In this document: positions 1 to 64,000 of the stretch, piece by piece
Position numbering within the stretch: the stretch's first letter is position 1
How the letters are laid out: each line of letters begins with the position of its first letter
Origin: Candidatus Woesearchaeota archaeon
Lineage (GTDB): Archaea > Nanobdellota > Nanobdellia > Woesearchaeales > SM23-78
Direction: 5' to 3'
DNA: 64,000 nt
NCBI GenBank assembly: GCA_019322375.1
Contig: JAHWIP010000003.1
Location: forward strand, 6,792 to 70,791
Translations under genes and position numbers: made by a program
The notes under the pieces: generated by a model
Databases searched by the model: none
Seen by the model: the letters and a program-made list of their open reading frames with translations, nothing else
Told to the model about the DNA's origin: nothing

Positions 1-25
1 GGATAGAGCTAAACAGGATAAGAAA

Positions 26-1891
26 TTGGATCTTATAAAAATATATGCCATAGGGGAGGACCTCCCTTTTTCATTCTCAGTCCCTGCGATAGATAGAAAA
101 CTTAAATTTGTAGAGTTCCCTTACACCAGCAAAGGGGTATTCGGAGTGTCTCTCTCGTTTCTATTTATCTTTGGCTTTTTCACTCTGATCTCGCTCATAA
201 TAAAGTTATCATCTTTTTTTATTTATTCATTTTTTTTCATAGGACTTATCCTGGTCCTTATCTCTTACATGTATCCTGTTCACATATTCTACACCCAGAG
301 AATGATGAGTTATAGAGAAGAGATGCTTAAATCAATTATGAGAATAGCAACCTTTATCTCAATGAACACCAGCATGGAATATGCAATTATTAATACAAGG
401 CGGCATTTGTGGGGCACTCTGAAAACCCAGTTCACAGATATAGTGAACAAACTCCAAAGAAGAGACTACAACACACTGGGTGATGCTTTTGAACACTACA
501 CTCCCATATGGAACGAGGTTAACCCTGATTTTGTAAAATCCCTTAGATTGATAGAGACCGCAGCCATGTCAAAAGAAGAGGACAGGATGAAAATCCTGGA
601 TGAAGTTCAGGAAACATTAATCATAAGCTATCACACAATGGGCAAGCGGTTTGCAGAAGACCTGTCATCAAAAGCAAAATCATTAGTAACCATAGGAGTT
701 CTTTTTCCTGTAATCTCTTTAATGCTTCTTCCATTAGTATCAGTGTTTCTTCCAGAAGTGGTCAGCACTCCCTTGGTAACCTTCTTCTATACTATCCTGT
801 TTCCTGTGTTGCTCTTGGTCATGGCTCTTAATTTTTCAGCTTTGAGAATACAAGTAGATACTATTCGTATATCAGACTCTCCCTTATACAAGAAACCTTC
901 TGCATGGCTGCTTCTTATAGGAGCAATAATAATCCTTGTTTTTTCAGCACCCACAATAGCCCACCTGCTAACAATTGACATGGCAATACCTGAGAGTGTT
1001 GAGAATGAATACAAATTTGTCTCAATAATTATTTGCCTGCTTTTAGGACTTGGAGTTGCCTTGGCAATTTTTGTTCTAAGCCAGATATATGTAAGGAAAT
1101 ATCATAAGCTATGGAAAGACGTGGATATGACCGAGAGAGACCTGCCTCATCTGTTACAATCCTTTTCAACCTATCTGACCCTGAACCGGTCTGTTGAGAG
1201 CATAATATCTGATATTGTTGATGATTACAAGATTCATGGGTTTTCAAAACACCCTGTTGTAAAATTTTTCTCAAATATTATTCTCCAGTTAAAAGTAAGC
1301 AAAAAGTCAGTTGCAAATCTTGCCAAGACTCTTTTACCCAAGATTTGCCCTTCAAGAAAAGTGAGCGGAACCCTGTCCCAGATAATCTCTTTCACAGACA
1401 TTTCCCAGGAGAGCGCTGCAAAAGCTGCCAAGATGATAAGAAAACAAACCATATCCATTTATCAGCTGGATGATTACATACAAACCATGCTGAGTGAGAC
1501 CATTTCCTTAATCAACATCACAGTATCCCTGCTTGCACCCATATTATGTGCAGCTGCTGTGCTAATGTCAATGGCAATTGTGAAGTCCCTGGTATTTGTA
1601 GAGAAAATACTCTCAGCCCTGGCCTTTGGAGCCAAGATAGATCTGGCCCTGGCAAAAGTGGAATTAATCATTCCCCCAACCATAATCGAAGTTGTAGTGG
1701 CAATCTACCTCTTGGAAATGATACTGGTGCTTTCCTTATTCTCATCAAACATAAAGTATGGTCATGACATGTTTCAATTTGTTAAAACCCTGCTCTCAAA
1801 CCTGATGGGCTTTCTTATCTTTGTGGTAATCCTGGTCCTGGGTTACTACTTTCTTGAAACCCTGGTGTTTGGCGAAATCTTTGCTACGTAG
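26..1891 (+). CDS. Type IV pilus/archaellum-type assembly platform membrane protein (TadC/FlaJ/PilC family, two T2SS-F-like repeats); N-terminus may extend upstream of window
   Basis: 621 aa polytopic membrane protein with two repeated cytoplasmic helical modules each followed by TM segments (GDAFEHY..LRLIETAAMS..ILDEVQETL then TM; second copy SKHPVVKFF..LAKTL..AAKMIRKQ then TM), architecture typical of T2SS-F/FlaJ; followed by many pilin-like genes. Confidence 0.55.
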   Translation: MDLIKIYAIGEDLPFSFSVPAIDRKLKFVEFPYTSKGVFGVSLSFLFIFGFFTLISLIIKLSSFFIYSFFFIGLILVLISYMYPVHIFYTQRMMSYREEMLKSIMRIATFISMNTSMEYAIINTRRHLWGTLKTQFTDIVNKLQRRDYNTLGDAFEHYTPIWNEVNPDFVKSLRLIETAAMSKEEDRMKILDEVQETLIISYHTMGKRFAEDLSSKAKSLVTIGVLFPVISLMLLPLVSVFLPEVVSTPLVTFFYTILFPVLLLVMALNFSALRIQVDTIRISDSPLYKKPSAWLLLIGAIIILVFSAPTIAHLLTIDMAIPESVENEYKFVSIIICLLLGLGVALAIFVLSQIYVRKYHKLWKDVDMTERDLPHLLQSFSTYLTLNRSVESIISDIVDDYKIHGFSKHPVVKFFSNIILQLKVSKKSVANLAKTLLPKICPSRKVSGTLSQIISFTDISQESAAKAAKMIRKQTISIYQLDDYIQTMLSETISLINITVSLLAPILCAAAVLMSMAIVKSLVFVEKILSALAFGAKIDLALAKVELIIPPTIIEVVVAIYLLEMILVLSLFSSNIKYGHDMFQFVKTLLSNLMGFLIFVVILVLGYYFLETLVFGEIFAT

Positions 1892-1894
1892 CGA

Positions 1895-2100
1895 TTAATG
1901 TGCATTTCTTCTGAGTTAGGGGTATCTATGTTGGAGCAAGGGTGGGTGAGGCCGATTCGCGAGGGCATCCCTTAGCTTAACAATCAGAGCGGAGTCGGGG
2001 GACGCCCCAGCCGGGGGAACGGAGCCCTAGGAAAAATAACTAGGCCCGAGCTGGCCCCACCCTTGCGAAGCAACGGCTTGGAGAAATCAGGGCTAATTAG
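1895..2100 (+). ncRNA. GC-rich ORF-free island, candidate structured ncRNA (SRP 7S RNA considered but not confirmed)
   Basis: About 60 percent GC in a one-third GC genome, between convergent genes; perfect 11-bp long-range pairing GCAAGGGTGGG(1938-1948)/CCCACCCTTGC(2059-2069) enclosing several local hairpins (CGGGGGACGCCCC, CCTAGGAAAAATAACTAGG); contains GAAGCAACGG reminiscent of SRP helix-8 3' strand but no GGAA tetraloop in expected place. Confidence 0.35.
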
Positions 2101-2161
2101 CTAAAAATTTATTTTATCTATACAGAATAATAAACAAAATATTTTTCTTTGATAATTCCAT

Positions 2162-2782
2162 TCATATTGTTTTTACAAGGTAGTCTTGCATTATTGTTTC
2201 TCCAGTATTGCCAACTAAGAAATTTTTTGGTAATCCACATCCACCGCCTTTTGCAAACTCTCCAGAATTCGGGTCAAACTCAACCAGATAACAATAATTT
2301 CTTCCAATTACTGGCACCATGTAGTACCATGGCTCTGTTCCACCATTATTTTTTATACCGAATTTAAGGATTGGCTCCTTAATTTCTTCAACTTCTTTAT
2401 CTATATTATCCCTTCCTAGAAGAATCACATTTCCTTGCACAATATCTCCTGCTTTTATCTTTAAATCTTGAAGTCCTTCTTCAGTTAAACCAGTCTCAGT
2501 TTCTATAGGCAGTATATTCTGATTTATTGTTTCTTCAACTTCATTTTTAGAAAGAACAGTTCCTATCTCATACCTACCACCTTCTACACGATTTTTTCCA
2601 ACCACCAGGTAATACCTATCCTGTCCATTTACATCAATTTTAAATAACCAACCACTTAAATACGAATAAGGCCCTTGTGGTATCTGGGTACTTAAAAGAG
2701 AGGAACTTGAAAGAAGGTACAATCCAATGATAGCACAAATCACTATTTCAATTCCAATTATTATCTTATGTGAAGTCTTCAT
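2162..2782 (-). CDS. Hypothetical secreted/membrane-anchored protein
   Basis: 206 aa ORF with N-terminal hydrophobic anchor (IIIGIEIVICAIIGLYLL), no recognisable catalytic motif. Confidence 0.4.
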   Translation of the reverse strand: MKTSHKIIIGIEIVICAIIGLYLLSSSSLLSTQIPQGPYSYLSGWLFKIDVNGQDRYYLVVGKNRVEGGRYEIGTVLSKNEVEETINQNILPIETETGLTEEGLQDLKIKAGDIVQGNVILLGRDNIDKEVEEIKEPILKFGIKNNGGTEPWYYMVPVIGRNYCYLVEFDPNSGEFAKGGGCGLPKNFLVGNTGETIMQDYLVKTI

Positions 2783-2922
2783 ATCTATTCTAATTTTACT
2801 GTTATCTCTATAAAAAACTTTTGTTTAAATTAGAATTATCCTGTGAACCAGCTTTGACTGGATTTATTTCTCAAGCCTCCTAAGCACAAAAGTTATAAAG
2901 GATAAAGCCAGAAATCTAGTGT

Positions 2923-3018
2923 ATGAATCGTACTTTGATTGAGATTATTGGCCTGGTGATAGCTGTGATTGCTATTGGCTTTGCTATTTACAAGGTTATC
3001 CAGGTGCTGGGTGGTTGA
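2923..3018 (+). CDS. Small hydrophobic peptide (31 aa), possible Flp-like mini-pilin or membrane peptide
   Basis: ATG..TGA ORF MNRTLIEIIGLVIAVIAIGFAIYKVIQVLGG ending exactly where next gene starts (tgaATG), below ORF-track size cutoff. Confidence 0.25.
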   Translation: MNRTLIEIIGLVIAVIAIGFAIYKVIQVLGG

Positions 3019-3441
3019 ATGGAAACTGTTGAAATCATTGTGTTCATAGTATTTGCTTTTATGGTTGGCTTTTTAATACTGGGTGTTGTTACTGGCTGGG
3101 ATTTTGGAAAGTATAATGAGGGCTTGAAAAAAGTCTTTTCAGGTGGAGAAGGCGGGGATTTTAAGAAAACCAGTAAAGAAGAATTTGCAGCAGAGGTTTA
3201 TTCTTTTTTTCAGGAATGCAAGGATAAAGGAACCAATATATCCACTTCGTTTTATTTAAAAGAAGAAGGCTCTTTTTCAAAGCAGGAATTATTCCAGGTG
3301 TACAAGGGTTTTGGCTGGTGCAAGTCAATCCAGTCCTTGGAGAATGAGTGCGGCCAGAGAGAGGATGTGACTATGCAGGACCTCCAGCTGCCCAGAGTTG
3401 TGCGTCTGGAATGCAGAGACGAGCACTTAACCATATCTTAG
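3019..3441 (+). CDS. N-terminally anchored small secreted protein (pilin-like/minor pilin candidate)
   Basis: 140 aa; short N-terminus then hydrophobic helix (IIVFIVFAFMVGFLILGVV), several Cys in C-terminal part; first of tandem array downstream of TadC/FlaJ. Confidence 0.4.
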   Translation: METVEIIVFIVFAFMVGFLILGVVTGWDFGKYNEGLKKVFSGGEGGDFKKTSKEEFAAEVYSFFQECKDKGTNISTSFYLKEEGSFSKQELFQVYKGFGWCKSIQSLENECGQREDVTMQDLQLPRVVRLECRDEHLTIS

Positions 3442-3480
3442 TCCATATTGGAATGAAATGTAGAGAGGAATTAAGATAAA

Positions 3481-3891
3481 ATGCAGGTAGCAGAAATTAT
3501 GATTTATGTGATAGTAGCCATTCTTGTCGGCTCTTTAATACTCCTGGCTATGAGGATTGATTATTCAAAGCAGCATTCTGGTTATCAAGAAGCTTTTGCT
3601 AATGAAGAAAAGCCTGTTTTTAAAGTAGAGTCAAAGGATTTTCCTTTGGAAGTTGCTAAGAGATGGGAGGAGTGCGGCTTGGGCACCATGAACAAGTCTT
3701 CTTCTGTTTATGTTCATGATGATGCTCTTATTAATGAGAGTTTTGTGATTACAGAACTAAAAAGGCTTGATAAATGCGATATTATTGATTGTTATAATAC
3801 AGAAAACAGATTTATACTCACAAACTTTCCTATAACCACACCAAAAATTATAAATATCCGTTGTTTTAATAATACTTTAATAATAGGATAG
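3481..3891 (+). CDS. N-terminally anchored small secreted protein (pilin-like)
   Basis: 136 aa; MQVAEIMIYVIVAILVGSLILLAM N-terminal helix; Cys pairs in C-terminus. Confidence 0.4.
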   Translation: MQVAEIMIYVIVAILVGSLILLAMRIDYSKQHSGYQEAFANEEKPVFKVESKDFPLEVAKRWEECGLGTMNKSSSVYVHDDALINESFVITELKRLDKCDIIDCYNTENRFILTNFPITTPKIINIRCFNNTLIIG

Positions 3892-3901
3892 GAACTTTCA
3901 A

Positions 3902-4327
3902 ATGGAACTACCAATAAGAATAATGATAATATTGTTTGTTGCAATTGTTGTAGGTGTGATGATAATAGCTTTTTCAAGAAATATCCTGGAAAGGTCCAAG
4001 GAAAAATTGGACAATCCTCCTGGCTTGGATTTATCAGATGCTGAGGAGCAAAAGATTGTTGAATTAAACAATCTGGATAATTCGCAGTTAATAGAGATGG
4101 TAAGGGCTTGTTATGAGATGCATCATGCAAAGACTTTTAACAGAGAGCTCTGCTTTGTGGTGATAGCCAGCACTTCTTCATGGACCCAGGGTGGTGTGCA
4201 AGGCTATTTTCAGCAGCCAGACAACCTGATTAGTGCCAGTATTGAGTTTGTAGGAAACCCGGATTATGCATTAAAAATATACTATGAAGCCTCTCCTGAT
4301 ATTGAGCAAATCGAGATTTCAAGATAA
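3902..4327 (+). CDS. N-terminally anchored small secreted protein (pilin-like)
   Basis: 141 aa; MELPIRIMIILFVAIVVGVMIIAF N-terminal helix. Confidence 0.4.
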   Translation: MELPIRIMIILFVAIVVGVMIIAFSRNILERSKEKLDNPPGLDLSDAEEQKIVELNNLDNSQLIEMVRACYEMHHAKTFNRELCFVVIASTSSWTQGGVQGYFQQPDNLISASIEFVGNPDYALKIYYEASPDIEQIEISR

Positions 4328-4440
4328 ATAATAGATAAAAATATATAAAAAACAGATAAAAATAACAAACTATATTAATAAGGATTATAATAAACTAATA
4401 ATATATAAGAATAATACATAATAAAAGAAGAGGTGATAAA

Positions 4441-5037
4441 ATGACATTAAAGGTTTCTAGAGGAAAAAAAGGCACAGACAAGCCAATTGAAATCTTTATT
4501 GCTTTATTCGTAATACTGGCAGTGGCAATGGTGCTGTTAAAGATGTTCTCCAGCCAGATAGAGTCTAAGAAGAGAGAAATGGAGGAACAACAGCTACAAG
4601 AGGCTGCAAGAGCAGCCATGGAAGACCTTAACACGTTCTGTGATTCTCAGTGCACGCATGCACACCGTTCATTAAAGGACAAAGTAACTTTTTGCACAAG
4701 CTACTATCGAGAGCACGTTGATATAAATAAAAACAATGTTGTTGATTACACAATGGCATTGGATAATATATACGGCTATTGCGAGGATAGGATTTACTGC
4801 GCTGTTTACAGGCCCTGCAGCAATCTTAACATGGAAAATTGCATTGAAATTCTATGTGATTATTTGGGTGTCAATGCTAATTTAAGAGTCTTTGACATAC
4901 AATACGGCCTTATACTGCCAGGAGATTGTTATGACGCAATAAGAACCTCTGCTGACCAGGATGACATTTTTAAAAAGGCAAATCACTGGTATACAAGCTT
5001 GCTGTCTTCATTTGGCGATCCACCAACCTGCCCTTAA
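4441..5037 (+). CDS. Pilin-like Cys-rich secreted protein
   Basis: 198 aa; basic N-term RGKKGTDKPIEIFIALFVILAVAMVLL (class III signal-peptide-like), about 10 Cys in extracellular part; SD-like GAGGTGA 8 nt upstream. Confidence 0.45.
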   Translation: MTLKVSRGKKGTDKPIEIFIALFVILAVAMVLLKMFSSQIESKKREMEEQQLQEAARAAMEDLNTFCDSQCTHAHRSLKDKVTFCTSYYREHVDINKNNVVDYTMALDNIYGYCEDRIYCAVYRPCSNLNMENCIEILCDYLGVNANLRVFDIQYGLILPGDCYDAIRTSADQDDIFKKANHWYTSLLSSFGDPPTCP

Positions 5038-5086
5038 TCATTATAATAAAGCAAGAAAAAAGCTATCTGTAGGAGCATGACTCAAG

Positions 5087-5353
5087 ATGGACCAGGCAGT
5101 TTGGGCAGTTTTTGGTATTATAGCAGTTCTTATTGGAATCGGGATTTTATTAAATGTGCTTGGAGAGAACAAGGATGAATCAAAGTATATTCTTTTTAAA
5201 CAATCCTTAGACTCACTAAAGAACCAGTGCGATTTTGTGTGCAACTCGCCTGCAGAAACTTATTTATCAATAATGGTTGAGCTGCCTTCTGGCATGCGCC
5301 TCTACACAGACCAGAACAGGATTTGCGCTCATCTGAATATTTATAAAAAATAA
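5087..5353 (+). CDS. Small pilin-like protein
   Basis: 88 aa; N-terminal hydrophobic helix AVFGIIAVLIGIGILL, 4 Cys. Confidence 0.35.
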   Translation: MDQAVWAVFGIIAVLIGIGILLNVLGENKDESKYILFKQSLDSLKNQCDFVCNSPAETYLSIMVELPSGMRLYTDQNRICAHLNIYKK

Positions 5354-5471
5354 TCTGATGAAACCAAGTGCGTGTTATGCAGTTGCCAGGTTGTAGTAAA
5401 AAACAATGAACTCAATCTCCAAACCCCGGCTGCTCTGAAAGCTTTTTCTTCTCATAAATATTCTTGCTTTT

Positions 5472-6119
5472 TTGAAAGAAAAGAAAATGAGATTGAAATC
5501 GAATGTAAGGGCTGATATCCTTGCTAATACTGTTTTATGGTTTGGAATCCTTATAGCAGCCATGATTTGCATGGCATGGCTAGTCAAGAATCTTCGCTCG
5601 CCTTATCTTCCAACAAAAGAACTGGATAATGAGCTTGACCAGTTGCAGCTGGATTTAAACAAGGCCTGCACAATGGATTATTTTTGGAAAAGATACTATC
5701 CCAAGGTTAACAAGGGCAAGCTGATATTCAATGACTTCCAGGTGTGCATGAATGCAGGAGAATGCAAAGTGCTTTTTTTTAAGCCAACCATGCCCAATGC
5801 ATCAGGGCACTTACTTGAAGGAAAAGATATCCTTCTGCCCAATGCAACAGAATGCGAGAATATTGAGCTTTGCCAAGCACTTTTTTTTACATCAGACAAT
5901 GAACCCCCTCTTATTGATTATATTGATGATGCTCAGGGCAGCAGGATAAGGATTAATAATGCTAATGTTTGTGAGCTTAAACCAAAACCAATAACAAGAT
6001 GCAGGCTGCTTACATGTTCATTAAATATAACAGAACATTTTTCCCTGGATAAAATTGTTTACCTTAACATAACAAGAGATAAAAGTGGTGTTTTCAGTGT
6101 TCAGCCAAAAGAATCCTAA
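5472..6119 (+). CDS. Pilin-like Cys-rich secreted protein
   Basis: 215 aa; basic N-term then TM (VLWFGILIAAMICMAWL), about 10 Cys. Confidence 0.4.
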   Translation: MKEKKMRLKSNVRADILANTVLWFGILIAAMICMAWLVKNLRSPYLPTKELDNELDQLQLDLNKACTMDYFWKRYYPKVNKGKLIFNDFQVCMNAGECKVLFFKPTMPNASGHLLEGKDILLPNATECENIELCQALFFTSDNEPPLIDYIDDAQGSRIRINNANVCELKPKPITRCRLLTCSLNITEHFSLDKIVYLNITRDKSGVFSVQPKES

Positions 6120-6147
6120 GCAGAATAAGTCTGGAAAGAAAAAGCCT

Positions 6148-6597
6148 ATGCAAAAAAAATCCAGGCAAAACAAGGGCATATATTCCTTAGCCACTTCCTT
6201 CTTATTTATTATCATATTAATATTTGTGGTCATAGCTGTGGTTTTCTTTTTTAACCTGTTAAAAGCCAAGAGAATGCAGGCAAGTGATGAGCTAGTAAAA
6301 TATGTGCATATAAGGGATGCTAAGAACAAGATTCTTTCATCTGAGTGCTATACGCATATTATAGAAGAAGCAGATGCTGAGCAGGAGTGCTTTCTGCCTG
6401 AAGGCTTTATCAAGGGATATGTTATTGAGATGCTGGTTTATCCTAACTGCACAACCCAGCACAAGACATGGGAGCATATGCTTGTTGAAGATGAAGCAGG
6501 GGCTGGTGAAGAAGGAGAAATTTATCCTTACTTTGTGCCTGTTCAAGCCAATACCACAGGCAATATTTGCCCTGGAAAACTAAAGGTGATATATTAA
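6148..6597 (+). CDS. Pilin-like secreted protein
   Basis: Internal ATG chosen (MQKKSRQNKGIYSLATSFLFIIILIFVVIAVVFFF) giving basic N-term + G + hydrophobic helix; ORF-track start 6085 overlaps previous gene. Confidence 0.4.
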   Translation: MQKKSRQNKGIYSLATSFLFIIILIFVVIAVVFFFNLLKAKRMQASDELVKYVHIRDAKNKILSSECYTHIIEEADAEQECFLPEGFIKGYVIEMLVYPNCTTQHKTWEHMLVEDEAGAGEEGEIYPYFVPVQANTTGNICPGKLKVIY

Positions 6598-6628
6598 AAG
6601 ACAGTATATTAAAAGGTGGTTCACTAAA

Positions 6629-8074
6629 ATGGGAGTTGTTGACAATATAATGGGAGCGGTTCTTGTTGTCCTTATACTATTGATTGCTGGCATTATTTAT
6701 CTGTCCCTTTTTGCACGCGAAGCATCACAGGATATTAGTGTGACCAGCACTGCTTTTTTTAATGGTATAAACACAAATAATTTTAACACTGTTCTTAAAA
6801 TAACAGAGGAGAATTCCCAAAAATCTTTGGGTGTTTTAATTTCAGAAATAACTTATTACAGGTCTTTGCCTGCGCAGTCAGATGACGGACCTAATGTAAC
6901 AGGGACTTTAAAGGATTTGCTGGATACTGCTTTTTCCACTAATGATTATTATTTCAAAGCAGAACCAGAACTAACACAGATTAGTCTGAACTTTGTTTTT
7001 GACGGCACACCCAGCTCTATGCTTAAGAGAAATGTATTAGCAAACAATCTGGTGAATATAATAGACTTTACCCAGGAAAAAATGGATAATAAAAGCAGAA
7101 GCGAGGGGCGTATTCCAAAAAACTCGGTTACAGCAGATGTATACATCATGGGTCCAAGAGGTGACAAATGCAATATCTTTGATGATTTAAACAGGGTTGA
7201 TATAAACTGCCATGGCATTCGCAGCAATGAGATATATTTAAGCGAGGACATGATGCAAGGACTTTTTGTGCCTGGTTTTCTGCTTGACTATGAAATGTAT
7301 CCTCCTTTTGGTTTTGAATGGATTGAGGAGGATGCTAACAGAGAAGACTCATACGTGGCTAATGAAGAAGATTATTATCAAGCTGACTGGGGTTTTGGAA
7401 CAGCTTATGTATCGCATAAACTAAGCAGTGCAGCTTATAGGAATCGTTTAAACCTTATTTTTCCTGTGAGTGATGAACTATCCACCAGCTCTATACCTGA
7501 TGATTGTTTTTACAAGACATTTATTCCTGACTGGGTTGTGTGCGCTCTTTGCGAGGATGAATGCCCTGTTGAAAGAGCTAACATATCCATTAGCAAGGCA
7601 ATAGAAGTGGCAACAGATTATAATCATGTGCTCATACCTGTTTATGGTTATGGAGGTGATTATGAAATAACCCATCCCCAGATTTATGATTGGAATGGCC
7701 TTGCAGGCACTTCAAGATATGTTGATGGTTTTGGAAGCCCTGGAAATACCTGGTGTGATGCTTCTGGGTGTGGTGGTTGTTCAGAACAACAAGGAGGCAT
7801 ATGCTTTCATCCTGATTGTGCAAGCATTCTGCAGGAGCACATGAACAGAATGGCTGATGAAACCAATGGAATATTCATTGACCTGACTGCTAGCCAGCAG
7901 GAATTTGCAGACACCATCTTTTCAACAATAAGCAATATCATGGACCAGTTCACAATAGAGATTGGGGTGAAAAATGAGAGCAGGGAAAGGGATGTGGTGG
8001 AAGTGAAACAGCCCCTGCCAGATGGAAATTCTCTTCCCTTGAAGTTATGGGTGTATAAGAATCAAAACATTTAA
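6629..8074 (+). CDS. Large pilin-like secreted protein (possible pilus tip/adhesin)
   Basis: 481 aa; N-terminal helix MGAVLVVLILLIAGIIYLSLF; Cys-rich C-terminal region. Confidence 0.4.
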   Translation: MGVVDNIMGAVLVVLILLIAGIIYLSLFAREASQDISVTSTAFFNGINTNNFNTVLKITEENSQKSLGVLISEITYYRSLPAQSDDGPNVTGTLKDLLDTAFSTNDYYFKAEPELTQISLNFVFDGTPSSMLKRNVLANNLVNIIDFTQEKMDNKSRSEGRIPKNSVTADVYIMGPRGDKCNIFDDLNRVDINCHGIRSNEIYLSEDMMQGLFVPGFLLDYEMYPPFGFEWIEEDANREDSYVANEEDYYQADWGFGTAYVSHKLSSAAYRNRLNLIFPVSDELSTSSIPDDCFYKTFIPDWVVCALCEDECPVERANISISKAIEVATDYNHVLIPVYGYGGDYEITHPQIYDWNGLAGTSRYVDGFGSPGNTWCDASGCGGCSEQQGGICFHPDCASILQEHMNRMADETNGIFIDLTASQQEFADTIFSTISNIMDQFTIEIGVKNESRERDVVEVKQPLPDGNSLPLKLWVYKNQNI

Positions 8075-8127
8075 ATCAGAATAAATTAAATATATAGAAA
8101 GAAATAATATATAACGAGGTTGGTACT

Positions 8128-9744
8128 ATGAAACTTGATAAAAAAGCATTTGGTAAAAAAGCAAATGTACTTGCTGCTGTTTTAGTAATAATAGTTGTTG
8201 TTGCAGGAACTGTTGTGTTCTCTAATATTGTTGTTAAGAAGTACCCGACAGAAGATTCTCAGGAAAACTTTAACACCCAGGCAGATGCTACTCTTAGGGA
8301 AGCTATTTTCTCAGGCATTGCTGACTGGCTTGAGAACGGGTTTTCGCACAGAACTCCTTTCTGGTATAACAATGAGCCCCGTCCTGTTTCTTTTTCAGAA
8401 GCCCTGGATGCTCTGTACTACTATGTGAATAACAGTGTGAGCAAGAATGCAGATTTATTAACTGATGATGAATCTGATTTCTATGTGGCTCCAGGCGTGC
8501 GCGTGGTGTTTGATATACATAACTCTTTTGACCCTGAATCCCTGGACGGCTCTTTAGAGGATTTTGAGGTTGGCATACAAAAAGAGGATTTAGAGCAATT
8601 ACAAGACCTTTCATCTGAGTTTTCTTATCCTGTAAAAGCAGGCTTGTTCTTCACCACCTTTAACACTTGGATGGAGAGCAATGCTGATAATGTTACCCAG
8701 AACATGTTTGACAAGCTCCTGGAAAAACCATGCCAGTTAGTGACAGGGGTGTGCCTGTGTGATGAGCCTGGAGCAGAGTTTGACCCAGATGCTATAGATA
8801 ATATAAAGCTCAAGTACAGTGATGTTCAGGATGTGCTTGATGAAAGAGTGCAGGCCTTGGAAGATTTGTTTCCTGCTGACGAAAACATTGAGTGCGGATA
8901 CATAGTTGAGAAGCTGAACATAAACAATCATATGTATTCTGACTGGAGCAGAGAAGAAATCGGGCCTGAGCGTACTATAGAAGTTCCAGTGAGAGTAGAC
9001 CCTGATCCGTTTGGCTATGTTTTTAACTTTTTAGAATGGAATGAAACCACAACTTATCCTGAGGAAGAAGACTTGACTTATTTTAACCTAAGACCTCCTC
9101 TGCCTGTTGACACAGGAATACAAGGAGTTTATCCAGGCGATGCAGAGGTTATGAAGAGCTGTGAGGAAGCAATTGCAGACATCCCAGAAGACCCTGACAA
9201 GCCTGTAAAAGTTGGCATGCTTGCCATGAACAAAAAAGTTGCTTTGCTGGCAAAAATCTACTGTGCTCATCCAGAAATAAAAAAATATGGAGAAACAGGT
9301 TTTGAGCCTTTAACAGCAGAATTCAGAATAAGGGTATCCCTTGCTTTGGACTGTCCTTTGCCTAGCTATGATGTGGACAAGCATGTTGGTGAGCCAATAT
9401 ATCAGGAACCATTTATTAATTGCGAAATACCTCCGCCTCCTCTTCCTGAACCTGCTGAGATACCAGTTCCTTGCATGAGTCCTGAGGACTGCCCTGACCC
9501 ATGCGAGGAATGTAATTTAGCTACTGGCAGATGCGTGGATATTCCTAATTGCTGCTGCGGAGTAATTATGCCGTCTGGAATGAAGTGCTGTAGTTGTAAT
9601 AATATCTGCAGTGCTTGCTGTGGCAGGAATTGCCTGCCTGCTGGACGAGTGTGCTGCAAAGGCCAGGTGTGCGCATCAGGACAGATTTGCTGTGGCGGAG
9701 AGTTCTGCTCTTCAAGTGCTGCATGCAGTGCAGCAGTTAGCTAA
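8128..9744 (+). CDS. Large pilin-like secreted protein with extremely Cys-rich C-terminus
   Basis: 538 aa; MKLDKKAFGKKANVLAAVLVIIVVVAGTVVF class III-like N-term; C-terminal 90 aa contain more than 25 Cys (CCCGV..CCSCNNICSACCGRNC..). Confidence 0.45.
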   Translation: MKLDKKAFGKKANVLAAVLVIIVVVAGTVVFSNIVVKKYPTEDSQENFNTQADATLREAIFSGIADWLENGFSHRTPFWYNNEPRPVSFSEALDALYYYVNNSVSKNADLLTDDESDFYVAPGVRVVFDIHNSFDPESLDGSLEDFEVGIQKEDLEQLQDLSSEFSYPVKAGLFFTTFNTWMESNADNVTQNMFDKLLEKPCQLVTGVCLCDEPGAEFDPDAIDNIKLKYSDVQDVLDERVQALEDLFPADENIECGYIVEKLNINNHMYSDWSREEIGPERTIEVPVRVDPDPFGYVFNFLEWNETTTYPEEEDLTYFNLRPPLPVDTGIQGVYPGDAEVMKSCEEAIADIPEDPDKPVKVGMLAMNKKVALLAKIYCAHPEIKKYGETGFEPLTAEFRIRVSLALDCPLPSYDVDKHVGEPIYQEPFINCEIPPPPLPEPAEIPVPCMSPEDCPDPCEECNLATGRCVDIPNCCCGVIMPSGMKCCSCNNICSACCGRNCLPAGRVCCKGQVCASGQICCGGEFCSSSAACSAAVS

Positions 9745-9845
9745 GGATACCCCAAACTTTAAAAAGAGAAACCAAATCTTAATTTATATAAATATAAAAG
9801 GTGATTTATGTGGTAGTAGAATTTAGTGAATTCAAAGGCAATAAA

Positions 9846-9965
9846 ATGATTGTTTTAAAGAGAAGCGATGAAGACCCTTTTCCATTCAGGTTTGGAAAGA
9901 ACAAAGCCAAACTCTTAGTAGAAAATTACGAAGCTGTTAAGAAGTTTGCTGAGGAAGAGGACTGA
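9846..9965 (+). CDS. Small hypothetical protein whose 3' end is duplicated downstream (integration target?)
   Basis: 39-aa ATG ORF (51 aa from GTG 9810) MIVLKRSDEDPFPFRFGKNKAKLLVENYEAVKKFAEEED; last 27 nt repeated at 11047-11073. Confidence 0.3.
   Translation: MIVLKRSDEDPFPFRFGKNKAKLLVENYEAVKKFAEEED
9939..9965 (+). repeat. 27-bp direct repeat copy 1 (AAGAAGTTTGCTGAGGAAGAGGACTGA)
   Basis: Exact 27-nt identity with 11047-11073; read directly from sequence. Confidence 0.9.
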
Positions 9966-10041
9966 TTTTTTAACTAATAACTATTTTATTTTTAGTTTTC
10001 TTTCATAAGCTTTATATAATTGTAATACTTTCCTATTCATT

Positions 10042-10485
10042 ATGGAGAAAATAGAAGAAATAATAATAAATACTTTACGAAATCCGAAATCAGCCAGGCA
10101 AATTAAATATTTAGCTCTTGATTTACTATCTAATGCATTGAATATAAATGTTTTGGCTGATTTAGCTAAAAAGCACAACATTGAAAATAGAATGGGTTAC
10201 TTAGCGGAGATTAGTGCTATTGCTGCTAAAAAAGAAGGGCTATCCTCTTACTCAAAATTGAATAAATTGAAAAATCAATTATCTAATGGAAAGCGTTCTT
10301 GGGCTTATTTAGAACCTACTTTGCCTGAATATGCTAAACGAATAATCGCTGATAACCCTCAAACTAAATATAATAGAAAATGGAAAGTATATTCTACTCT
10401 TAAACCCAAAGAAATTTGTGATTGGGTTAAACTTTATGGTTTAAAGAAAAATGCCCCCTCTTTATCAAGACAAGGAGCTTACTAA
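10042..10485 (+). CDS. Putative HTH/winged-helix antitoxin-like protein
   Basis: 147 aa, basic, overlaps downstream NTase gene by 35 nt in different frame; position and size fit transcriptional-regulator partner of NTase toxin. Confidence 0.35.
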   Translation: MEKIEEIIINTLRNPKSARQIKYLALDLLSNALNINVLADLAKKHNIENRMGYLAEISAIAAKKEGLSSYSKLNKLKNQLSNGKRSWAYLEPTLPEYAKRIIADNPQTKYNRKWKVYSTLKPKEICDWVKLYGLKKNAPSLSRQGAY

Positions 10486-11002
10486 GGAAAATGTTCTTTC
10501 TATTTTAAGAGAAATAGATTCTGATTTAGAAGGATTACAGAGAAAATTAAGATTATATTGTTTAGGAGGCACACAACTAGCTCTTATAGACCTTAGAACT
10601 GTTTCTAAAGATATCGATTTTATAGTGTCTCATAATGATTGGATGATGTTAAGCGGTCCAGTTGCAAGGATAGAGAATAAAAAGGAAATAAGGTTTGATG
10701 TATTTCCAGGAGGCGAACTTCCTAACTACACATACCAATCTTATACTTTCCATGCGAAGAAACTTCCTTTCTATTTTAATAACTTAGAGATTTATTCCAT
10801 AGATGATGCAGATTTTGTATTGACAAAAGCACTTTCTGGCAGAGGAATAGATTACGAAGATATTGATACCCTCCTTTCCGGGGGAATTGAAATTCCTAAA
10901 GAAGTTCTTGTTGAACGATTTAAGGGTGTAAAACCCATGAAAGGAAAAGAAAGGGAGATTAAAGATAAATTTGAAAAATTCCTTAATGAATTTTATAAAT
11001 AA
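10451..11002 (+). CDS. Nucleotidyltransferase-fold protein (AbiEii/MNT-like toxin candidate)
   Basis: 183 aa; RLYCLGGTQLALIDLRTVSKDIDFIV (GG...S.DIDF motif of pol-beta-type NTases). Confidence 0.45.
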   Translation: MPPLYQDKELTKENVLSILREIDSDLEGLQRKLRLYCLGGTQLALIDLRTVSKDIDFIVSHNDWMMLSGPVARIENKKEIRFDVFPGGELPNYTYQSYTFHAKKLPFYFNNLEIYSIDDADFVLTKALSGRGIDYEDIDTLLSGGIEIPKEVLVERFKGVKPMKGKEREIKDKFEKFLNEFYK

Positions 11003-11046
11003 TAATTGTAAACTCTACATTATATTCATCCTTTTGAAAGTAAATC

Positions 11047-11073
11047 AAGAAGTTTGCTGAGGAAGAGGACTGA
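11047..11073 (+). repeat. 27-bp direct repeat copy 2
   Basis: Exact copy of 9939-9965. Confidence 0.9.
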
Positions 11074-11134
11074 GCCAATTTTTTAGTTTACCAGAACATT
11101 TATATATTTTCATTGTTTTCTTTACTATTCTAGA

Positions 11135-11875
11135 ATGAAAAGAAGAGATTTTATTAAGACAACAGGTTTGGGATTAGCAGGCCTTACTTTGAGTTTGAAT
11201 GAGGTAAATTGTTTTTCTCCTAAAGAACAAGAATTCTCTGTCCGTTTTGGAACAAATATACGTGGATATTTATGTATAGATGATTTTATAGCAGAAAAGA
11301 CCGGAACTGTCAAGGAATTAAAAGATTTTTACAAAAACACTTTTATCAAGTATCATCCCATTATAGAGGTGTGGGATAAGGATTTAGATGAGAATATTAT
11401 TGCAATGCTTGAAAATGACAAAGATATCTTACCAGTTCCATACAAACCACGTGATTTTCATGATTCTGATATAGAGAGACTTCATTATAAAATAAGTCCT
11501 GTTGTGAAGAAACTACGTTATTTTAAGCGTTTTAACATAGACAATATAACTCATGAGTTTGTATTTGAATTTATGTTTTCAGCAGGCAAGATTCTTGGCT
11601 TGCACGGATTTAGTATTGGGAAAGAAATAAAAGAAGACAGGGGTTTCAATGCCTTTTTCTTTTTAGGATATCATGATAAGGATGATTTTGGAGCAGGGGC
11701 TGGTACAACTTTGAGTGCTAGAACTTTTGGGATTAATTATAAACCAATTAAGGATTTAAATGATAACAAGATATTTAATTCACTTGCTAATCATGTAGAT
11801 ATGAGTGATAAAAGAAAGCGTTTGATTAAAGCGCTTGAAGGCCAGAAAGAAGTTCAGAAATATATGCATGGTTAG
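11135..11875 (+). CDS. Secreted hypothetical protein with twin-arginine (Tat) signal
   Basis: MKRRDFIKTTGLGLAGLTLSL = RRxFxK Tat motif followed by hydrophobic stretch; 246 aa. Confidence 0.45.
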   Translation: MKRRDFIKTTGLGLAGLTLSLNEVNCFSPKEQEFSVRFGTNIRGYLCIDDFIAEKTGTVKELKDFYKNTFIKYHPIIEVWDKDLDENIIAMLENDKDILPVPYKPRDFHDSDIERLHYKISPVVKKLRYFKRFNIDNITHEFVFEFMFSAGKILGLHGFSIGKEIKEDRGFNAFFFLGYHDKDDFGAGAGTTLSARTFGINYKPIKDLNDNKIFNSLANHVDMSDKRKRLIKALEGQKEVQKYMHG

Positions 11876-11885
11876 AATAATATCT

Positions 11886-12875
11886 TCATATCTTCTTCAC
11901 TATCATGCCTTTAAAATCTTTGCTTAGCATTTCTTTGGCTTTTTTAGTCATGTCTGCTGTTGTTATGAATATTACCGGCAGTTTCCTGGCCTGTCCTTGC
12001 ACATAAGCACTGCTTAGGTCGCCGTCATTTATTTTCTTTTTCTTTTTTGCTTTGCAATAGTATTCCTGGCTTCCTATACGAGAAGGAACTGCCAGAGTTA
12101 GTTCTATGTCTGATTTTTTCCTTTTAATCTTGTACTCAAGCACCTGTATATCATTCTTTTTGCAATAACCCCAAACTTTTTTGAAGAAAGAATCTTTTTC
12201 TCTTTCCAAATCTTCAGATGGTATGCCTAGTTCTTGCTGGACTTCTTCTCTTGATTCTTTCTTTTCGTCTTTTTCCTCTTCCTTTGCCACAGCAACCCTC
12301 GCGAGCTTTGGGCGAGCGAGCAACAAATCTTTTTCTTTTTCAGTTTTTTCTTCAGTTTTTATTTCTTCTTGCTTTATTTCGGGTTTCTTTTCCTCAACTT
12401 TCTTAACAGGCACCTTTACCACTTTTCTCGCAGGCCTTATCTCACTTAGTATCATCTGCTCTGCTTCCTTTGTCGGCGTCATATACCATTTCCAATAGAT
12501 TTCTCTCTGCCCTTTAACTGTTACTTCCAATGGCTTTGCAAAATCCCTTATGCTTCTCAAACTAACTCTTACTAATGGGCTTAAATCCCTGTCTTTCAAA
12601 ATCTTTTTCTGCCTTAACAACTCTGCTGTTTTCCTGTCTTTTTCATTCAAATACTTCATTAAGTTCTGCAGCCTTACCTCTGTTCCTGGCGTGTAATAAG
12701 CAGGTGTGCTCCCAACTTTTGTATTGGTTACATTGACTTTGCCTGCTTCTTTTAACTCTGCGAGTATAGCTCCAAGAAGAATTGTATCTCCTGCCTTGAT
12801 AATCTTTTTCAGCTCATTAGGAATAAGAGGCCCTCTCATCTGCACAACTTTAAGAATGTCTTCTTTGTTAACCAT
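11886..12875 (-). CDS. Winged-helix N-terminal domain + Mrr-like restriction-endonuclease catalytic domain protein with K/E-rich linker
   Basis: 329 aa; C-terminus DIELTLAVPS..QEYYCKAK..KLPVIFITTADMTKKAKEM resembles Mrr_cat (PD-(D/E)xK; vqCK and ifiTTs.ft motifs); linker contains GC-rich palindromic element. Confidence 0.4.
   Translation of the reverse strand: MVNKEDILKVVQMRGPLIPNELKKIIKAGDTILLGAILAELKEAGKVNVTNTKVGSTPAYYTPGTEVRLQNLMKYLNEKDRKTAELLRQKKILKDRDLSPLVRVSLRSIRDFAKPLEVTVKGQREIYWKWYMTPTKEAEQMILSEIRPARKVVKVPVKKVEEKKPEIKQEEIKTEEKTEKEKDLLLARPKLARVAVAKEEEKDEKKESREEVQQELGIPSEDLEREKDSFFKKVWGYCKKNDIQVLEYKIKRKKSDIELTLAVPSRIGSQEYYCKAKKKKKINDGDLSSAYVQGQARKLPVIFITTADMTKKAKEMLSKDFKGMIVKKI
12297..12323 (-). 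repeat. GC-rich palindromic element copy B (TTGCTCGCTCGCCCAAAGCTCGCGAGG), in-frame inside CDS
   Basis: Near-identical to 47995-48023 and ends match 61421-61447. Confidence 0.8.
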
Positions 12876-12979
12876 TTTGTTATATTATTATCTTATATTA
12901 TCTTCTCCAAGTGAATAATTTTAGTATTAGAACTCTGTTTATATAAATTTATATTATTTACTTATAGAATCCAGGCAAA

Positions 12980-13717
12980 TCAGGGTCTCATCCATTTAAT
13001 CTCATAATAAGTAACATCGCCTTCGTCGTCTACTATGCCCATCATTAATCTCTTTTTGGTACTATGAGCCACCCTGTTCTTGGCTGCAAACTCATACCAT
13101 GTTAAGGTTTCTCCTTCATGTACTGGAAAGATTATCCATCTTGCATGGTCTTCTCCTGGCCTTATTCCTCTGTCATAAACCCTGAAATCAGCTCCAAACT
13201 TTAGCGCAGTCTTAATTATATACCCGCGATTCCTCATATCCTTAAACACACAATACCTTATCCAGAAGTTTGGCTCTACTGTTCTTGCTTTTTTTATGAA
13301 TTCCTCTGAGGTAATTGCTTTTTTTCTTTTTTCAGAAATGATTATCTTGCCTTTTTCAAGCAGATACAGTGCTTCTGGCAGTGAGAGCTGCACTTTGCCG
13401 TCTTCCATTACTTGTCCATAAGCACTTTTGCTAAACAGGTTTCTTGCTTCATCTGTTGACTCTGTTATCACTCTTTCCCTTGCAAACATGGCTTTGATTA
13501 CTTCTTTTGGCTTTTTTTCTGTTAGTTTTTCTTTTGGTTTTTCAGCTACTTTAACCTCTACTTTGGCTTTCTTCTTGCTTTCTTTCTTCTTAGCACTTTT
13601 CTTTTTTTTACTGGTTTTCTTCTTTGAAGAAATGCTCAAAGGTTTACCTTTGGCACTCAAAGGCTCTGCCTTTGATGGCTCAGAAGATTTATCTTCTGTT
13701 GTTTTTTTCTTTGCCAT
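12980..13717 (-). CDS. endA: tRNA-splicing endonuclease catalytic subunit (EndA) with lysine-rich N-terminal extension
   Basis: C-terminal ALKFGADFRVYDRG..HARWIIF..RVAHSTKKRLMMG matches EndA catalytic domain (Y, H, K triad context); start chosen at MAKKKTT (ORF-track start 13825 would overlap divergent gene). Confidence 0.7.
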   Translation of the reverse strand: MAKKKTTEDKSSEPSKAEPLSAKGKPLSISSKKKTSKKKKSAKKKESKKKAKVEVKVAEKPKEKLTEKKPKEVIKAMFARERVITESTDEARNLFSKSAYGQVMEDGKVQLSLPEALYLLEKGKIIISEKRKKAITSEEFIKKARTVEPNFWIRYCVFKDMRNRGYIIKTALKFGADFRVYDRGIRPGEDHARWIIFPVHEGETLTWYEFAAKNRVAHSTKKRLMMGIVDDEGDVTYYEIKWMRP

Positions 13718-13837
13718 GCTTGTTCTTAGCACATATATTCTGTTTAAAAATTTTTGTAAATAAATATATCTTTCCATATAGAAAATAATTCTCTTTTGCA
13801 AAATGTTAAAAACCAAACAAAACACCTACTCTACACG

Positions 13838-14740
13838 ATGGAAATCACAATACTAGGCACCAGCTGCATGGTGCCAACCAAGGACAGGAATGTGCAAGGC
13901 ATTTACCTAGAGTATAAAGGAGAAGGCATCTTAATAGACTGCGGAGAAGGAACCCAGAGACAGATGAACATAGCAGGCATTAACCGCAACAAGATAAGAA
14001 AGATTTTGATAACACACTGGCACGGAGATCATGTATCTGGATTAATAGGCTTGCTGCAAACCATTAGCAACAATGAAAACCCTCAGAAAGTAACCTTGTT
14101 TGGGCCAAGAGAAACCAAGGAAAGAATCTTTCACTTATTAAAAGCAGTTAGTTTTGAACATAACAGATTAGAGCTTGATATAAAGGAATTAAACCCAAAA
14201 GGAGTTGAAAAAATCTTTCAAAACAAAGATTATTACATAGAATGCGCTTACATGGACCATAAAATGCCCTGCTTAGGCTATAGTTTTATAGAAAAAGATG
14301 TTCGAAAAATAAACATGGCAAAAGCAAAAAAATATGGCTTAAAACAAGGGCCAAACATAGGCAAACTGCAGAGAGGACAGACAATCACATTCAAAAGCAA
14401 AACCATAAAGCCAGACGATGTATCATTTATTCAGAAAGGCAAAAAGCTAAGTGTGATACTTGACACACTTCCATGCACAAATGCCTATGAGCTAGCCAAA
14501 GAAGCAGATATATTGATATCTGAGGCTGCTTACCTGGCAGAACTAGAAGAAAAAGGAGAGGAATACAAACACTTAACAACCAAAGATGCAGGATTAATAG
14601 CAACCAAAGCCAATGTAAAAAAACTAATAATAACCCATTTCTCCCAGAGATACAAGACAAACAAAGAATTACAAGAAGAAATAAAAACCTATTTCAAGAA
14701 CAGCAAAGCAGCGCATGACTTTATGAAGATTAAGCTTTAG
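13838..14740 (+). CDS. rnz: Ribonuclease Z (tRNA 3' endonuclease, metallo-beta-lactamase fold)
   Basis: MEITILGTS..LIDCGEGTQRQM..ITHWHGDHVSGL (HxHxDH motif), about 300 aa. Confidence 0.8.
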   Translation: MEITILGTSCMVPTKDRNVQGIYLEYKGEGILIDCGEGTQRQMNIAGINRNKIRKILITHWHGDHVSGLIGLLQTISNNENPQKVTLFGPRETKERIFHLLKAVSFEHNRLELDIKELNPKGVEKIFQNKDYYIECAYMDHKMPCLGYSFIEKDVRKINMAKAKKYGLKQGPNIGKLQRGQTITFKSKTIKPDDVSFIQKGKKLSVILDTLPCTNAYELAKEADILISEAAYLAELEEKGEEYKHLTTKDAGLIATKANVKKLIITHFSQRYKTNKELQEEIKTYFKNSKAAHDFMKIKL

Positions 14741-14764
14741 AAATTATTGATTATTTATTTCTGA

Positions 14765-14983
14765 TTATTTATTATTCTTACTAGCCAGCTTAATATCCCC
14801 TGCTTTAACAGTCCTTCTTTTAGCATGCCTGCTCAGCTCAATAGCATCCCTGCTAATCTTATCACCAAGCTCCTCAAGAACATCACGTAAAGCTTCTTTA
14901 GACTCCTCGCTAACCCTGTAAGCACCAGCAGCCTTCATAAGCTTTTCCATAGCAGACAAGGACAAAATCTTTTTAGATGCCAT
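14765..14983 (-). CDS. Archaeal histone (HMf-like histone fold)
   Basis: 72 aa; AMEKLMKAAGAYRVSEESKEALRDVLEELGDKISRDAIELSRHAKRRTVKAGDIKLA closely matches archaeal histone consensus. Confidence 0.8.
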   Translation of the reverse strand: MASKKILSLSAMEKLMKAAGAYRVSEESKEALRDVLEELGDKISRDAIELSRHAKRRTVKAGDIKLASKNNK

Positions 14984-15039
14984 AAAAAAGGTTAATTTGG
15001 AGGTTTTTATAAAGTTATTGAAAAATATTTGTTAAGCTT

Positions 15040-15630
15040 TTATTTTTTCCTTAATCCAAAGAAATTAGACTTGTTTATTAAATATGCATAAACCCCTATG
15101 ATTAAAATCACTAGAATTAAAATGATTATTGGGTTAAAACTGACTCCCCATTTACCACTCATTAAATTAATTCCTAAATAAAAAAGCAAAAATATAATTA
15201 GTGAAGTCATTAAGGCCAGCAACAGGATTCTCCATTTTTGCGGGTGCTTATACCAAGCAACCAAGAGACATGCAAATATGAACCAAAAGATTATATCAAT
15301 CACCAAATTAAACCATGAAAAATTAAGAGGCTCAGGGCATTTTCCTCCCCAGCACATTGCAGAACCAACAGGATAAAAACCAAGCGGGATTCCCACAAGC
15401 ATTTGCGCGTCTAAAATACATGTCTGAGTTGAGCATTTATAAGCAGGGTAAACCATAAAAATCAGTATGAAAACAACCAGAATGATTAATTTAGAAATGT
15501 TTGGTTTAAAAAATTCTTTCCAATCCATGTTTCTTATTGGAATACACAGATATAAATAATTATCGTAAAAATCAAAAATCTTCGATTTTTGGCCCCAAAA
15601 AAACAAAGTTTTTCTGGAAATCAAAAACAA
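15040..15630 (-). CDS. Polytopic membrane protein, unknown function
   Basis: Multiple TM helices; start may be internal M (MDWKEFF). Confidence 0.4.
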   Translation of the reverse strand: MFLISRKTLFFWGQKSKIFDFYDNYLYLCIPIRNMDWKEFFKPNISKLIILVVFILIFMVYPAYKCSTQTCILDAQMLVGIPLGFYPVGSAMCWGGKCPEPLNFSWFNLVIDIIFWFIFACLLVAWYKHPQKWRILLLALMTSLIIFLLFYLGINLMSGKWGVSFNPIIILILVILIIGVYAYLINKSNFFGLRKK

Positions 15631-15659
15631 TTAAATAAGAAAACATATTAACCACTATC

Positions 15660-16067
15660 ATGGGCATTAGCCACAGCAGAAGAAAGAGCAAAGGCAGCAA
15701 AGCAGAGCGGGACTTAATCCATTTATTCTGGAGTAAAGGCTTTGCTGCTATGAGAGCAGCTGGCTCTGGTTCTACACAGCACCCAAGCCCTGATATTGTT
15801 GTTGGCAATGGTAAGAAATTTTTTGCTTTTGAGTGCAAATCCAGTCGAGATAAGTCAAAATACTTAACAAAAGATGAAATCACTCAATTGGATTTGTTTT
15901 CCAATAGTTTCGGAGCAAGGGCTTTTGTTGCAATAAAGTTTGATAATGAGCAATGGTATTTTTTAAGGTTGACTGATTTAAAGAAAACAGCCAAGAGTTA
16001 TGTTGTGACGCTTGAACTTGCAAAGAAGAAAGGGCTGGGGTTTGAGGATTTAGCAGGCAAAACATAA
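15660..16067 (+). CDS. hjc: Holliday junction resolvase Hjc
   Basis: 135 aa; GSKAERDLIHLFWSKGFAAMRAAGSG..PDIVVGNGKKFFAFECKSS = archaeal Hjc PD-(D/E)xK signature. Confidence 0.8.
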   Translation: MGISHSRRKSKGSKAERDLIHLFWSKGFAAMRAAGSGSTQHPSPDIVVGNGKKFFAFECKSSRDKSKYLTKDEITQLDLFSNSFGARAFVAIKFDNEQWYFLRLTDLKKTAKSYVVTLELAKKKGLGFEDLAGKT

Positions 16068-16103
16068 AGTTATTTATACTAAACTTTATTTTCTGGATTA
16101 ATA

Positions 16104-16583
16104 ATGATAAAAACAGATAAAATAATTAAATTCATAGTTTCTATTGTTGTATGCCAACTAGCAGGCATAATCGGCTCATTTTTCACTGCTAGCTCTGTCT
16201 CTACATGGTATGTTGGCCTTGCAAAACCTTCTTTTAATCCTCCTAATTGGGTATTTGCACCTGTATGGACCGCCTTGTTCATATTAATGGGAATATCACT
16301 TTATTTTATATGGGAAAAGGGCTTTAAAGCAAAAGGAGTTAAAACAGGTTTATTATTATTTAGTGTACAGTTAATACTAAACATATTATGGTCAATTCTT
16401 TTCTTTGGATTACAAAATCCACTGATAGCATTCATAGAAATAGTAGTACTTTGGATAGCAATCCTGTTCACTATTTTGAAGTTCTACAAGGTTTCTAGAA
16501 CAGCAGCATACTTGTTAATACCATACATACTATGGGTAACATTTGCAGCAGTATTAAACCTGGCAATATTTATTCTGAATTAG
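16104..16583 (+). CDS. tspO: TspO/MBR family tryptophan-rich sensory protein
   Basis: 159 aa; WYVGLAKPSFNPPNWVFAPVWTALFILMGISLY is the TspO signature. Confidence 0.8.
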   Translation: MIKTDKIIKFIVSIVVCQLAGIIGSFFTASSVSTWYVGLAKPSFNPPNWVFAPVWTALFILMGISLYFIWEKGFKAKGVKTGLLLFSVQLILNILWSILFFGLQNPLIAFIEIVVLWIAILFTILKFYKVSRTAAYLLIPYILWVTFAAVLNLAIFILN

Positions 16584-16597
16584 TAGACAAATAAAAT

Positions 16598-16611
16598 ATG
16601 CGCCGACCGGG
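16598..16611 (+). repeat. 14-nt direct repeat ATGCGCCGACCGGG (copy 1)
   Basis: 13/14 match with ATGAGCCGACCGGG at 16854-16867, flanking a 59-aa ORF. Confidence 0.7.
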
Positions 16612-16625
16612 AAACAACCAATTCT

Positions 16626-16805
16626 TCATTCCTTTATTTTCTCTATAATGAGAACTTTTTTTACTTTTGCCCCATAAAATAAGAAAAGTGTTTCAACATC
16701 GGGAATGATTGAAATAACTTCTCCTTTCAGATTATTAAGGAAATCCTCAAGCGAATCAGGTTCTTTAGCTAAGTTAATATTTAATTTGTGTACTTTATAT
16801 TTCAT
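16626..16805 (-). CDS. Small hypothetical protein (59 aa) between direct repeats
   Basis: ATG..TGA ORF MKYKVHKLNINLAKEPDSLEDFLNNLKGEVISIIPDVETLFLFYGAKVKKVLIIEKIKE, below ORF-track cutoff. Confidence 0.3.
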   Translation of the reverse strand: MKYKVHKLNINLAKEPDSLEDFLNNLKGEVISIIPDVETLFLFYGAKVKKVLIIEKIKE

Positions 16806-16853
16806 CTAAATCTACCTCCCAATTTTTTTCCTTCTGCCAGGTAATTTTTATCA

Positions 16854-16867
16854 TGAGCCGACCGGGC
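16854..16867 (+). repeat. 14-nt direct repeat copy 2 (ATGAGCCGACCGGG)
   Basis: see 16598. Confidence 0.7.
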
Positions 16868-16868
16868 T

Positions 16869-17510
16869 TCACCTCAGCCTCATCTGCCTTAGCTTCAAAT
16901 ACTTCTTATCTGGTCTGAAGGCATAGGCTGTATGCTCATCAAAGTATCCACACATTATCCTGTTTAAGGGTATGCCTGTTCTTCTGCTCAGCATCAGGGC
17001 ATAGAAAAAGACCTGTGTAGAAGCATATTTTTCCTGCTCTGCTCTTGGCTTGTAATCCCAGACCCATACTTTGTCATTATCAATTCTTAGAACATCTATG
17101 TGTCCTGATAAAGGCTCTTTGCTCTGAAATAATTCCTCATGCTTCCTGCCCAGCTCATATGCTTTAAGCCAGATAGGAACCTCAACTCCTACAGTAGAGT
17201 TATCATAGCTTAGCATGAACACCTGAACATTGCTGTGGGCATTTGTGTATTTATTCCAGTCAAGCCCTTCTCTTGCCAGCATTGATACTTCGTGGTTGTC
17301 TATCTGCCTGGGCCTTATTCCTATATCAAACCTTAGCCTGCTTCCCCTGGGTCCTGCTAGAAAAGGCTCTTGAGGGCAGTTTTCAAAAACCCTGTTAAGG
17401 TAGGTGTGCAGAGGAGAGAGACCATTATCTCTGAGCAAGCCCAGCTTTGCCCTGTGCAGCCTGTAGTGATAATACCATCCATGGTCTAGAGAAACGTGTT
17501 GCAGCATCAT
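16869..17510 (-). CDS. RecB-family PD-(D/E)xK nuclease domain protein (Cas4-like fold, no Fe-S cysteine cluster)
   Basis: 213 aa; GHIDVLRIDNDKVWVWDYKP (motif II/III) followed by TQVFFYALML (QxxxY motif). Confidence 0.45.
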   Translation of the reverse strand: MMLQHVSLDHGWYYHYRLHRAKLGLLRDNGLSPLHTYLNRVFENCPQEPFLAGPRGSRLRFDIGIRPRQIDNHEVSMLAREGLDWNKYTNAHSNVQVFMLSYDNSTVGVEVPIWLKAYELGRKHEELFQSKEPLSGHIDVLRIDNDKVWVWDYKPRAEQEKYASTQVFFYALMLSRRTGIPLNRIMCGYFDEHTAYAFRPDKKYLKLRQMRLR

Positions 17511-17554
17511 GATATATATGAAATTAATTAAAATAAAAATTTTTTGAAAAGAAT

Positions 17555-17764
17555 TTATCTTTTCTTCTTTCTAAGCATCCTCTCAATCTTGAGCTCTTCT
17601 GCTTCTATCTTTTTTTCCTCAGCAGCAATCTTCAACACAATCCTTTCAAGATTAAGGTCAATTTTGGCAATCCTTCTCTCCATTAAAACCAGAATCCTGA
17701 GGCTGTACACAATTGCTGCCAGTGTGCCAATAATGATTGCAAGTATCACAGTGTCCATTCCCAT
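17555..17764 (-). CDS. Small membrane/coiled-coil protein
   Basis: 69 aa; TM helix then charged coiled-coil; preferred over overlapping plus-strand low-complexity ORF. Confidence 0.35.
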   Translation of the reverse strand: MGMDTVILAIIIGTLAAIVYSLRILVLMERRIAKIDLNLERIVLKIAAEEKKIEAEELKIERMLRKKKR

Positions 17765-17928
17765 TTTAAAATACCTCCACCTCTTTTTTATTAAATGTCT
17801 CTTGTTTTAACTTATCTTACGAGGTTTAAATATTTTTTCTTTTTTTGGCGTTACGTCCAGATGAATATCAAAACCTTTATATATTCCTGCCTCTTTATCT
17901 TCTTCATAAATGATTAAAGGTGGTATGA

Positions 17929-18195
17929 ATGCTTAAGATGAAAAGAATATCTGAAACCTTTGAAATGAGAGTTTTTACTGATACTGGTGATTATTTTGGT
18001 GATGTGGAAGAAGCTATTCTGACTCAGAACAAGGTGTTTGGCTGGAGAGTGAGAGCTACCAAGAACAGTTTCTTGAACAAAGTCCTGGGTAGTGCCAAAG
18101 GCGTTATTGTGCCTCACCAGCTGGTAAAAAGCATTGGCGACATAATGATTATTAACAAGTCAGCAGTGCCAAGCTATGGGCCAGAGGAAGAATAA
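17929..18195 (+). CDS. PRC-barrel domain protein
   Basis: 88 aa; V.G.RV..GD..G.V....L.......V..GD.II pattern typical of PRC barrel. Confidence 0.5.
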   Translation: MLKMKRISETFEMRVFTDTGDYFGDVEEAILTQNKVFGWRVRATKNSFLNKVLGSAKGVIVPHQLVKSIGDIMIINKSAVPSYGPEEE

Positions 18196-18227
18196 ATTTT
18201 TTATTTATCTTATTTCTCTTGTTTTTT

Positions 18228-19388
18228 TTAAATTATGTGCTCTATTTCATGCACCTGCATTAGCTTGCTCTTAGTATAATTCTTTTCCAGTGCTTTCATC
18301 CTTTCGTATAGTGTTGTTAAGCAGATAAATTTCTGGTCTTCTTCTTTTTTCAAATGGTACTGCGGGGTGAATGGAAACTCTTCTAGAACTCTGAGATTGT
18401 TTTCAAGCCCATAGTAAAAAATAACCAGCTCTCCAATATTCCCTTCTAATGATGTCCATTTTTTTAAAGAAAATTCTAAGGTTGGCTTATAATCTTCAAG
18501 AAGCCGGATATAATTCTCTGGCCTGGCAATAACAGGCAGTTCTGTGCTTCCTTTTGGTTTTTGTTTCTGTGGAATTTTAAACAAGCGGTGGATTGTTTTT
18601 CCAGCCTGTCTTCTTGACTGGGGAATGCTTATTACTCTGTAAAGCAGTTTTGAGAATTGTTCCCAGTATAATTGTTTTTCTTTTGGCATTTTTTTCTTTG
18701 TTATGCCTGTTCTTTTGGCCATCTCTTTTTTTACAGGCTCTATTGTTTCCTCTGTTACTTCATCATAAAATCGGCTTGCTAGGTACCATAATTTTGCGCT
18801 TCCAGGTTTTTCTATATCAAAATCTTTTGCTATGTTTGCAGGTATAACCAGTTCTTCAAGTTTCATTTCTTTCATTTCTTTTGGAGAAATAATTTTTTCT
18901 ATTTCATTTGTCACTCTTAGATCTGTTGCATTTGAAACATATCCCAGCATATTGGTCATTAGGCATTTCCATTCAAGAAAAGGCGCTTTTTCTAATGTTT
19001 TTTTGCCTCTTCTTGTAACTTCTATTTCATAGGTTCTCATGACGTTCATTTCAACTCCTTGCTTCCAAAGGTCGGTCATGTGTTTTACAAATATGGACAT
19101 TTCATCAAATACATCCTGATATTTTGGGTTTATTACCTGCACATCTGTTACTAATCCAAAACTGATTCCATCCAGGCTAAAGTCTTTTGGTCTTATTGGT
19201 GATTCTTTTGGAAGGTGTTTATCATCATACCCTGTTTTTGCTTTTAGCTGTGCTGTGCCTAAATCTATTATTCCTTCTTTTATATCAGAAAGAACATCTC
19301 TGTCTGCCCTTACCCTTTCTTTGGTTGCTTTTTCCCCCATTTCCTCATAAGCTTGGGGTTTTACCAGAATTGCATGTTCTAAATTCAT
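18228..19388 (-). CDS. Conserved hypothetical protein (386 aa), function not recognised
   Basis: Long uninterrupted ORF with normal composition; no motif identified by eye. Confidence 0.4.
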   Translation of the reverse strand: MNLEHAILVKPQAYEEMGEKATKERVRADRDVLSDIKEGIIDLGTAQLKAKTGYDDKHLPKESPIRPKDFSLDGISFGLVTDVQVINPKYQDVFDEMSIFVKHMTDLWKQGVEMNVMRTYEIEVTRRGKKTLEKAPFLEWKCLMTNMLGYVSNATDLRVTNEIEKIISPKEMKEMKLEELVIPANIAKDFDIEKPGSAKLWYLASRFYDEVTEETIEPVKKEMAKRTGITKKKMPKEKQLYWEQFSKLLYRVISIPQSRRQAGKTIHRLFKIPQKQKPKGSTELPVIARPENYIRLLEDYKPTLEFSLKKWTSLEGNIGELVIFYYGLENNLRVLEEFPFTPQYHLKKEEDQKFICLTTLYERMKALEKNYTKSKLMQVHEIEHII

Positions 19389-19569
19389 TTTAACTACCTC
19401 TTCTTTGGTTAGGTCTAACCTTTTATCATATCCTCCTAATCATTTCTCAAAGTCTTTTAGGTAATACTGTAATTTTTATTAAACTATCTAATCTATTTAA
19501 ATTTTTGAGGTGATAAACTTCACCACACTATTCAAAAGCTTTTTAAACCAAGTCCTCTTTCTGAGCAGT

Positions 19570-20289
19570 ATGAACCAGCACTTCCTGGAACAAGCAGGAT
19601 TAACATCAACAGAAGCAAAAATATACCTGTGCCTGCTGGAAAAAGGCTCAATAAGAGCAGGAGAGATATCAACACACACAGGCATACACAGGAGAAGCGT
19701 GTATGACTCTGTTGAACGCCTGATACAAAAAGGCCTGGCATCGTATATAAAAACTAACAACAGAAGGTATTACAAGGCAGCTGACCCTGAGAAGCTGCTG
19801 GAACTGCTCAAAGAAAAACAAGACAACATAAAGCAGATAATGCCAGAGCTAGAACTCCTGAGAAAATATTCAGAAGAAAAAAAAGAAACTGTTTTTTTCA
19901 GGGGCAAACAAGCCATAAAAACAGTTTTTGACGACCAGATAAAAGCAGGCAAGGAAATACTGGTGTTTGGAGACGCAGTTAATGTAAACGAGATAATAAA
20001 ATACTATTTCCTGCACTTTGACAAGCAAAGAATAGACAAGAAGATAAGAGTAAAAATGCTTTTTGATGAGAGCGCAAGAAAAGAAAAATACCTGAAAAAA
20101 ATCCCCTTGGCAGAGATAAGATTCATAAAAAAAGGAAGCAAAGCATCCACATCAACAAACATATACGGCGATAAAGTGTCCATAATCATGTGGGAAAAGA
20201 ATCCCAAAGCTATATTAATAAAAGAAGCCTCCCTGGCCCAGAGCTTTAAAAGCTATTTTGAATTCATGTGGGGGTTTGCAAGGAAATGA
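19570..20289 (+). CDS. TrmB-family transcriptional regulator
   Basis: GLTSTEAKIYLCLLEKGSIRAGEISTHTGIHRRSVYDSVERLIQKGLA = TrmB N-terminal wHTH; heads glycosylation operon. Confidence 0.65.
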   Translation: MNQHFLEQAGLTSTEAKIYLCLLEKGSIRAGEISTHTGIHRRSVYDSVERLIQKGLASYIKTNNRRYYKAADPEKLLELLKEKQDNIKQIMPELELLRKYSEEKKETVFFRGKQAIKTVFDDQIKAGKEILVFGDAVNVNEIIKYYFLHFDKQRIDKKIRVKMLFDESARKEKYLKKIPLAEIRFIKKGSKASTSTNIYGDKVSIIMWEKNPKAILIKEASLAQSFKSYFEFMWGFARK

Positions 20290-21788
20290 AAAAACCCAAA
20301 AACGGAAAAAAGAAATTTTCAAGAGAATACTTCTTTGTAATCCTGCTCTTCCTGATAATCCTGGGTGCAAGGCTCTTTATTACTTTAAATGAGCCAGGCT
20401 TTGAATATGATGCTTATGATGCTCTTAGGCAGGCAGAGCATATAAAACAAACAGGGCTTCCATTATTCCAGGACTCTCTTAGTTACTCTGGCAGAATCCT
20501 GGTCTTTCCTCCGTTTTTCTATTACTTGCTGGCTGGTTTTAGCTTTATCCTTCCTTTGACCCTTGTTGCCAAGCTAATACCCAGCATTGCATTCTCTGCT
20601 TTGGTCATAGTGATATATCTCATAGCAAAGCATATTACCAAGAACAGAACAGCTGCTTTTATTGCAGCATTGTTTTCAGGCTTTGTGCCTGTACTGTACA
20701 CCACTCTTAACCAGGTGTCTGTTTATTCATTAAGCCTTTTGCTCATCTTTCTTCTTAGCTATGCATTTCTACGCATAGAGGAAAAAGGCTTTGTAATTCT
20801 GAGCATAGTTTTAACAGCAGTACTATTACTAACCCACACCTCTATTTTTGTTCTGCTCATAAGCTTTCTGGTATATTTCCTTATCTTAAGGCTTGAAAAG
20901 CAAAAACTTAGCATAAAAGAAGTTGAGACAACCCTGTTCCTGTTTTTTCTAGCCCTTTGGTTAAATATTTTATTATATAAAAAAGCCTTTTTTTTACATG
21001 GGATAAGCTTTATACGGCAGAACATTCCTGCGCCCTTGTTATCTGCTTATTTTATGGATATAAGCTTTTTAGGGGTGATATATGCTGTTGGACTAATCCC
21101 TCTTCTGCTTGGAGTGTATGCTGTTTATCATGTTCTCTTTAAAACCAGGAGCAGAGCAGCAACCCTGTTCATCAGTTTTGCTCTTGTCTCTTTCATTATG
21201 CTCTGGCTTAAACTAATACCTTTTAGAGCAGGCTTATTGTTCCTAAGCCTAAACCTCATAATCCTTTCTGCTTATTCAATAAAGATAATTCTGGTCAGCA
21301 TAAGCAAAACAAGAATGCCCCGCTTGTCAATAATAGCAATAACCTTTATTATAATCCTTTTTGTGCTAACAACTGCAACTCCTTTTGTTTCCACCCTGAC
21401 CATCCACAGACCCCCTGCCGAGGATATTAAGGCTTTGGAATGGATTAAGGAGAACACACATGAAGATGATATTGTTCTTGGCAGAGTTGAAGAAGGCTTT
21501 TTAATTAATTATATAGCAGAAAGAAAGAATGTTGCTGATTCCAACTTCTTATTTATCAAGAATATTAATCAAAGATACGAGGATGTTAATCATTTGTTTA
21601 CTCTGAGACTAAAATCAGAAGCTGTCAGGCTTATTAACAAGTATGACATTGATTACATCTTTTTATCAACTCGGAGCATGGATGAATACAGCATGGCTGA
21701 GCTCTTTTATGCAGAGGAGGACTGCCTTGAACTGGTTTATGACAAGGATGCCCTTATATACGAGTTCCTGAGGTGCAATATAGAATGA
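20286..21788 (+). CDS. GT-C-type integral membrane glycosyltransferase (ArnT/PMT-like) with C-terminal soluble domain
   Basis: About 500 aa, about 11 TM helices then about 130-aa soluble tail; paralog of next gene. Confidence 0.4.
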   Translation: MKKPKNGKKKFSREYFFVILLFLIILGARLFITLNEPGFEYDAYDALRQAEHIKQTGLPLFQDSLSYSGRILVFPPFFYYLLAGFSFILPLTLVAKLIPSIAFSALVIVIYLIAKHITKNRTAAFIAALFSGFVPVLYTTLNQVSVYSLSLLLIFLLSYAFLRIEEKGFVILSIVLTAVLLLTHTSIFVLLISFLVYFLILRLEKQKLSIKEVETTLFLFFLALWLNILLYKKAFFLHGISFIRQNIPAPLLSAYFMDISFLGVIYAVGLIPLLLGVYAVYHVLFKTRSRAATLFISFALVSFIMLWLKLIPFRAGLLFLSLNLIILSAYSIKIILVSISKTRMPRLSIIAITFIIILFVLTTATPFVSTLTIHRPPAEDIKALEWIKENTHEDDIVLGRVEEGFLINYIAERKNVADSNFLFIKNINQRYEDVNHLFTLRLKSEAVRLINKYDIDYIFLSTRSMDEYSMAELFYAEEDCLELVYDKDALIYEFLRCNIE

Positions 21789-23254
21789 AAAAATCAGCTG
21801 ATAATAAAACCATTCAGACTGAAAGAACAATAAAGAACAAGCACAGGATATTAATCTTTGCATTAGTATTGCTGGTCATTGTATTGTCACTGGTAATCAT
21901 TATACGTCTTAAACAGCACCAGCCAATTTTCCCGGCAGGCGAGTCTTATTATAATCTTAGGATGGCGCAAGCCTTGAAATCTGATTTCTTGTTAACCAAG
22001 GACCCTGTCCAGGGAACCCTTTATGAACCCAACCCTTACCACTACTTGCTGGCCCTGCTGTTATTTTTATTCCCTGTTGAAATAGTATCCTTGTTCCTCC
22101 CATTAATCCTAGGAGTGGTTTGCGCAGCCCTTTTCTATAAATTACTCTTATTAATCAGGGTTAAGCAGAAGATGGCAGCTTTTTCCCTTATAATATTGTC
22201 AGTTACTCCTGCTTTTATCAGTTTGTTCACCGGGGTATACATGCCTGGCTTTGTAATCTTTGTGAGCCTGCTCATTCTTGTGCTTTCTCTTAATAAGAGG
22301 CATGCTTATCAGGCTCTGTGTGTTTTGTTATTCATACTCCTGGCTTTAACCAGCCTGACAGGTTTTGTTATAACCTTGCTAATACTATTATTTCTTTGCC
22401 TGGTTCTTAAGAGGAAAGTCAAAGTCTTTTATGTTCCTTTAATAATTTCAGGCCTGCTGATTGCTCTCTTAACCATTTTCTCAAATCATACTAATTATAC
22501 TCCCAGGATGCTTGGGTTTCATGGGTTTGCTTTTAAGAGCATATTATCGGTTCTGCAGGCAACTCTTGGGTTTGACTTGTTTCTTATTCTTTTGTTCTGC
22601 TCTGGCTTTGTCATTGTATGGATTAAGGCAAAGGAAAAAAAACTGTTTCACCTGCCAGTCCTGCTTTTTGTAATTCTCTCTTTTTTTAACATCATTGCAA
22701 GGGCTTATGCTAGTGTTATAATAACTGTTTACTGTGTTAGTGCAATAACTTATTTTTATAACAGGAAATGGGACTTAAAGGTTATCAGAACAGGCACTTT
22801 GCTCTTGGTATTCTGCAGCCTGGTATTCTCAGTTCTGAACCAGGTCAACATACTCTCAGCTGCTCAGCCAGATATAGAAATGGAAAAGGCTCTTTTATTT
22901 CTCAGAGATTTGGATGAGGGCAGGGTTTTAACTGTTGAAGAAAACGGCTTTTTAGTTGAGTTTTACTCTGGGAAAAAAGTACTGCTTGACTCAAATTCAT
23001 TCATGTATTCAGATTATCCTGTGTTAAAAAAAGATTCAGATGATTTATTCAGTGCTACAAGGCTTAAGGAAGCAGAGCCTTTGCTTGAAAAGCATGATTT
23101 GCATTATATATTGATAACCCCTGCTATGAAGGAAGAGTTATGGGAGGGCCGTGAGCAGGAACTCTGGTTCCTGGTCATGCACAGCGAGAGCTTTACCAAG
23201 AAGTATGATAAGCAGGATGTGGAGATATGGGAATACACATCAACACCTGTTTAG
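21773..23254 (+). CDS. GT-C-type integral membrane glycosyltransferase, paralog
   Basis: 493 aa, same architecture; start overlaps upstream stop. Confidence 0.4.
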   Translation: MQYRMKKSADNKTIQTERTIKNKHRILIFALVLLVIVLSLVIIIRLKQHQPIFPAGESYYNLRMAQALKSDFLLTKDPVQGTLYEPNPYHYLLALLLFLFPVEIVSLFLPLILGVVCAALFYKLLLLIRVKQKMAAFSLIILSVTPAFISLFTGVYMPGFVIFVSLLILVLSLNKRHAYQALCVLLFILLALTSLTGFVITLLILLFLCLVLKRKVKVFYVPLIISGLLIALLTIFSNHTNYTPRMLGFHGFAFKSILSVLQATLGFDLFLILLFCSGFVIVWIKAKEKKLFHLPVLLFVILSFFNIIARAYASVIITVYCVSAITYFYNRKWDLKVIRTGTLLLVFCSLVFSVLNQVNILSAAQPDIEMEKALLFLRDLDEGRVLTVEENGFLVEFYSGKKVLLDSNSFMYSDYPVLKKDSDDLFSATRLKEAEPLLEKHDLHYILITPAMKEELWEGREQELWFLVMHSESFTKKYDKQDVEIWEYTSTPV

Positions 23255-23267
23255 AGGAGGATTGTTA

Positions 23268-24530
23268 ATGCTGGAATTCGGAGAGGTCCTGATATCTGTA
23301 ATTGCTTTTGTTAGTTTGTACACTGCTATTTTCTTTATAATTACTCTTCTTGAGCATAAAAACAACATCACCAGGCCAGAGCATCGCTTAAAAAATCCTT
23401 TTGTGTGCATAATTGTTCCTTGCTATAATGAAGAAGCAACTCTTGCAAAAACTCTTGACTCGCTTTTAAAACTTGATTATCCAAGAAATAAATTGGATAT
23501 ACTTGTTGTTGATGACGGCTCAACAGATAATACTTACAAAGTTGCAAAGAAGTATGTTTCAAAAGGCATAAGAGTATTTAGAAAAAAAAATGAAGGAAAA
23601 TACACTGCTCTTAACCTTGGGCTTTCAAAAACCAAAGCAGAGTTTGTAGGGGCGCTTGATGCTGATTCATTTGTCCATCCCAAAGCGCTTAAAAGAATAA
23701 TTGCTTATTTTGATAATCCAAAAGTAATGGCAGTAACCCCGTCTTTAAGAGTTTACAAGCCCAAAAAATTAATTCAAAAAATCCAGATGATTGAATATGC
23801 TTTTGGCATCTTTTTTAGAAAGATGTATTCGTTAATCGGGAGTGTGCATGTAACTCCAGGTCCTCTTTCAATTTACAGGAAAAGCTTTTTTGACAAGCAC
23901 GGCATTTACAAAAAAGCTCACTTAACAGAAGATATTGAAATGGCTCTTAGAATTCAGTCTCATAATTACCTTATTGAGAATGCAGTCAATGCATATGTTT
24001 TTACTGTCAGCCCCCAGAACTTCAGGGACCTTTATAACCAGCGAAAAAGGTGGTACAATGGTTTTTTAAAAAACATAATAGATTATAAGCACATGATGTT
24101 CTCAAAAAGGCATGGCAATCTGGGGATGTACACCCTTCCTCTTGCATTTATCTCGATAGGGCTTCTAATAGTTACCTTAAGTTATGTGGTTTACAAATTT
24201 GTAAAAGGAACATGGGATAATTATCTGTATGCAAGAGCAGTTGACTTTGACATTTTCAGATTTAATTTTGACTTTGACCTGTTCTTGGTAAACGTGAACA
24301 CAGCCATTATACTGGGATTAATAACAATATTAATAGGAGTGGTGCTCTTTATCCTCTCTGTCAAGTATTCAGAAGAAAAAAAGAAAATAGTTTTTTCATA
24401 CATAATATACACTCTTACGTATGCCTTTTTTTTTGGTTTTTGGTGGCTTGCTGTGATTTTTAATAATATAATCGGAAGAAAGGTTGTTTGGAAACCCAAA
24501 AAAGCAATTGATAAGAAATCAATTACCTGA
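23268..24530 (+). CDS. Processive family-2 glycosyltransferase (cellulose/chitin-synthase-like, QxxRW)
   Basis: CIIVPCYNEE..LVVDDGSTDNT (DXD region), ..DAD.., QRKRWYNG (Q(Q/R)xRW), TM helices both ends; AGGAGG 10 nt upstream of ATG. Confidence 0.7.
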   Translation: MLEFGEVLISVIAFVSLYTAIFFIITLLEHKNNITRPEHRLKNPFVCIIVPCYNEEATLAKTLDSLLKLDYPRNKLDILVVDDGSTDNTYKVAKKYVSKGIRVFRKKNEGKYTALNLGLSKTKAEFVGALDADSFVHPKALKRIIAYFDNPKVMAVTPSLRVYKPKKLIQKIQMIEYAFGIFFRKMYSLIGSVHVTPGPLSIYRKSFFDKHGIYKKAHLTEDIEMALRIQSHNYLIENAVNAYVFTVSPQNFRDLYNQRKRWYNGFLKNIIDYKHMMFSKRHGNLGMYTLPLAFISIGLLIVTLSYVVYKFVKGTWDNYLYARAVDFDIFRFNFDFDLFLVNVNTAIILGLITILIGVVLFILSVKYSEEKKKIVFSYIIYTLTYAFFFGFWWLAVIFNNIIGRKVVWKPKKAIDKKSIT

Positions 24531-24608
24531 CCTTACCTGATATTGCCTGACAGTTGGTGGCTGTTCAATAGAAAATATTTATAAAAAGAACCGGTTTTGT
24601 GTGTTAAG

Positions 24609-25319
24609 ATGGCAAAGAAAAAACATCCCAGAAATATTGATTTACAAAAATATGTTCTGGTATTAGCACTTACAATAATTATCTTTGGCTCAGGAGTGGC
24701 GCTTGGTAACTGGGTTGCTTCAAAAAAATTCACAAGCGTGGAAAACCTGGGCCAGGAACTGAGAACAGACATTATTGCCCTTGAGCTCCAGCAGGACCTT
24801 ATAGAAGCTGACCCTTGCAGGGAAACAGGCCTGGGCCCTCTTTCACAGCAACTTTACACCCTGGGCACAAGGCTGGATTTTATGGAGAGCCGGCTTGGGA
24901 CTAATAACGAGGAGGTTATACGCTTAAAACAGTATTATTCATTAATTGAGATAAGGCACTGGCTTTTTATGAGAGAGATTAACCAGGGATGCAACCAGAG
25001 CAATGTGTTAATACTCTATTTTTATTCCAACCTGAACGACTGTTCTAAGTGCGAGGAGCAAGGATATGTTTTGTCTTATCTTCACAAAAAGCATCCTGAT
25101 GTTATGATTTACTCTTTTGACAAGAACATGAATAATCCTGCTCTTGACACTATCAAAGAAGAATTTAATATCCATCAAGCCCCTACTATTGTGATTAACA
25201 CTGATGCTTATCCTGGCTATCAGAGCAGGAACTTTATAGAAAGAATGATAAGCTATTACCAGGGAGAAGAAGAACGAGAAGAAGAAGCTGTTGAACAGCA
25301 GGAGCAGCAAGAACAATAG
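24609..25319 (+). CDS. Membrane-anchored thioredoxin-fold protein (CxxC) with acidic C-terminal tail
   Basis: N-terminal TM; LNDCSKCEEQGYV..APTIVIN (CxxC and cis-Pro region); tail EEEREEEAVEQQEQQEQ. Confidence 0.35.
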   Translation: MAKKKHPRNIDLQKYVLVLALTIIIFGSGVALGNWVASKKFTSVENLGQELRTDIIALELQQDLIEADPCRETGLGPLSQQLYTLGTRLDFMESRLGTNNEEVIRLKQYYSLIEIRHWLFMREINQGCNQSNVLILYFYSNLNDCSKCEEQGYVLSYLHKKHPDVMIYSFDKNMNNPALDTIKEEFNIHQAPTIVINTDAYPGYQSRNFIERMISYYQGEEEREEEAVEQQEQQEQ

Positions 25320-25329
25320 AAACTTTTAT

Positions 25330-25815
25330 TCATTTTATGTTTATCAAGTCACCAATGGTTATATCCCCTGACAAACCCTTTTTCTTACTGCTGATTCCTG
25401 GATCATCAAGCTCAACTTCTTCTATCACTTTTATTCTTAAGAATTTCTCAAGCTTTCTGGCTAAAGGAATGCCTGGCTTTATTCTCCCAGACTCAAGCTT
25501 GTGAATAACACTCTCTTTTTCAGCAATCTTTTTAGCAAGCTCTTTTTGCTTTAACCCTAGTTTTTCCCTTTTTTTCTTAATTAATCCTGGGTAAGTAGAA
25601 GTGATAATCTGCACTGTTTCAGATTCTTTCTTAGGCTTGATATCCATGTGCTCAAACATGCCTTGTTTTTTCTTCTTGCTTTTCTTAACAGGCTCTTCCC
25701 TCTTAAGCCTGGCAATAATCCTGCCATAAGAAGAACATTTCTCGCAAACATTTAATCTGGAACCTTCTAATTCAATCCTATAAACACTTTCAGGAGAAGA
25801 ACACATGTCGCACAT
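25330..25815 (-). CDS. Archaeal MBF1 (Zn-ribbon + XRE-type HTH)
   Basis: MCDMCSS..CEKCSS Zn ribbon; C-terminal LGLKQKELAKKIAEKESVIHKLESG HTH. Confidence 0.7.
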   Translation of the reverse strand: MCDMCSSPESVYRIELEGSRLNVCEKCSSYGRIIARLKREEPVKKSKKKKQGMFEHMDIKPKKESETVQIITSTYPGLIKKKREKLGLKQKELAKKIAEKESVIHKLESGRIKPGIPLARKLEKFLRIKVIEEVELDDPGISSKKKGLSGDITIGDLINIK

Positions 25816-25877
25816 GCTATCACCCCACTTACAGGTATCATGGCTTGAGCCATATATAAAATTATTGGTAGTTAGTT

Positions 25878-26279
25878 CTATATATATTCAAGTAATTTAT
25901 TAATTTGGTGTTTATAAACATGGTTGTTCGGTAGCTTTCCAAACATTTCTTCTAAAGCATCTAACGAAACCCATTTTAATGCACTAATTTCATCTTTTTT
26001 TCTACTTTCTTTTCCTCTGCTTACTTTAGCATGATAATCAAATCTTTCAAGAATATCTCCTTTGGAGCCTGAATGAAAATAATGATCAAGTAATTTAACA
26101 ATTTCAATTAAATATCCTGTTTCTTCCTTTATACCTCTTTTAATTCCTTCTTCTGGTGTTTCCGCAGGTTTAATTGTTTCTGATGGAATTTTCCATTTTT
26201 TAGAATCTATTTCTTTAACTAATAGATATTCTCCTTTATTATTTTCAACAAAGGCACTGCTTATTATGACTTTATTCAT
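25878..26279 (-). CDS. NUDIX hydrolase
   Basis: GIKRGIKEETGYLIE = Nudix box (REx2EExGU). Confidence 0.65.
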   Translation of the reverse strand: MNKVIISSAFVENNKGEYLLVKEIDSKKWKIPSETIKPAETPEEGIKRGIKEETGYLIEIVKLLDHYFHSGSKGDILERFDYHAKVSRGKESRKKDEISALKWVSLDALEEMFGKLPNNHVYKHQINKLLEYI

Positions 26280-26359
26280 AAAAACCTAAGAACAAGGCGC
26301 CATATTTAAATTTTACTATTATGAAGTAATAAATTAATTTGTTATTGAATACAACGTAT

Positions 26360-27526
26360 TCATACTTTTTCAACCACCACAACCTCATACCTCTGCTTGC
26401 CAGCCCAGAGTTCATATTCTTTTATTAATTTGAAGGCCTTGGTTATCATTTGTTTGAGCAGGCTGGTGTTTTCTGTTAACAAAACCATTAATCCTTGCTT
26501 TTTCATCACAAACTCTGCTTGGTAAAACAATTCTTTGTAAAGCTTGGTTATGAATGATTTAGATGTGTGCTTGCTTGGGCATGGTATTCTTGAGGCAATA
26601 ATATCAACACTTGCCTTGTCTAGCTTGGTGTCAAGCCATTCAACATCCATTTTAGAGAATCCAATGATTTTATCAACTCCTGCAAGCTTTGAGTTCTTTT
26701 TAGAAGCCTCAACATTTCTTAGCATTGAATCCAGGCCTAATATATTTAACTTTGTTTTTGTATCTGCTTTTGAATCAAGTTTTTTAAAAAAACCATCCCA
26801 GTTATTTTTTTTGTATGGCTTTAGTTTTTTAAAAGCAAAATCCTTTGAATAATAATTAACACTTAGCTTGGAGGCATAAAGAGCAGCTTCTATGCACACA
26901 AGCCCTGACTTGCAAATAACATCAACCAACTTCTTTTTGCCATCAAACCCTGCAATCCTTGAAATGGCATAGCTAAGATTAGCATTAACAATTCCTGGTG
27001 CAGAAAAGATTTTGTACTGGCGCTTGCTTAAATCCCTGCCAATCAGGTCAACTCCAAGATAAGCCTTGTTATTGTTTATAAAAACATAAAAAATAGTATC
27101 AGGCGATTCCATTTTAGCCTTAGGAGCAAAGCCAAGCTCTTTTTTCACTCTTAAAATGATTTTTTCTCCCAAGTCCTGCTCAACAGTGCTGCTCCCAAAT
27201 CTGTGCCTGCCCATGCGCTTGCACTCAACCTTAAAAGTGGTGTTTTTATCAAACCACTCCTTAAACTTGATTTTATTTATTTCTTTCTCAAACTTTGATA
27301 ATAAGTCTTTAGACTCTTTAAACTCAAAGTTTGCAAATAATAATAAAACTCTTTCAATGCTCTGGGCAAAGTAGCAGAACTTAAACAAATCCTGAAAGGA
27401 TTTGCAATTAAAAATAACAGCGCAATCCTCTGCTTTTACTTCTTTACCTTTGACCTTTATAAGTTCATCTAGTTCTAAGAGAGCAATCCTTTCTAAGCCT
27501 TTGTCAGTGATGGTGAAGGCTTGCAT
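26360..27526 (-). CDS. THUMP-domain RNA methyltransferase family (Trm14/RlmL-like); canonical NPPY motif not evident
   Basis: N-term ITDKGLERIALLEL, ..YLGVDLIGRDLSKRQYKIFSAPGIVNANLSYAI..LVDVICKSGLVCIEAA matches RlmL/Trm14 pattern; motif IV region reads RIPCP. Confidence 0.5.
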   Translation of the reverse strand: MQAFTITDKGLERIALLELDELIKVKGKEVKAEDCAVIFNCKSFQDLFKFCYFAQSIERVLLLFANFEFKESKDLLSKFEKEINKIKFKEWFDKNTTFKVECKRMGRHRFGSSTVEQDLGEKIILRVKKELGFAPKAKMESPDTIFYVFINNNKAYLGVDLIGRDLSKRQYKIFSAPGIVNANLSYAISRIAGFDGKKKLVDVICKSGLVCIEAALYASKLSVNYYSKDFAFKKLKPYKKNNWDGFFKKLDSKADTKTKLNILGLDSMLRNVEASKKNSKLAGVDKIIGFSKMDVEWLDTKLDKASVDIIASRIPCPSKHTSKSFITKLYKELFYQAEFVMKKQGLMVLLTENTSLLKQMITKAFKLIKEYELWAGKQRYEVVVVEKV

Positions 27527-27568
27527 GGTAAAAAAGAGAAAATCTGATGTTTATAAAAAGTTTGTTTA

Positions 27569-28780
27569 TTAGAGTAATTCTTCAGGAAAAGGATATTGCT
27601 CTTTTTCCCATATCTCTTTTCCATCACTAGATTTATAATAGTAATTAGCCAAGTAGTTCTCAGTAAAACAAACTACTAATTTATTAAACCAATAAAGATT
27701 GCAGGCTTCTGTTTTTTCTATTTTAAAGCAAACCAAGCCGTCATCCAAAACAACCTTTTCGATCTCTTCTTCAGGACATTCTTCATATTGGTATATACGT
27801 TTTAATACATTAAAGAGAAATAGTTTTTGCATTTGTTCAGGATTCTCTTCAAATAGTGTACTATTTCGGATAATTCTTTTCTCTCCTGTTTCTTCATTAG
27901 TTTTTAATAATAAATACTGGATATACTCTCCATTACAGAAGTAAGCATGTTCTTTATTAATTTCAATAGAAAACTCAGAGCCAGGGAAATAATTGTGTGT
28001 GGTTTGGTTAACTTTAAAGCAATCTTCAGAAGGATTTCCAAGATAACTGATTAATTCTGGATAAACCGACTCCTTGCAATCTCCTTCGCAGCCTTTGAGT
28101 TGCTCACTAATCTTAAAATCAAAAATTAATTGTTCAAAGGTTTTCTTTATATCATTAATTTGATTTGTATCTAATTCATATCCTACAAGCTTCCATCTAA
28201 CCAGATTTCCACAATGTCCTCCATAATCCTCATAATACATTAATTCATCATTATTATTAAAACATATCATAAAAGTCGGTTTATCTAATTCCAGAATAGA
28301 AAAACAGTTTATACCATTAATTGGAACTTTTGAAAAATGAATATCTAGCTTTGGTTGAAGCTTGTTCTTCAATATGTTAATGATTCTATCAATAGATAGT
28401 GGTGTAGTACGTAAACTAATTTCGTCAGATAAATTAACGTTTTCATATAAAGGTTCACACTCTTCATGGCTTTTACACGAATATTTTTCTTCATCTTTAT
28501 ATCCTTCGCGTCCATAAAAACCATCTATTTTATGAAATTCTACTAACCGACCATCTTCAAATCTTCCAGACATATTTTTTTCTATTGTTCCTCCTGACCA
28601 TGAGCATCTATAAAATTGTGTGAATTGATAATCACCTGGGATTCCAACAGATTCCAGTTTATCGTAGAATTCTTTATTCTCACCAACCAAATTAGAAGCA
28701 TCTTCTGGTGGCTTAGAACCACATCCAGTAATCAAGAAAAGAAGGCATATTATTAAGATTCCATTTAATATTTTGTGCAT
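27569..28780 (-). CDS. Cys-rich lipoprotein, unknown function
   Basis: MHKILNGILIICLLFLITGCGSK = signal peptide + lipobox; 403 aa with about 20 Cys. Confidence 0.5.
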   Translation of the reverse strand: MHKILNGILIICLLFLITGCGSKPPEDASNLVGENKEFYDKLESVGIPGDYQFTQFYRCSWSGGTIEKNMSGRFEDGRLVEFHKIDGFYGREGYKDEEKYSCKSHEECEPLYENVNLSDEISLRTTPLSIDRIINILKNKLQPKLDIHFSKVPINGINCFSILELDKPTFMICFNNNDELMYYEDYGGHCGNLVRWKLVGYELDTNQINDIKKTFEQLIFDFKISEQLKGCEGDCKESVYPELISYLGNPSEDCFKVNQTTHNYFPGSEFSIEINKEHAYFCNGEYIQYLLLKTNEETGEKRIIRNSTLFEENPEQMQKLFLFNVLKRIYQYEECPEEEIEKVVLDDGLVCFKIEKTEACNLYWFNKLVVCFTENYLANYYYKSSDGKEIWEKEQYPFPEELL

Positions 28781-28820
28781 ATTACATATTTATTTTCTTT
28801 TTTTAAATTATTTTCTATTA

Positions 28821-29609
28821 TTACTCCCCCAACCCCATCTCTTTTAGCACATAATCCTGCATGCTTCTGCTCTTCTTGTTTATACTTGAAAAATATTTTT
28901 CTCCTAGAAGAAGTCCTGCCACTCTTTCATACTCTTTGCTGGCTTTGCTTTTTGGATGGCTGTGAGTAACAGGATACTTTTTCTTTTGGGCTTTTCTCAC
29001 GCTTTTATCATAAGGTATTGCTCCGATAACAGGAATATTCAGGAGTTTTTCAACTTCATTAACTTTTAATTCGTGCTTATCCTCTTTGACTTTGTTAACA
29101 ACAACTCCAAGAATGGTTTTTCCAAGCTCCTGCGCTACCTGGATTGTTTTCTGGGCATCAAGCACAGAGCTGAGCTCAGGATTAATTATAATTAATACTT
29201 CATCACTTGCTTCTATTGCACTAATCGCTTCTCTGCTAAGCCCTGCTCCGCTGTCTAATAAGATAATATCTGCTTCTCCTTCAAGGTCTCTGATAGTGTT
29301 TTTTAGTTTTTCAAACTTTAATCTTTTTAAGTCATGCACATTGCTTATAGTGGGAACAAGCCTTAAGCCTGATTCATGAGTGTATATTGCTTGTTTTAGA
29401 GAAGCTTCATCTCTTAACACACTCATCAAAGTCTTTCTTAGAACAGGAGCTCCTAAATGGATATTAACATTAGGGGTTGTAAGATTAGCGTCCACTAATA
29501 ATGTTTTTTTATGCTTGCCCATGGCATGAGCCAGGCTAATGGCGCTGGTAGTCTTGCCTACTCCTCCTTTGCCACTAACAATGCAGATGTAACGGCTCAA
29601 AAAAAACAC
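28821..29609 (-). CDS. minD: MinD/ParA-family ATPase
   Basis: SGKGGVGKTT deviant Walker A, ILLDSGAG Walker B region; 262 aa. Confidence 0.75.
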   Translation of the reverse strand: MFFLSRYICIVSGKGGVGKTTSAISLAHAMGKHKKTLLVDANLTTPNVNIHLGAPVLRKTLMSVLRDEASLKQAIYTHESGLRLVPTISNVHDLKRLKFEKLKNTIRDLEGEADIILLDSGAGLSREAISAIEASDEVLIIINPELSSVLDAQKTIQVAQELGKTILGVVVNKVKEDKHELKVNEVEKLLNIPVIGAIPYDKSVRKAQKKKYPVTHSHPKSKASKEYERVAGLLLGEKYFSSINKKSRSMQDYVLKEMGLGE

Positions 29610-29623
29610 CTCTTTTTTTATGG

Positions 29624-30079
29624 TTACTCATTAACCTTGTTCTCAACCCATTCATGAAACTCTTTTATCATGTTATAGTAATCTGTTGCTATATCTATAT
29701 CCACTGTGACTTCTTTATCATCAATTATTGTTCTCAGAGTGACGTGCCGTCTGAATTCCTGCTCTTTTTTAGGATTAGTTTTAATAATCTTTCTTAGTAA
29801 AAAGTAGAGCTCCATGTTCTTCTGAACAATATCATCTGTAAAGAGCTGTTTTACAAGATTGCCTTTTTCCAAAGGGGTCTTGGGTATGTGCTCTTCTAGT
29901 CTCATTTTTTTATCAACAGCCAGTTTTAACAAGCAGTCTATCAAGCAGTTATAAGCATCTATCATTCTGCCAATAGTATTCATAAGCACATCCACTGTTC
30001 TTGTGTATTTCAAACTAACATATATCTGGTGGTCTACTCTTTTCAGCTCATCAAGGGCTTCTTGTAAAGATTCTTTCAT
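29624..30079 (-). CDS. Hypothetical protein, paralog of upstream gene, co-operonic with MinD
   Basis: 151 aa; N-terminus E.LQEALDELKRVDHQIY.. resembles neighbour. Confidence 0.35.
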   Translation of the reverse strand: MKESLQEALDELKRVDHQIYVSLKYTRTVDVLMNTIGRMIDAYNCLIDCLLKLAVDKKMRLEEHIPKTPLEKGNLVKQLFTDDIVQKNMELYFLLRKIIKTNPKKEQEFRRHVTLRTIIDDKEVTVDIDIATDYYNMIKEFHEWVENKVNE

Positions 30080-30545
30080 GCTGGCTCACGATTTTGTTTA
30101 TATTATCCACAAAAACCTTGGTTTCAAAAATATATTTTTTTACCAGGTTAATATCAATGGTTTTTAAGCTGTAGCTAGGAGAGCAGATAACAAACTTGTC
30201 TTTTCTTGCGAATTCAACAGGGCTTTTTTTATGCTCAGAGATTATTGTTCTTACATCATTTATCAGCTTGGCATGGCTTGGGCTGAGCTTGTACCTGGGC
30301 ACCATCTTGCTCTTAAAAATATCAAACCTGGAAGGGAAGGTATCATGATAAGGAGGAATCCTCTTAAACAGTCTTTCATGCTGCAATAAAGCACTCATGC
30401 CAAAATCAAGGCTTGCAAATATATTTTCAATAATAGCCAGCAATAACTTAGGGTCTTTTACCAGGGGATAAGTCATAAAAAGCATGTGGTCAGCTACTTT
30501 TATCTTTTGTAGAGCCTTATCTCTCAGAATCTGGAATTCTTCCAT
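30051..30545 (-). CDS. Hypothetical protein (MinD-operon paralog)
   Basis: 164 aa; overlaps next gene by 29 nt. Confidence 0.35.
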   Translation of the reverse strand: MEEFQILRDKALQKIKVADHMLFMTYPLVKDPKLLLAIIENIFASLDFGMSALLQHERLFKRIPPYHDTFPSRFDIFKSKMVPRYKLSPSHAKLINDVRTIISEHKKSPVEFARKDKFVICSPSYSLKTIDINLVKKYIFETKVFVDNINKIVSQHERIFTRSP

Positions 30546-30634
30546 GCTAATTCATTTCACCCTCAAGAATATTAAGCACAGAAAGTATATAAATCTTTGT
30601 GTTGGGAAGTATTTCTTTGTGTTAAGAACTAGTT

Positions 30635-30976
30635 TTACTCCTTCTTCAACTTTAAAATAGCTTCTGCAAGGTCTCCTTTGCATTCCTCAATAGCAGCTTT
30701 AGCATCCTTTTCAGAAGCATCTGTCTGCTCCATCACAGTTTTGACATCATCATCACTAATATCAGGTGTAGAATCAAGTTCTCTGATCTCTTCTTCACCA
30801 ACAACCTGGTAAGTCTGTTGCCCCATCATGTTAACCTTGGACACACTAGGGTTAGAAATAACAATCTCTTTGTCCTCAAGCTTAATAATAACTTCTTTAG
30901 CATCTATTTCCTGCTGCTGAATACCCATACGTTTCATGGCCTGCTTCATTTGTCTAGGATTCATACCCGGGATCAT
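30635..30976 (-). CDS. nac: Nascent polypeptide-associated complex alpha subunit (archaeal NAC, NAC + UBA)
   Basis: MNPRQMKQAMKRMGIQQQEIDAKEVIIK.. and C-terminal DDDVKTVMEQTDASEKDAKAAIEECKGDLAEAILKL UBA-like. Confidence 0.8.
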   Translation of the reverse strand: MIPGMNPRQMKQAMKRMGIQQQEIDAKEVIIKLEDKEIVISNPSVSKVNMMGQQTYQVVGEEEIRELDSTPDISDDDVKTVMEQTDASEKDAKAAIEECKGDLAEAILKLKKE

Positions 30977-30992
30977 TTAAACACCTCTTAAT

Positions 30993-31160
30993 CTAAAAGC
31001 CTCCACCTTGAAGATGAAGAATAATAACAATAATAACAACAAGAATTACAAGAACAATTACATGCTCTGGCTTGAACTCAATCTTAGACTTATAATCATC
31101 AAAATACCTGGTAATACCTGCTCCTGAGCTAGGCATCTGAATCTTGTCTTGTTTTCCCAT
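30993..31160 (-). CDS. secG: Preprotein translocase subunit Sec61-beta (SecG)
   Basis: 55 aa MGKQDKIQMPSSGAGITRYFDDYKSKIEFKPEHVIVLVILVVIIVIILHLQGGGF; SSGAGITRYFD..KPEHV + C-terminal TM matches archaeal Sec61-beta; below ORF-track cutoff. Confidence 0.7.
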   Translation of the reverse strand: MGKQDKIQMPSSGAGITRYFDDYKSKIEFKPEHVIVLVILVVIIVIILHLQGGGF

Positions 31161-31195
31161 AGTTTTAAGGAGTTAAAAGGTGTTTAAAAAGGTTA

Positions 31196-31633
31196 TTATT
31201 TAAACAGATGTTCTTTTATTTTTTCAATCCTTTTTTGGTTGCATTCTATTATTTCTAATTCACACATATTTATGAATTCATTTATGGTTTCAAGGTTTGG
31301 AGGCTTTGGCTTTTTTAGATAGTACTGTGTGTTAATTCTGTTTTCTTTTAAGCCTTCAAGGAAATCTGTGAATCTTTTGAGTCTTTCATAGTGTTGTGTT
31401 AGAAGAATACTGCATGAATGTATTTCGCTTTTGATCCCATACCTAATGAGTAAAGCAGATAACGCATTGTAGCATGCATAATAAGAGATTATTACCTTCC
31501 AAATAGGATTTTGTCTTTCTATGTTTTCCTGGTCTAATTTTGCTCTTTTAAGGTATGAATCTGAAAGGTTTTTGTTTGGATGAATTAGTTTTATTCCTTT
31601 TGGTTGTTTTAAGCACCATTTTAATTGTTCCAT
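31196..31633 (-). CDS. HEPN-domain protein (toxin of HEPN/MNT pair)
   Basis: 145 aa all-helical; downstream of and overlapping MNT gene by 13 nt. Confidence 0.5.
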   Translation of the reverse strand: MEQLKWCLKQPKGIKLIHPNKNLSDSYLKRAKLDQENIERQNPIWKVIISYYACYNALSALLIRYGIKSEIHSCSILLTQHYERLKRFTDFLEGLKENRINTQYYLKKPKPPNLETINEFINMCELEIIECNQKRIEKIKEHLFK

Positions 31634-32199
31634 TCCAGCACCATTTTTGCGAATTCATTATAATTACCAAACAAGACATGGTTTTTTATTACCTCAACTG
31701 CTAATGTATTCTTGTTTTTATAGAGTTTCCTGAATTCGTTTAAGGTGATGAAATGAGCATGTGCTTTATTAATCTTGCCAAGAATTTTTCGTATTTTTTG
31801 ACTTTTTTTCGCAAAAATTACTAAATCCAAGTCTGAATCTTTTATATTGGTTTTTAAGGCGTGACTCCCGAATATTACAAAATCTGCTTCTTTATGAAGT
31901 TCAGTTAAGATTGGTTTTAATAAAGGGTTTTTCTCTAGGAATTCCAGAGCTCTGTATGTTTCTGTCATTGTAAGGACAAATTCTGTGTTAAGGTTCTTTT
32001 TTAGGAAGTATTGTTTTATTTTTCCTTTAATTTCATAATCAAGAATGTTGTTTTCAACCAGCCCGCTTAGTTCTTTGCTGATTATTTTAATATCTGTCTT
32101 TGTAATCCTTTCTAGTTCTCTCATATAAGCTTCTTTTTTTTCTTTTTCAATAAGAGCCTGCATTATTTTAAAAATATTATTGTTGAATTTATTCATCAT
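31621..32199 (-). CDS. Minimal nucleotidyltransferase (MNT antitoxin-type)
   Basis: FVIFGSHALKTNIKDSDLDLVIF = GS..G...SDLDL pol-beta NTase motif. Confidence 0.6.
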   Translation of the reverse strand: MMNKFNNNIFKIMQALIEKEKKEAYMRELERITKTDIKIISKELSGLVENNILDYEIKGKIKQYFLKKNLNTEFVLTMTETYRALEFLEKNPLLKPILTELHKEADFVIFGSHALKTNIKDSDLDLVIFAKKSQKIRKILGKINKAHAHFITLNEFRKLYKNKNTLAVEVIKNHVLFGNYNEFAKMVLEWNN

Positions 32200-32261
32200 A
32201 TGTTGAAATAATTCAACAAAGTTTATAAATTTTGCTGAAAATTGATGCGTAATTTAGAAAA

Positions 32262-32630
32262 CTTAAGGTAGAGCAGTTATAAGCCGCCTTTTGTCAGCCT
32301 CCACGTCTTGCATGGGCAGGCTGTGCTTAACATTCTACTAAGCGTCTCAAAGGACTTGCACCAGTGAGGACTCGCCGTTTCACCCATTCCCATGGCTTAA
32401 AGCGGTCGGGTTGTTAACTCGCGCCCTGTTGCCAGAGTGCTTCATTACCCTCATTCCTATCCATAGGTGGTCTCGTTTCTGAGCCGTTGCCCTGGCTTTC
32501 ACCAGCTAGCTTCCACTAGTCACTTTTCATGGTGGGCGGACTTTCCTAAGCAGAACAAGTCAAAACCGCGCCTTTGAAAGCGCAGGAAATGATAGGTCCT
32601 ACCTGCTGTTAAGCCACTGCCCTACCTGTG
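32262..32630 (-). ncRNA. rnpB: RNase P RNA (type A)
   Basis: On minus strand: GGAAAGUCCGCCCACC (P4 5' strand), AUGGGUGAAACGGCGAGUCC (conserved J11/12-like block), ACAAAAGGCGGCUUAUA (P4 3' strand complementary to GUCCGCC); GC-rich ORF-free about 370 nt. Confidence 0.75.
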
Positions 32631-32699
32631 CATAAGAGGGTTTTAAGGGTTTAAAAAGCTTATCTTTTTTCGCCTCTATAGTAACATTTAAATACTAAT

Positions 32700-32754
32700 A
32701 ATTTCAAGGATAAGAGATAGGATTTAATACTTAAAAAAATAGAGGTGATTATCC
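32700..32754 (+). promoter_or_regulatory. Putative promoter/RBS of pilin operon (TATA-like ACATTTAAATACT; SD GAGGTGA)
   Basis: A/T-rich TATA-like box about 60 nt upstream and GAGGTGA 7 nt upstream of ATG 32755. Confidence 0.3.
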
Positions 32755-33042
32755 ATGGATAAAAAAGCCCAGGGTCTGAGTATGAATGTTATTATAATAG
32801 CAGCAATAGCTCTTTTAGTGCTTATCATTCTTGCTGTTCTTATCCTGAGAGCAGGTAAAGGAGTGACTGAAGGTACAGGGTGCAGAGGTGTTGGAGGAAT
32901 TTGTTATTCTAGCTGCACAGACTTGATTGAGGACAGAGGCGGAATGTGGGTTAAGAATCTTCCTAACAGCGGAAAGAATGGTGGCTGTTCAATAGACCAG
33001 GTTTGCTGTGTTGAACTATTAGAAACACCTGAGGATTACTAA
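32755..33042 (+). CDS. Small Cys-rich type IV pilin-like protein (major pilin candidate 1)
   Basis: 95 aa; MDKKAQGLSMNVIIIAAIALLVLIILAVLIL class III signal-like; C-terminal 6-Cys module ending QVCCVEL. Confidence 0.55.
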   Translation: MDKKAQGLSMNVIIIAAIALLVLIILAVLILRAGKGVTEGTGCRGVGGICYSSCTDLIEDRGGMWVKNLPNSGKNGGCSIDQVCCVELLETPEDY

Positions 33043-33044
33043 AA

Positions 33045-33335
33045 ATGAAGTTCTTGAATAATAAGAAAGGAGTCCAGCTAACCCTTTCTACAGTGGTTAT
33101 TGCAGTGCTTGTAATCATTGTGCTCATAGTGTTGATAGTGATTTTTACCCAGGGAACAGGCTTGTTCAACATAGGAATAACCAGCTGCGCTGATAGGGGA
33201 GGTAATTGTAATTACGAATCAGCAGATCAATGCGTTGATACTGGCGGCAGTGTTTACAGGTTTGGCAAGTGCACCGACGGGGTTTGCTGTATTCCTAAGG
33301 ACAAGCTTTCAGGGCAAGATGATAATCAAGACTAA
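33045..33335 (+). CDS. Small Cys-rich type IV pilin-like protein (major pilin candidate 2, tandem paralog)
   Basis: 96 aa; MKFLNNKKGVQLTLSTVVIAVLVIIVLIVL; C-terminal Cys module ending GVCCIPKD. Confidence 0.55.
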   Translation: MKFLNNKKGVQLTLSTVVIAVLVIIVLIVLIVIFTQGTGLFNIGITSCADRGGNCNYESADQCVDTGGSVYRFGKCTDGVCCIPKDKLSGQDDNQD

Positions 33336-35157
33336 TAAGAAGAGGGCTGAGCTCACTATAACCCAAGTAGTACTCATGGTTCTGGGTGTAGTTGTTCTTA
33401 TTGTGCTGCTTTTTGTTTTGAAAATAATACCCACAGGAATTAGAAGTCTTACGAGCTGCTCTGACTGGGGGCAGTGCAGGCCAGGAAATGTTTGCGCACC
33501 AAATGAATACATAAAATTTGAAGCAAAGGATGACTGTCCTGCAAACCATGTGTGCTGCGTGCCTACAACCACAAGGCCAGGACCTCTTCAGGATTTTAAT
33601 GAAAAAGAGCTTGAATACCTGAGAAATGCTATTATCATAAAGCTTAACAATGACCCTACGCCTATAAGCGATGTAGCAAGCCTTAACTTAAAAGTTGATA
33701 CTAATTATACATTTCGTATAAGTATTAATGATAAGCTCACCAAGGATAAAAAAACAAGTGAAAAGCTTGGCCCTTGCGCTGTTTATGTGGTTGACACAAG
33801 AGAAGCAGGCAAGAAATATTTATTAACAAATAAAGGCTGGGACTTGATTCTTTCTGACAAAGAGATTGATTTGAGCGGCATAGAGCTGGCTGAGTGCACT
33901 GAAGAAAGCATTAGGTTAAAAAAATATTCTCCTTCACTAAATGATGTTTACAAGGACTTGGTGCTGTATGTTATTCTTTTGGATAAGGAAGTTGTTGATG
34001 CACTTGAAGTATTAGAAACACACGACCCTGGCTTTGTTAAACTAACTGCTCCTGGGTTTGGCAGTGGAATTAATCTCCCTGATAGGGGGATGGCAGCTTT
34101 TTATAATCTCACAACAATGTACAGCAATGTTGACCACTGGCTTGCTTACAGAGCCATAAGACTTAATGTTGAGCCAGTAGTCCAGATTAGTGGTATGAGC
34201 GGAATATGGGTTGACAAGGACCCAATAACCATATCCTGCCCTGATGTTACCTGCATCAGGTTTGGCTTAAAACTAGTGAAACTAAAAGACAATGATTATT
34301 TACAGTTGGTAGAAGAGTGCAAGAAGCCAGAAGGCTTTAAGTACACTCTTGATTATGTTGCAGGAACAACAACAAAAACAACAGGCATACCATTGAACAT
34401 TAATATTGGAGGTTTCAGGATTCCTCCTCAAAGACAAAAACTCCAGTACATTGTAAGCCAAAAACCAATAACTGTTGTTAATAATAAAGCAGATGTTTTG
34501 ATTGACAGGGCTACCATGCTAAAAACCTTTTACTCAGGAGACCACGAGTTATTAATCGAGGACACTACTTATCTTTGCGTAGAAGCCACCAAGGATGACG
34601 GCTCAAAGGTTCATGGGCTCTCAGAGCAGCCTATTAAAGTGGATGTTTTTCCGCCCATGGTTGACCCTGACAAGGATGTGCAGTTATTTTATCCAGACCC
34701 AGTGATCTCATCAGACATATCAACCCCTTATTATTACAGGAAGTACCCTAAGATTGTTGTTTCTGGATGCTATGATTATGGCCAGAGCGGATGCACTAAT
34801 TATGATTACTATATTCATTCAGGAGAATTTGTTAATCTAAGGTCTCTGACAGCAGAGTGGGAGATAGGAATTGCTTCTTTGATACTAACAGAGGGCTTGA
34901 ATGCCCTGCTCACTTATTTTGCAGAAAAAGATGCTGTCAACACTATATGCCCGTTTATAACCAGCCATTCTTACACAAGAAACACCCGCAATGAGATAAG
35001 AATCCCAAGGCAAGGGCAGGGCATAATATGCATCAGGGTTAGTGACAAAGTAGGCAACAAAGACATTATCTGGAAGGTGCTCTGGACACCTGAAGAGATG
35101 TTCAAGAAAATTATTGCAGAAGGAGTGGCAGAGGCAGAAGAAGCAGTGACTGGATAG
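33319..35157 (+). CDS. Large pilin-like secreted protein (N-terminal module paralogous to small pilins)
   Basis: Start at MIIKTNKKRAELTITQVVLMVLGVVVLIVLL; same Cys module (..NHVCCVP) then about 500-aa extracellular region. Confidence 0.5.
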   Translation: MIIKTNKKRAELTITQVVLMVLGVVVLIVLLFVLKIIPTGIRSLTSCSDWGQCRPGNVCAPNEYIKFEAKDDCPANHVCCVPTTTRPGPLQDFNEKELEYLRNAIIIKLNNDPTPISDVASLNLKVDTNYTFRISINDKLTKDKKTSEKLGPCAVYVVDTREAGKKYLLTNKGWDLILSDKEIDLSGIELAECTEESIRLKKYSPSLNDVYKDLVLYVILLDKEVVDALEVLETHDPGFVKLTAPGFGSGINLPDRGMAAFYNLTTMYSNVDHWLAYRAIRLNVEPVVQISGMSGIWVDKDPITISCPDVTCIRFGLKLVKLKDNDYLQLVEECKKPEGFKYTLDYVAGTTTKTTGIPLNINIGGFRIPPQRQKLQYIVSQKPITVVNNKADVLIDRATMLKTFYSGDHELLIEDTTYLCVEATKDDGSKVHGLSEQPIKVDVFPPMVDPDKDVQLFYPDPVISSDISTPYYYRKYPKIVVSGCYDYGQSGCTNYDYYIHSGEFVNLRSLTAEWEIGIASLILTEGLNALLTYFAEKDAVNTICPFITSHSYTRNTRNEIRIPRQGQGIICIRVSDKVGNKDIIWKVLWTPEEMFKKIIAEGVAEAEEAVTG

Positions 35158-35321
35158 CAAGTTAACTTAACATCTCCCTTCTTAATAAAACCGAAAGTTT
35201 ATTATAATTCTGTTATGATAGATTAGGATATGAAAAAAGGAGATTTGTCAACACTGGCAACTGTTATAATTATATTATTAACTCTTGTGTTTATAATCTT
35301 TATTTTCGGAAGAATCTATGG

Positions 35322-36299
35322 GTGGTGGGGTTGAAAAGGATGAGCAGGATTAATAAAAAAGCAGGATTAAGCACATTACAAACAATTATCATTATCCTGC
35401 TCATATTTGTTGTTCTATTAATCTTTTACCAGGACTTAAGAGCAACTCTGTTAAAAAAATCTAACAGAGAGATATGCAGGGCTACTGCTCTTGCCCAGTC
35501 TGTTGCTGTGTGGGCGCCTGAAGGAGAGAATTTGGTTAGTCTTGAATGCAAGACTTACAAGGTTGTGTTTTTTGAAGACCATGTTGAGATTAATGATGAA
35601 ATAATTGAGGTGTATGACCCCAGGAAAAAAGATGTTGTTAAAAAGTTTAATGGCTTAACAGAGGACATTGTTAACTGGGTGATTGCAGAGGAGCTCAGAT
35701 GGTGCTGGTGGCAGTTTCTTGAAGGAAAAAAAAGCTTGTTAAACATGAAGAACTTTTTTGGCTCAGCAGAAAGAACCTGTTTTTTATGCACTGAAATAAC
35801 TTTTGATGAATCAGTTAAGACTGATGAATTCAAAAACTTCTTTAAGTACACCAAGGAAAAAACAATGCCTAATTCTGAAATGACTTATTACCAGTACTAT
35901 GCTGAGGAGCCCAGGAAGTGCATCTGGAGGTATGAAGAGATTATTGATGCAGATAATTGCTGGGAAGCCTATGCACAGGGCATCTCGCCTAATATAATAA
36001 CCAGCACTGTACAGCATTTTAAAGAGGCATTTAGCCATTGCTCAGGCATAATACCTGCTCTTTCAACTTACTGGTCTTCTGTAACGCATTATAGTGTTGT
36101 TAAAAACATAACCTTTGAGAAAGATAAAAAGTATGCTGTGACTTTTGTAAGGGAAGGAGCAACCTCAAGGCATCTTGAGCTAGAAAAATTAGTAAAAGGA
36201 GAGACTGATTGTTTTTTTGAAACTTATTTTTCATATGTAATCCCTTCTGATGAACTAGGAAAGCACTGCGGCCCTGTGAGAAGAGGCTCTATGAAATAA
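35322..36299 (+). CDS. Pilin-like secreted protein
   Basis: MSRINKKAGLSTLQTIIIILLIFVVLLIF (KKAG|LSTLQ class III motif); 325 aa, Cys/Trp-rich. Confidence 0.5.
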   Translation: MVGLKRMSRINKKAGLSTLQTIIIILLIFVVLLIFYQDLRATLLKKSNREICRATALAQSVAVWAPEGENLVSLECKTYKVVFFEDHVEINDEIIEVYDPRKKDVVKKFNGLTEDIVNWVIAEELRWCWWQFLEGKKSLLNMKNFFGSAERTCFLCTEITFDESVKTDEFKNFFKYTKEKTMPNSEMTYYQYYAEEPRKCIWRYEEIIDADNCWEAYAQGISPNIITSTVQHFKEAFSHCSGIIPALSTYWSSVTHYSVVKNITFEKDKKYAVTFVREGATSRHLELEKLVKGETDCFFETYFSYVIPSDELGKHCGPVRRGSMK

Positions 36300-36300
36300 A

Positions 36301-37197
36301 ATGAACAAGAAAGCCATTGTGTTTGACAAACTCATGACAGCTGTTCTGATAATCATTGTGCTGGCTGTTTTTATTTTTTTCCTGGTAAAGATAAAAATCC
36401 ATGCCTTAAAAATTGTTGAGGATTCTGAGTGCAAAGCAAGCATTATCAGCCATGCAACTCTTTTAAGGGTGACTGGAGAAGACACAACACCAGACATTCA
36501 CTGCCCTACCAAATATTATACTCTTCCAAAAGAAAGCAATGAAGAAATAAAGCATTATATTGCTGATTCATTAAAGACCTGCTGGGGAACCTGGGGCAAA
36601 GGAGAGCTTCAGTTATTTAACCAGCAAGGCTATTACTGCCATGTGTGCTCTGTGATTGATTTTGATGATAAAACAAAAAAAATACAAGGCCTGAACAATT
36701 ACCTGATTAATACGCCAACAGATAAAGATACCCCTCTCACATACATGGACTACCTCACAGGTTATGCATCTGAAAAAGCAGACCCTGCATTAATACAAGA
36801 GGTTCAGGAAAAAGGTTTTTCAGACACCATACACACTTCAAAGCCTTATGCAGTCATGTTTGTTTATGCCAAAGGAAAAACAGGTGTTAAAGCATTTCTT
36901 GATGGCATGGATGCTCTTGGCCTGGGAACAACAGGAGGAGGAATCACTACAGGGCTTGCACTGGGCTCAGCAGCAGGCATAGGGCTGGCAGCAGCAGGAG
37001 TGGCAAGTGGTGGAGCAGCAATTGTTATAGCAGGAGCAGTCACAGCTGCTGGCGGAGTGATAGGCTATATAACAGCAGATGATACTCACTGGATAGCCCT
37101 TACATTGTTCACAGAATACAATGCTGAAACCCTGAAAAGCATTGGGTGCGAGATAGCCCCTGCAAAGCAGGACAGAAAAACTGATGAAACTGGTTAA
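36301..37197 (+). CDS. Pilin-like protein with C-terminal Gly/Ala-rich glycine-zipper segment
   Basis: MNKKAIVFDKLMTAVLIIIVLAVFIFFLV; C-terminus GLGTTGGGITTGLALGSAAGIGLAAAGVASGGAAIVIAGAVTAAGGVIGYI. Confidence 0.45.
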   Translation: MNKKAIVFDKLMTAVLIIIVLAVFIFFLVKIKIHALKIVEDSECKASIISHATLLRVTGEDTTPDIHCPTKYYTLPKESNEEIKHYIADSLKTCWGTWGKGELQLFNQQGYYCHVCSVIDFDDKTKKIQGLNNYLINTPTDKDTPLTYMDYLTGYASEKADPALIQEVQEKGFSDTIHTSKPYAVMFVYAKGKTGVKAFLDGMDALGLGTTGGGITTGLALGSAAGIGLAAAGVASGGAAIVIAGAVTAAGGVIGYITADDTHWIALTLFTEYNAETLKSIGCEIAPAKQDRKTDETG

Positions 37198-37280
37198 AAA
37201 ACTTAATTTGGTGATTTAGTTAAAGCGAAAGCATTAAAAAACACAAAAGCATAAAAAATCTTGAAACAAGAGGTTTTAAC

Positions 37281-37442
37281 ATGAGTTATGGCATGAACCG
37301 TATGAACAAGAAAGCCCAGGAAACAATGAGTCCTGAAGGCGGCACACTAAGAATAATATGGTTTGTGATTGTCTTATTAGTACTTATTATTATTGTTTAT
37401 TTTGTTGCAACAAATTTTAAACTAATCAAACTGCCATTTTGA
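37281..37442 (+). CDS. Small membrane peptide (53 aa) within pilin cluster
   Basis: MSYGMNRMNKKAQETMSPEGGTLRIIWFVIVLLVLIIIVYFVATNFKLIKLPF; below ORF-track cutoff. Confidence 0.3.
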   Translation: MSYGMNRMNKKAQETMSPEGGTLRIIWFVIVLLVLIIIVYFVATNFKLIKLPF

Positions 37443-37451
37443 GGTTAAGAA

Positions 37452-38285
37452 ATGAAGCTGATAAATGCTATTGGTGCCATTGTTTTAGGATTGTTTGTAT
37501 TAATTATACTAATCCTGATATTTGTTCCAAACACATTCAAAATTGTTAATAATATCTTTCTTATTATTGGCCAACAATTAGGCTTTAACCCAGCAGTTCC
37601 TGGAGGTGAAGACTATGGCTTTGGAGGGCTTTATGGAAGCACACCATCAACTATTCCAACTGATGCTGAGCCAGAGCGTATTAAAAAAGTCAAAACAAAG
37701 CCAGGCATTCCTGTTGATGAAAAATATTTTGGAGAGCTCTACTCTTATTCCAGGGAAGGAGCACTTGTTGACACCATTGTACTGCACCACACAGGGGATA
37801 ATAAAGCTTCGCAAACATTCAATACTCTGAAAAAAAGAGAGCTTTCAGTGCATTATGTTGTTGACAAGGACGGCACAATATATTACTTGATAGATGAGAG
37901 CACAAAAGGCGCTCATTGCGGTTGCTGCCCGCCAAGCAACCCGACTTGTTGCAAAGCAGGAGAAAACTGTCCTGTTTGCCTGAATGAAGAATTAAGAGAA
38001 ATGAATGCCAAATCAATAGGCATTGAAATTGTTAACACAGGATATGCAGATGATTACTACACTAATGAGCAATATGTTTCAATAGATAAACTGATAAATG
38101 ATATTGCAAGCAGATGGACTGCTATTGCTGTTGATAATGAGCATGTGCTTGGGCATTACCAGATTACACTGGGTAAGTGGGATCCTTCACCTGTTTTTAA
38201 ATGGGCAAGAATACAAGGATTGTCAGGCCACTTAATGCTTGCAGACATAGGAAAAAAAGCACCCTCTGAATACGGCTATACATGA
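37452..38285 (+). CDS. N-acetylmuramoyl-L-alanine amidase (Amidase_2/PGRP domain) with pilin-like N-terminal anchor and Cys-rich insert
   Basis: TIVLHHTGDNKAS..LSVHYVVDKDGTIYYLIDESTKGAHCG..NAKSIGIEIVNTG..VLGHYQI..KWDPSP = Amidase_2 signature; N-term MKLINAIGAIVLGLFVLIILILIFV; insert CGCCPPSNPTCCKAGENCPVC. Confidence 0.8.
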   Translation: MKLINAIGAIVLGLFVLIILILIFVPNTFKIVNNIFLIIGQQLGFNPAVPGGEDYGFGGLYGSTPSTIPTDAEPERIKKVKTKPGIPVDEKYFGELYSYSREGALVDTIVLHHTGDNKASQTFNTLKKRELSVHYVVDKDGTIYYLIDESTKGAHCGCCPPSNPTCCKAGENCPVCLNEELREMNAKSIGIEIVNTGYADDYYTNEQYVSIDKLINDIASRWTAIAVDNEHVLGHYQITLGKWDPSPVFKWARIQGLSGHLMLADIGKKAPSEYGYT

Positions 38286-38352
38286 GTTTGTGACAGAGCA
38301 TTAAAATACACTGAGACACATTAAAATAATAGCAAAGTTTATATACAAAGAT

Positions 38353-39081
38353 TTGCAAGAATTATATGAGATGAAACCCTTGTTTTCAAAGAATAAAAAA
38401 AAGAAAGGCTTGTCAACCCTTGGAACCATTATAGGACTAATACTTTTACTAGCAGTCCTGGCAATCTTTCTTCCGGTTATTCTTCGCGCAGGCAAAACAA
38501 CTGATGAAGTCCCCAAAGACATAATGGACCCTGTCAAGGCATGCCATGGAAAAGAGAGTGGTGAGGAATGTTATCTTGGCGGAATAGCTGGTTTTTGCAG
38601 GGATTTCAGGTGTGTTATAGAGACTTCAGCAAAAAACATGAAAGAATCAATAACTATTTTCAAGACAACTTTCAAGGACAGCATTGAGAATTGCCAGAAA
38701 GATGTAGCCCAGTGCCCTGAGGCAACAAAGGCTCTGGACTTAATGATTGGTTATTTCACAGATGCAGGGCTTGTTGTTCATAGATTAGCCTCAGACAGAG
38801 CAGAGTTCAGGCTATACCAGGAAAAAAACTTTTTAGGTATTGGAGGGCATAAAGCCTCTTTTGTTTTTTACGGCGATACTTGTGTAATAGAGAAGAAAGG
38901 GGATAATGATGTTCCTACATCGGGCAAAAACTTTAAGCTTGGGATCAAAAAAGAAAGCAAAGGTTTTGTAGTATATGACCTTGAAAAAACTGCTGCTGAA
39001 CTAGGCACTTTTATATCTTTCAGGCATCAAACCCAGAATGATGCAACCACCCCGGTCTGTGTTTATTACACTACAGATTAG
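38353..39081 (+). CDS. Pilin-like secreted protein
   Basis: MKPLFSKNKKKKGLSTLGTIIGLILLLAVLAIFL (KKG|LSTL); 6 Cys. Confidence 0.5.
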   Translation: MQELYEMKPLFSKNKKKKGLSTLGTIIGLILLLAVLAIFLPVILRAGKTTDEVPKDIMDPVKACHGKESGEECYLGGIAGFCRDFRCVIETSAKNMKESITIFKTTFKDSIENCQKDVAQCPEATKALDLMIGYFTDAGLVVHRLASDRAEFRLYQEKNFLGIGGHKASFVFYGDTCVIEKKGDNDVPTSGKNFKLGIKKESKGFVVYDLEKTAAELGTFISFRHQTQNDATTPVCVYYTTD

Positions 39082-39154
39082 CAATGCTAAAATAAATTTT
39101 ATTATCATAAAATATTTAATTATTAAAAAAAATTGATTGCAAAGGTGAACTATT

Positions 39155-39808
39155 TTGTTAACAAAATCAAGAAAAGGACTTTCCCTTTTAGGAATGCTTG
39201 GTGGTGTAATCATAGTAGTTGTACTGGTTATTGTTCTAATCAATATTTTCATTAACAGAGGAGCCAAGCCTCTGGAGAACATCACTGGAGAGATAATTAC
39301 CTGCGGAGGACTTGCAGGTGTTATTGGCGGGGGAGAAGGGGTTTGTATAAGCAAAAGCACTCTTTGCGACGGCCCAAAGCTTCCTAATCCTGAGTGCAAG
39401 GCTAGCAATCCTGACAAGCCTTATTGCTGTTTTAAACAAGCAGAGGGTGCTGAAGGCCCTCCTGGTTCTGGCCCGACGGCTTGTGTTAAGGATGTTGACC
39501 CCTGGGAACCTGTAATTGTTGAAGACGATTATGTTTGCGCTTCTAGTAAGGAGGCGTGCGAGCAGACTATGAATTTTGTTAATGTTCTGAATGAATGTGC
39601 TCAATTTAGTGAAGGTTGTGAATGCAAGGATGAAGTAGAAGGAATTGAGCACCCTTGTGAAGGCAATCTTAAATGGGCTCTTTTTGGCCTTGATAAATCT
39701 GAGCCTAAACATGAAGTTGTTATGAAATGCTATCCTGCTGTTAAGGAATGCGAGGATTCAAATGAATGTGAGCGTTGTGTTCCAAACCATTTTGAATGTG
39801 CAGAATAA
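39155..39808 (+). CDS. Pilin-like Cys-rich secreted protein
   Basis: MLTKSRKGLSLLGMLGGVIIVVVLVIVLI; about 20 Cys. Confidence 0.5.
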   Translation: MLTKSRKGLSLLGMLGGVIIVVVLVIVLINIFINRGAKPLENITGEIITCGGLAGVIGGGEGVCISKSTLCDGPKLPNPECKASNPDKPYCCFKQAEGAEGPPGSGPTACVKDVDPWEPVIVEDDYVCASSKEACEQTMNFVNVLNECAQFSEGCECKDEVEGIEHPCEGNLKWALFGLDKSEPKHEVVMKCYPAVKECEDSNECERCVPNHFECAE

Positions 39809-39872
39809 TAACTCTGTTAATTCTTCCCCACCGAAACAAATTTATACTTATTAAGCAAGTTTCTTATGTATT

Positions 39873-41027
39873 ATGGCTTGGATGAATAAAAAAGGCGGTG
39901 AAAGACAGATTGGACTTAGCGAACTTACGCTTTATGTGTTTGTCATTCTGCTTATAGTTGTCTTATTTATTGTTAGCTATAGGTTTATCGGAGCTTTTCT
40001 CAGAGGAGGAGTTGATAAAGACACTGAGTCTAATTTTGTGTCACTGGCAGAGAACCTTGAGTTAATGATTGAGAAAGACGCAGGGTTTGAATACCAGACC
40101 ATGATTTTTTATATGAAAGAAAAGCATTTTGTGTTTGGCTTTACATCCAAGCAGGCTCTTTCCTCTTCTCCAGCAAAGCATTTTATGCCTGAGAAATGCA
40201 ATGAGCACTCATGCCTTTGCCTGTATAAAGAACCTGATGATGTAGCAGATGACAAGCCTGTCAAGTGCATATCTTTTGGGCACAAGGTTATTTTTCATGG
40301 CTATGACTTAAAAAAAGTGTCTGCTGCTCAGCTGGTTTATCCTGACCTAGGAGCAGAGCTGGGTGCGCGTGAGCAAGGAGAATCTTATTATTTATCTGAT
40401 TATCCTGAAACTATTTCTTTTTATATAGAAGGCTTGTTTATTGGCCCTTCACTAGACAATCCTCATGACCTTTACCTGGAAAAAATAGTTGCTAATAACA
40501 GGGTGCATGTTTTTGTGACTCCTGGCCTTAAGCAGGAAATGATAGAGACAAGGATTGAACTGTTATCTCCCTGCCCTTTTGATTCTGATGAAGAATGCAT
40601 GGGCAAGAGAAGAAACTCTGTTCTGGGCAGTAATGATTATTGTTTTTATGATGAGAGCCAGGCTAAGTGCTTGTTAAAAAAAGATGTGGATGCCTGTTCT
40701 TTCTCAGACAGAATTACACAGCCCTGTCTTTGCGGCTCTACATTTATAGACCCAGACACCAGGACAGAAGAAACCTATTGTTATCAAAAATCTGATAAAA
40801 GGATTTTTGTCCTTCCATTTGACTGCGATTCAGAGGAATTAAGAGAAAAAAAATGCCTTGCTTACTGCAGGGCAATCACTGATACAGAGGACTGCGACAC
40901 AAGAGAACAGGATTACTGTGATAAAGACCCTTGCGAGTTTGCTTCTAAAGAAAAGCCGTGCGAAGTGCGCCCATTAGGCAAAAAAACTTATTGTGCTTCT
41001 TACTCAAGGGATTACAGCATGGATTAA
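39873..41027 (+). CDS. Pilin-like Cys-rich secreted protein
   Basis: MAWMNKKGGERQIGLSELTLYVFVILLIVVLFIV; about 25 Cys. Confidence 0.5.
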   Translation: MAWMNKKGGERQIGLSELTLYVFVILLIVVLFIVSYRFIGAFLRGGVDKDTESNFVSLAENLELMIEKDAGFEYQTMIFYMKEKHFVFGFTSKQALSSSPAKHFMPEKCNEHSCLCLYKEPDDVADDKPVKCISFGHKVIFHGYDLKKVSAAQLVYPDLGAELGAREQGESYYLSDYPETISFYIEGLFIGPSLDNPHDLYLEKIVANNRVHVFVTPGLKQEMIETRIELLSPCPFDSDEECMGKRRNSVLGSNDYCFYDESQAKCLLKKDVDACSFSDRITQPCLCGSTFIDPDTRTEETYCYQKSDKRIFVLPFDCDSEELREKKCLAYCRAITDTEDCDTREQDYCDKDPCEFASKEKPCEVRPLGKKTYCASYSRDYSMD

Positions 41028-41113
41028 TAATAGTTGCTTGGATTAATAATAATTATTAGTAATTGTTCTAAAAACCTAAATCTTTTTAAACTCGTTTATC
41101 AACAATTTAAGTT

Positions 41114-41596
41114 ATGAGTTTTTATGATTTTAATAACAAGAAAGCCAGGAGCATGATTGCAACTTCTTTTTATGTATTATTTGGCTTGATGCTGGGAGCC
41201 TTTTTTGTGATAGCTGTTCTTGGAAGAGTTAAGGATGCTGTTGGTGATTCTGCTTATCATAAAAAGTTTTATTCCAGGGACCTGGCCTTGCTTGTTGATG
41301 CCTTGCATGCCAGCAATGGAAAGTTTGTTGTTGATTATGATGTTAATCTTCCAGACAACATGCTCCTGGACTTTGGTCTTGAGCCTGGAGCAGTCATCTT
41401 AACAGACCGCTCTGACACACTCATGGATAACAGGCATAAAACTGCTTTTTTGTTTGGGCATAATGATTATGTAAAAATAATTCCTGTCACAATTGACAAG
41501 AACATGCTTAAATTGTTAGTGGTGGCTGATAACAACACCATTACATTTGAAGAGAAAGGGATGGATGATTTAAGTACAAATGATAAAGAGGAGTGA
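41114..41596 (+). CDS. Pilin-like protein
   Basis: MSFYDFNNKKARSMIATSFYVLFGLMLGAFFVIAVL. Confidence 0.45.
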   Translation: MSFYDFNNKKARSMIATSFYVLFGLMLGAFFVIAVLGRVKDAVGDSAYHKKFYSRDLALLVDALHASNGKFVVDYDVNLPDNMLLDFGLEPGAVILTDRSDTLMDNRHKTAFLFGHNDYVKIIPVTIDKNMLKLLVVADNNTITFEEKGMDDLSTNDKEE

Positions 41597-41629
41597 TTTA
41601 AGTATAAATGATTTAAGCAAAGAATAAGG

Positions 41630-42169
41630 ATGAGAATAATAAAAAAGAGGCTGAGCCTGAATAACAAAAAGGGGTTGGGAACTGAGGAGTGGCTTGAACT
41701 TCTGCCTTACATAGTGTTAACAGTGGTTGTAATGGTGGCTATTTTTGCCCTGATAAACCTTTTTGTTAATATTTCTGTTGATGTTAAGCCTGTTCAAAGG
41801 GAAGTTCTTTTCTACAGGCTGATGTATGCTCCTAACTCAATTATGTATATGGATAATCTTACTGGCAGGGTTCACCCTGGTGTTATTAGCTGGGATAATT
41901 TTACCAACCAGACCCTTGACAAATCTATTGCTTATGATTATGAAAGGCATATATCTGCAAAATTGATATTATATAACCTGGAAAAAGAGCCAATCAAAAC
42001 AGCTTATCTTAATGGGCTGTGGTTTAACCGCTTAGAGCCTTTGGCCAGGAGCAGGATTAAGGGTGCAGGCAGTGCAGAGCTCTACACCAAGAAAATCCCT
42101 GTTGTTTACAGGAGAAATGATGTGAACAGGGCAGGCTATCTTAAAGTTGAGATTATCATTCCAAACTAA
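41630..42169 (+). CDS. Pilin-like protein
   Basis: ..NNKKGLGTEEWLELLPYIVLTVVVMVAIFALI (KKG|LGTEE, Glu at +5 as in bacterial T4 pilins). Confidence 0.5.
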   Translation: MRIIKKRLSLNNKKGLGTEEWLELLPYIVLTVVVMVAIFALINLFVNISVDVKPVQREVLFYRLMYAPNSIMYMDNLTGRVHPGVISWDNFTNQTLDKSIAYDYERHISAKLILYNLEKEPIKTAYLNGLWFNRLEPLARSRIKGAGSAELYTKKIPVVYRRNDVNRAGYLKVEIIIPN

Positions 42170-42184
42170 CAGCGAGTGATTTGA

Positions 42185-42853
42185 ATGAGCAGTTTGATTA
42201 ATTCAAGAAAAGGCATGAAAACCATTGTGACAATATTATCAGTTGTCTTGTTAGTATTCATATTCATAATATTTATTTTTCTTTTCAGGCTTGGCGCCAG
42301 GAACAAGGCAGAAAGCATAGAATCAGATTTTTCCTCTGTAAGAACAGAGTTTTTGCTTAAAACCTTTTTAAGAACACCAGCTGTTATTAGTGATGATTAC
42401 CCTGTTGAAGACTTGTTCCCTGGCATAGGAGAAGGCATTACCAATGCAGACCTGGTATCATGGACATGTAGTAAGGATAAAGACAGGAATTACAAGACCT
42501 TGAAAAACTCAATAAACACTTTTTTTGATGAGGCATATGAAGATGACTGGGAAGCATGGATAATCTATTCTAATCCTAAAGTAAAAAAGAAGGGCTTTGG
42601 GCACAAGAGTTATCTTGAAGGGATTGAGAAAAGCATAAACCGCTTGCTAACAGCAGGACAGCTGGCTTTGCTAGCAGCCAAATCATCAGACCCAGCCAGC
42701 AGGGGATTAATCTTCAAGCTTTTTATAACTCCTTATCGTGAAGCAGGCTTTGGCTCCCAGGTGGTTCCTTGCCCAGACGGAGAACTAGCCCAGATAATGC
42801 TTTACTCCCACACAGCATTTATTGAAATAAAACACCTGAAAGGCTTAACATAA
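42185..42853 (+). CDS. Pilin-like protein
   Basis: MSSLINSRKGMKTIVTILSVVLLVFIFIIFIFLF. Confidence 0.45.
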   Translation: MSSLINSRKGMKTIVTILSVVLLVFIFIIFIFLFRLGARNKAESIESDFSSVRTEFLLKTFLRTPAVISDDYPVEDLFPGIGEGITNADLVSWTCSKDKDRNYKTLKNSINTFFDEAYEDDWEAWIIYSNPKVKKKGFGHKSYLEGIEKSINRLLTAGQLALLAAKSSDPASRGLIFKLFITPYREAGFGSQVVPCPDGELAQIMLYSHTAFIEIKHLKGLT

Positions 42854-42865
42854 GATAAAATAAAA

Positions 42866-45800
42866 ATGGATAAAGTAAAACTGAGATTAAAAAACAGAAA
42901 AGCACAGGTTTACCCGCTTTTTGTAGTGGTCTTTACAATAGTGGCCTTGACAACAGCCCTTATTGGCTTGAGCAATGCAAAAGAGGTTACTGATTTATCT
43001 GGCAGGGAAATGCTTATCGGCACCAAGCAATCAGCTGTTTTTGCATCTCTTCAAGACGCAGATGCTGTTAGTTTATTCATAGAGCAGGCAGCAGAATTTG
43101 CAGGCCAGCAAGCCCTGGATAAAATAAGAAAATCATGCTTTTTTGGAGTTGATGAGGAACAAGAAGTTGATGAGTGGGAGTCTCCATGCGGCAAGTTTGT
43201 TTATCCTCTTTGGAGCACTAATGAAAATCTTTGCCTTCCTGATTGTGAAACAGCTTTTGTCAATGCCTTTAACAAGGATTTTTTAAGCCGAACAAACAAG
43301 TATTATGAGTTCACAAACATAGAGCTGCCTATTTCTTATAACATGAGCCTGGAAATACATGACAATCATTTTTTTGTTCATGGAACCTCTGACACAGAAC
43401 TAAGGATTAATGTGGTTGATATTCAGAGCAGGATTAAGTCTCCCCTGGCAATAGCCCAGACTTATGAGGAAGGCAGGCTTATCTGGCCTGTTGATTACTC
43501 TGACCACACAATCACCTCTTGCTTTGGTGAAAGAGATGTTGTTGGGGGGAGCAAATACCATCCTGCTGTTGATATCCGGGCTCCAAAAGGAACACCAGTG
43601 CTGGCAGCTGCTTTAGGAAAAGTGATTCTTACTGACCCTTGCTGGGGAAGAATTGTTATTAATCATGGCTCTGGCTTAAGCACAGAGTATCTTCACTTGG
43701 AAAAAATTGATGTTAAGGTTAATGATGATGTGGTGCAGGGACAAAGAATAGGAACTTCTGGCAGCAATGGCTGTGACACAAGAGAGTTTGTTCCGCACCT
43801 GCATTTTGGGGTTATATATCAAGGTGTTCAGTCACCCATGCATTATAAAGGGCAGGAAATAGTTTTGAGCAACAACCATATCCAGCCCATGTGCTTGATT
43901 GAAAAAGGGTATGCTGCTAAGCCAGAAAGCAACTGCAACCAGCTTGTGAACACAGACTTAGACAAGATTTGTGAATTGTATAATCTGCCAGAAGAATTTT
44001 TTGAATCATCAGAATCATCAAAGCCATCAGAGCCATCAGAACCAGACCAAGACACTTCTTCTGAAGAAAGTGCTGATGCAGAGAATGCTGGTGCAGAAAG
44101 TGTTAATGCAGAAAGCACTGAGCTGGATTATTCTCTGGCACAGGCTCCTGGCAGCTATGCTTTTAAACCATCTTTTACCTTGAGGGTTAACAAGAAAATA
44201 GAAAACCCTATTGAGCCAGTAACAGAGTGGTTTGAGAACACCTGGAACGAGTGCGAGGATGACCCTTGGAAATGTTTAAGAGAAAAAATGAGTGAGTTTA
44301 ATGAGCAGGACTATGATTACAAGCTCATGTTTGCTGACAGGTGCGAGGAAGGCTATCACTTGTTCTATGACATACTGGAGTTTTTTGAGGACTGCTTTTC
44401 AAACCAGAAGTATGGGTGCTCATGCGAGTTTAATTTATCAGATGCTTTTTCAATAACTGACTTGCGAATAGTTTTTGACACACAAGCAAACACAGCCTCT
44501 CTTTTTTCCAAGCAGGGAGATAAGCCTGGTGATGAATATGAATTAATTGATTCATACCAGTTCTATTATGGAAGCATAACCAAGCCAGCCCCTGCTTCTC
44601 CTTATAGGTATTATGTGTATCAGCTTGATTATGATGATTATGGGGAGCTGGAAAATGCAGAGCTTATGCAAATGAAGTCATTGCTTGATGTATTTGATGT
44701 TGTGCCTTTTTTTGATTACAAAGAACTAAGACTGGCAAAGCCAGGAGAGGCTGAGCAAGGATATTTTGTGAACACAGAAACAATTCAGTGCAAGTACAAG
44801 AAGAACAAGTTCAGGCTGTGTGCAAAGCCAGCACAGGAAAGAGAAGACTTGTTCCCTATAAGGTTTGCTTTTCACTTAAAAGACAAGCCTCCTGAGCCTG
44901 TTAAAAAAGGAGATGTGGAAATTATAGAGGTGGAGGAGAGTTCTGAGTCAGATGTTGACAAGGTAATGCAGGCAGCAGGCTTTCTAGGAACCATATTCCC
45001 TCCTCTAGGCTACTTGTTCACAGCAATTAATATTCTCAGTGTGTTGGAAGACTTTAAACCAAGAAAGTTCGAGGTAATAGTTGATGTTCCTCTTGACAAG
45101 GATGGCAAACCCCTGGATGTTGCTGGCTATGAAGTTTATTGCAGTGATTACCTGACAAACATCCTGCCAGTGGATGTTTTGGATAAATATAATCCAAGTC
45201 ATTTTGTTGTGATGGCTAATGATGAGATGAATAAAAAAGTAAGCCAGCTAGACCAGTATGTTAAGAAGAACCCTTACACAGACTTTCTGAATCTTGAGAG
45301 CTGTGATGTGCCTGTGAGCAAGTTCACAGGAGAAACCATTCTTGTGCCTGGAATCAAAGGGGTTGTTAAGGACGGTAAAATGGTTTTCAACCTTCATAAA
45401 TGCGGGGACTTGGCAATAATTATAGATAAACTAATAAGAAAAGACTACTGTGTATCACTAATACCTGTTGACAAGAATGGCAACAAGATAATGGAGCATG
45501 CTGTGAGCAACTGCGCGCAAACCAATTCACTGCTTGACCTGGTTATTAGTGAGATGATAGAGGAACAGCTAGGAGAATTTATTCCTGCAAGCCTTATACC
45601 TGATAATTTAAAGCCTTATATCAAGCTGCCTGACACAAGCGATATTGTTAATGCAGTAACAGGGGAAGGCAGTTTTGACATGATAGACATTGTTAATCTT
45701 GACAAGCTGGACGCAGACATAAAAAATTATCTTGAGGAATTCGTGGTTGGAACTATTAATGAAGACATAATAGGCACTTCTGTTGTTAATTCTATTGATG

Positions 45801-46639
45801 ACTTAAAGCTCTGGGAAAAACAAACAGTGCTTAACACCCTGTCAAACCAGATAAAAAATGATGATGCAAAAACCTTGTTTGATGCCTTTGTAACAGGAGA
45901 AGGTGTTGCTGAGTCTGCCAAGCGCATGGCTTATGAAAAAGGAGTAGGATATATAGACCAGACAAAAACACCTGAGATACTTAAGGAGATAGCCAAAGGA
46001 GAAGACCCTAAAAGCCTTGCATACCAGGAACTGGTAAAAGCAGCTGAGAAAGAGCTCAGCACTGACGAGAAAAAACAGGCTCTGCTGGAGATAGCCAGGA
46101 GCAGCAGTGGAAGAGAGGTAAAAGATAAGATAATAGAAAAAGCCCTTGAAAAAGGATGCGGCGAGTCATATGGAATAAGTGCAGAGCAGGCAATCAACTG
46201 CCTTGACAATGAAGAGGTAGAAAATATTTATCACAAAGTTCTGACAGACTACAGCACACCAGACAAGGTAAAACAGTTTTTGCTTGACAAGGCAATTGAC
46301 AAGTTTGATGAAAAAACACCAGACGTGCTAAAAGAGATTGTTCTGAAAAGAGACTTTAAAGGAGCAGCAAAGGACATGCTTGAGAAAGAGCTTGACAAGC
46401 TTCCAGACGCTGTTAAGAAAGAGTTTATTACTGATATACTTGAAGGCAGGCTTCCAGATGTTGAGTACTTGCAGCAGGAACTAGTGAAAATGATACCAGC
46501 AGTAAACAATGAATATGTGAATGCCCTGCTAAAAGACGGCAATGTTAAAAACCTGATAGAATCAACCCTTAAATCAGAGATAGAAAAACAACTAGGCTCA
46601 TTCTTCTCAGATGAATGCGTGGCAATTAATAAGGATTGA
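42866..46639 (+). CDS. Giant pilin-like secreted M23 (LytM-type) metallopeptidase
   Basis: 1257 aa; N-term MDKVKLRLKNRKAQVYPLFVVVFTIVALTTALIGL; M23 motifs YHPAVDIRAPKGTPV (HxxxD) and VPHLHFGV (HxH) at about residues 230-320; acidic Ser-rich linker; long K/E-rich helical C-terminus. Confidence 0.8.
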   Translation: MDKVKLRLKNRKAQVYPLFVVVFTIVALTTALIGLSNAKEVTDLSGREMLIGTKQSAVFASLQDADAVSLFIEQAAEFAGQQALDKIRKSCFFGVDEEQEVDEWESPCGKFVYPLWSTNENLCLPDCETAFVNAFNKDFLSRTNKYYEFTNIELPISYNMSLEIHDNHFFVHGTSDTELRINVVDIQSRIKSPLAIAQTYEEGRLIWPVDYSDHTITSCFGERDVVGGSKYHPAVDIRAPKGTPVLAAALGKVILTDPCWGRIVINHGSGLSTEYLHLEKIDVKVNDDVVQGQRIGTSGSNGCDTREFVPHLHFGVIYQGVQSPMHYKGQEIVLSNNHIQPMCLIEKGYAAKPESNCNQLVNTDLDKICELYNLPEEFFESSESSKPSEPSEPDQDTSSEESADAENAGAESVNAESTELDYSLAQAPGSYAFKPSFTLRVNKKIENPIEPVTEWFENTWNECEDDPWKCLREKMSEFNEQDYDYKLMFADRCEEGYHLFYDILEFFEDCFSNQKYGCSCEFNLSDAFSITDLRIVFDTQANTASLFSKQGDKPGDEYELIDSYQFYYGSITKPAPASPYRYYVYQLDYDDYGELENAELMQMKSLLDVFDVVPFFDYKELRLAKPGEAEQGYFVNTETIQCKYKKNKFRLCAKPAQEREDLFPIRFAFHLKDKPPEPVKKGDVEIIEVEESSESDVDKVMQAAGFLGTIFPPLGYLFTAINILSVLEDFKPRKFEVIVDVPLDKDGKPLDVAGYEVYCSDYLTNILPVDVLDKYNPSHFVVMANDEMNKKVSQLDQYVKKNPYTDFLNLESCDVPVSKFTGETILVPGIKGVVKDGKMVFNLHKCGDLAIIIDKLIRKDYCVSLIPVDKNGNKIMEHAVSNCAQTNSLLDLVISEMIEEQLGEFIPASLIPDNLKPYIKLPDTSDIVNAVTGEGSFDMIDIVNLDKLDADIKNYLEEFVVGTINEDIIGTSVVNSIDDLKLWEKQTVLNTLSNQIKNDDAKTLFDAFVTGEGVAESAKRMAYEKGVGYIDQTKTPEILKEIAKGEDPKSLAYQELVKAAEKELSTDEKKQALLEIARSSSGREVKDKIIEKALEKGCGESYGISAEQAINCLDNEEVENIYHKVLTDYSTPDKVKQFLLDKAIDKFDEKTPDVLKEIVLKRDFKGAAKDMLEKELDKLPDAVKKEFITDILEGRLPDVEYLQQELVKMIPAVNNEYVNALLKDGNVKNLIESTLKSEIEKQLGSFFSDECVAINKD

Positions 46640-46755
46640 TAAAGCTAATTCTTGCAACAAAAAGCCCATCCTGTGAATTATCCGGCTCTACTATGGAAAA
46701 GTTTTTAAAAAACCCCTCAGTTGTTCTTTTGAAAGAGTTATTAGGGTGGTATTTA

Positions 46756-48078
46756 ATGATTAACATGCCTTTAGAACAGATTAAGAGCAGGATTTCTGAA
46801 AAAACAGGCTTGTCAGATGAGGAGCTGGATGACAAGATTAAGGCTAAGCTTAAGCAGTTGTCAGGGCTTATTTCTGAGCAAGGAGCTGCTCATATAATTG
46901 CTAATGAGCTTGGTGTGAAGCTGTTTGAGATTGGTGAAAAGCTCCAGATAAAAAATGTGTTGACTGGCATGCGCAATGTTGATGTTGTTGGCAAGATACT
47001 GCAGAAATACGAGCTTAGAGAGTTTCAGACAGAAAAGCATTCTGGAAAGGTTTCTAACATGCTCATAGGTGATGAGACAGGTGTTATTCGTGTTGTTATG
47101 TGGCACAAGCAGGCAGAGAATATTAATAGTGTTAAAGAAGGAGATGTGGTCAAGATAAGAGGTGGCTATGTAAGGGATAACCAGGGCAGAAAAGAAATTC
47201 ATCTGAGCGAGCTCTCAAAATTCATTATTAATCCTCCTGGTGTTGAAGTAGAAGCAAAGCCTTATGAGCGCCCTGTTGCTGTTAGAAAGAGCATTGCTGA
47301 TATAAAAGAAGATGATGCTAGTGTTGAAATCTTAGCCACTATTGTGCAGGTGTTTGATATAAACTTTTTTGAGGTGTGCCCGCAGTGCAGCAAGAGGATA
47401 AGGCTTGGGGACCAAGGCTTTTTATGCCCGACCCACAGTATTGTGGAGCCGGATTATAATTATGTATTAAACCTTTACCTTGATGATGGAAGTGATAATA
47501 TAAGAGCTGTTTTCTGGAGGCAGCAGGCAGAGCAACTATTAGATATGGACAAATCCAAGGTAATGGTTTTTAAAGATGACCCTGCCAAGTTTGAGCCAAT
47601 AAAAACAGAGCTCCTGGGAAATATTATTTTGGTGAGTGGAAGAGCTAATAAGAATCAGAACTTTGACAGGATTGAGCTGGTTGCTAATAAGATTGACAAA
47701 AGCCCTGACCCTGATGAAGAGATAAAGAAGTTAAAACAAGAAGCAGACAAAGCAGTTGCGCAGGATGAAGGTGGGGATGAAGAGCAACAGAAATCGAAGA
47801 TTTCTGAGGGTTCCTACGGAACCGAAGAGGAAATAAAGCAGGAAGTAGCTGGTGGGGATGAAGAGGAAGAGATTAAGCAAGAGGAAGTAAAGGCAGAGGA
47901 AATTAAGGAAGAAGAACCTGTTGAAGAGGAAGTAAAAGAAGAAAAAATAGAAGAAGAGCCTATTAAAAAGAAAACAAAAGAAAAAGAAGATTCATTGCTC
48001 GCTCGCCAAGGCTCGCGAGAAAGCCAGGATGACTTAGAAAACCTTGACCTGGATAAAGAGTTAGAGGATATTGAGTGA
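46756..48078 (+). CDS. rpa: Replication protein A (RPA) with OB folds, Zn-ribbon and acidic repetitive tail
   Basis: LISEQGAAHIIANELGV.., NVDVVGKIL..GDETGVIRVVMWHK (OB fold), CPQCSKR..CPTHS Zn ribbon; start set at MINMPLEQ (ORF-track start 46636 overlaps upstream gene). Confidence 0.7.
   Translation: MINMPLEQIKSRISEKTGLSDEELDDKIKAKLKQLSGLISEQGAAHIIANELGVKLFEIGEKLQIKNVLTGMRNVDVVGKILQKYELREFQTEKHSGKVSNMLIGDETGVIRVVMWHKQAENINSVKEGDVVKIRGGYVRDNQGRKEIHLSELSKFIINPPGVEVEAKPYERPVAVRKSIADIKEDDASVEILATIVQVFDINFFEVCPQCSKRIRLGDQGFLCPTHSIVEPDYNYVLNLYLDDGSDNIRAVFWRQQAEQLLDMDKSKVMVFKDDPAKFEPIKTELLGNIILVSGRANKNQNFDRIELVANKIDKSPDPDEEIKKLKQEADKAVAQDEGGDEEQQKSKISEGSYGTEEEIKQEVAGGDEEEEIKQEEVKAEEIKEEEPVEEEVKEEKIEEEPIKKKTKEKEDSLLARQGSRESQDDLENLDLDKELEDIE
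47995..48023 (+). repeat. GC-rich palindromic element copy A (TTGCTCGCTCGCCAAGGCTCGCGAGAAAG), in-frame in RPA tail
   Basis: Matches 12297-12323 (minus) over 26 nt and 61421-61447 (minus) at both arms. Confidence 0.8.
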
Positions 48079-48091
48079 ATTAAAAATGTAC

Positions 48092-50200
48092 TTATCTTAC
48101 AACCCTGTCAAGACCAGCTTTTATAAAGGGCTCTTTTAATTTGTTTAATGCTTTTAATTCAATCTGTCTTATTCTTTCCCTGGTAACTTTGAATTCTATA
48201 CCAACTTCGTCCAAGGTATGGAAATTATACTTACCAATTCCAAAGCGCATGTAAAGAATTTTAATTTTTCTTTTACGGTCAGGATCCTTTTTAAAAGTGT
48301 CATGGATAACTTTTCTGACCTGATAACCTACTAATGATTGTGCAGCAGCATGTTCAGTATCAGCTTTTGGATCCTCAACAAGCTCACCTATTTCAACCTC
48401 TACTTCTTCTCCTATTGTTGTTGATAGTGAGATTGGTTTTTCAGCCCATTTTTTATACTTCTCAACTCTTTCCTCAGCAACATTCATTTCTTTAGCAACT
48501 TCTTCTGTTGTTGGCTCTCTGCCTAACCTGCCAAATAATTTCCTGGCAATTCCCAAGTACTTGTTTATTTTTTCCACTGAATGCACAGGAGTCCTGATAG
48601 TCCTTGCCTGGTCTGCTATAGCCCTTGTTATTGACTGTTTAATCCACCAAGTAGCATATGTTGAAAATTTATACCCTCTTCTGTATTCCCAGCTGTCTAT
48701 TGCTCTTAGAGCTCCCATGTTTCCCTCCTGAATCAGGTCAGTAAATTCCATACCCCTGTGCTGGTATTTTTTTGCTATACTCACAACCAGTTTTGTATTT
48801 GAACTTGCAAGCTCATTTTTGTTAGATATAAGCTCATCATGAAGCTTTTCTATTTCAGGGCTAACAGGGTCAAGATGAGGAAATATTGATTTGTAAGTTT
48901 CATAAGTTTTTTTCCAGTATTTTTTTTTGAATTTAAGTTTGCTAAGAAGCTTTTTCAGTGCAAAATCTCCTTTTTCTTTGGCATTATGAAAGTTCTCTAT
49001 AAATTCTATTTTTTCCCGAGCAGTCTTCTCATAACCTTTCCAAAGTCGTACTATTTCATCCGGGTGATTTATTTTAATAGCCTTTTCTATATCTTTTACA
49101 ACATAATCAACCAGGCATTCTGGCTTCTTATTGTCGCCTTGCAGGGAGCGCTCTTCAGACAATCCATTGTACAAGAAATTCCTGCTCTCAATTGTTTTGA
49201 ACTCATTAAACAGTTCTGTTAAGTATTTTGTTACAAACAAGTATTTTCCTAGAAAAGATTTTAGGGCTTTCTCCCTTCTTTTCTCAGCCTTTTCAAACTT
49301 TTTTTTGAAGACGTTCACATCTTCACAACAAATAATATCTTCAAGGTCTTTTCCCTTGTTTTCAAGGGTTTCATCCAAGCTTTCACCATGTTTTTTATTC
49401 AAGGCTTCCTGGGCTTCCAGGGCTTCATTAATATCCTTTCTTATTTTATTTAAGATATATTTTTTCTCAATAATATGCTTGAATATTTCTTCTCTTTTCT
49501 GCTCTATTTTTTTTCCAAAAGCATATTCCTGCTCTCTTGTTAGCAAGGCGTGCTTGCCCATGGAACTTAAAATAAAACTTGTTTCACTGCCAATATATGT
49601 CTTTCTCAAGTCTACTTTATCCTCCTCAAGGTCAGAGTACTCTTTTATCAAGAACTTATAATTATCATTAAAAATCTTATTTTTGTTTTCCAGAGCAGTT
49701 CTGTGCATGTCAAGAAGCAAGTTATAATAGAACTTTCTAACATCTGCCCTGTCATATTTTTTTCCATAGTCTAACTTAACAGGGTCGACATACCTGCTTA
49801 GTATAATGTCATGTTTTTTCATGTATGGGTCTCCGAATTCTTTTGGAGTCTTGGTTTCAATCTCTCTTTTTTTTTGCATCAGGTATGCCATAAATCCCCT
49901 TAACGAGATATAACTGTCTCTGTTTATATAGTCCAGGCAGAAAAAAGGATTTTTCTTAGCAAGCTTGATAAGAGCGCTGTTTTCAATATGAAATACTTTA
50001 GCAAGGTCAGCTGTTCTGAGCCTTTGGGAGTATCCAACTTCTTGTTTTAGAACAGAACCTTTTTGTATCAGGTCAAGAAAGAATTTTGAATCCATCTCTA
50101 TGTTTTCCCAGACAGAGGCTCCGAATTTTTCTTTGATTTGAGCAGGGCGCAGGTATATACCTTTGCTCTCTTCTAGAAAAGCATGGGCTGCTTCTTGCAT
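48092..50200 (-). CDS. Bacterial-type primary sigma-70 family factor homologue (regions 1.2, 2, 3, 4 present)
   Basis: [17 protein letters not shown] (region 1.2); [76 protein letters not shown] (regions 2.1-2.4, near-identical to RpoD consensus); ..[38 protein letters not shown] (region 4 HTH). Confidence 0.8.
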
Positions 50201-50266
50201 TTTACTTTTTCACATAATTTAAAATATGTTTTAAATATATTTAAAATAATATATTCATATTTATTT

Positions 50267-52498
50267 TTAAACAATTTGGTATTCTTGCCTTACCTTCTTG
50301 TTTTTTTCAATGATAGGGATGAGCTGCTCTACAGCGCTTTTATGAAAAGCCTTTAAGTAGGTGTCTGTTGATGTCATTTTTAAGAAAGGAAAATCAGGGT
50401 CTGTGCTCATTCTGCTAAGCTGTTTGGGCTGAATCCTCATGCCAGTTGCTTCATATATATAATTTGAAGCTTGATGCACTCCAATTGTTTCTTTCTTGTC
50501 TTTTTTTATTAGTTCTATTTTTTCATCAAAGAACTTGGTAATAAAGATTTCTTCAAAACCGTTTTTTACAAGATAAACAGGCATGGTATTGCCTAGTTTT
50601 TCTATGTAGCTTATTTTCTTTTCAGGGTTATTGAACTCGTATCTTCTGAGATTCTTGATTAGTTTGGTTTCTATATGCTGGAACCGGGTTACACTTGTCC
50701 TTGCAAAGTTCTCTCTTATTATCTCAACCAGAAGTTTGTGCCCCCTAATTTTCTGAAGAATTTCAATTGCTTCAGCTCCCTTGTAAGTTTCGCTTGGTCT
50801 TTGATTAAAGAGACCTGCTTCTGCAAGCCTTCTGAAAACCAAAAGATTTCTTCCAGTGATTTCTGAAAGTTCTGACCCAGGGTACAGCCTTAAAGGATAA
50901 ATCTCTAGCATGTCTGGCCTGGTTTCAAGCCTTAAATCACCAATGCCTTCAAAAATCTGGGCAAGAGTCCTGCTGTTTTTAGATATAAGATTGTCATCTT
51001 CTTCAAAATACATTTCATCCAGCATGTCTATGAAACGCTTCATACCAAACTCTTTGAACTGCTCTGCTCTGTGCTTTGCAATAGCATACCCACAGTCCCT
51101 GCGAAATTCTGCTTTGAGGTGAGCCAAAAGATTTCTATCATCCTCAATTCTTTTTTCCTTATTTATGTAAATAACAGCACCATCTTCCTCTGTTTCCATA
51201 TATTTAGCAAAAGGGCCGGAAACTGATGGTTCTGCCAGCTCAATTTTAGTTTTTTTGTCTAATCTTTTTTCAACCCAGTCTGTTGCTTCTTTAAGAAAAT
51301 TTCTTAGCTTTGCTTCTTCTTTTTTTTCCTGCTCTCTCTTTATGTTTGTATAGATTCCGCGAGCAATATTTTTTATATGACTTTTTAGTTCTAAAAGCTC
51401 CTCAGTCCCTTTTTGTATGCGCTGCTTGTCAAATCCAAGATCTGGCTTTAATGATTCTACTTCTATAAACCCATATGTGCGTGCTGCAAAACCCAGAGCC
51501 ATTTCTTCCAGCTTGACAATTCCTCCTTCGCCCAGGGTTCTTCCAACCACAAGATGAATTCCACGCACATCCTTTTCTATTGTTTTATGCGGAAGATAAT
51601 ATATATGCCCTCTAATAGGACCGCATTTTTCTAGGGCATCCTTGATTTCATAAACAATTGCTTCTTTTGGAATAGGGGTTTCTATCTCTATATCATTCAT
51701 TTTTACTCTAAAAGCAGGGCTGAGCTGGAGTGCAAACTTTTGTTTAATCAAATCAGCAAGCTTGTCTGTTTCAATTGTGATTTTTCCTTTTTTAGAACCC
51801 AAAGGCTTCATAATGATTTCTGTGCCATGTTTTTTTTGGTCAGTTATTCTTTCTTCACTATAACTAACCTTTCCCCATAAGCCCTGATTAATTATTTTTT
51901 CTAAAGAACCATACTCTTCCTCAACATCCTCTATAAGCAGACTGGTGTTTAACTCAGGTATGGTGTGAGGGGATTCTCTTTTATCAAGAACTCTTTTGAC
52001 AATCCGCTCAATATATTTATCTTTTTGCTTCTCATTAAGATTCATCTCTTCAAACTTAGGGCTGGTTAAGATGGAGTGCTGAATGGTTTTTCTTACAAAC
52101 ACCTCTTTGGTATGATATTTTTTTCCTTTTCCTTTTTTTACTGTGCTCATTTGATAGCCAAAACAAAGGTATCTTATGAACTCCTTGCCTACTCCTGCAT
52201 CACCTATTTTTAGTCTTCCAGTGCGGGTTCTGGGGTTAAGCTTCTTAATATTAGTGCCATAAGTATTGAAGTGCTTAAGGTCTTCAAGATTCATGCCTTC
52301 CCCATTATCTCTTATGAGAAGACTTTTATTTTTATCATCAATTATTATTTCCACAAGAGGAGCATCTGCATCCCAGGCATTATCAATGCCCTGTATTATT
52401 GCTTCATAAGGGCTTAGAAATAGGGATTTGCCAAGATTCTCATGAAACTCTTTTGAGATTCCTCTCCTTACTTTAACAGTTTTCTTTGTCATCAACAC
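50267..52498 (-). CDS. GHKL (Bergerat-fold) ATPase, MORC/TopoVIB/MutL-like N-terminal domain, large C-terminal region of unknown function
   Basis: YEAIIQGIDNAWDADA (N box), LIRDNGEGM (G1), RTRTGRLKIGDAGVGKEF (G2 GxxGxG followed by K); 743 aa; 66 bp upstream of sigma gene on same strand. Confidence 0.6.
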   Translation of the reverse strand: MLMTKKTVKVRRGISKEFHENLGKSLFLSPYEAIIQGIDNAWDADAPLVEIIIDDKNKSLLIRDNGEGMNLEDLKHFNTYGTNIKKLNPRTRTGRLKIGDAGVGKEFIRYLCFGYQMSTVKKGKGKKYHTKEVFVRKTIQHSILTSPKFEEMNLNEKQKDKYIERIVKRVLDKRESPHTIPELNTSLLIEDVEEEYGSLEKIINQGLWGKVSYSEERITDQKKHGTEIIMKPLGSKKGKITIETDKLADLIKQKFALQLSPAFRVKMNDIEIETPIPKEAIVYEIKDALEKCGPIRGHIYYLPHKTIEKDVRGIHLVVGRTLGEGGIVKLEEMALGFAARTYGFIEVESLKPDLGFDKQRIQKGTEELLELKSHIKNIARGIYTNIKREQEKKEEAKLRNFLKEATDWVEKRLDKKTKIELAEPSVSGPFAKYMETEEDGAVIYINKEKRIEDDRNLLAHLKAEFRRDCGYAIAKHRAEQFKEFGMKRFIDMLDEMYFEEDDNLISKNSRTLAQIFEGIGDLRLETRPDMLEIYPLRLYPGSELSEITGRNLLVFRRLAEAGLFNQRPSETYKGAEAIEILQKIRGHKLLVEIIRENFARTSVTRFQHIETKLIKNLRRYEFNNPEKKISYIEKLGNTMPVYLVKNGFEEIFITKFFDEKIELIKKDKKETIGVHQASNYIYEATGMRIQPKQLSRMSTDPDFPFLKMTSTDTYLKAFHKSAVEQLIPIIEKNKKVRQEYQIV

Positions 52499-52676
52499 CC
52501 CCCGCGCCCCTCTGTTTTGCTACTGAATAATAGATATTTTATTTAAACCTTTCTATTTTAGAGACACAGATTTGACAGATAATAATTGCAAGCCATGTTT
52601 ATATACTTTACTCAGGGATGTCCAGTGCCTATTTTAGAAAATTTTTTAAACTACTGTTCTTATACCATATACTAGA

Positions 52677-53210
52677 ATGCCTAAAAAAAAGGATTCAAGC
52701 CCTGTTTTTGAAATATTCGTTGTTCTGGCCATAGTAGCTATTGTGGCTGTTACAGGACAGGTGCTGTTGCGTTATGAAAACACAGGCAGTTCTGCCAATG
52801 CTATTACTGGCTTTGCAGTTGCTGAGTATGAAGAGGAAATGGTTGAAGAAGAATTTCTTGATGTGGGTGTAGATGATATAAAGGTTAATCCTCCAAGCCC
52901 GTTAATAGGAGAGCCGTTTGAAATCAGGGTGATAGTTGCTAACAAAGGCTTTGTGGAGATAAACACTCCTTTTTATGTGCAGGCAAAACTAATACCTAAT
53001 GCAGAGAATGTTAAGCCCACGCTTCTCAACAGCGTGATAACCCAGATATTAAAGCCAGGAGAAACCTCAACAGCTGTTTTCAGGATAGCAACAGTAACAA
53101 AGGAAGGTCCTATGAAGATAATAGCAACAGCTGATTCTACTGCCAAACTAGGAGATGATAATCCTTCAAATGACCAAAGAAGCAAAACAATTATATTAAC
53201 CAATCAATAG
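52677..53210 (+). CDS. CARDB-like adhesion-domain protein with N-terminal membrane anchor
   Basis: N-terminal TM; IKVNPPSPLIGEPFEIRVIVANKG..LGDDNPSNDQRSKTIIL typical of CARDB. Confidence 0.5.
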   Translation: MPKKKDSSPVFEIFVVLAIVAIVAVTGQVLLRYENTGSSANAITGFAVAEYEEEMVEEEFLDVGVDDIKVNPPSPLIGEPFEIRVIVANKGFVEINTPFYVQAKLIPNAENVKPTLLNSVITQILKPGETSTAVFRIATVTKEGPMKIIATADSTAKLGDDNPSNDQRSKTIILTNQ

Positions 53211-53223
53211 ATTATTTCTTAAA

Positions 53224-53682
53224 ATGATGTATATAACCCATATGGCAGTTGCATTATTTGCAGGGCTTTTAAAAGTAAAAATAATCCCTTTGCCCATAAA
53301 CAAATATGTTTTTCTATCAATCGTGGTGGTATCAGCTCTTCTGCCAGACATAGATTATGACTCATTCATAGCCAGGAAACTAAAACTAAGATTTGTGCGT
53401 TTCTTTTTTGCACACAGAGGCTTTTTCCACAGCATCCTGCCCATGGTATTCTTTATGATACTAGCCTTTTTAATCACAGGCAATCCTTACTACTCCTTAG
53501 CTGTTCTGATAGGCTTTGGCTCCCACCTGGCCTTTGACAGCATAACCATGAAAGGAATAGCATGGTTCTGGCCAAGCAAACTAAGAGCAAAAGGCCCCTT
53601 AAAAACAGGAGGAATAGTAGATTGGATACTGCTGTTAGTATTTATACTAATGGATGCAGTGATGGTGGTGGTTGTTTTCTGA
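53224..53682 (+). CDS. Membrane-bound metal-dependent hydrolase-like protein (YdjM/DUF457 family)
   Basis: LPDIDYDS..HRGFFHS..GSHLAFDSIT motifs in 4-TM protein. Confidence 0.5.
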   Translation: MMYITHMAVALFAGLLKVKIIPLPINKYVFLSIVVVSALLPDIDYDSFIARKLKLRFVRFFFAHRGFFHSILPMVFFMILAFLITGNPYYSLAVLIGFGSHLAFDSITMKGIAWFWPSKLRAKGPLKTGGIVDWILLLVFILMDAVMVVVVF

Positions 53683-53739
53683 ATTGGTTATTTTGAAGAG
53701 AAAGAGTTAATAAAAAAAGAAATAATTTATAATTTTAAC

Positions 53740-54135
53740 TTAATAAAGATAGTCCGGAGTTCCCCAGTACCCTCCGCAGCCTTTACAAGCAGATTCTGAG
53801 CTACATGCACGGTTATACTTGCAGCATCCAGGAGTTTTTCTTGAAGTTGCATAACAAAAACATGTCACCCGACCACAATGAGGATCTCCCCCGCCAGATT
53901 CCATTGGCTTTCCCACCACGTTTTCTTCTTCCATTACTTCAGAAAGCATGTCATATTCCTCATCAGTAAGCCCAGACACAACATATGCCTTTTGTAATTC
54001 AGGTTCAGATGTTGTTGTAATTGTGGCTGCCTCTTCCCCTCTATTCATAAACATAACTACTATTGCCACTATGGCTACTATTGCTACCATTGCTATTAGT
54101 GCGAATAAGTAGTTGCCTTTGTCTTTTTCTGCCAT
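53740..54135 (-). CDS. Small secreted Cys-rich protein
   Basis: N-terminal TM (LFALIAMVAIVAIVAIVVMF) then 12 Cys in 45 aa. Confidence 0.4.
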   Translation of the reverse strand: MAEKDKGNYLFALIAMVAIVAIVAIVVMFMNRGEEAATITTTSEPELQKAYVVSGLTDEEYDMLSEVMEEENVVGKPMESGGGDPHCGRVTCFCYATSRKTPGCCKYNRACSSESACKGCGGYWGTPDYLY

Positions 54136-54264
54136 TTATTCACCTCGTTTTGTTGAATATAAGCTCTTTATTTTTGTTTTTTGGTTTGGGTTTATAAAAA
54201 GCTTTCGCAGGAATAAGCCACAAATTAGTTACTACTTTAGAATGGATAACATATTTAAATGTAG

Positions 54265-57200
54265 ATGTTTTCCTGGGCTTGTATGGCACAATCATCCATG
54301 TTTATTGGCAAGTTTGAATTTGAAGGGCCAGGCTCACACCTAACCATGACTCTTTGGCAGGGTAACAAGGCTTACCAGTTCTCAACTAATTTCATAGGGG
54401 TTTATCCTAATGACCAGACCAAGCTTAAGAAGAAAAAAACCATTTGGCCTGCAAGCAGGGAAAAAAAGATTTCTCTTGAAAAAATACTTGTGGAACAGGG
54501 CTTGGAAAAATCAGATTCTTTTGATATAAAACAGGGAGAATACGCCTTTGATATAATAGACAAAAGAATTGTGCAGCTTTTTCTGGATAAAAGAGATTAT
54601 GACAAGCTTCCGGAAGAAGCAACCAATGAGCTGATCACCTGCCACACTCAAAGCATGAAATGGGATTTTGGAATCATGCAAAAAGCAGAGATAGAGTCCT
54701 GGTTGTTAAAGATACTAAAGGAAAAGAGCAAGTTAGACCAGGAAATTGATTCCTTGTACAAGGCAATGCTCAGGACCAATAAGAAACAATTAACAGGTTC
54801 ATTAGATGATATAACGAGTTTTATTAAAAAAGATTATCATAAAGATGACTTTGATAAAAAAATTATTCCTTTGCTTTTTGAAAGCATTGGGTACAGATTT
54901 AAACAACAAGAAGATAAAAATTTATTGATTCACCTATTTCAGCAGACCAGGTATTCTTTTAAGCACAAGCATCATTATATTAATGCACAGAAAAAAGTGT
55001 TTGAGCCTTTAGACATAGAGATTGATTACCCTAAATTAACAGACAAGAAAAATGATGCTTATTATAAAAAGATATTAAAAAAGCCTTTTGGCAGAAGATT
55101 TCTTGAAAACAGCAAGCAGGTGCTTGGTGAAAAAGGCATAGATGCAATATTTTCCAAAGATAAGGAGATATACATCCTTAAATCAGAGCAGGAAGAATTG
55201 TTTAATACCTTTAAGAGACTGCTGAGCCATAAAGCAGAGTATCCTGATGTAGAGGACTATGTGGAGAGCATAAAATACCAGCTGGAAGACTTGTTCTGCA
55301 GAGTACAATACTTTAATCTTCACAGCAAGACACGCAAAGACCTTAGGAAGCTGGTTAAGGAAAAACTAGAAGAAATAGGGGGCGAAGAGAGAGACAAAGA
55401 TAATTTGAATTATGATAAAAAGATTTTTGAACGTGCACAAAGACTCAGGCAAAAAAAGCAGGACTTGGAGAGCAGGATTAAGCAGATAAAAAGCTCCAAC
55501 ACCCTGAAGTATGACTTTGACTACCAGAGAACAATGCTCTTTCTTGACATAATGCACAGGCATCCTGAAGTAAAAGGAGATGATAAGCTTAAAAAAAAGC
55601 TTAGAAAAAAGATTTATTTTGAAGGAATAAAACCAAAAGGAATGATTAATGAGCATGAATGGCTTGACCAGACACCCAGTGTTTTCCTGGACATAGAAAA
55701 ATTTCAGTATGGAACACCAGAAGAGGTTATTAATGCAATTATATCTTCTGTAAGAAGAGTAGATGGAGAATACATAGGGCGGATAGATACTGATATTGAT
55801 TCAGGAGAAAAAAATATTCTTGGTTTTCAAATAAAACACCACCATAATAATATGAACCTGATGCTATCCTCTGCTGATTTTATTAATCCAGAAAGATGCT
55901 ATACTTACTTTACCCAGGGCGACTATGATTTTAAGCATTTAAGCAAAACCAGGCTTTTTAGGACTGGCAAGGAAAAAGTGATTGTTCCAAGGCAAAAGGT
56001 GCATGAGGAGTTTATCAGGCGTTATGACATACCAGGCGTATCTATTAACACAGTCACGCTTGCAAAAATAATTTGGCCTCACCTGCTTAATCACAGATTA
56101 GCAACTCTTGTCAACAAATTATATCAAAAAGAAGGAACAGAAAAAGTATTTGAAAAATCATTTGACTATGAAGAATTAAGAGAACAAGCAGGGTTGGCCA
56201 AAAAAGGAGATAAAGAAAAAGCTTATGACATACTATATTATGGAGGGGATGATGTTGATAAACCATTCAAAGCCTGGCTTCATCCAAAAGCCAGATACAT
56301 CTTTAAAGACCTGCTGGAAGTGTGCAACACCTTTGGCATAACACCTGACCAGGCAAGCTCTAATGCTAACACAGCAGCCCATCTTTTTGAAAAAAGATTT
56401 TATGAAAAATCCGGAGGCATACTCTCTCCAGGCATCTTTAGGCAGAAACACCAGGAATTGGCCAAGGAGTTCAGAAACAAATATACTGAGTACAGAACCA
56501 AACATTTGCTAGAGCAAGGCCTGAAAATAGATTTTGAAAGAGGAGTCCAGGACAATGTCAGCCAGCTCTACTTTTCTCCAGAACTGTTCATATGCAAAGT
56601 GCTTTACCCTGATTTTCCAGGAGTAAAAGCCTTTGTTGACAGAACCATGCGCATGAAAAACCCTGAAAGAAAGGTCAGCAGGCTGCAGTATGTAAAACCC
56701 TTTGTGGTAAGCATGCTAACAGATTTATACGGAATTCATAAGATACAAGACGAGATAAAAGTGCTTGAGAAAGAAAAAGCTGAACTTCTTGAGGAAATAA
56801 GAGGAATGCCTGAAAGCCAGGAAAAACAGTCGGAAAAAGAACAAAAAATAAAGGCTTTTGGAGGGAAATGGGAAAAAATCATTGACAAATTAATAAGCAT
56901 GAATAATAAGAAGTATTTCTTTGGACAACTATTCGGAGTTAAATGCGAAAAAGTAGAGGAAAGAGTACAGCAGGCATACAAAACAATAGCAGATGTAATC
57001 AATGAGAATGATATTCATCCCTTGCAAATAAAAGGCAACTTTATCTATGCAAAAGAAAATCTTCCTGACAAGGTGCTGAGAAAAGCAGGCTTGTTCAGGA
57101 TGAGGAATATGCGAATATTTAATATGCAGAAAAATGAACTCACTTTTCATGCAGAAGACCAGTACGCAGGCTACCCGCCCAGGCTTGACCGCCCGGGTTT

Positions 57201-64000: not shown

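What the first reader, a model, noticed from the sequence alone, without database searches (positions are those of the whole stretch)
42866..46639. 1257-aa M23 endopeptidase with pilin-like N-terminus and about 900-aa helical K/E-rich C-terminal arm
HxxxD (YHPAVD) and HxH (PHLHF) M23 motifs occupy residues about 230-320. The rest of the protein comprises a Ser/acidic linker and then a very long lysine/glutamate-rich, probably coiled or helical region with repeated KxxLxExxKK-like periodicity. This could be a stalk presenting the peptidase at a distance, or a pilus-tip enzyme. The gene ends the cluster and abuts RPA.
Basis: partly seen in the sequence, partly recalled or inferred. Interest (0 to 1): 0.75.

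Follow-up and report, generated by a model that had tools for sequence, protein, structure and literature searches.

The report
Pilin-like bacterial-wall-cutting enzyme of Woesearchaeota
A wall-less DPANN archaeon encodes a 1257-residue surface protein that carries an intact bacterial-cell-wall-cutting (M23) enzyme on a conserved scaffold, as the last gene of a conserved 14-gene operon of pilin-like proteins, which looks like a dedicated apparatus for opening bacterial cell walls.

Summary
The ORF (42866..46639, +, 1257 aa) and its M23 domain are real. Pfam PF01551 matches at E 1.8e-21, and H232/D236/H277/H311/H313 are invariant in homologues. It is not a frameshift fusion, because full-length homologues occur in at least 10 independent Woesearchaeota/Nanoarchaeia assemblies. 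The "900-aa K/E-rich helical arm" is wrong. After the acidic linker come an alpha/beta module, an FN3-like beta-sandwich, and only about 300 aa of short helices containing an internal ~115-aa duplication.

The new points are these. The protein belongs to a DPANN-restricted scaffold family. In this family the hydrolase is an exchangeable cassette (M23, SLT, Amidase_2, glucosaminidase-like, pairs of these, or none), always placed between the N-module and the central module. The gene ends a syntenic 14-gene operon (32755..46639). Thirteen of its products start with [KR][KR][GA] followed by a hydrophobic helix, which resembles a class III signal. The operon also encodes an AmpDh2-like amidase, and in one relative that amidase is fused into the scaffold. 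A type-IV-filament platform-like gene lies at 26..1891.

The best reading is a filament- or membrane-tethered device that degrades bacterial murein. Prepilin processing, filament incorporation and the target are inferred, not shown.

The parts
42866..46639 (+). g14: 1257-aa modular surface protein (NCBI MBW2990165.1, annotated 'M23 family metallopeptidase'), the finding itself
   Evidence: ORF; exact match P0001; collinear homologues at 39-57% identity
42866..42904 (+). aa 1-13: basic leader ending in K-A. Putative class III (prepilin-type) cleavage site between A13 and Q14
   Evidence: N-[KR]-K-[AG]-Q conserved in 18 diverse family members; cleavage itself is inferred
42905..42973 (+). aa 14-36: the only strong hydrophobic helix (membrane anchor or putative filament-core helix)
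   Evidence: Kyte-Doolittle score above 1.6 only here; AF2 helix 11-37; the most conserved segment of the protein (0.73 against 0.63 overall)
42974..43480 (+). aa 37-205: family-specific N-module (two long helices, a Cys-containing loop, a small sheet)
   Evidence: AF2 H53-91, H127-150, E158-182; conserved C108, W116, C123, P125; no PDB sequence relative
43481..43900 (+). aa 206-345: M23 zinc endopeptidase cassette (H232, D236, H277, H311, H313)
   Evidence: Pfam E 1.8e-21; closest to Pgp3, ShyA and MepM; pLDDT around 90; catalytic residues invariant
44006..44149 (+). aa 381-428: Ser/acidic disordered linker. This is the site where relatives carry a second hydrolase cassette (SLT or Amidase_2)
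   Evidence: Alignment A1; domain maps; pLDDT below 50
44150..44905 (+). aa 429-680: central alpha/beta plus beta-sandwich module. It is the most widely conserved non-catalytic module of the superfamily
   Evidence: invariant Y431, F437, W455, W460, C510, C518, C520, C642, C652
44906..45055 (+). aa 681-730: acidic stretch followed by a Gly/Pro-containing hydrophobic segment (invariant P712). Role unexplained
   Evidence: low pLDDT; conservation 0.43
45056..45535 (+). aa 731-890: FN3-like beta-sandwich module with five invariant Cys
45746..46636 (+). aa 961-1257: K/E-rich all-helical domain of short helices with an internal ~115-aa duplication
32755..33042 (+). g01: 95-aa protein, MDKKA|QGLSMNVIII... 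Pilin-sized, first gene of the operon
   Evidence: orthologues in L007, L010, L011, L017
33045..33335 (+). g02: 96-aa protein, ...NNKKG|VQLTLSTVV... Pilin-sized
33319..35157 (+). g03: ~612-aa Cys-rich protein, ...NKKRA|ELTITQ... The ORF list starts it at TTG 33235; orthologues support the ATG at 33319
35322..36299 (+). g04: 325-aa protein, ...NKKAG|LSTLQT... Paralogue of g05
36301..37197 (+). g05: 298-aa protein, MNKKA|IVFDK...
37281..37442 (+). g06: 53-aa protein...NKKA|QETMS... followed by a TM helix. A 43-55-aa counterpart occupies the same position in L001, L003, L004 and L017 (no BLAST hit)
37452..38285 (+). g07: 277-aa membrane-anchored N-acetylmuramoyl-L-alanine amidase (Amidase_2, AmpDh2/AmpD-like; the His, His and Asp at the AmpD-type zinc-ligand positions are present). 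The only operon product without the [KR][GA] motif
   Evidence: Pfam E 4.3e-25; PDB AmpDh2 E 8e-12; 48% identical to the amidase insert of P0005
38353..39081 (+). g08: 242-aa protein, ...KKKKG|LSTLGT...
39155..39808 (+). g09: 217-aa Cys-rich protein, ...SRKG|LSLLGM...
39873..41027 (+). g10: 384-aa Cys-rich protein, ...MNKKG|GERQIGLSEL...
41114..41596 (+). g11: 160-aa protein, ...NNKKA|RSMIAT...
41630..42169 (+). g12: 179-aa protein, ...NNKKG|LGTEEW... The best conserved small operon protein (43-67% identity)
42185..42853 (+). g13: 222-aa protein, ...NSRKG|MKTIVT...
26..1891 (+). 621-aa, ~9-TM protein: type-IV-filament platform-like. A possible assembly partner, 31 kb upstream
   Evidence: Homologues P0062 and P0107 lie directly downstream of a T2SSE ATPase; the most distant hit carries PF00482 T2SSF; no direct Pfam hit

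Best explanation
g14 is an extracellular, N-terminally tethered murein hydrolase of a Woesearchaeota archaeon. It is built as a carrier plus an exchangeable enzyme cassette. A basic leader and a conserved hydrophobic helix (class III/pilin-like) hold it in the membrane or in a type-IV-filament-like assembly. Next to that helix sits an intact M23 zinc endopeptidase of the Pgp3/ShyA/MepM type. Such enzymes cut peptide cross-links of Gram-negative-type peptidoglycan. Distal to it lies a disulfide-rich scaffold (central module, FN3-like sandwich, helical repeat domain) that most likely binds or spaces the target.

It works together with the other products of a conserved 14-gene operon: two ~95-aa pilin-sized proteins, ten larger proteins with the same N-terminal signature, and a membrane-anchored AmpDh2-like amidase. 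Because the organism has no murein of its own, the substrate is the wall of a bacterium. The apparatus locally opens the sacculus of a bacterial host or prey (or digests wall material) at the contact site. The enzyme set differs between lineages.

Shown: the ORF, an M23 domain with a complete active site, the modular family, the cassette exchange, the operon and its synteny, the N-terminal motif, and a platform-like gene nearby. Inferred: cleavage by a prepilin peptidase, incorporation into a filament or tip complex, disulfides, enzymatic specificity, and the bacterial target.
For: M23 domain and catalytic residues.

Scaffold family with the cassette always between the N-module and the central module: M23; SLT; Amidase_2; glucosaminidase-like; M23+SLT; M23+Amidase_2; M23+glucosaminidase-like; none.

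Rosetta-stone link. The separate amidase g07 is 48% identical to the amidase inserted in the linker of P0005. In that locus and in L001, position 7 instead holds a weak glucosaminidase-like match below Pfam's cutoff.

The operon is conserved in order in L001, L003, L004, L007, L010 and L011, and in content in the distant L017; the shorter loci L009 and L013-L015 hold its last genes. Wherever the downstream flank was recovered it is followed by RPA, usually with CARDB and YdjM, and by RadA where the locus extends that far.

[KR][KR][GA] plus a hydrophobic helix occurs in 13 of 14 operon products and in their orthologues. K-[AG]-Q is nearly invariant in the scaffold family. The helix is the most conserved segment of g14.

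A platform-like gene lies at 26..1891, and its homologues follow a T2SSE ATPase.

21 Cys are invariant and 4 more are nearly so, which argues for an extracellular location.

The genome context is archaeal: RNase P RNA, RadA, RPA, tRNA-intron endonuclease.

Literature. PG hydrolases are prominent in Nanoarchaeota, and large SLT proteins of Woese-/Pacearchaeota have been proposed to attack bacterial walls (PMC12352652, PMC8204110, PMC9723730). Archaeal class III signal peptides on large non-pilin proteins are known (bioRxiv 10.64898/2026.04.22.720090). Modular pilins and large accessory-domain minor pilins are known in bacteria and Saccharibacteria (PMC8179133, PMC11623550).
Against: No curated pilin or class III model matched g14 or its neighbours. 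Only sub-threshold Flp1_like hits appeared, at E 0.02-0.07.

Several operon proteins have 2-10 polar residues between the [GA] and the hydrophobic core, which is atypical for class III signals.

The AF2 N-module is not a classical lollipop pilin. The helix at 11-37 is separated from two further helices and a small sheet.

No prepilin peptidase and no ATPase were found inside the window.

The same N-terminal motif also occurs on a few proteins outside the operon, so it could be a lineage-typical signal anchor.

The operon itself contains no ATPase or platform gene.

Some family members carry no hydrolase (P0028, P0031), so catalysis is not the scaffold's only role.

No expression, localisation or activity data exist.
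Confidence: 0.5

Rival explanations
1. The proteins form a plain membrane-anchored ecto-enzyme complex. The N-termini are uncleaved signal anchors, there is no filament, and the operon products sit on the cell surface. They digest environmental or neighbouring peptidoglycan mainly to scavenge amino sugars and amino acids for a metabolically poor cell.
For: No pilin model matched. Polar spacers follow the [GA] in several products. The amidase g07 has a plain anchor. The motif also occurs on proteins outside the operon. The operon has no ATPase or platform gene.
Against: The G/A at -1 and the K-[AG]-Q signature are strictly conserved across orthologues and across a 23-65% identity range. The anchor helix is more conserved than the catalytic domain. 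The operon opens with two pilin-sized products. A platform-like gene with pilin-like neighbours lies in the same window.
Confidence: 0.3
2. The M23 domain is a regulatory LytM factor, like EnvC, NlpD, DipM or ActS. It does not cut but activates the co-encoded amidase.
For: The operon co-encodes an amidase, and in P0005 the amidase is fused to the M23 scaffold. NCBIfam lists DipM, ActS, EnvC and NlpD among weaker hits.
Against: All zinc-binding and catalytic residues are invariant, whereas activators have degenerate sites. The best matches are active enzymes: Pgp3, ShyA, MepM. The amidase is Amidase_2 (AmpDh2-like). From established knowledge rather than a test here, LytM activators act on Amidase_3 enzymes. 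M23 also occurs in operons whose position-7 gene has only a weak glucosaminidase-like match (L001).
Confidence: 0.05
3. The cluster is a provirus or mobile-element module, with virion or transfer proteins carrying entry hydrolases like phi29 gp13, tape-measure proteins or PrgK.
For: Pairs such as M23+SLT on one long protein are typical of phage tail and conjugation penetration devices (general knowledge). A phage Gp16 appears among the PDB M23 hits.
Against: There were no PHROG hits for nine operon proteins (g03-g05, g08-g13) or for the scaffold. tblastn found no match in 50,697 phage records. Foldseek against BFVD gave nothing at E 0.001 or better. No relative was found in IMG/VR contigs. The chromosomal position next to RPA, with RadA further downstream where the locus extends that far, is identical in every locus whose downstream flank was recovered, with divergence down to about 25-29% identity. 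GC content matches the flanks.
Confidence: 0.03
4. The long ORF is an assembly or frameshift artefact that fuses an M23 gene to an unrelated downstream gene.
For: None, beyond the unusual length and the low-complexity linker.
Against: Collinear full-length homologues occur in at least 10 independent assemblies from several sources. Both halves are conserved together, and the linker is a regular cassette site.
Confidence: 0.01

Closest known systems
Modular type IV pilins and large accessory-domain minor pilins (Streptococcus sanguinis PilB/PilC, ETEC CofB; Saccharibacteria PilX1/PilX2)
   Same: A short leader ends in a small residue and is followed by a hydrophobic helix, with a bulky functional module grafted behind it. 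The protein is the largest product of a locus of pilin-like genes. A role at the contact with another cell is proposed (PMC8179133, PMC11623550).
   Different: The known examples are bacterial, have the G|F..E5 signature and a recognisable pilin fold, and their modules are mostly binding domains. Here the organism is an archaeon, no pilin model matches, the N-module fold is unusual, and the grafted modules are murein hydrolases followed by an 830-aa scaffold.
Archaeal class III signal peptide proteins that are not pilins (Sulfolobales bindosome sugar-binding proteins; 'functionalised' type IV filaments)
   Same: Large extracellular proteins carry a pilin-type N-terminus and are encoded away from the ATPase and platform genes (bioRxiv 10.64898/2026.04.22.720090).
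   Different: Those are substrate-binding proteins coupled to ABC transporters. Here the passengers are wall-degrading enzymes, and they sit in a 14-gene operon of similar N-termini with no transporter.
Large extracellular murein lytic-transglycosylase proteins of Woese-/Pacearchaeota (fam00969, Castelle et al. 2021; Vigneron et al. 2022)
   Same: The lineage is the same, the proteins are large and extracellular, and they carry a murein-specific hydrolase. The proposed role is attack on bacterial walls. Relatives of g14 do carry SLT (P0006, P0008-P0010, P0020, P0038).
   Different: g14 itself has M23 and no SLT. Those papers, as far as I searched them, do not describe the pilin-like N-terminus, the fixed cassette site, the scaffold modules or the operon. 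Whether g14 falls inside fam00969 was not checked.
M23 DD-endopeptidases Pgp3 (Campylobacter/Helicobacter), ShyA (Vibrio), MepM (E. coli)
   Same: These are the best sequence matches of the catalytic module. All zinc and catalytic residues align.
   Different: Those enzymes remodel the producer's own sacculus. g14's producer has no sacculus, and only ~110 residues are homologous.
Multi-hydrolase penetration proteins of phages and conjugation systems (phi29 gp13, tape-measure proteins with M23/SLT, PrgK of pCF10)
   Same: Two different murein hydrolases are tethered to a machine for local rather than global wall opening. This is a functional analogy recalled from the literature.
   Different: There is no homology outside the catalytic domains, no viral or plasmid context, and the locus is chromosomal and vertically inherited.
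Halobacterial secreted M23 hydrolase 'Woldo' (M23 + PG_binding_1; PLoS Biol 2025)
   Same: An archaeal M23 enzyme directed at bacterial peptidoglycan (PMC12352652).
   Different: Woldo is a small secreted bacteriocin-like protein with classical PG-binding domains and a patchy distribution. g14 is tethered, lacks known PG-binding domains, and is part of a conserved syntenic operon.

Membership tests
Peptidase M23 (Pfam PF01551; LytM/lysostaphin-type zinc endopeptidases) | Profile match above the curated threshold | tested here: met
   76.5 bits against a cutoff of 28.7, E 1.8e-21, aa 231-321; 36 PDB relatives, best Pgp3 at E 9e-18
Peptidase M23 (Pfam PF01551; LytM/lysostaphin-type zinc endopeptidases) | HxxxD and HxH zinc ligands plus the catalytic His | tested here: met
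   H232, D236, H277, H311 and H313 are invariant in A1 (10 sequences). In A4 (17 sequences) all are invariant except H313, which is kept in at least 90%. They align with yHsgtD, yyHl and pHlHfg of 6JMX
Peptidase M23 (Pfam PF01551; LytM/lysostaphin-type zinc endopeptidases) | Hydrolysis of peptidoglycan peptide bridges | not testable with these tools
   Needs recombinant enzyme and muropeptide analysis
Archaeal type IV pilin-like / class III signal peptide proteins | Short basic leader ending in G or A at position -1 | tested here: met
   ...NRKA|Q in g14; N-[KR]-K-[AG]-Q across 18 relatives; the same motif in 13 of 14 operon products and their orthologues
Archaeal type IV pilin-like / class III signal peptide proteins | A hydrophobic helix of ~20 residues directly after the cleavage site | tested here: met
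   aa 14-36; the most conserved segment. In several neighbours a polar spacer of 2-10 residues intervenes
Archaeal type IV pilin-like / class III signal peptide proteins | Match to curated pilin N-terminal or class III signal models | tested here: not met
   No such Pfam or NCBIfam hit for g14 or its neighbours, even at E up to 1-10; only Flp1_like at E 0.02-0.07
Archaeal type IV pilin-like / class III signal peptide proteins | Pilin fold (a long N-terminal helix packed on a beta-sheet head) | tested here: inconclusive
   The AF2 model has helix 11-37, then a hairpin, H53-91, H127-150 and three strands. It was not compared by fold search because M23 would dominate. The profile found no PDB relative
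Archaeal type IV pilin-like / class III signal peptide proteins | Processing by a prepilin peptidase (PibD/FlaK/EppA) | not testable with these tools
   No peptidase A24 gene among the window ORFs scanned; the rest of the genome was not available
Archaeal type IV pilin-like / class III signal peptide proteins | An assembly ATPase and platform protein in the genome | tested here: inconclusive
   A platform-like 9-TM protein lies at 26..1891. Its homologues follow a T2SSE ATPase and a distant hit carries T2SSF. The ATPase of this genome lies outside the window, and the protein itself has no direct Pfam hit
DPANN large extracellular lytic-transglycosylase proteins (fam00969, Castelle et al. 2021) | SLT (GH23) domain | tested here: not met
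   g14 has no SLT. Scaffold relatives P0006, P0008-P0010, P0020 and P0038 have it
DPANN large extracellular lytic-transglycosylase proteins (fam00969, Castelle et al. 2021) | Large extracellular protein restricted to Woese-/Pacearchaeota | tested here: met
   All named relatives are Woesearchaeota, Nanoarchaeia or 'archaeon' MAGs, apart from one MAG labelled Methanosarcinales, a label I did not check. One TM helix plus 25 conserved Cys
LytM-type amidase activators (EnvC, NlpD, DipM, ActS) | Degenerate, non-catalytic M23 active site | tested here: not met
   The active site is complete and invariant
Virion- or conjugation-associated multi-domain murein hydrolases | Viral or plasmid genomic context, or homology of the non-catalytic parts | tested here: not met
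   PHROGs none, phage tblastn none, BFVD none, IMG/VR none; conserved chromosomal synteny
Coiled-coil stalk proteins | Long uninterrupted helices | tested here: not met
   The longest predicted helix is 29 residues, and the helical part is limited to aa ~960-1250

The most novel reading that the evidence does not exclude
The operon encodes an archaeal type-IV-filament-derived 'wall-breaching' apparatus. It would be a pilus or pseudopilus whose tip or minor-subunit complex carries exchangeable murein hydrolases. Woesearchaeota would use it to open the sacculus of bacterial hosts. The cassette set (M23, SLT, amidase, glucosaminidase) would track host wall chemistry. This would be the first defined molecular machine for DPANN-bacterium interaction and the first enzyme-functionalised archaeal type IV filament.
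Probability: 0.3. Interest if true: 0.85.

Novelty: new variant of a known kind. Interest (0 to 1): 0.62.

Why it matters
Whether Woesearchaeota and related DPANN archaea live on bacteria, and how, is an open question. So far it rests on the mere presence of murein hydrolase domains.

This locus turns that hint into a concrete, testable unit. It is a deeply conserved, syntenic 14-gene operon with a defined set of surface proteins. It contains a carrier protein whose enzyme cassette is exchanged between lineages, and it shows a plausible link to type-IV-filament assembly.

The locus offers candidate markers for host prediction (cassette type against co-occurring bacterial wall types). It also offers targets for antibodies and cryo-ET in enrichments, and small soluble modules (M23, amidase) for biochemistry. 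If the pilin-like processing holds, it extends the 'modular pilin' and 'functionalised filament' concept to enzymes and to Archaea.

Tried and rejected
Pfam, NCBIfam and PHROGs scans of the operon proteins gave nothing beyond M23 and Amidase_2.

A profile of the N-module found no PDB relative.

The second word-indexed protein search, run with alignment A2, was swamped by generic M23 proteins and added only P0044 and P0045.

The search for related loci with A2 failed for lack of conserved stretches; A1 worked.

Attempts to read the contig upstream of the window failed. The 198-aa protein gave only a 1.6-kb Logan contig, and P0056 is not on record. The ATPase is therefore inferred from homologous loci only.

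No tRNA genes were found.

The idea that aa ~700-727 is a second TM helix was considered and set aside. Its hydrophobicity is below threshold, and conserved Cys follow it, which argues that the C-terminal half is outside the cell.

The amidase-activator, provirus and frameshift readings were considered and rejected (see the rival explanations).

Full report
**1. The observation**

The window holds a single ATG-initiated ORF at 42866..46639 (+) encoding 1257 aa. It is identical to NCBI protein MBW2990165.1, 'M23 family metallopeptidase [Candidatus Woesearchaeota archaeon]', from a 71,427-nt contig. Pfam places Peptidase_M23 at aa 231-321 (76.5 bits against a cutoff of 28.7; E 1.8e-21).

YHPAVD supplies H232 and D236, and PHLHF supplies H311 and H313. 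Together with H277 they are invariant in ten full-length homologues, and four of the five are invariant (H313 in at least 90%) in a 17-sequence set that reaches 22% identity. They align residue for residue with the active enzyme Pgp3 (PDB 6JMX). NCBIfam ranks Pgp3, ShyA and MepM-type DD-endopeptidases among the best matches. AlphaFold gives the domain a pLDDT of about 90.

The frameshift-fusion worry is excluded. Collinear proteins of 1254-1489 aa occur on independent contigs from NCBI, JGI, ENA and Logan.

**2.

K+E enrichment is confined to about aa 1000-1250. The AlphaFold model of aa 420-1257 (19-sequence alignment, mean pLDDT 73) shows the following:
- an alpha/beta plus beta-sandwich 'central' module at aa ~449-680;
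- a poorly predicted acidic stretch followed by a Gly/Pro-containing hydrophobic segment at aa ~681-730;
- a beta-sandwich at aa ~734-889;
- a helical domain at aa ~960-1250, built of 16 short helices of at most 29 residues.

The helical part contains one internal ~115-aa duplication (local alignment z = 5.1; 0 of 300 shuffles reach it). There is no 900-aa coiled arm.

**3. A scaffold family with an exchangeable enzyme cassette**

I ran an exhaustive HMMER search of 1.84 billion cluster representatives with aa 420-1257. It found only 28 proteins, 18 of them below 1e-30. Wherever a source names these relatives, they are Woesearchaeota, Nanoarchaeia or 'archaeon' MAGs; the representative library itself carries no names. 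A scan of one genome per GTDB species found the family in nine loci, all but one labelled Woesearchaeota, Nanoarchaeia/Nanoarchaeota or 'archaeon'; one carries a Methanosarcinales label that I did not check.

Domain mapping shows one constant order: leader and helix, then the N-module, then the cassette(s), then the central module, then the beta-sandwich, then the helical domain. The cassette varies:
- M23 alone: the window protein, P0002-P0004, P0007, P0022, P0024, P0025, P0036;
- SLT alone: P0020, P0038;
- Amidase_2 alone: P0026;
- glucosaminidase-like: P0042;
- M23+SLT: P0006, P0008-P0010, P0044;
- M23+Amidase_2: P0005;
- M23+glucosaminidase-like: P0039;
- none: P0028, P0031.

Shorter, more distant members keep the N-module and the central module but end in other beta-rich regions (P0038-P0043).

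Twenty-one cysteines are invariant and four more are nearly so. There is only one strong hydrophobic helix. The bulk of the protein is therefore most likely extracellular and disulfide-bonded; this is an inference.

**4. The operon**

The finding is the last gene of a 14-gene, same-strand, tightly spaced cluster at 32755..46639. It is bounded upstream by an archaeal RNase P RNA gene on the other strand (32269..32573). The products, in order, are:
- two ~95-aa proteins (g01, g02);
- proteins of ~612, 325 and 298 aa;
- a 53-aa protein;
- a 277-aa Amidase_2 protein (g07; Pfam E 4.3e-25), which is AmpDh2/AmpD-like and has the His, His and Asp at the AmpD-type zinc-ligand positions;
- proteins of 242, 217, 384, 160, 179 and 222 aa;
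- g14.

None of the others matches Pfam, NCBIfam or PHROGs.

Thirteen of the fourteen begin with a basic stretch ending in [KR][KR][GA], followed by a hydrophobic helix. The G/A position is kept in the orthologues from other genomes. In the scaffold family the signature N-[KR]-K-[AG]-Q is nearly invariant over 18 sequences of 23-65% identity. The following helix is the best conserved part of g14 (0.73, against 0.70 for M23 and 0.63 overall). That is unusual for a mere lipid anchor.

Gene order and content are conserved in L001, L003, L004, L007, L010 and L011, and the last genes of the operon are present in the shorter loci L009 and L013-L015. In the distant L017 the terminal protein is a 779-aa SLT carrier, and nearly all of the ~16 upstream products start with K-[GA]-Q. 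Wherever the downstream flank was recovered, the cluster is followed by RPA, usually with CARDB and YdjM, and by RadA where the locus extends that far. The locus is therefore an old, vertically inherited chromosomal feature. Its surface proteins have diverged much faster than the neighbouring RPA (25-57% against 66-79% identity).

**5. Functional coupling of the hydrolases**

The separate amidase g07 is 48% identical to the amidase inserted into the linker of P0005. In that genome, position 7 of the operon instead encodes a protein with the same type of anchor and a weak, sub-threshold glucosaminidase-like match (PF01832, E 3.6e-4), and L001 has the same arrangement at E 0.021. L004 has the separate amidase plus an M23+SLT carrier.

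Every fully recovered version of the operon examined thus carries at least two candidate murein-cleaving activities; in L001 the second rests on a Pfam match below the curated cutoff. The same activity can be either a free-standing operon product or a passenger of the carrier. This is a Rosetta-stone argument that they act together.

**6. Link to a type IV filament machine**

The first gene of the window (26..1891; 621 aa; about nine TM segments with two large loops) has no Pfam hit. It is widespread in Woesearchaeota, with 81 hits. Its most distant hit carries T2SSF. In two homologous loci it lies directly downstream of a T2SSE secretion ATPase. In the window it is followed by three tandem ~140-aa ORFs with hydrophobic N-termini, and by further [KR][GA]-helix proteins up to 9744.

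A filament-assembly platform is therefore plausibly encoded 31 kb upstream of the operon. The ATPase of this genome would lie just outside the window and could not be retrieved. No prepilin peptidase is present in the window.

**7. How it most likely works**

The organism is an archaeon. The window holds RNase P_arch, RadA, RPA, NAC, TrmB and a tRNA-intron endonuclease. I saw no sign of murein synthesis genes in the window.

Amidase_2 and SLT are specific for MurNAc-containing murein (established knowledge). The PLoS Biology 2025 survey likewise concluded that most archaeal PG hydrolases do not act on pseudomurein (PMC12352652). The substrate is therefore a bacterial wall.

I propose that the operon builds a surface apparatus, most likely a type-IV-filament-like pseudopilus or tip complex. 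In it g14 is held by its N-terminal helix. The M23 endopeptidase and, in relatives, a second hydrolase would sit next to the anchor. The disulfide-rich scaffold would project outward as a binding or spacing element. Together with the amidase it would locally open the sacculus of a bacterial host or prey, or digest wall material for uptake.

This matches the logic of modular pilins and of the large accessory-domain minor pilins that mediate host binding in Saccharibacteria (PMC8179133, PMC11623550). It also matches archaeal non-pilin proteins with class III signals (bioRxiv 10.64898/2026.04.22.720090).

Processing, filament incorporation, specificity and target are all inferred. I give the whole statement 0.5. 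Within that, the narrower claim of an active extracellular murein endopeptidase on a conserved carrier within a dedicated operon is about 0.85, and the pilus part is about 0.45.

**8. Rivals**

- Uncleaved signal anchors forming a membrane-bound scavenging complex (0.3). No pilin model matches, several products have polar spacers after the [GA], the N-module fold is not a classical pilin, and the motif also occurs on a few proteins elsewhere.
- A LytM-type amidase activator (0.05). This is contradicted by the intact active site.
- A provirus or mobile element (0.03). This is contradicted and by the conserved synteny.
- An assembly artefact (0.01). This is refuted.

**9. Comparison with the known, and novelty**

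The following are already published or annotated:
- M23 domains and murein hydrolases in Nanoarchaeota/Woesearchaeota (PMC12352652);
- large SLT proteins in the same lineages (PMC8204110, PMC9723730);
- the M23 domain of this protein, which NCBI already annotates.

I did not find the following described in the searched literature:
- the carrier architecture with a fixed cassette site;
- the class III-like signature shared by a conserved 14-gene operon;
- the amidase fusion link;
- the proximity of a filament platform gene.

I therefore rate this a new variant of a known kind, not a categorically new system. It is of above-average interest because it makes the 'Woesearchaeota attack bacteria' hypothesis experimentally addressable.

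Noticed in passing
window 48092..50200 (-) and 50267..52498 (-): A 702-aa sigma-70-like protein (regions 1.2, 2, 3 and 4) and a 743-aa HATPase_c_3 protein form a two-gene minus-strand insertion between RPA and CARDB. It is absent at this position from the related loci whose gene content there was listed (L001-L004, L017). GC is 0.35-0.36 against 0.40 in the flanks. In PADLOC the sigma-like protein matches MzaA (E 9.7e-52) and the ATPase matches weakly to type II REase models, so this may be part of a defence island. Sigma-70 genes in Woesearchaeota have been reported before (PMC8204110).
   Followed up: partly
window 26..1891 (+), 3019..4327 (+), 4441..9744 (+): A type-IV-filament platform-like 9-TM gene, whose homologues follow a T2SSE ATPase. 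It is followed by three tandem 136-141-aa paralogue-like ORFs with hydrophobic N-termini, and by several proteins with a [KR][GA]-hydrophobic N-terminus (198, 215, 170 and 538 aa) plus a 481-aa protein with a plain hydrophobic N-terminus. This is a second pilin-like cluster.
   Followed up: partly
window 32269..32573 (-): An archaeal RNase P RNA (RF00373; 121 bits, E 2e-33) lies immediately upstream of the operon. A TTTAAATA box at 32689..32696 and a GAGGTGA at 32743..32749 precede the first operon gene.
   Followed up: partly
window 44963..45046 (g14 aa ~700-727): A hydrophobic Gly/Pro-containing segment (AAGFLGTIFPPLGYLFTAINILSVL) directly follows an acidic stretch. P712 is invariant and pLDDT is low. 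It falls below the TM threshold, and its role is unexplained (a membrane-interacting loop or a hinge?).
   Followed up: partly
window 54265..57738 (+): A 1157-aa protein with no Pfam or PADLOC match lies in a variable region between YdjM and RadA. The same region holds a SpoIIM-like membrane protein and an 829-aa Peptidase_C25-like protein with an ...NRA|MIGLVL N-terminus.
   Followed up: no
window 32755..39808 (g01, g02, g03, g08, g09): Several operon products share a short Cys-rich motif just after the anchor helix (C..GG.C....C-like), which suggests a common small disulfide-rich membrane-proximal domain.
   Followed up: no
window 46636..48078 (+): The RPA ORF as listed starts at a TTG that overlaps the g14 stop, and it is ~90 aa longer than its orthologues (379-405 aa) because of an acidic E/K-rich C-terminal tail. 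The true start is probably an internal ATG, so 'abuts' overstates the coupling.
   Followed up: partly
L017 9358..9822 (-): In the distant locus a Y1_Tnp (IS200-like) transposase gene is inserted between the pilin-like operon and the terminal SLT carrier gene.
   Followed up: no

What the first reader, a model, noticed from the sequence alone, without database searches (positions are those of the whole stretch)
47995..48023. 28-nt GC-rich palindromic element occurs in three copies, twice in-frame within coding regions
TTGCTCGCTCGCCAAGGCTCGCGAGAAAG (47995-48023, RPA acidic tail) is nearly identical to the minus-strand sequence at 12297-12323, which sits inside the K/E-rich linker of the wHTH-Mrr protein. 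A third copy with the same arms (TTGCTCGCTC..N8..CGCGAGAAA) lies at 61421-61447, immediately upstream of the protease gene start. The arms are inverted repeats of each other (TTGCTCGC / GCGAGAAA). In both coding copies the element keeps the reading frame and encodes LLAR. In-frame insertion of short palindromic elements into disordered protein regions is known from Rickettsia palindromic elements. An analogous element in a DPANN-type genome has apparently not been described.
Basis: seen in the sequence. Interest (0 to 1): 0.6.

Follow-up and report, generated by a model that had tools for sequence, protein, structure and literature searches.

The report
Promoter-linked palindromic repeat, also inside genes
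The 28-base GC-rich sequence is a real repeat shared by a small group of Woesearchaeota; it normally sits between the promoter and the start codon of unrelated genes, and in this genome two copies have also ended up, in frame, in disordered parts of two DNA-binding proteins.

Summary
Three copies of TGCTCGCTCRC-N3-5-GYTCGCGAG lie in the window, against 0.01 expected by chance. Conservation is at the nucleotide level. The second half, GCTCGCGAG, is read in all three frames among coding copies. In the winged-helix gene the element has the lowest amino-acid identity but the highest third-codon-position identity.

The element belongs to a sharply bounded family: covariance-model hits score 34.8 bits or more, and the next hit scores 16.8. 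The family is confined to a narrow Woesearchaeal clade. A related genome, SM23-78, has at least 14 copies. Fifteen of 18 independent sites are intergenic. They lie directly after the A/T-rich promoter stretch, usually 7-43 nt before a start codon, and always in the same orientation.

In SM23-78 the element is the 3' module of a roughly 105-nt cassette. That cassette is at least 80% identical upstream of unrelated genes. It splits a gene pair that overlaps in this window. The RPA copy is a gain of about 33 nt that is absent from close orthologues.

As an RNA hairpin the element is no more stable than shuffled sequence. My best reading is a propagated promoter-proximal protein-binding site whose coding copies are tolerated in-frame insertions. 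The comparison with Rickettsia palindromic elements holds for behaviour but not for membership.

A second, strongly covarying double hairpin sits in the endonuclease gene at 13635-13675.

The parts
47995..48023 (+). Copy 1 of the repeat, in frame in the K/E-rich C-terminal tail of the RPA-like protein (read LLARQGSRE).
   Evidence: 43.1 bits. A stretch of about 33 nt is absent from orthologues L183 and L185.
12298..12326 (-). Copy 2, in frame in the disordered linker of the tandem winged-helix protein (read LLLARPKLAR).
   Evidence: 40.1 bits. The same nucleotides sit at the same spot in L002, L004 and L006. The linker has pLDDT below 50.
61419..61447 (-). Copy 3, non-coding, between the A/T-rich promoter stretch and the start of the Peptidase_C25 gene.
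   Evidence: 46.4 bits. The geometry matches the intergenic copies in SM23-78.
61448..61480 (-). A/T-rich, TATA-like stretch directly 5' of copy 3 (AATTAAAAATTAAGTTAAAAATAATTATT).
   Evidence: It resembles the A/T-rich part of the SM23-78 cassettes (0.70-0.76 identity over 100 nt).
46756..48078 (+). RPA-like ssDNA-binding protein gene, host of copy 1. The start follows the 440-aa database protein P0001.
   Evidence: PF01336, PF08646, PF16900.
11886..12875 (-). Tandem winged-helix protein gene, host of copy 2.
58923..61412 (-). Peptidase_C25-like secreted protein gene, downstream of copy 3.
13635..13675 (-). Related phenomenon, not the same family: 'element B', two tandem hairpins in frame in the N-terminal extension of the tRNA-splicing endonuclease gene.

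Best explanation
The sequence is one member of a lineage-restricted dispersed repeat, T-GCTCGC-TC-RC-N2-5-GY-TC-GCGAG, whose normal place is the core-promoter/leader region of genes.

Shown:
- The family is sharply defined and confined to a small Woesearchaeal clade.
- Most sites are intergenic. They abut the A/T-rich promoter stretch, lie 7-43 nt before a start codon, and all have the same orientation.
- In SM23-78 the repeat is the 3' module of a roughly 105-nt cassette that recurs upstream of unrelated genes. The cassette is inserted between a gene pair that overlaps or nearly abuts in other genomes, including this window.
- The RPA copy is a lineage-specific gain of about 33 nt.
- The winged-helix copy is shared by at least four species and is conserved as nucleotides, not as amino acids.

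Inferred:
- The repeat spreads by copying of promoter cassettes or by short-patch recombination helped by A-rich flanks.
- When it lands in coding DNA, only frame-preserving copies in disordered K/E-rich segments survive. The element has no stop codons in any frame, which helps.
- It most likely works as a sequence-specific protein-binding DNA site overlapping the transcription start region, that is, an operator or core-promoter module. Its primary sequence is invariant while its hairpin is weak. It also fills the space between the TATA-like box and the predicted start site.
For: - Family definition: 26 covariance-model hits at 34.8 bits or more, with the next hit at 16.8 bits, in 886 kb searched.
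- Copy number: at least 14 copies in SM23-78.
- Context and orientation.
- Promoter geometry: ordinary promoters in these genomes have a TTTATAAA-like box ending at about -23/-24 from the ATG, which fits leaderless transcripts. Repeat-bearing promoters have their best box ending at -37 to -47, with the repeat at -30 to -8. That places the predicted start site inside the repeat.
- Cassette identity: 80-94% over the 100 nt upstream of unrelated genes.
- Filled versus empty site: the TrmB-like and PMT_2-like genes are 107 nt apart in SM23-78, 10 nt apart in L004, and overlap by ATGA in this window.
- RPA gain.
- Nucleotide-level constraint: three reading frames for GCTCGCGAG. At the element, third-position identity is 0.77-0.82 while amino-acid identity is 0.40-0.51.
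- Weak hairpin: z-scores of -1.2, +0.2 and -1.1.
- Pairing: six of seven pairs never vary and one covaries.
Against: - No transcription start data exist, so the position relative to the start site rests on an assumed TATA box in a very A/T-rich stretch. A box further upstream would put the whole repeat in a 5' leader.
- No binding protein has been identified.
- The genes downstream share no functional theme: ROK kinase, hydrogenase small subunit, TopoVI-A, thymidylate synthase, LemA, PMT_2-like, debranching-like enzyme and a C25 peptidase.
- The one orthologous promoter that could be compared is not conserved in having the repeat. This fits spread better than a fixed regulon.
- The spacing between the outer arms varies from 10 to 13 nt (11-12 in intergenic copies), which is awkward for a rigid dimeric DNA binder.
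- A DNA operator gives no reason for nucleotide conservation inside the winged-helix gene.
- The copy number in this window's own genome is unknown beyond 3 per 64 kb.
Confidence: 0.5

Rival explanations
1. A selfish, REP- or RPE-like mobile hairpin. The imperfect palindrome is the recognition site of a single-strand DNA transposase of the Y1/RAYT or IS200-IS605 type. It has no host function. Its position near gene starts and in disordered-region coding DNA simply marks where insertions are tolerated.
For: - It is a 23-25 nt imperfect GC-rich palindrome with invariant arms, mostly extragenic and multi-copy.
- There is a presence/absence polymorphism of the cassette.
- There is a lineage-specific gain in RPA.
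- The cassette has no terminal inverted repeats and no target duplication, as in IS200/IS605-derived elements (the family features come from my own knowledge).
- The downstream gene set is heterogeneous.
- The copy in the L126 orthologue has decayed.
Against: - No transposase gene was seen in any fetched locus (Pfam lists).
- There are no inverted doublets of the REPIN type.
- Seven sites lie a near-constant 7-12 nt from the start codon, which is not expected from tolerated random insertion.
- The arms are identical across genomes whose proteins are only 65-80% identical, which looks like purifying selection rather than a recent burst.
- RAYTs are not known from archaea (own knowledge).
Confidence: 0.22
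2. An RNA-level element. The repeat is transcribed, in 5' leaders and inside the two coding regions, and forms a short stem-loop bound by an RNA-binding protein, or one that masks the GAGG Shine-Dalgarno-like bases in its 3' arm. It would control translation or mRNA stability.
For: - All 18 sites are in sense orientation relative to the gene they precede or sit in.
- The 3' arm GCGAG followed by G gives GAGG 6-7 nt before many start codons.
- One inner pair covaries, G-C in 12 copies and A-U in 7.
- Loop length varies by 2-5 nt, which hairpins tolerate.
- The unrelated element B shows that structured elements can exist inside disordered-region coding sequence in these genomes.
Against: - Folding energy is not better than shuffled sequence (z = -1.2, +0.2, -1.1).
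- Six of seven pairs never vary, so there is little positive evidence for pairing.
- The conserved TC/TC mismatch and the invariant primary sequence point to sequence-specific rather than shape-specific recognition.
- With the nearest TATA-like box, the predicted start site lies inside the repeat, so the 5' arm would not be transcribed.
- There is no Rfam match.
Confidence: 0.15
3. A short peptide motif, L-L/V-L-A-R, selected at the protein level in the disordered regions of RPA and the winged-helix protein. The DNA similarity would be a by-product.
For: - Both coding copies read LLAR in the same frame.
- Many winged-helix orthologues have a hydrophobic P-L-V-x-A-x-A patch at the same linker position, and some RPA tails have it too.
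Against: - The same nucleotides occur in 15 non-coding sites.
- The second half is read in three frames and the GatA copy uses another frame for the first half.
- Rare G+C-rich codons are identical between copies.
- Amino-acid identity at the element is the lowest in the gene while third-position identity is the highest.
Confidence: 0.04
4. A chance recurrence of a G+C-rich string.
For: None beyond the short length of the element.
Against: Expected count is 0.01-0.05 against 3 observed. Covariance-model E-values are 1e-10 to 1e-12. The element recurs in related genomes at an orthologous site.
Confidence: 0.01

Closest known systems
Rickettsia palindromic elements (RPEs)
   Same: Both are dispersed palindromic repeats found between genes and also inserted in frame in unrelated protein-coding genes without destroying them (review PMC10969869, read).
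   Different: RPEs are about 150 bp, fall into ten families, and each encodes a conserved peptide. This element is 23-33 nt and is read in different frames. Fifteen of 18 sites are non-coding and promoter-proximal. It occurs in an archaeal lineage.
REP / REPIN elements with RAYT transposases (bacteria)
   Same: Both are 20-40 nt imperfect G+C-rich palindromes with highly conserved sequence, mostly extragenic and multi-copy. The REP features come from my own knowledge; PMC8049555 was listed but not read.
   Different: REPs typically sit at 3' ends of genes or between convergent genes, and often as inverted doublets next to a RAYT gene. Here all copies are single and lie 5' of genes in one orientation. 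No RAYT-like gene was seen.
Putative mobile promoters, and promoter-carrying MITEs such as Correia elements
   Same: In both, a stretch of about 100 nt immediately upstream of unrelated genes is at least 80% identical within one genome (definition in PMC3488235; met in SM23-78). The cassette is inserted between genes that are coupled elsewhere. Correia elements likewise sit immediately upstream of genes and carry promoters.
   Different: This is an archaeal TATA-type context. No terminal inverted repeats or target duplications were found. The short G+C-rich module also occurs alone and inside coding sequence.
Archaeal repressor operators placed between the TATA box and the start site (for example NrpR, Phr, MDR1 and TrmB-family sites)
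   Same: Both show dyad symmetry and lie directly downstream of the TATA-like box, overlapping the predicted start site. The operator paradigm comes from my own knowledge.
   Different: No cognate regulator is known and the gene set has no theme. The site is not conserved at the one orthologous promoter compared. Copies also occur inside genes.
IS200/IS605-derived palindrome-associated elements (PATEs) of haloarchaea and cyanobacteria
   Same: Both are small non-autonomous elements without terminal inverted repeats or target duplications, with G+C-rich imperfect palindromes near the ends (own knowledge).
   Different: No TnpA or TnpB partner was found. The left-end motif has no convincing hairpin. 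This is an unverified lead only.

Membership tests
Rickettsia palindromic elements | Repeat unit of roughly 100-150 bp | tested here: not met
   The core is 23-25 nt. The RPA insertion is about 33 nt. RPE size comes from PMC10969869.
Rickettsia palindromic elements | In-frame insertion into unrelated ORFs without disruption | tested here: met
   The RPA tail, the winged-helix linker and the GatA loop are all open through the element. The RPA copy is absent from orthologues.
Rickettsia palindromic elements | Each family encodes one conserved peptide | tested here: not met
   The second half is read in three frames and the first half in two. Most copies are non-coding.
REP/REPIN-RAYT | 20-40 nt imperfect palindrome, conserved in sequence, mostly extragenic | tested here: met
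   Fifteen of 18 sites are intergenic.
REP/REPIN-RAYT | Inverted doublets (REPINs) or clusters | tested here: not met
   All copies are single. Loci with two copies have them more than 3 kb apart and in the same orientation.
REP/REPIN-RAYT | Cognate RAYT (Y1 transposase) gene in the genome | not testable with these tools
   Only fragments of the genomes are held. No transposase Pfam hits appear in the gene lists.
MITE | Terminal inverted repeats | tested here: not met
   Only internal A/T-rich palindromes were found. The two G+C-rich ends are not complementary.
MITE | Target-site duplication | tested here: not met
   None is visible at the one filled/empty comparison, L002 versus L004 and the window.
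MITE | Small, multi-copy, with presence/absence polymorphism | tested here: met
   The roughly 105-nt cassette has at least 7 copies at 80% identity or more in SM23-78. It is inserted between the TrmB-like and PMT_2-like genes only in SM23-78.
Putative mobile promoters (Matus-Garcia et al. 2012) | 50-100 nt upstream of non-homologous genes, at least 80% identical within a genome | tested here: met
   This is met in SM23-78 (0.80-0.94). It is not testable in this window, which has only one intergenic copy.
Archaeal operator / regulon site | Dyad-symmetric site overlapping the TATA-to-start region | tested here: inconclusive
   The geometry fits, but the start site is predicted, not measured.
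Archaeal operator / regulon site | Conserved upstream of orthologous genes across species | tested here: not met
   The PMT_2-like gene has the repeat in SM23-78 but not in the window, L004, L124, L131 or L137. Only this one gene could be compared.
Archaeal operator / regulon site | Cognate DNA-binding regulator | not testable with these tools
   A small winged-helix-like gene lies downstream of one copy (L020), but it has no homologue in the held data.
CRISPR repeat | Regularly spaced array of repeats and spacers | tested here: not met
   No array was found in the window. All copies are solitary.

The most novel reading that the evidence does not exclude
A clade of Woesearchaeota may carry several families of short, dyad-symmetric sequence modules that move between promoters and the disordered-region-coding parts of nucleic-acid-handling genes (RPA, tRNA-splicing endonuclease, a tandem winged-helix protein). 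These are the CTCGC repeat studied here, the double-hairpin 'element B', and the 'PLVAAGA' module. Selection would act on the nucleic acid rather than on the peptide. In element B, 5 of 13 pairs show compensatory changes that alter amino acids. That would make this an archaeal counterpart of the Rickettsia elements and a distinct route by which disordered protein regions are built.
Probability: 0.3. Interest if true: 0.75.

Novelty: new variant of a known kind. Interest (0 to 1): 0.5.

Why it matters
Almost nothing is known about cis-regulatory or repetitive DNA in DPANN archaea. A full-text search found no paper combining DPANN, Woesearchaeota or Nanoarchaeota with MITE or REP terms.

This repeat gives a concrete, searchable promoter-proximal motif for one Woesearchaeal clade. 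It also gives a clean example of a promoter cassette splitting an operon. And it shows that the same short sequence can be fixed in frame inside disordered regions of replication proteins.

If the repeat is a binding site, it defines a candidate regulon and a handle for finding the regulator. If it is selfish, it extends REP- and RPE-like behaviour to reduced archaeal genomes.

The practical consequence for annotation is that short 'insertions' in K/E-rich tails of these proteins can be DNA elements rather than protein features.

Tried and rejected
- **Virus origin.** The pattern scan of viral contigs gave two hits, both in 66-72% G+C DNA, so they are noise.
- **Known RNA family.** Rfam at gathering threshold finds only RNase P RNA in the window.
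- **CRISPR repeat.** There is no array.
- **Bulge-helix-bulge intron or K-turn.** The symmetric 2x2 TC/TC internal loop does not fit either, judging from the sequence.
- **Internal start codon after the coding copy.** In the window a GTG lies 7 nt after copy 2, in frame, mimicking the promoter geometry. In L002, L004 and L006 the distance is 13 nt, 22 nt or there is none, so I treat it as coincidence.
- **Rearrangement at the cassette.** L003 appears to join the TrmB-like gene to the ROK gene, but the contig ends 50 nt after the repeat. This is probably an assembly break at a repeat, and I did not use it.
- **Terminal inverted repeats in the cassette.** None were found.
- **The small winged-helix-like protein downstream of the L020 copy as regulator.** It has no homologue in the held data.
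- **The GatA copy (L073) as a clean insertion.** The loop is only about 2 residues longer than in solved GatA structures, so insertion is not demonstrable.
- **'Mrr' identity of the host protein.** There is no Pfam hit and no PDB sequence match. The fold search matches only the tandem winged-helix part, and weakly.
- **Other G+C-rich palindromes upstream of genes in the window.** None of this type were found.
- **More distant winged-helix orthologues.** About 600 kb from other Woesearchaeota holds no copy. Their linkers carry shorter G+C-rich 'PLVxAxA' stretches that may be relics or a different module.
Full report
**Observation**

- Copy 1 is at + 47995-48023, in the tail of the RPA-like gene.
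- Copy 2 is on the minus strand, 12323 down to 12298, in ORF 11886..12875(-).
- Copy 3 is on the minus strand, 61447 down to 61424. It ends 11 nt before the TTG start of ORF 58923..61412(-), a Peptidase_C25-like protein.

CTCGC-N6-20-GCGAG occurs only at these three places, against 0.01 expected from shuffles. The window comes from a Candidatus Woesearchaeota contig (NCBI tags KY348_00505 and KY348_00290) and is 37% G+C. A 60-70% G+C string occurring three times in such DNA is not chance.

**Nucleotide or peptide?**

Copies 1 and 2 share TTGCTCGCTCGCC, then differ by one base in length, then share GCTCGCGAG. The second half is therefore read G-S-R-E in RPA and K-L-A-R in the winged-helix protein. 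In the orthologue L006 the spacer is 2 nt shorter than in copy 2 and the same nine bases are read A-R-E, so all three frames are used.

I built a codon alignment of five winged-helix orthologues. At the element, amino-acid identity is 0.40-0.51, the lowest of any aligned stretch. Third-position identity there is 0.77-0.82, the highest in the gene. The constraint, or the homogenisation, therefore acts on the DNA.

**Family and distribution**

An exact-pattern scan of one genome per species returned mostly G+C-rich bacterial noise. It also returned 11 loci from 'Euryarchaeota archaeon SM23-78' (a Woesearchaeote), one locus each from two other Woesearchaeota/Nanoarchaeia MAGs, and L015 (labelled Methanobacteriota, identical to the L004 winged-helix region).

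A covariance model built from 21 copies was searched over 886 kb: the window, those loci, and 59 loci around winged-helix orthologues from metagenomes. It gave 26 hits at 34.8-49.8 bits. The next hit scored 16.8 bits and is a visibly decayed copy in the L126 orthologue. About 600 kb from more distant Woesearchaeota has no copy. The family is sharply bounded and confined to a narrow clade.

**Context**

After removing duplicates there are 18 independent sites.

Three are coding:
- the RPA tail, in this genome only;
- the winged-helix linker, one orthologous site shared by the window, SM23-78/L003/L122, L004/L005/L015 and L006/L007;
- a variable loop of GatA in L073, read in yet another frame.

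Fifteen are intergenic. In every one the repeat directly follows an A/T-rich stretch (...AATAATTATT|TGCTCGC...). In 13 of them a same-strand start codon follows within 70 nt:
- 7 nt in four cases;
- 11-12 nt in three, including the window copy;
- 18-43 nt in five.

The downstream genes have no common theme. They are ROK kinase, a hydrogenase small subunit, TopoVI-A, thymidylate synthase, LemA, a PMT_2-like membrane protein, a Memo/AMMECR1 fusion (assigned from the sequence, not from a Pfam search), a debranching-like enzyme (likewise) and the C25 peptidase.

**Promoter geometry**

In 36 ordinary upstream regions from L002, L004 and L185, the best TTTATAAA-like box ends between -21 and -27 from the ATG in 21 cases, with the mode at -23/-24. 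That is the spacing expected for leaderless transcripts.

In repeat-bearing promoters the repeat occupies about -30 to -8, and the best box ends at -37 to -47. The predicted start site therefore falls inside the repeat. This is an inference from spacing in a very A/T-rich stretch. It is not a measurement.

**Cassette and insertion**

Seven SM23-78 copies share 80-94% identity over the 100 nt before the start codon of unrelated genes. The shared unit runs from a G+C-rich left motif (GCCYGTCCGGCGWTTGAGAACTC) through about 45 nt of A/T to the repeat. Other copies share only the repeat itself.

The orthologous gene pair TrmB-like then PMT_2-like differs in spacing between genomes:
- separated by exactly this 107-nt unit in SM23-78;
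- separated by 10 nt in L004;
- separated by 4 nt in L131;
- overlapping by ATGA in this window at 20286-20289.

The cassette was therefore inserted into a coupled gene pair. I found no terminal inverted repeats and no target duplication.

**The coding copies**

Among 120 RPA homologues only the window's protein has the LLAR segment. DNA alignment with the closest orthologues shows about 33 nt present only in the window, just before the conserved DDLENLDLDKELEDIE end. Those orthologues are L183, from the same sample as the L006 genome, and L185, from SM23-78. Both of those genomes do have the repeat in their winged-helix gene. The RPA copy is therefore a recent, lineage-specific gain.

Copy 1 resembles copy 2 (the CGC...GCT subtype, with similar GAAAAAGA flanks) more than copy 3 (the CAC...GTT subtype). 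It may have been copied from copy 2 through the A-rich low-complexity flanks. That is inference.

The host segments are disordered. The linker has pLDDT below 50 at residues 151-214, between two confident winged-helix domains and a poorly modelled C-terminal part. The element has no stop codon in any frame, so only length matters for tolerance.

**Structure**

The proposed stem is CTCGC/GCGAG, a conserved TC/TC mismatch, an inner RC/GY pair, and a 2-5 nt loop.

Six of the seven pairs never vary. One covaries, G-C in 12 copies and A-U in 7, with 2 unpaired. That could be a single event separating two subfamilies.

RNA folding energies of the three window copies are not better than shuffled sequence (z = -1.2, +0.2, -1.1). 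Invariant primary sequence with a weak fold points to sequence-specific recognition by a protein rather than a shape-based RNA element.

**Mechanism and rivals**

I rank the readings as follows.
- **Propagated promoter-proximal protein-binding DNA module, with coding copies as tolerated in-frame insertions (0.5).** The binding-site function is the least secure part.
- **Selfish REP- or RPE-like hairpin moved by an unseen transposase (0.22).**
- **RNA leader or coding-sequence hairpin (0.15).** This is helped by the uniform sense orientation and by the GAGG in the 3' arm.
- **Peptide motif (0.04).**
- **Chance (0.01).**

The heterogeneous gene set and the non-conserved promoter position argue against a classical regulon and for spread. 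The near-constant distance to start codons and cross-genus sequence invariance argue against purely neutral insertion.

**Comparison with known elements**

The behaviour resembles Rickettsia palindromic elements in its in-frame coding insertions. Membership fails on size and on the conserved-peptide feature.

It meets the sequence definition of REPs but lacks doublets and a known RAYT.

The SM23-78 cassettes meet the published definition of putative mobile promoters. They also resemble promoter-bearing MITEs such as Correia elements, but without inverted repeats.

A literature search found no description of such repeats in DPANN archaea.

The right arm CTCGCGAG(A) resembles the eukaryotic promoter motif TCTCGCGAGA (PMC2920758, listed). 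I treat this as a curiosity, not evidence.

**Side findings**

- **Element B, window 13635-13675(-).** It lies in the N-terminal extension of the tRNA-splicing endonuclease gene and consists of two tandem hairpins encoding SKAEPLSAKGKPLS. Nearly the same DNA (45 of 48 nt) sits in an RPA tail (L186) and a winged-helix linker (L187), and three times in another endonuclease gene (L125). Five of 13 pairs show compensatory changes, several of which alter amino acids (Ala to Thr together with Pro to Ser or Phe). Ninety-seven per cent of cells pair, 0 of 500 shuffles reach this, and the fold is -21.4 kcal/mol with z = -5.0. This is stronger evidence for a nucleic-acid structure inside coding sequence than anything seen for the element in the finding.
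- **Element C.** A 'PLVAAGA' module, TTAGTGGCCGCAGGCGCA preceded by CCT/ACT, is identical over 19 nt between an RPA tail and a winged-helix linker from different samples.

**Limits**

- The genome scan was truncated.
- The source genome beyond this window was not available.
- No expression data exist.
- All functional statements are inferences from position and conservation.

Noticed in passing
window 13635-13675 (-), in ORF 12980..13717(-) (tRNA-splicing endonuclease); also L186:6569-6608, L187:848-887, L125:4040-4364: 'Element B' is two tandem hairpins (TCAAAGGCAGAGCCTTTGA / CAAAGGTAAACCTTTG) in frame, encoding SKAEPLSAKGKPLS. Nearly identical DNA occurs in three different genes (endonuclease, RPA tail, winged-helix linker) in different genomes. 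Five of 13 pairs show compensatory changes that alter amino acids. RNA fold z = -5.0. All known copies are coding.
   Followed up: partly
L186:6634-6651 (RPA tail) and L127:4271-4288, L133:6723, L135:2278 (winged-helix linkers): 'Element C', TTAGTGGCCGCAGGCGCA ('PLVAAGA'), is identical over 19 nt between an RPA tail and a winged-helix linker from different samples. It sits at the same linker position as the repeat studied here.
   Followed up: partly
window 48092-50200 (-): A 702-aa ORF has bacterial sigma-70 regions 1.2, 2, 3 and 4 in an otherwise archaeal context (RPA, RadA, tRNA endonuclease, archaeal RNase P RNA). Sigma-70 genes in Woesearchaeota have been reported (PMC8204110).
   Followed up: partly
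window 20286-20289; L002:934-1040: The stop of the TrmB-like gene overlaps the start of the PMT_2-like gene (ATGA) in this window. In SM23-78 the same pair is split by a 107-nt cassette carrying the repeat.
   Followed up: yes
window 1930-2080 (intergenic, between ORFs ending at 1891 and 2162): A G+C-rich island (up to 20 of 22 bases) has a 10-bp long-range helix CAAGGGUGGG/CCCACCCUUG. It has no Rfam match at E up to 1, and folding z-scores are only -0.9 (+ strand) and -2.0 (- strand). It may be an unannotated structured RNA.
   Followed up: partly
window 52619-52648 (+) and 61496-61534 (-): A shared motif, TGTCCAGTGC..ATTTT..GAAAATTTTT, lies upstream of two gene starts and is duplicated in tandem at 61516-61534. 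It loosely resembles the left-end motif of the SM23-78 cassette.
   Followed up: no
window 61560-61700 (intergenic, upstream of the 92-aa ORF at 61751): Several short G+C-rich hairpins are present (GGCGC-TGTCAAG-GCGCC, CTTTCC-AAAAAA-GGAAAG, GGTAAG-AATTACGTG-CTTACC). A similar GGCGCC..GCGCC hairpin lies upstream of the syntenic gene in L185.
   Followed up: no
window 32269-32573 (-): Archaeal RNase P RNA, 121 bits.
   Followed up: no
window 11886-12875 (-): The host protein of copy 2 has no Pfam or PDB sequence match. The model shows two winged-helix domains (residues 1-146) that weakly resemble tandem-WH proteins (TFIIIC tauB, RPC34, ScpB, MarR), a disordered linker, and a low-confidence C-terminal domain. 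The 'Mrr' label is unverified.
   Followed up: partly
L003:1-77: The contig ends 50 nt after a repeat copy and appears to join the TrmB-like gene to the ROK kinase gene. This is likely an assembly break or chimera at the repeat, which warns against reading rearrangements from such contig ends.
   Followed up: no

Follow-up and report, generated by a model that had tools for sequence, protein, structure and literature searches.

A sigma-70 gene paired with a MORC-like GHKL ATPase gene in a native operon of DPANN archaea

Gene content and authenticity of the locus

The window, i.e. the whole stretch of 64,000 nt analysed here, is part of a contig of a Woesearchaeota (DPANN) archaeon. Its minus strand carries a two-gene operon. 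The first gene encodes a MORC-like GHKL ATPase of 741 aa (50267..52492; assigned by PF13589, AF2 and Foldseek), the second an ATG-started 702-aa protein built of an N-terminal domain and a sigma-70 moiety (48092..50200). The latter had originally been described as a full-length group-1 sigma-70 homologue. The ORF is present and all three peptides quoted for it occur in the translation, but the co-oriented ATPase gene upstream went unmentioned and the sigma gene is in fact the distal operon member. An identical protein is held by NCBI as 'sigma-70 family RNA polymerase sigma factor [Candidatus Woesearchaeota archaeon]'.

The operon promoter and 5' region (52497..52552, minus strand) combine a BRE-like AAAGG, a TATA box TTTAAATA (52547-52540), a conserved element ATCTATTATTCAGTAGCAAAA (52535-52515) and a Shine-Dalgarno-like GGGGGGTG, all on the same strand. 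The identical BRE/TATA layout is found upstream of the operon in five lineages (L001, L005, L006, L008 and L011). ATCTATTRTTCAGTAGCAAAA is conserved as well. Both genes are separated by an AT-rich spacer of 66 bp (50201..50266, minus strand; 2-40 bp in the remaining lineages). It again contains TTTAAATA, which may represent an internal archaeal promoter.

The surroundings are archaeal, as had been stated for RPA, RadA, EndA (12980-13825), a histone (14765-14983), Hjc (15660-16067), NAC (30635-30976) and Sec61-beta/SecG (30993-31160), all of which were verified; an archaeal RNase P RNA (32269-32573, 121 bits) is located there besides. A position of the sigma gene between RPA and RadA is adequate for RPA (46636-48078), which adjoins it in convergent orientation with 13 bp between the two stop codons, but loose for RadA (62038-63063) at a distance of ~11.8 kb. 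In L002 the sigma and RPA genes overlap by 18 bp. Two peptidoglycan hydrolases are encoded nearby, an Amidase_2 protein (37452-38285) and an M23 protein of 1257 aa (42866-46639). RNA polymerase subunits were not detectable by Pfam among the window ORFs scanned, and ARAGORN predicted no tRNAs in the window or in L006.

That a bacterial fragment was misassembled or mis-binned into an archaeal contig had been a concern from the beginning, and the bacterial ancestry of the domain is the sole point in favour of it. However, GC content (0.355 for the sigma gene), codon usage (z of +0.82 for sigma and +0.52 for the partner gene) and tetranucleotides (correlation 0.94-0.96 over the whole locus) show no break, archaeal RPA is only 13 bp away and the operon promoter is of archaeal type. 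Moreover, the same arrangement recurs in independent ENA, Logan, JGI and NCBI assemblies of several species. We consider the probability of such an artefact negligible. The sigma ORF is intact and native to the contig, and the data speak for an authentic gene that has long resided in archaea, and against a chimera. A recent transfer was likewise rejected, based on native codon usage and on a synteny common to orthologues of just 27-54% identity.

Architecture, ancestry and residue conservation of the sigma protein

The sigma protein consists of six parts, all given with minus-strand coordinates. A family-specific N-terminal domain (residues 1-205; 49586..50200) stands in place of region 1.1. 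It is followed by region 1.2 (residues 211-237; 49490..49570; PF00140, 24.8 bits with a cut-off of 22) and a non-conserved region, NCR, placed between regions 1.2 and 2 by the PRK05658 alignment (residues 238-460; 48821..49489). Region 2 (residues 466-534; 48599..48805; PF04542, 73.9 bits) is the part that contacts the RNA polymerase clamp helices and serves -10 recognition and melting. Region 3 (residues 543-616; 48353..48574; PF04539, 71.5 bits) holds the extended -10 residues and the 3.2 finger, and region 4 (residues 647-690; 48131..48262; PF04545, 51.2 bits) the helix-turn-helix of -35 recognition.

The original prediction of a complete set of sigma-70 regions is correct for regions 1.2, 2, 3 and 4, each above its Pfam cut-off. 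It is not for region 1.1 (PF03979), which the protein lacks and almost all bacterial RpoD matches carry. The classification as a full-length group-1 sigma has to be withdrawn: region 1.1 is exchanged for an unrelated domain of ~205 aa, and all RpoD equivalog cut-offs are missed (PRK05658, 339 vs 555; PRK09210, 285 vs 572; RpoD_Cterm, 283 vs 354). Membership of the sigma-70 superfamily is clear (TIGR02937, 90.2 vs a cut-off of 42.9; Pfam regions 2, 3 and 4 above gathering), this superfamily model being the only one passed among the NCBIfam models. The succession of region 1.2, non-conserved region and region 2 is a group-1 trait. Residues 210-692 form one unbroken alignment to positions 123-620 of 631 of the RpoD model PRK05658, and residues 461-692 match positions 376-602 of E. 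coli sigma70 at E values of about 1e-69 to 1e-70.

Sequence comparison supports a descent from a bacterial RpoD-type sigma, as had been assumed: RpoD models fit best, and over regions 2-4 the identity with RpoD is 50-56% whichever phylum is compared. The search for the nearest bacterial clade was less conclusive. The top matches are RpoD proteins of Aminicenantes/Acidobacteriota, but RpoD of Firmicutes and Proteobacteria is likewise 50-55% identical over regions 2-4, and hence we do not claim a donor lineage. The suspected DPANN clade was recovered; the seven sigmas form one fast-evolving clade with 99% NJ bootstrap support. The family evolves much faster than bacterial RpoD, and its core-contact surfaces are 0.38-0.58 identical to those of bacteria vs 0.70-0.83 between bacterial phyla.

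The N-terminal domain (residues 1-205) has no match in Pfam or PDB. An exhaustive HMMER search found it only at the N-termini of sigma proteins, in 6 clusters. Residues 60-116 are predicted to form a strand-helix-helix-strand-strand-helix arrangement resembling a winged helix (AF2 pLDDT 77-87), so the core of the domain is a predicted winged helix. The AF2 model of the full-length sigma is poor (pLDDT 52) and usable only for these residues and parts of regions 3-4. A module common to the N-terminal domain and the partner protein was considered and rejected (BLASTP E values of 0.6 or worse, hhalign probability of 0.1%).

A loss of the DNA-melting residues, as in a pseudo-sigma, is not observed. 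The window sigma keeps Y425, F427, T429, Y430, W433, W434, Q437, T440 and R441 (E. coli numbering, verified) as well as R451, H455, E458, R584, E585, R588 and Q589; most of these are invariant over the seven lineages. Within the family, F427, T429, Y430, W434, Q437 and R441 are invariant in region 2, H455 and E458 in region 3, and E585, R586, R588 and Q589 in region 4, with R584 present in 7/8 sequences. The gene is under selection and in that sense retained, as originally proposed, the DNA-contact residues being invariant in a family of only ~30% overall identity.

Positions invariant in bacteria are retained best in region 2.3 (0.82) and region 4.2 (0.78) and least in the core-contacting regions 4.1 (0.51), 3.2 (0.55) and 2.1/2.2 (0.62/0.68). 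The residues for -10, extended -10 and -35 DNA are thus nearly all invariant, while conservation is weaker on the RNA polymerase surfaces. For the sigma finger, region 3.2, a role is known only inside RNA polymerase. Its mean pairwise identity within the family is 0.47, similar to regions 2 and 4 and far above the linkers (0.16-0.20); the value for the NCR is 0.20. Moreover Q406 and E407 of region 2.2 are present in 7/8 sequences. Based on these two observations, some contact to a polymerase may still be under selection.

Which polymerase would that be? The protein could act as a working initiation factor for the archaeon's own enzyme, docking to its universally conserved clamp coiled-coil and flap and guiding it, in place of TBP/TFB, to some of the promoters, with the ATPase as regulator or loader. 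In line with this, region 2.2 retains D403, L404 and G408 next to Q406 and E407, the 3.2 finger retains S506, G512 and the GDF(I) motif in addition to its conservation relative to the linkers, and no multisubunit polymerase other than the archaeal one is expected in the cell. The operon adjoins the archaeal RpoK gene in L090 and L091, although in convergent orientation, so that co-transcription does not apply. Still, we regard this explanation as unlikely. We know of no precedent for a sigma directing an archaeal RNA polymerase, and the bacterially invariant positions are least retained just where the core would be contacted. Strong bacterial-type promoters, for which a search had been suggested, are not enriched, and none lies convincingly upstream of genes. 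The excess at loose thresholds (66 vs 59±7.5, 70 vs 58±9 and 79 vs 52±7.4 -10/-35-like matches) is unconvincing as the matches are mostly intragenic. Such motifs are plentiful in this AT-rich genome, ~65-80 loose matches per 20 kb. The operon itself is driven by BRE/TATA. A regulation beside TBP, TFB and TFE was raised as a possibility by Castelle et al. (PMC8204110).

Alternatively, these archaea may live as parasites or predators of bacteria, and the sigma might act on a bacterial RNA polymerase, either after transfer into a bacterial partner or on material taken up from it, and redirect the core. Phage-encoded sigma factors redirect the bacterial core enzyme in this manner. With the promoter-recognition residues of a housekeeping sigma the protein would read ordinary bacterial promoters. 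The two peptidoglycan hydrolase genes of the window are compatible with contact to bacteria, and so is the L008 operon, which adjoins the gene of a 2846-aa M23+SLT+Amidase_2 protein; Woesearchaeota that possess large murein hydrolases have been suggested to prey on bacteria (PMC9723730). However, neither of the two proteins has a signal peptide or a hydrophobic N-terminus, the operon is also present in L005 and L090 with no hydrolase gene nearby, and the core-contact surfaces have diverged from those of bacteria well beyond the range seen between phyla. Furthermore the obligate MORC-like partner would be unaccounted for. We deem this reading quite improbable.

The MORC-like partner and the conservation of the pair

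The partner is predicted to consist of a GHKL head, an S5-like middle domain, a long helix (364-411) and C-terminal helical and winged-helix-like modules. The head matches PF13589 (E 1.1e-11) and shows the motifs N-x-x-D-A-D-A, D-x-G-x-G-M and G-x-x-G-x-A-K, of which N38, D41-A42-D43-A44, D62-x-G64-x-G66-M67 and G97...K103 are invariant. The catalytic Glu (N-4) is a Gln in 3/5 lineages, that of the window among them, for which reason ATP turnover may be slow or lost there. The AF2 model (pLDDT 68.6) was compared with known folds using Foldseek. MORC3, MORC2 and MORC4 are the best matches (E 4e-12 to 1e-10), with ~400-420 columns aligned to their ATPase modules at low TM-scores (0.2-0.37). The PDB sequence profile agrees in matching MORC2 and MutL. 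By sequence the head belongs to the class found in conflict systems (BbrUII/HgiDII, 3.8e-24; MzaB, 2.6e-5).

A GHKL protein next to a sigma gene is reminiscent of the anti-sigma kinases SpoIIAB and RsbW, and the partner might accordingly sequester the sigma. Beyond the GHKL fold and the adjacent gene the resemblance ends. SpoIIAB/RsbW proteins have ~150 aa, belong to HATPase_c_2 and possess a cognate STAS antagonist. The partner is five times larger, matches HATPase_c_3, MORC and MutL with a predicted S5-like domain instead of HATPase_c_2, and bears DNA-binding-like modules; an anti-anti-sigma (STAS) gene was not seen at any locus. In favour of such a role, a classical anti-sigma factor for the woesearchaeal sigmas was not found by Castelle et al. 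2021 (PMC8204110). Altogether an anti-sigma function appears very improbable.

In all seven lineages found, the sigma gene follows that of a ~740-aa MORC-like GHKL ATPase. Order and strand are constant and the gap measures 2-66 bp (window, L001/2/4, L005, L011, L006/7, L008/9, L090 and L091). The truncated partner in L090 is recognised by the partner profile with 100% hhalign probability (E 9e-46). Apart from the pair there are no genes common to all loci; the neighbours include RPA, CARDB, YdjM, IleRS, exosome genes and others. The neighbourhoods vary accordingly, from RPA/RadA over IleRS/aEF-1beta/Trm1 and an exosome superoperon with RpoK to Fic/integrase. As a background we used loci with a related GHKL head, generic heads that make up the bulk of the metagenome scan matches, and in 0 of ~106 of them a sigma ORF occurs within 5-6 kb. 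Neither family occurs outside these lineages, and the depth of divergence is similar in the two. A genome scan returned only the species of L001.

Mirror-tree analysis of co-evolution was uninformative (Pearson 0.84, originating from one close pair; Spearman -0.14). A viral origin was rejected, with no full-length partner or N-terminal domain found on viral contigs.

Taken together, we are highly confident that the two genes form a native operon, passed on vertically in a narrow DPANN (Woesearchaeota/Nanoarchaeota) group, in which a canonical BRE/TATA promoter precedes the genes of a MORC-like ATPase and a derived RpoD-type sigma70 with the auto-inhibitory region 1.1 swapped for a ~205-aa domain with a predicted winged-helix core.

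Possible function and comparison with known systems

Transcription initiation in Bacteria is defined by sigma factors, whereas in Archaea it depends on TBP, TFB and TFE. A sigma long maintained in archaeal genomes asks what such a protein does outside its native machinery. We favour that the sigma moiety is no longer a housekeeping initiation factor and may have been kept as a module for sequence-specific DNA recognition and DNA opening. It would read -35/-10-like motifs by its intact 2.3, 2.4, 3.0 and 4.2 surfaces, and the absence of region 1.1 may allow this without core RNA polymerase. Dombroski and colleagues are said to have found in 1992-93 that sigma70 lacking region 1.1 binds promoter DNA in the absence of core. 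The sigma would then target, or cooperate with, the ATP-dependent, MORC-like DNA clamp whose gene directly precedes its own, with regulation, compaction or surveillance of DNA as possible output. Parallels would be the bacterial Mza system with MzaA (sigma) and MzaB (GHKL ATPase), as well as eukaryotic MORCs, which are brought in by DNA-binding adaptors. We assign a probability of about 0.4 to this reading, the sigma as DNA-recognition subunit of a MORC-like ATPase in analogy to MzaA/MzaB. Points that weigh against it are the conservation of the 3.2 finger and of Q406 and E407, the abundance of loose -10/-35-like motifs, which makes the specificity of DNA reading doubtful, and the Gln in place of the catalytic Glu in part of the lineages. 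The physical interaction of both proteins, the DNA targeting independent of RNA polymerase and the biological output are what we infer here. The operon's stable place in the core genome points to a resident function in regulation or chromatin and away from a mobile defence island.

A related scenario keeps the polymerase in the picture. The DPANN clade could have domesticated a bacterial primary sigma into a two-protein machine with the MORC-like ATPase that engages a multisubunit RNA polymerase, which would be its own or belong to bacteria serving as host or prey. Conservation of the 3.2 finger and of the region 2.2 residues leaves room for this, though it seems rather unlikely.

The presence of sigma-70 genes in Woesearchaeota is already known, without a mechanistic lead. 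With a constant MORC-like partner, region 1.1 replaced by a domain with a predicted winged-helix core and DNA-reading residues better kept than those contacting the polymerase, the puzzle becomes testable as a two-protein system. Given the parallel with bacterial MzaA/MzaB, the combination of sigma and GHKL may recur as a functional unit. Should the sigma engage the archaeal polymerase, it would be the first case of sigma-dependent transcription in Archaea; engagement of an archaeal or prey polymerase would matter for how transcription initiation evolved and for the ways in which DPANN symbionts make use of their partners.

The published woesearchaeal sigma-70 genes are those of fam00359, for which Castelle et al. 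2021 (PMC8204110) excluded mis-binning and left the mechanism open. Very probably fam00359 is the same family as the present sigma or overlaps with it. The main text and the supplementary files examined do not mention the N-terminal replacement domain, the GHKL/MORC partner or residue-level conservation. In the literature as far as consulted we found no prior description of the partner or of the N-terminal domain.

MzaA-MzaB of the anti-phage system mzaABCDE (Gao et al. 2020, as cited in PMC9523054) likewise unite a long N-extended sigma-70-family protein with a GHKL ATPase of the MutL/MORC class, and both archaeal proteins match the respective models weakly. The pair could hence be a minimal or degenerate anti-virus system of Mza type. 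The sigma reaches 174 bits with the PADLOC and 279 bits with the NCBIfam model of MzaA, 6/9 members of the partner family match MzaB at E 2.6e-5 or worse, the GHKL head is similar to restriction-enzyme ATPases and L006 is located beside integrase and Fic genes. However, 279 bits are far from the curated cut-off of 800 (NF041931), the match covers model positions 316-704 only, thus leaving the archaeal N-terminal domain unaligned to the MzaA N-terminus, and RpoD models score higher in 8/8 members. For the partner, BbrUII/HgiDII is the stronger match and PADLOC returned no MzaB. The gene order is reversed, and Z1, AIPR, MzaC, MzaD, MzaE or other Mza components do not occur in any of the neighbourhoods. 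The host is an archaeon, and the operon shows stable core-gene contexts with long-term synteny in place of defence islands and was not found on viral contigs. A defence system of this type is therefore improbable, and the analogy that we draw is one of domain content alone, with all Mza model scores far below cut-off. A tblastn search of plasmids for an MzaA sequence yielded only RpoD, the PADLOC paper does not mention Mza, and the literature as far as consulted offers no account of the MzaA/MzaB mechanism.

Compared to MORC/paraMORC ATPases of the GHKL+S5 type (Iyer, Abhiman & Aravind 2008; PMC2292703), the partner has the GHKL motifs, a predicted S5-like domain behind them and MORC3/MORC2/MORC4 as best fold. 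It differs in its linkage to a sigma, in its own C-terminal helix and winged-helix-like modules, in the Gln replacing the catalytic Glu in 3/5 lineages and in a conserved neighbourhood free of restriction-modification or conflict genes.

The sigma itself resembles bacterial RpoD/SigA most. Regions 1.2, NCR, 2, 3 and 4 follow in the same order, among NCBIfam models those of RpoD score highest (339 bits, residues 210-692) and the -10, extended -10 and -35 determinants are identical. In contrast to RpoD/SigA, the archaeal protein carries the novel ~205-aa domain in place of region 1.1, scores below the equivalog cut-offs, resides in an archaeal host with no known bacterial core polymerase, evolves faster with partly diverged core-contact surfaces and always comes with a MORC-like ATPase.

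The sigma gene and its archaeal surroundings

The ORF listing of the window contains a 702-aa ORF with an ATG start at 48092..50200 on the minus strand, and all peptides quoted in the original prediction are present in its translation. Pfam finds Sigma70 r1.2 (residues 211-237), r2 (466-534), r3 (543-616) and r4 (647-690), each above the gathering threshold. Among solved structures, E. coli sigma70 (residues 376-602) is aligned by residues 461-692 with an E of about 1e-69 to 1e-70, followed by primary sigmas from many bacteria. The set of sigma-70 regions is not complete as had been claimed: region 1.1 (PF03979), present in nearly all bacterial RpoD matches, was not found by Pfam, and the protein scores below every NCBIfam RpoD equivalog cut-off.

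The contig carrying the gene is archaeal. It encodes an archaeal RNase P RNA (32269-32573, 121 bits) and TrmB, and all archaeal companions named originally were verified: RPA (46636-48078), RadA (62038-63063, above the equivalog cut-off), HMf-type histone (14765-14983), archaeal NAC (30635-30976), Sec61-beta/SecG (30993-31160), the tRNA-splicing endonuclease EndA and Hjc. The proposed position between RPA and RadA holds in part. RPA adjoins the sigma gene convergently with 13 bp between the stop codons, but RadA is ~11.8 kb away. In the sister species the sigma and RPA genes overlap by 18 bp. The C-terminal tail of RPA itself is long, acidic and of low complexity, with a terminal DLENLDLDKELEDIE motif, which is conserved in the sister species (6486-6740 of L004, the GTDB representative MAG contig DAOWFR010000042.1). 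Directly upstream of RadA a conserved protein of ~90-104 aa is encoded (61757-62029, plus strand; sister-species copy near RadA at L004 918-1232) with the motif …KKFKAGAISA[ST]IWENQ…FDR.YKDANGEWQKTNSLR….

The GC content of the sigma gene is 0.355 (window range 0.32-0.42), codon usage by leave-one-out likelihood gives z values of +0.82 for sigma and +0.52 for the adjacent ATPase gene, and the tetranucleotide correlation over the locus is 0.94-0.96; there is no break at the locus in any of the three. An identical sigma protein is on record at NCBI, from a contig of 71 kb that bears the label Candidatus Woesearchaeota archaeon. An orthologue of 53% identity occurs in three further assemblies in the same arrangement (GHKL ATPase gene followed by sigma, convergent with RPA, RadA nearby), which is also seen in DAOWFR010000042.1. 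Of the findings named beforehand as speaking against the prediction, neither a GC break nor a loss of the DNA-melting residues was seen, and misassembly of the sigma gene into an archaeal contig is excluded. Elsewhere in the window, ten consecutive ORFs of 136-621 aa on both strands (26-9744) have zero Pfam matches; the first (26-1891) shows the most deviant codon usage of the window (z -3.07).

The sigma family and its conserved surfaces

A word-indexed search of 5.8 billion proteins with residues 1-460 matched only the window protein and one orthologue. When 1.84 billion cluster representatives were searched exhaustively by HMMER with residues 1-205 (N-domain), five clusters were added, in each of which the domain is N-terminal in proteins of 619-734 aa that also carry Sigma70 r2, r3 and r4. 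Once cluster members are added the family comprises seven lineages. No relative of the N-domain was found in Pfam or PDB. The AF2 model of the sigma is poor overall (pLDDT 52), with residues 60-116 confident (pLDDT 77-87) and of strand-helix-helix-strand-strand-helix topology. From this model we infer a winged helix-turn-helix core of the excisionase/MerR-like kind.

RpoD models fit all family members best (best E 4e-103); the fit of MzaA, the sigma factor of a bacterial anti-phage system, is poorer. As to the phylogeny proposed in the original prediction, the seven archaeal sigmas form one clade with 99% bootstrap (NJ, 227 region 2-4 columns, 27 bacterial RpoDs including E. coli, Enterococcus and Sphingomonas), in a tree whose branches are long and whose bacterial sampling is thin. 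A single origin has further support, apart from the tree, in the N-domain fusion and the partner gene, both of which the lineages share. In the same columns identity is 0.28-0.60 among archaeal sigmas, 0.38-0.58 between archaeal and bacterial ones and 0.70-0.83 between bacteria across phyla. The archaeal clade is fast-evolving.

Overall identity within the family is about 30%. Nevertheless, in E. coli numbering, confirmed by direct alignment, D403, L404, G408, G424, F427, T429, Y430, A431, W434, Q437, R441, R451, P453, V454, H455, E458, T583, E585, R586, R588, Q589, I590 and E591 are invariant in all lineages, and Q406, E407, W433 and R584 are retained in 7/8 sequences. Mean pairwise identity is 0.52 in region 4, 0.49 in region 2 and 0.47 in region 3.2, compared to 0.29 in the N-domain, 0.20 in the non-conserved region between regions 1.2 and 2 and 0.16 in the region 3-4 linker. 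The roles of sigma70 residues in DNA and core contacts, as well as those of GHKL residues, are established in the literature. Of the positions at which all 27 bacterial sequences agree, the archaeal sigmas keep most in the DNA-contacting regions 2.3 (0.82) and 4.2 (0.78) and least in the core-polymerase-contacting regions 4.1 (0.51), 3.2 (0.55), 2.1 (0.62) and 2.2 (0.68). Since retention is highest in 2.3 and 4.2, promoter-DNA recognition is, judged by sequence, the property preserved most strongly. The polymerase-contact surfaces appear to have drifted or been re-tuned, yet not to have been erased. The main rival explanation has the sigma still docking on the RNA polymerase of the archaeon itself. 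Its best argument is that the 3.2 finger and Q406/E407 are conserved; in view of the low retention in the core-contacting regions, we regard this explanation as rather doubtful. Action on the polymerase of a bacterial partner seems improbable.

The partner ATPase and the operon

The original prediction was silent on a co-oriented GHKL ATPase gene directly upstream of sigma (50267-52492, minus strand). In every lineage a HATPase_c_3 gene of ~720-756 aa lies 5' of sigma on the same strand. The gap is 66 bp in the window and 40 bp in L008/L009 (L numbers denote loci of the pair in other assemblies or lineages), both with RPA, RadA, YdjM and an M23 giant protein nearby, 10 bp in L001 (RPA, RadA), 16 bp in L005 and L011 (IleRS, aEF-1beta, Trm1), 2 bp in L006/L007 (Fic genes, integrase, two long, intron-like tRNAs), and 31 bp in L090 and 5 bp in L091 (archaeal exosome superoperon with RpoK). 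In L090 and L091 the upstream gene is truncated by the contig end and encodes the same partner (hhalign probability 100%, E 9e-46). Partner and sigma families are equally restricted and equally deep in divergence. A sigma region 2-4 ORF lies within 5-6 kb of the partner at all family loci but at 0 of about 106 control loci chosen solely for encoding a related GHKL head.

Some loci have further features. In L090 (3396-7755) and L091 (3103-5486) sigma is convergent with the superoperon (RpoK/Rpb6, Rrp41, Rrp42, Rrp4, SBDS, proteasome alpha, Rpp14), so that its nearest gene encodes an archaeal RNA polymerase subunit. Both tRNA genes of L006 (14251-14356, 14509-14629) probably contain introns, because Rfam matches both over their whole length (106 nt and 121 nt) yet ARAGORN misses them. 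They are followed by a phage-type integrase and a NikA-like gene (14691-15970); in this lineage two Fic genes and what may be an integrated element border the operon. In L004 (2190-4390) the partner is split into ORFs of 426 aa and 315 aa, either by an assembly frameshift or as a recent pseudogene; in the near-identical L001 it is intact (733 aa).

The AF2 model of the partner (pLDDT 68.6) consists of a GHKL head, a beta-rich middle domain, a 48-residue helix and a helical C-terminal part with winged-helix-like modules. Foldseek ranks the ATPase modules of MORC3, MORC2 and MORC4 first (E 4e-12 to 1e-10), followed by Hsp90/TRAP1, SMCHD1 and MutL; the sequence profile also matches MORC2 and MutL. 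In NCBIfam the head matches BbrUII/HgiDII restriction enzymes (best E 3.8e-24); its match to MzaB is weak (2.6e-5). Beside these matches, a role of the partner as anti-sigma kinase is unlikely. The GHKL motifs do not vary within the family. At residue 34 (window about 52391-52393), the position of the catalytic Glu four residues ahead of the Mg-binding Asn, L008 and L006 have Glu and the lineages of the window, L001 and L005/L011 have Gln (partner alignment A8). E-to-Q/A mutants of GyrB, MutL and Hsp90 bind ATP and hydrolyse it slowly. By this analogy ATP binding with slow hydrolysis is predicted for the Gln34 lineages, which suggests that in some lineages the partner may work as a switch that binds ATP but is impaired in hydrolysing it.

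In five lineages a canonical archaeal promoter is predicted upstream of the ATPase gene, in which TTTAAATA or TTTATATA comes after a BRE-like AAAG. The TATA box is closely followed by a 21-nt element, ATCTATTRTTCAGTAGCAAAA (window 52515-52535, minus strand), nearly identical in the window, L001 and L008 despite proteins only ~30% identical, with weaker versions in L005/L011 and L006. It could serve as an operator or as a transcription-start/5'-UTR element. A Shine-Dalgarno-like sequence, GGGGGGTG or GGAGGTG, comes after it. About 60 nt further upstream another block, GCACTGGACATCCYTGWGTRAARTATATAAA, is conserved; it probably serves the divergent CARDB gene as promoter. The expected enrichment of bacterial-type promoters did not emerge: loose sigma70-type matches in the window (66 vs 59±7.5, 70 vs 58±9 and 79 vs 52±7.4 in shuffles) show no convincing excess, most being intragenic and none strong beside a gene start. 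Within 40001-60000, terminator-like hairpins with T-run (39 vs 16.2±4.3) and loose promoter matches (79 vs 51.8±7.4) exceed shuffles; both excesses are confined to this third, are mostly inside genes and are possibly compositional.

Taken together, we propose, with a probability of about 0.4, that the remodelled sigma is a DNA-recognition and DNA-opening subunit working with a MORC-like ATP-dependent clamp. A sigma without region 1.1, with a predicted winged helix gained and its DNA-reading surfaces intact, would recognise and open DNA for the clamp encoded upstream. The stable location in the core genome suggests a resident regulatory or chromatin role of the pair.

Comparison with known systems

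Sigma-70 genes (fam00359) were reported in DPANN, prevalent in Woesearchaeota, by Castelle et al. 2021 (PMC8204110); hence their bare presence was already known. Its authors excluded mis-binning, did not find an anti-sigma factor and left the mechanism unclear. Neither the N-domain nor the GHKL partner is described in the available portion of that article, and literature searches on MORC and sigma in archaea turned up no account of them. DPANN viruses are reported to carry sigma-like 'rpoS' genes; the pair was not found on viral contigs.

Peptidoglycan-degrading genes occur near the operon in the window and L008. A co-oriented, mostly Pfam-negative block (33235-46639, plus strand) directly beside RPA and the operon encodes an N-acetylmuramoyl-L-alanine amidase (37452-38285, plus strand) and a 1257-aa M23 peptidase protein (42866-46639, plus strand); the L008 equivalent (13532-22072) is a single 2846-aa protein with M23, SLT and Amidase_2 domains. 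These genes fit the proposal that some Woesearchaeota prey on bacteria (PMC9723730).

Membership in the bacterial mzaABCDE anti-phage system was rejected: the pair's model scores are far below cut-off, MzaC-E genes are absent from the archaeal loci and the N-domain is unaligned to MzaA. A defence function of the Mza kind has little probability in our view. The closest functional analogue of the archaeal pair is nevertheless MzaA with MzaB, the sigma factor and the ATPase of that system (Gao et al. 2020, as cited in PMC9523054).
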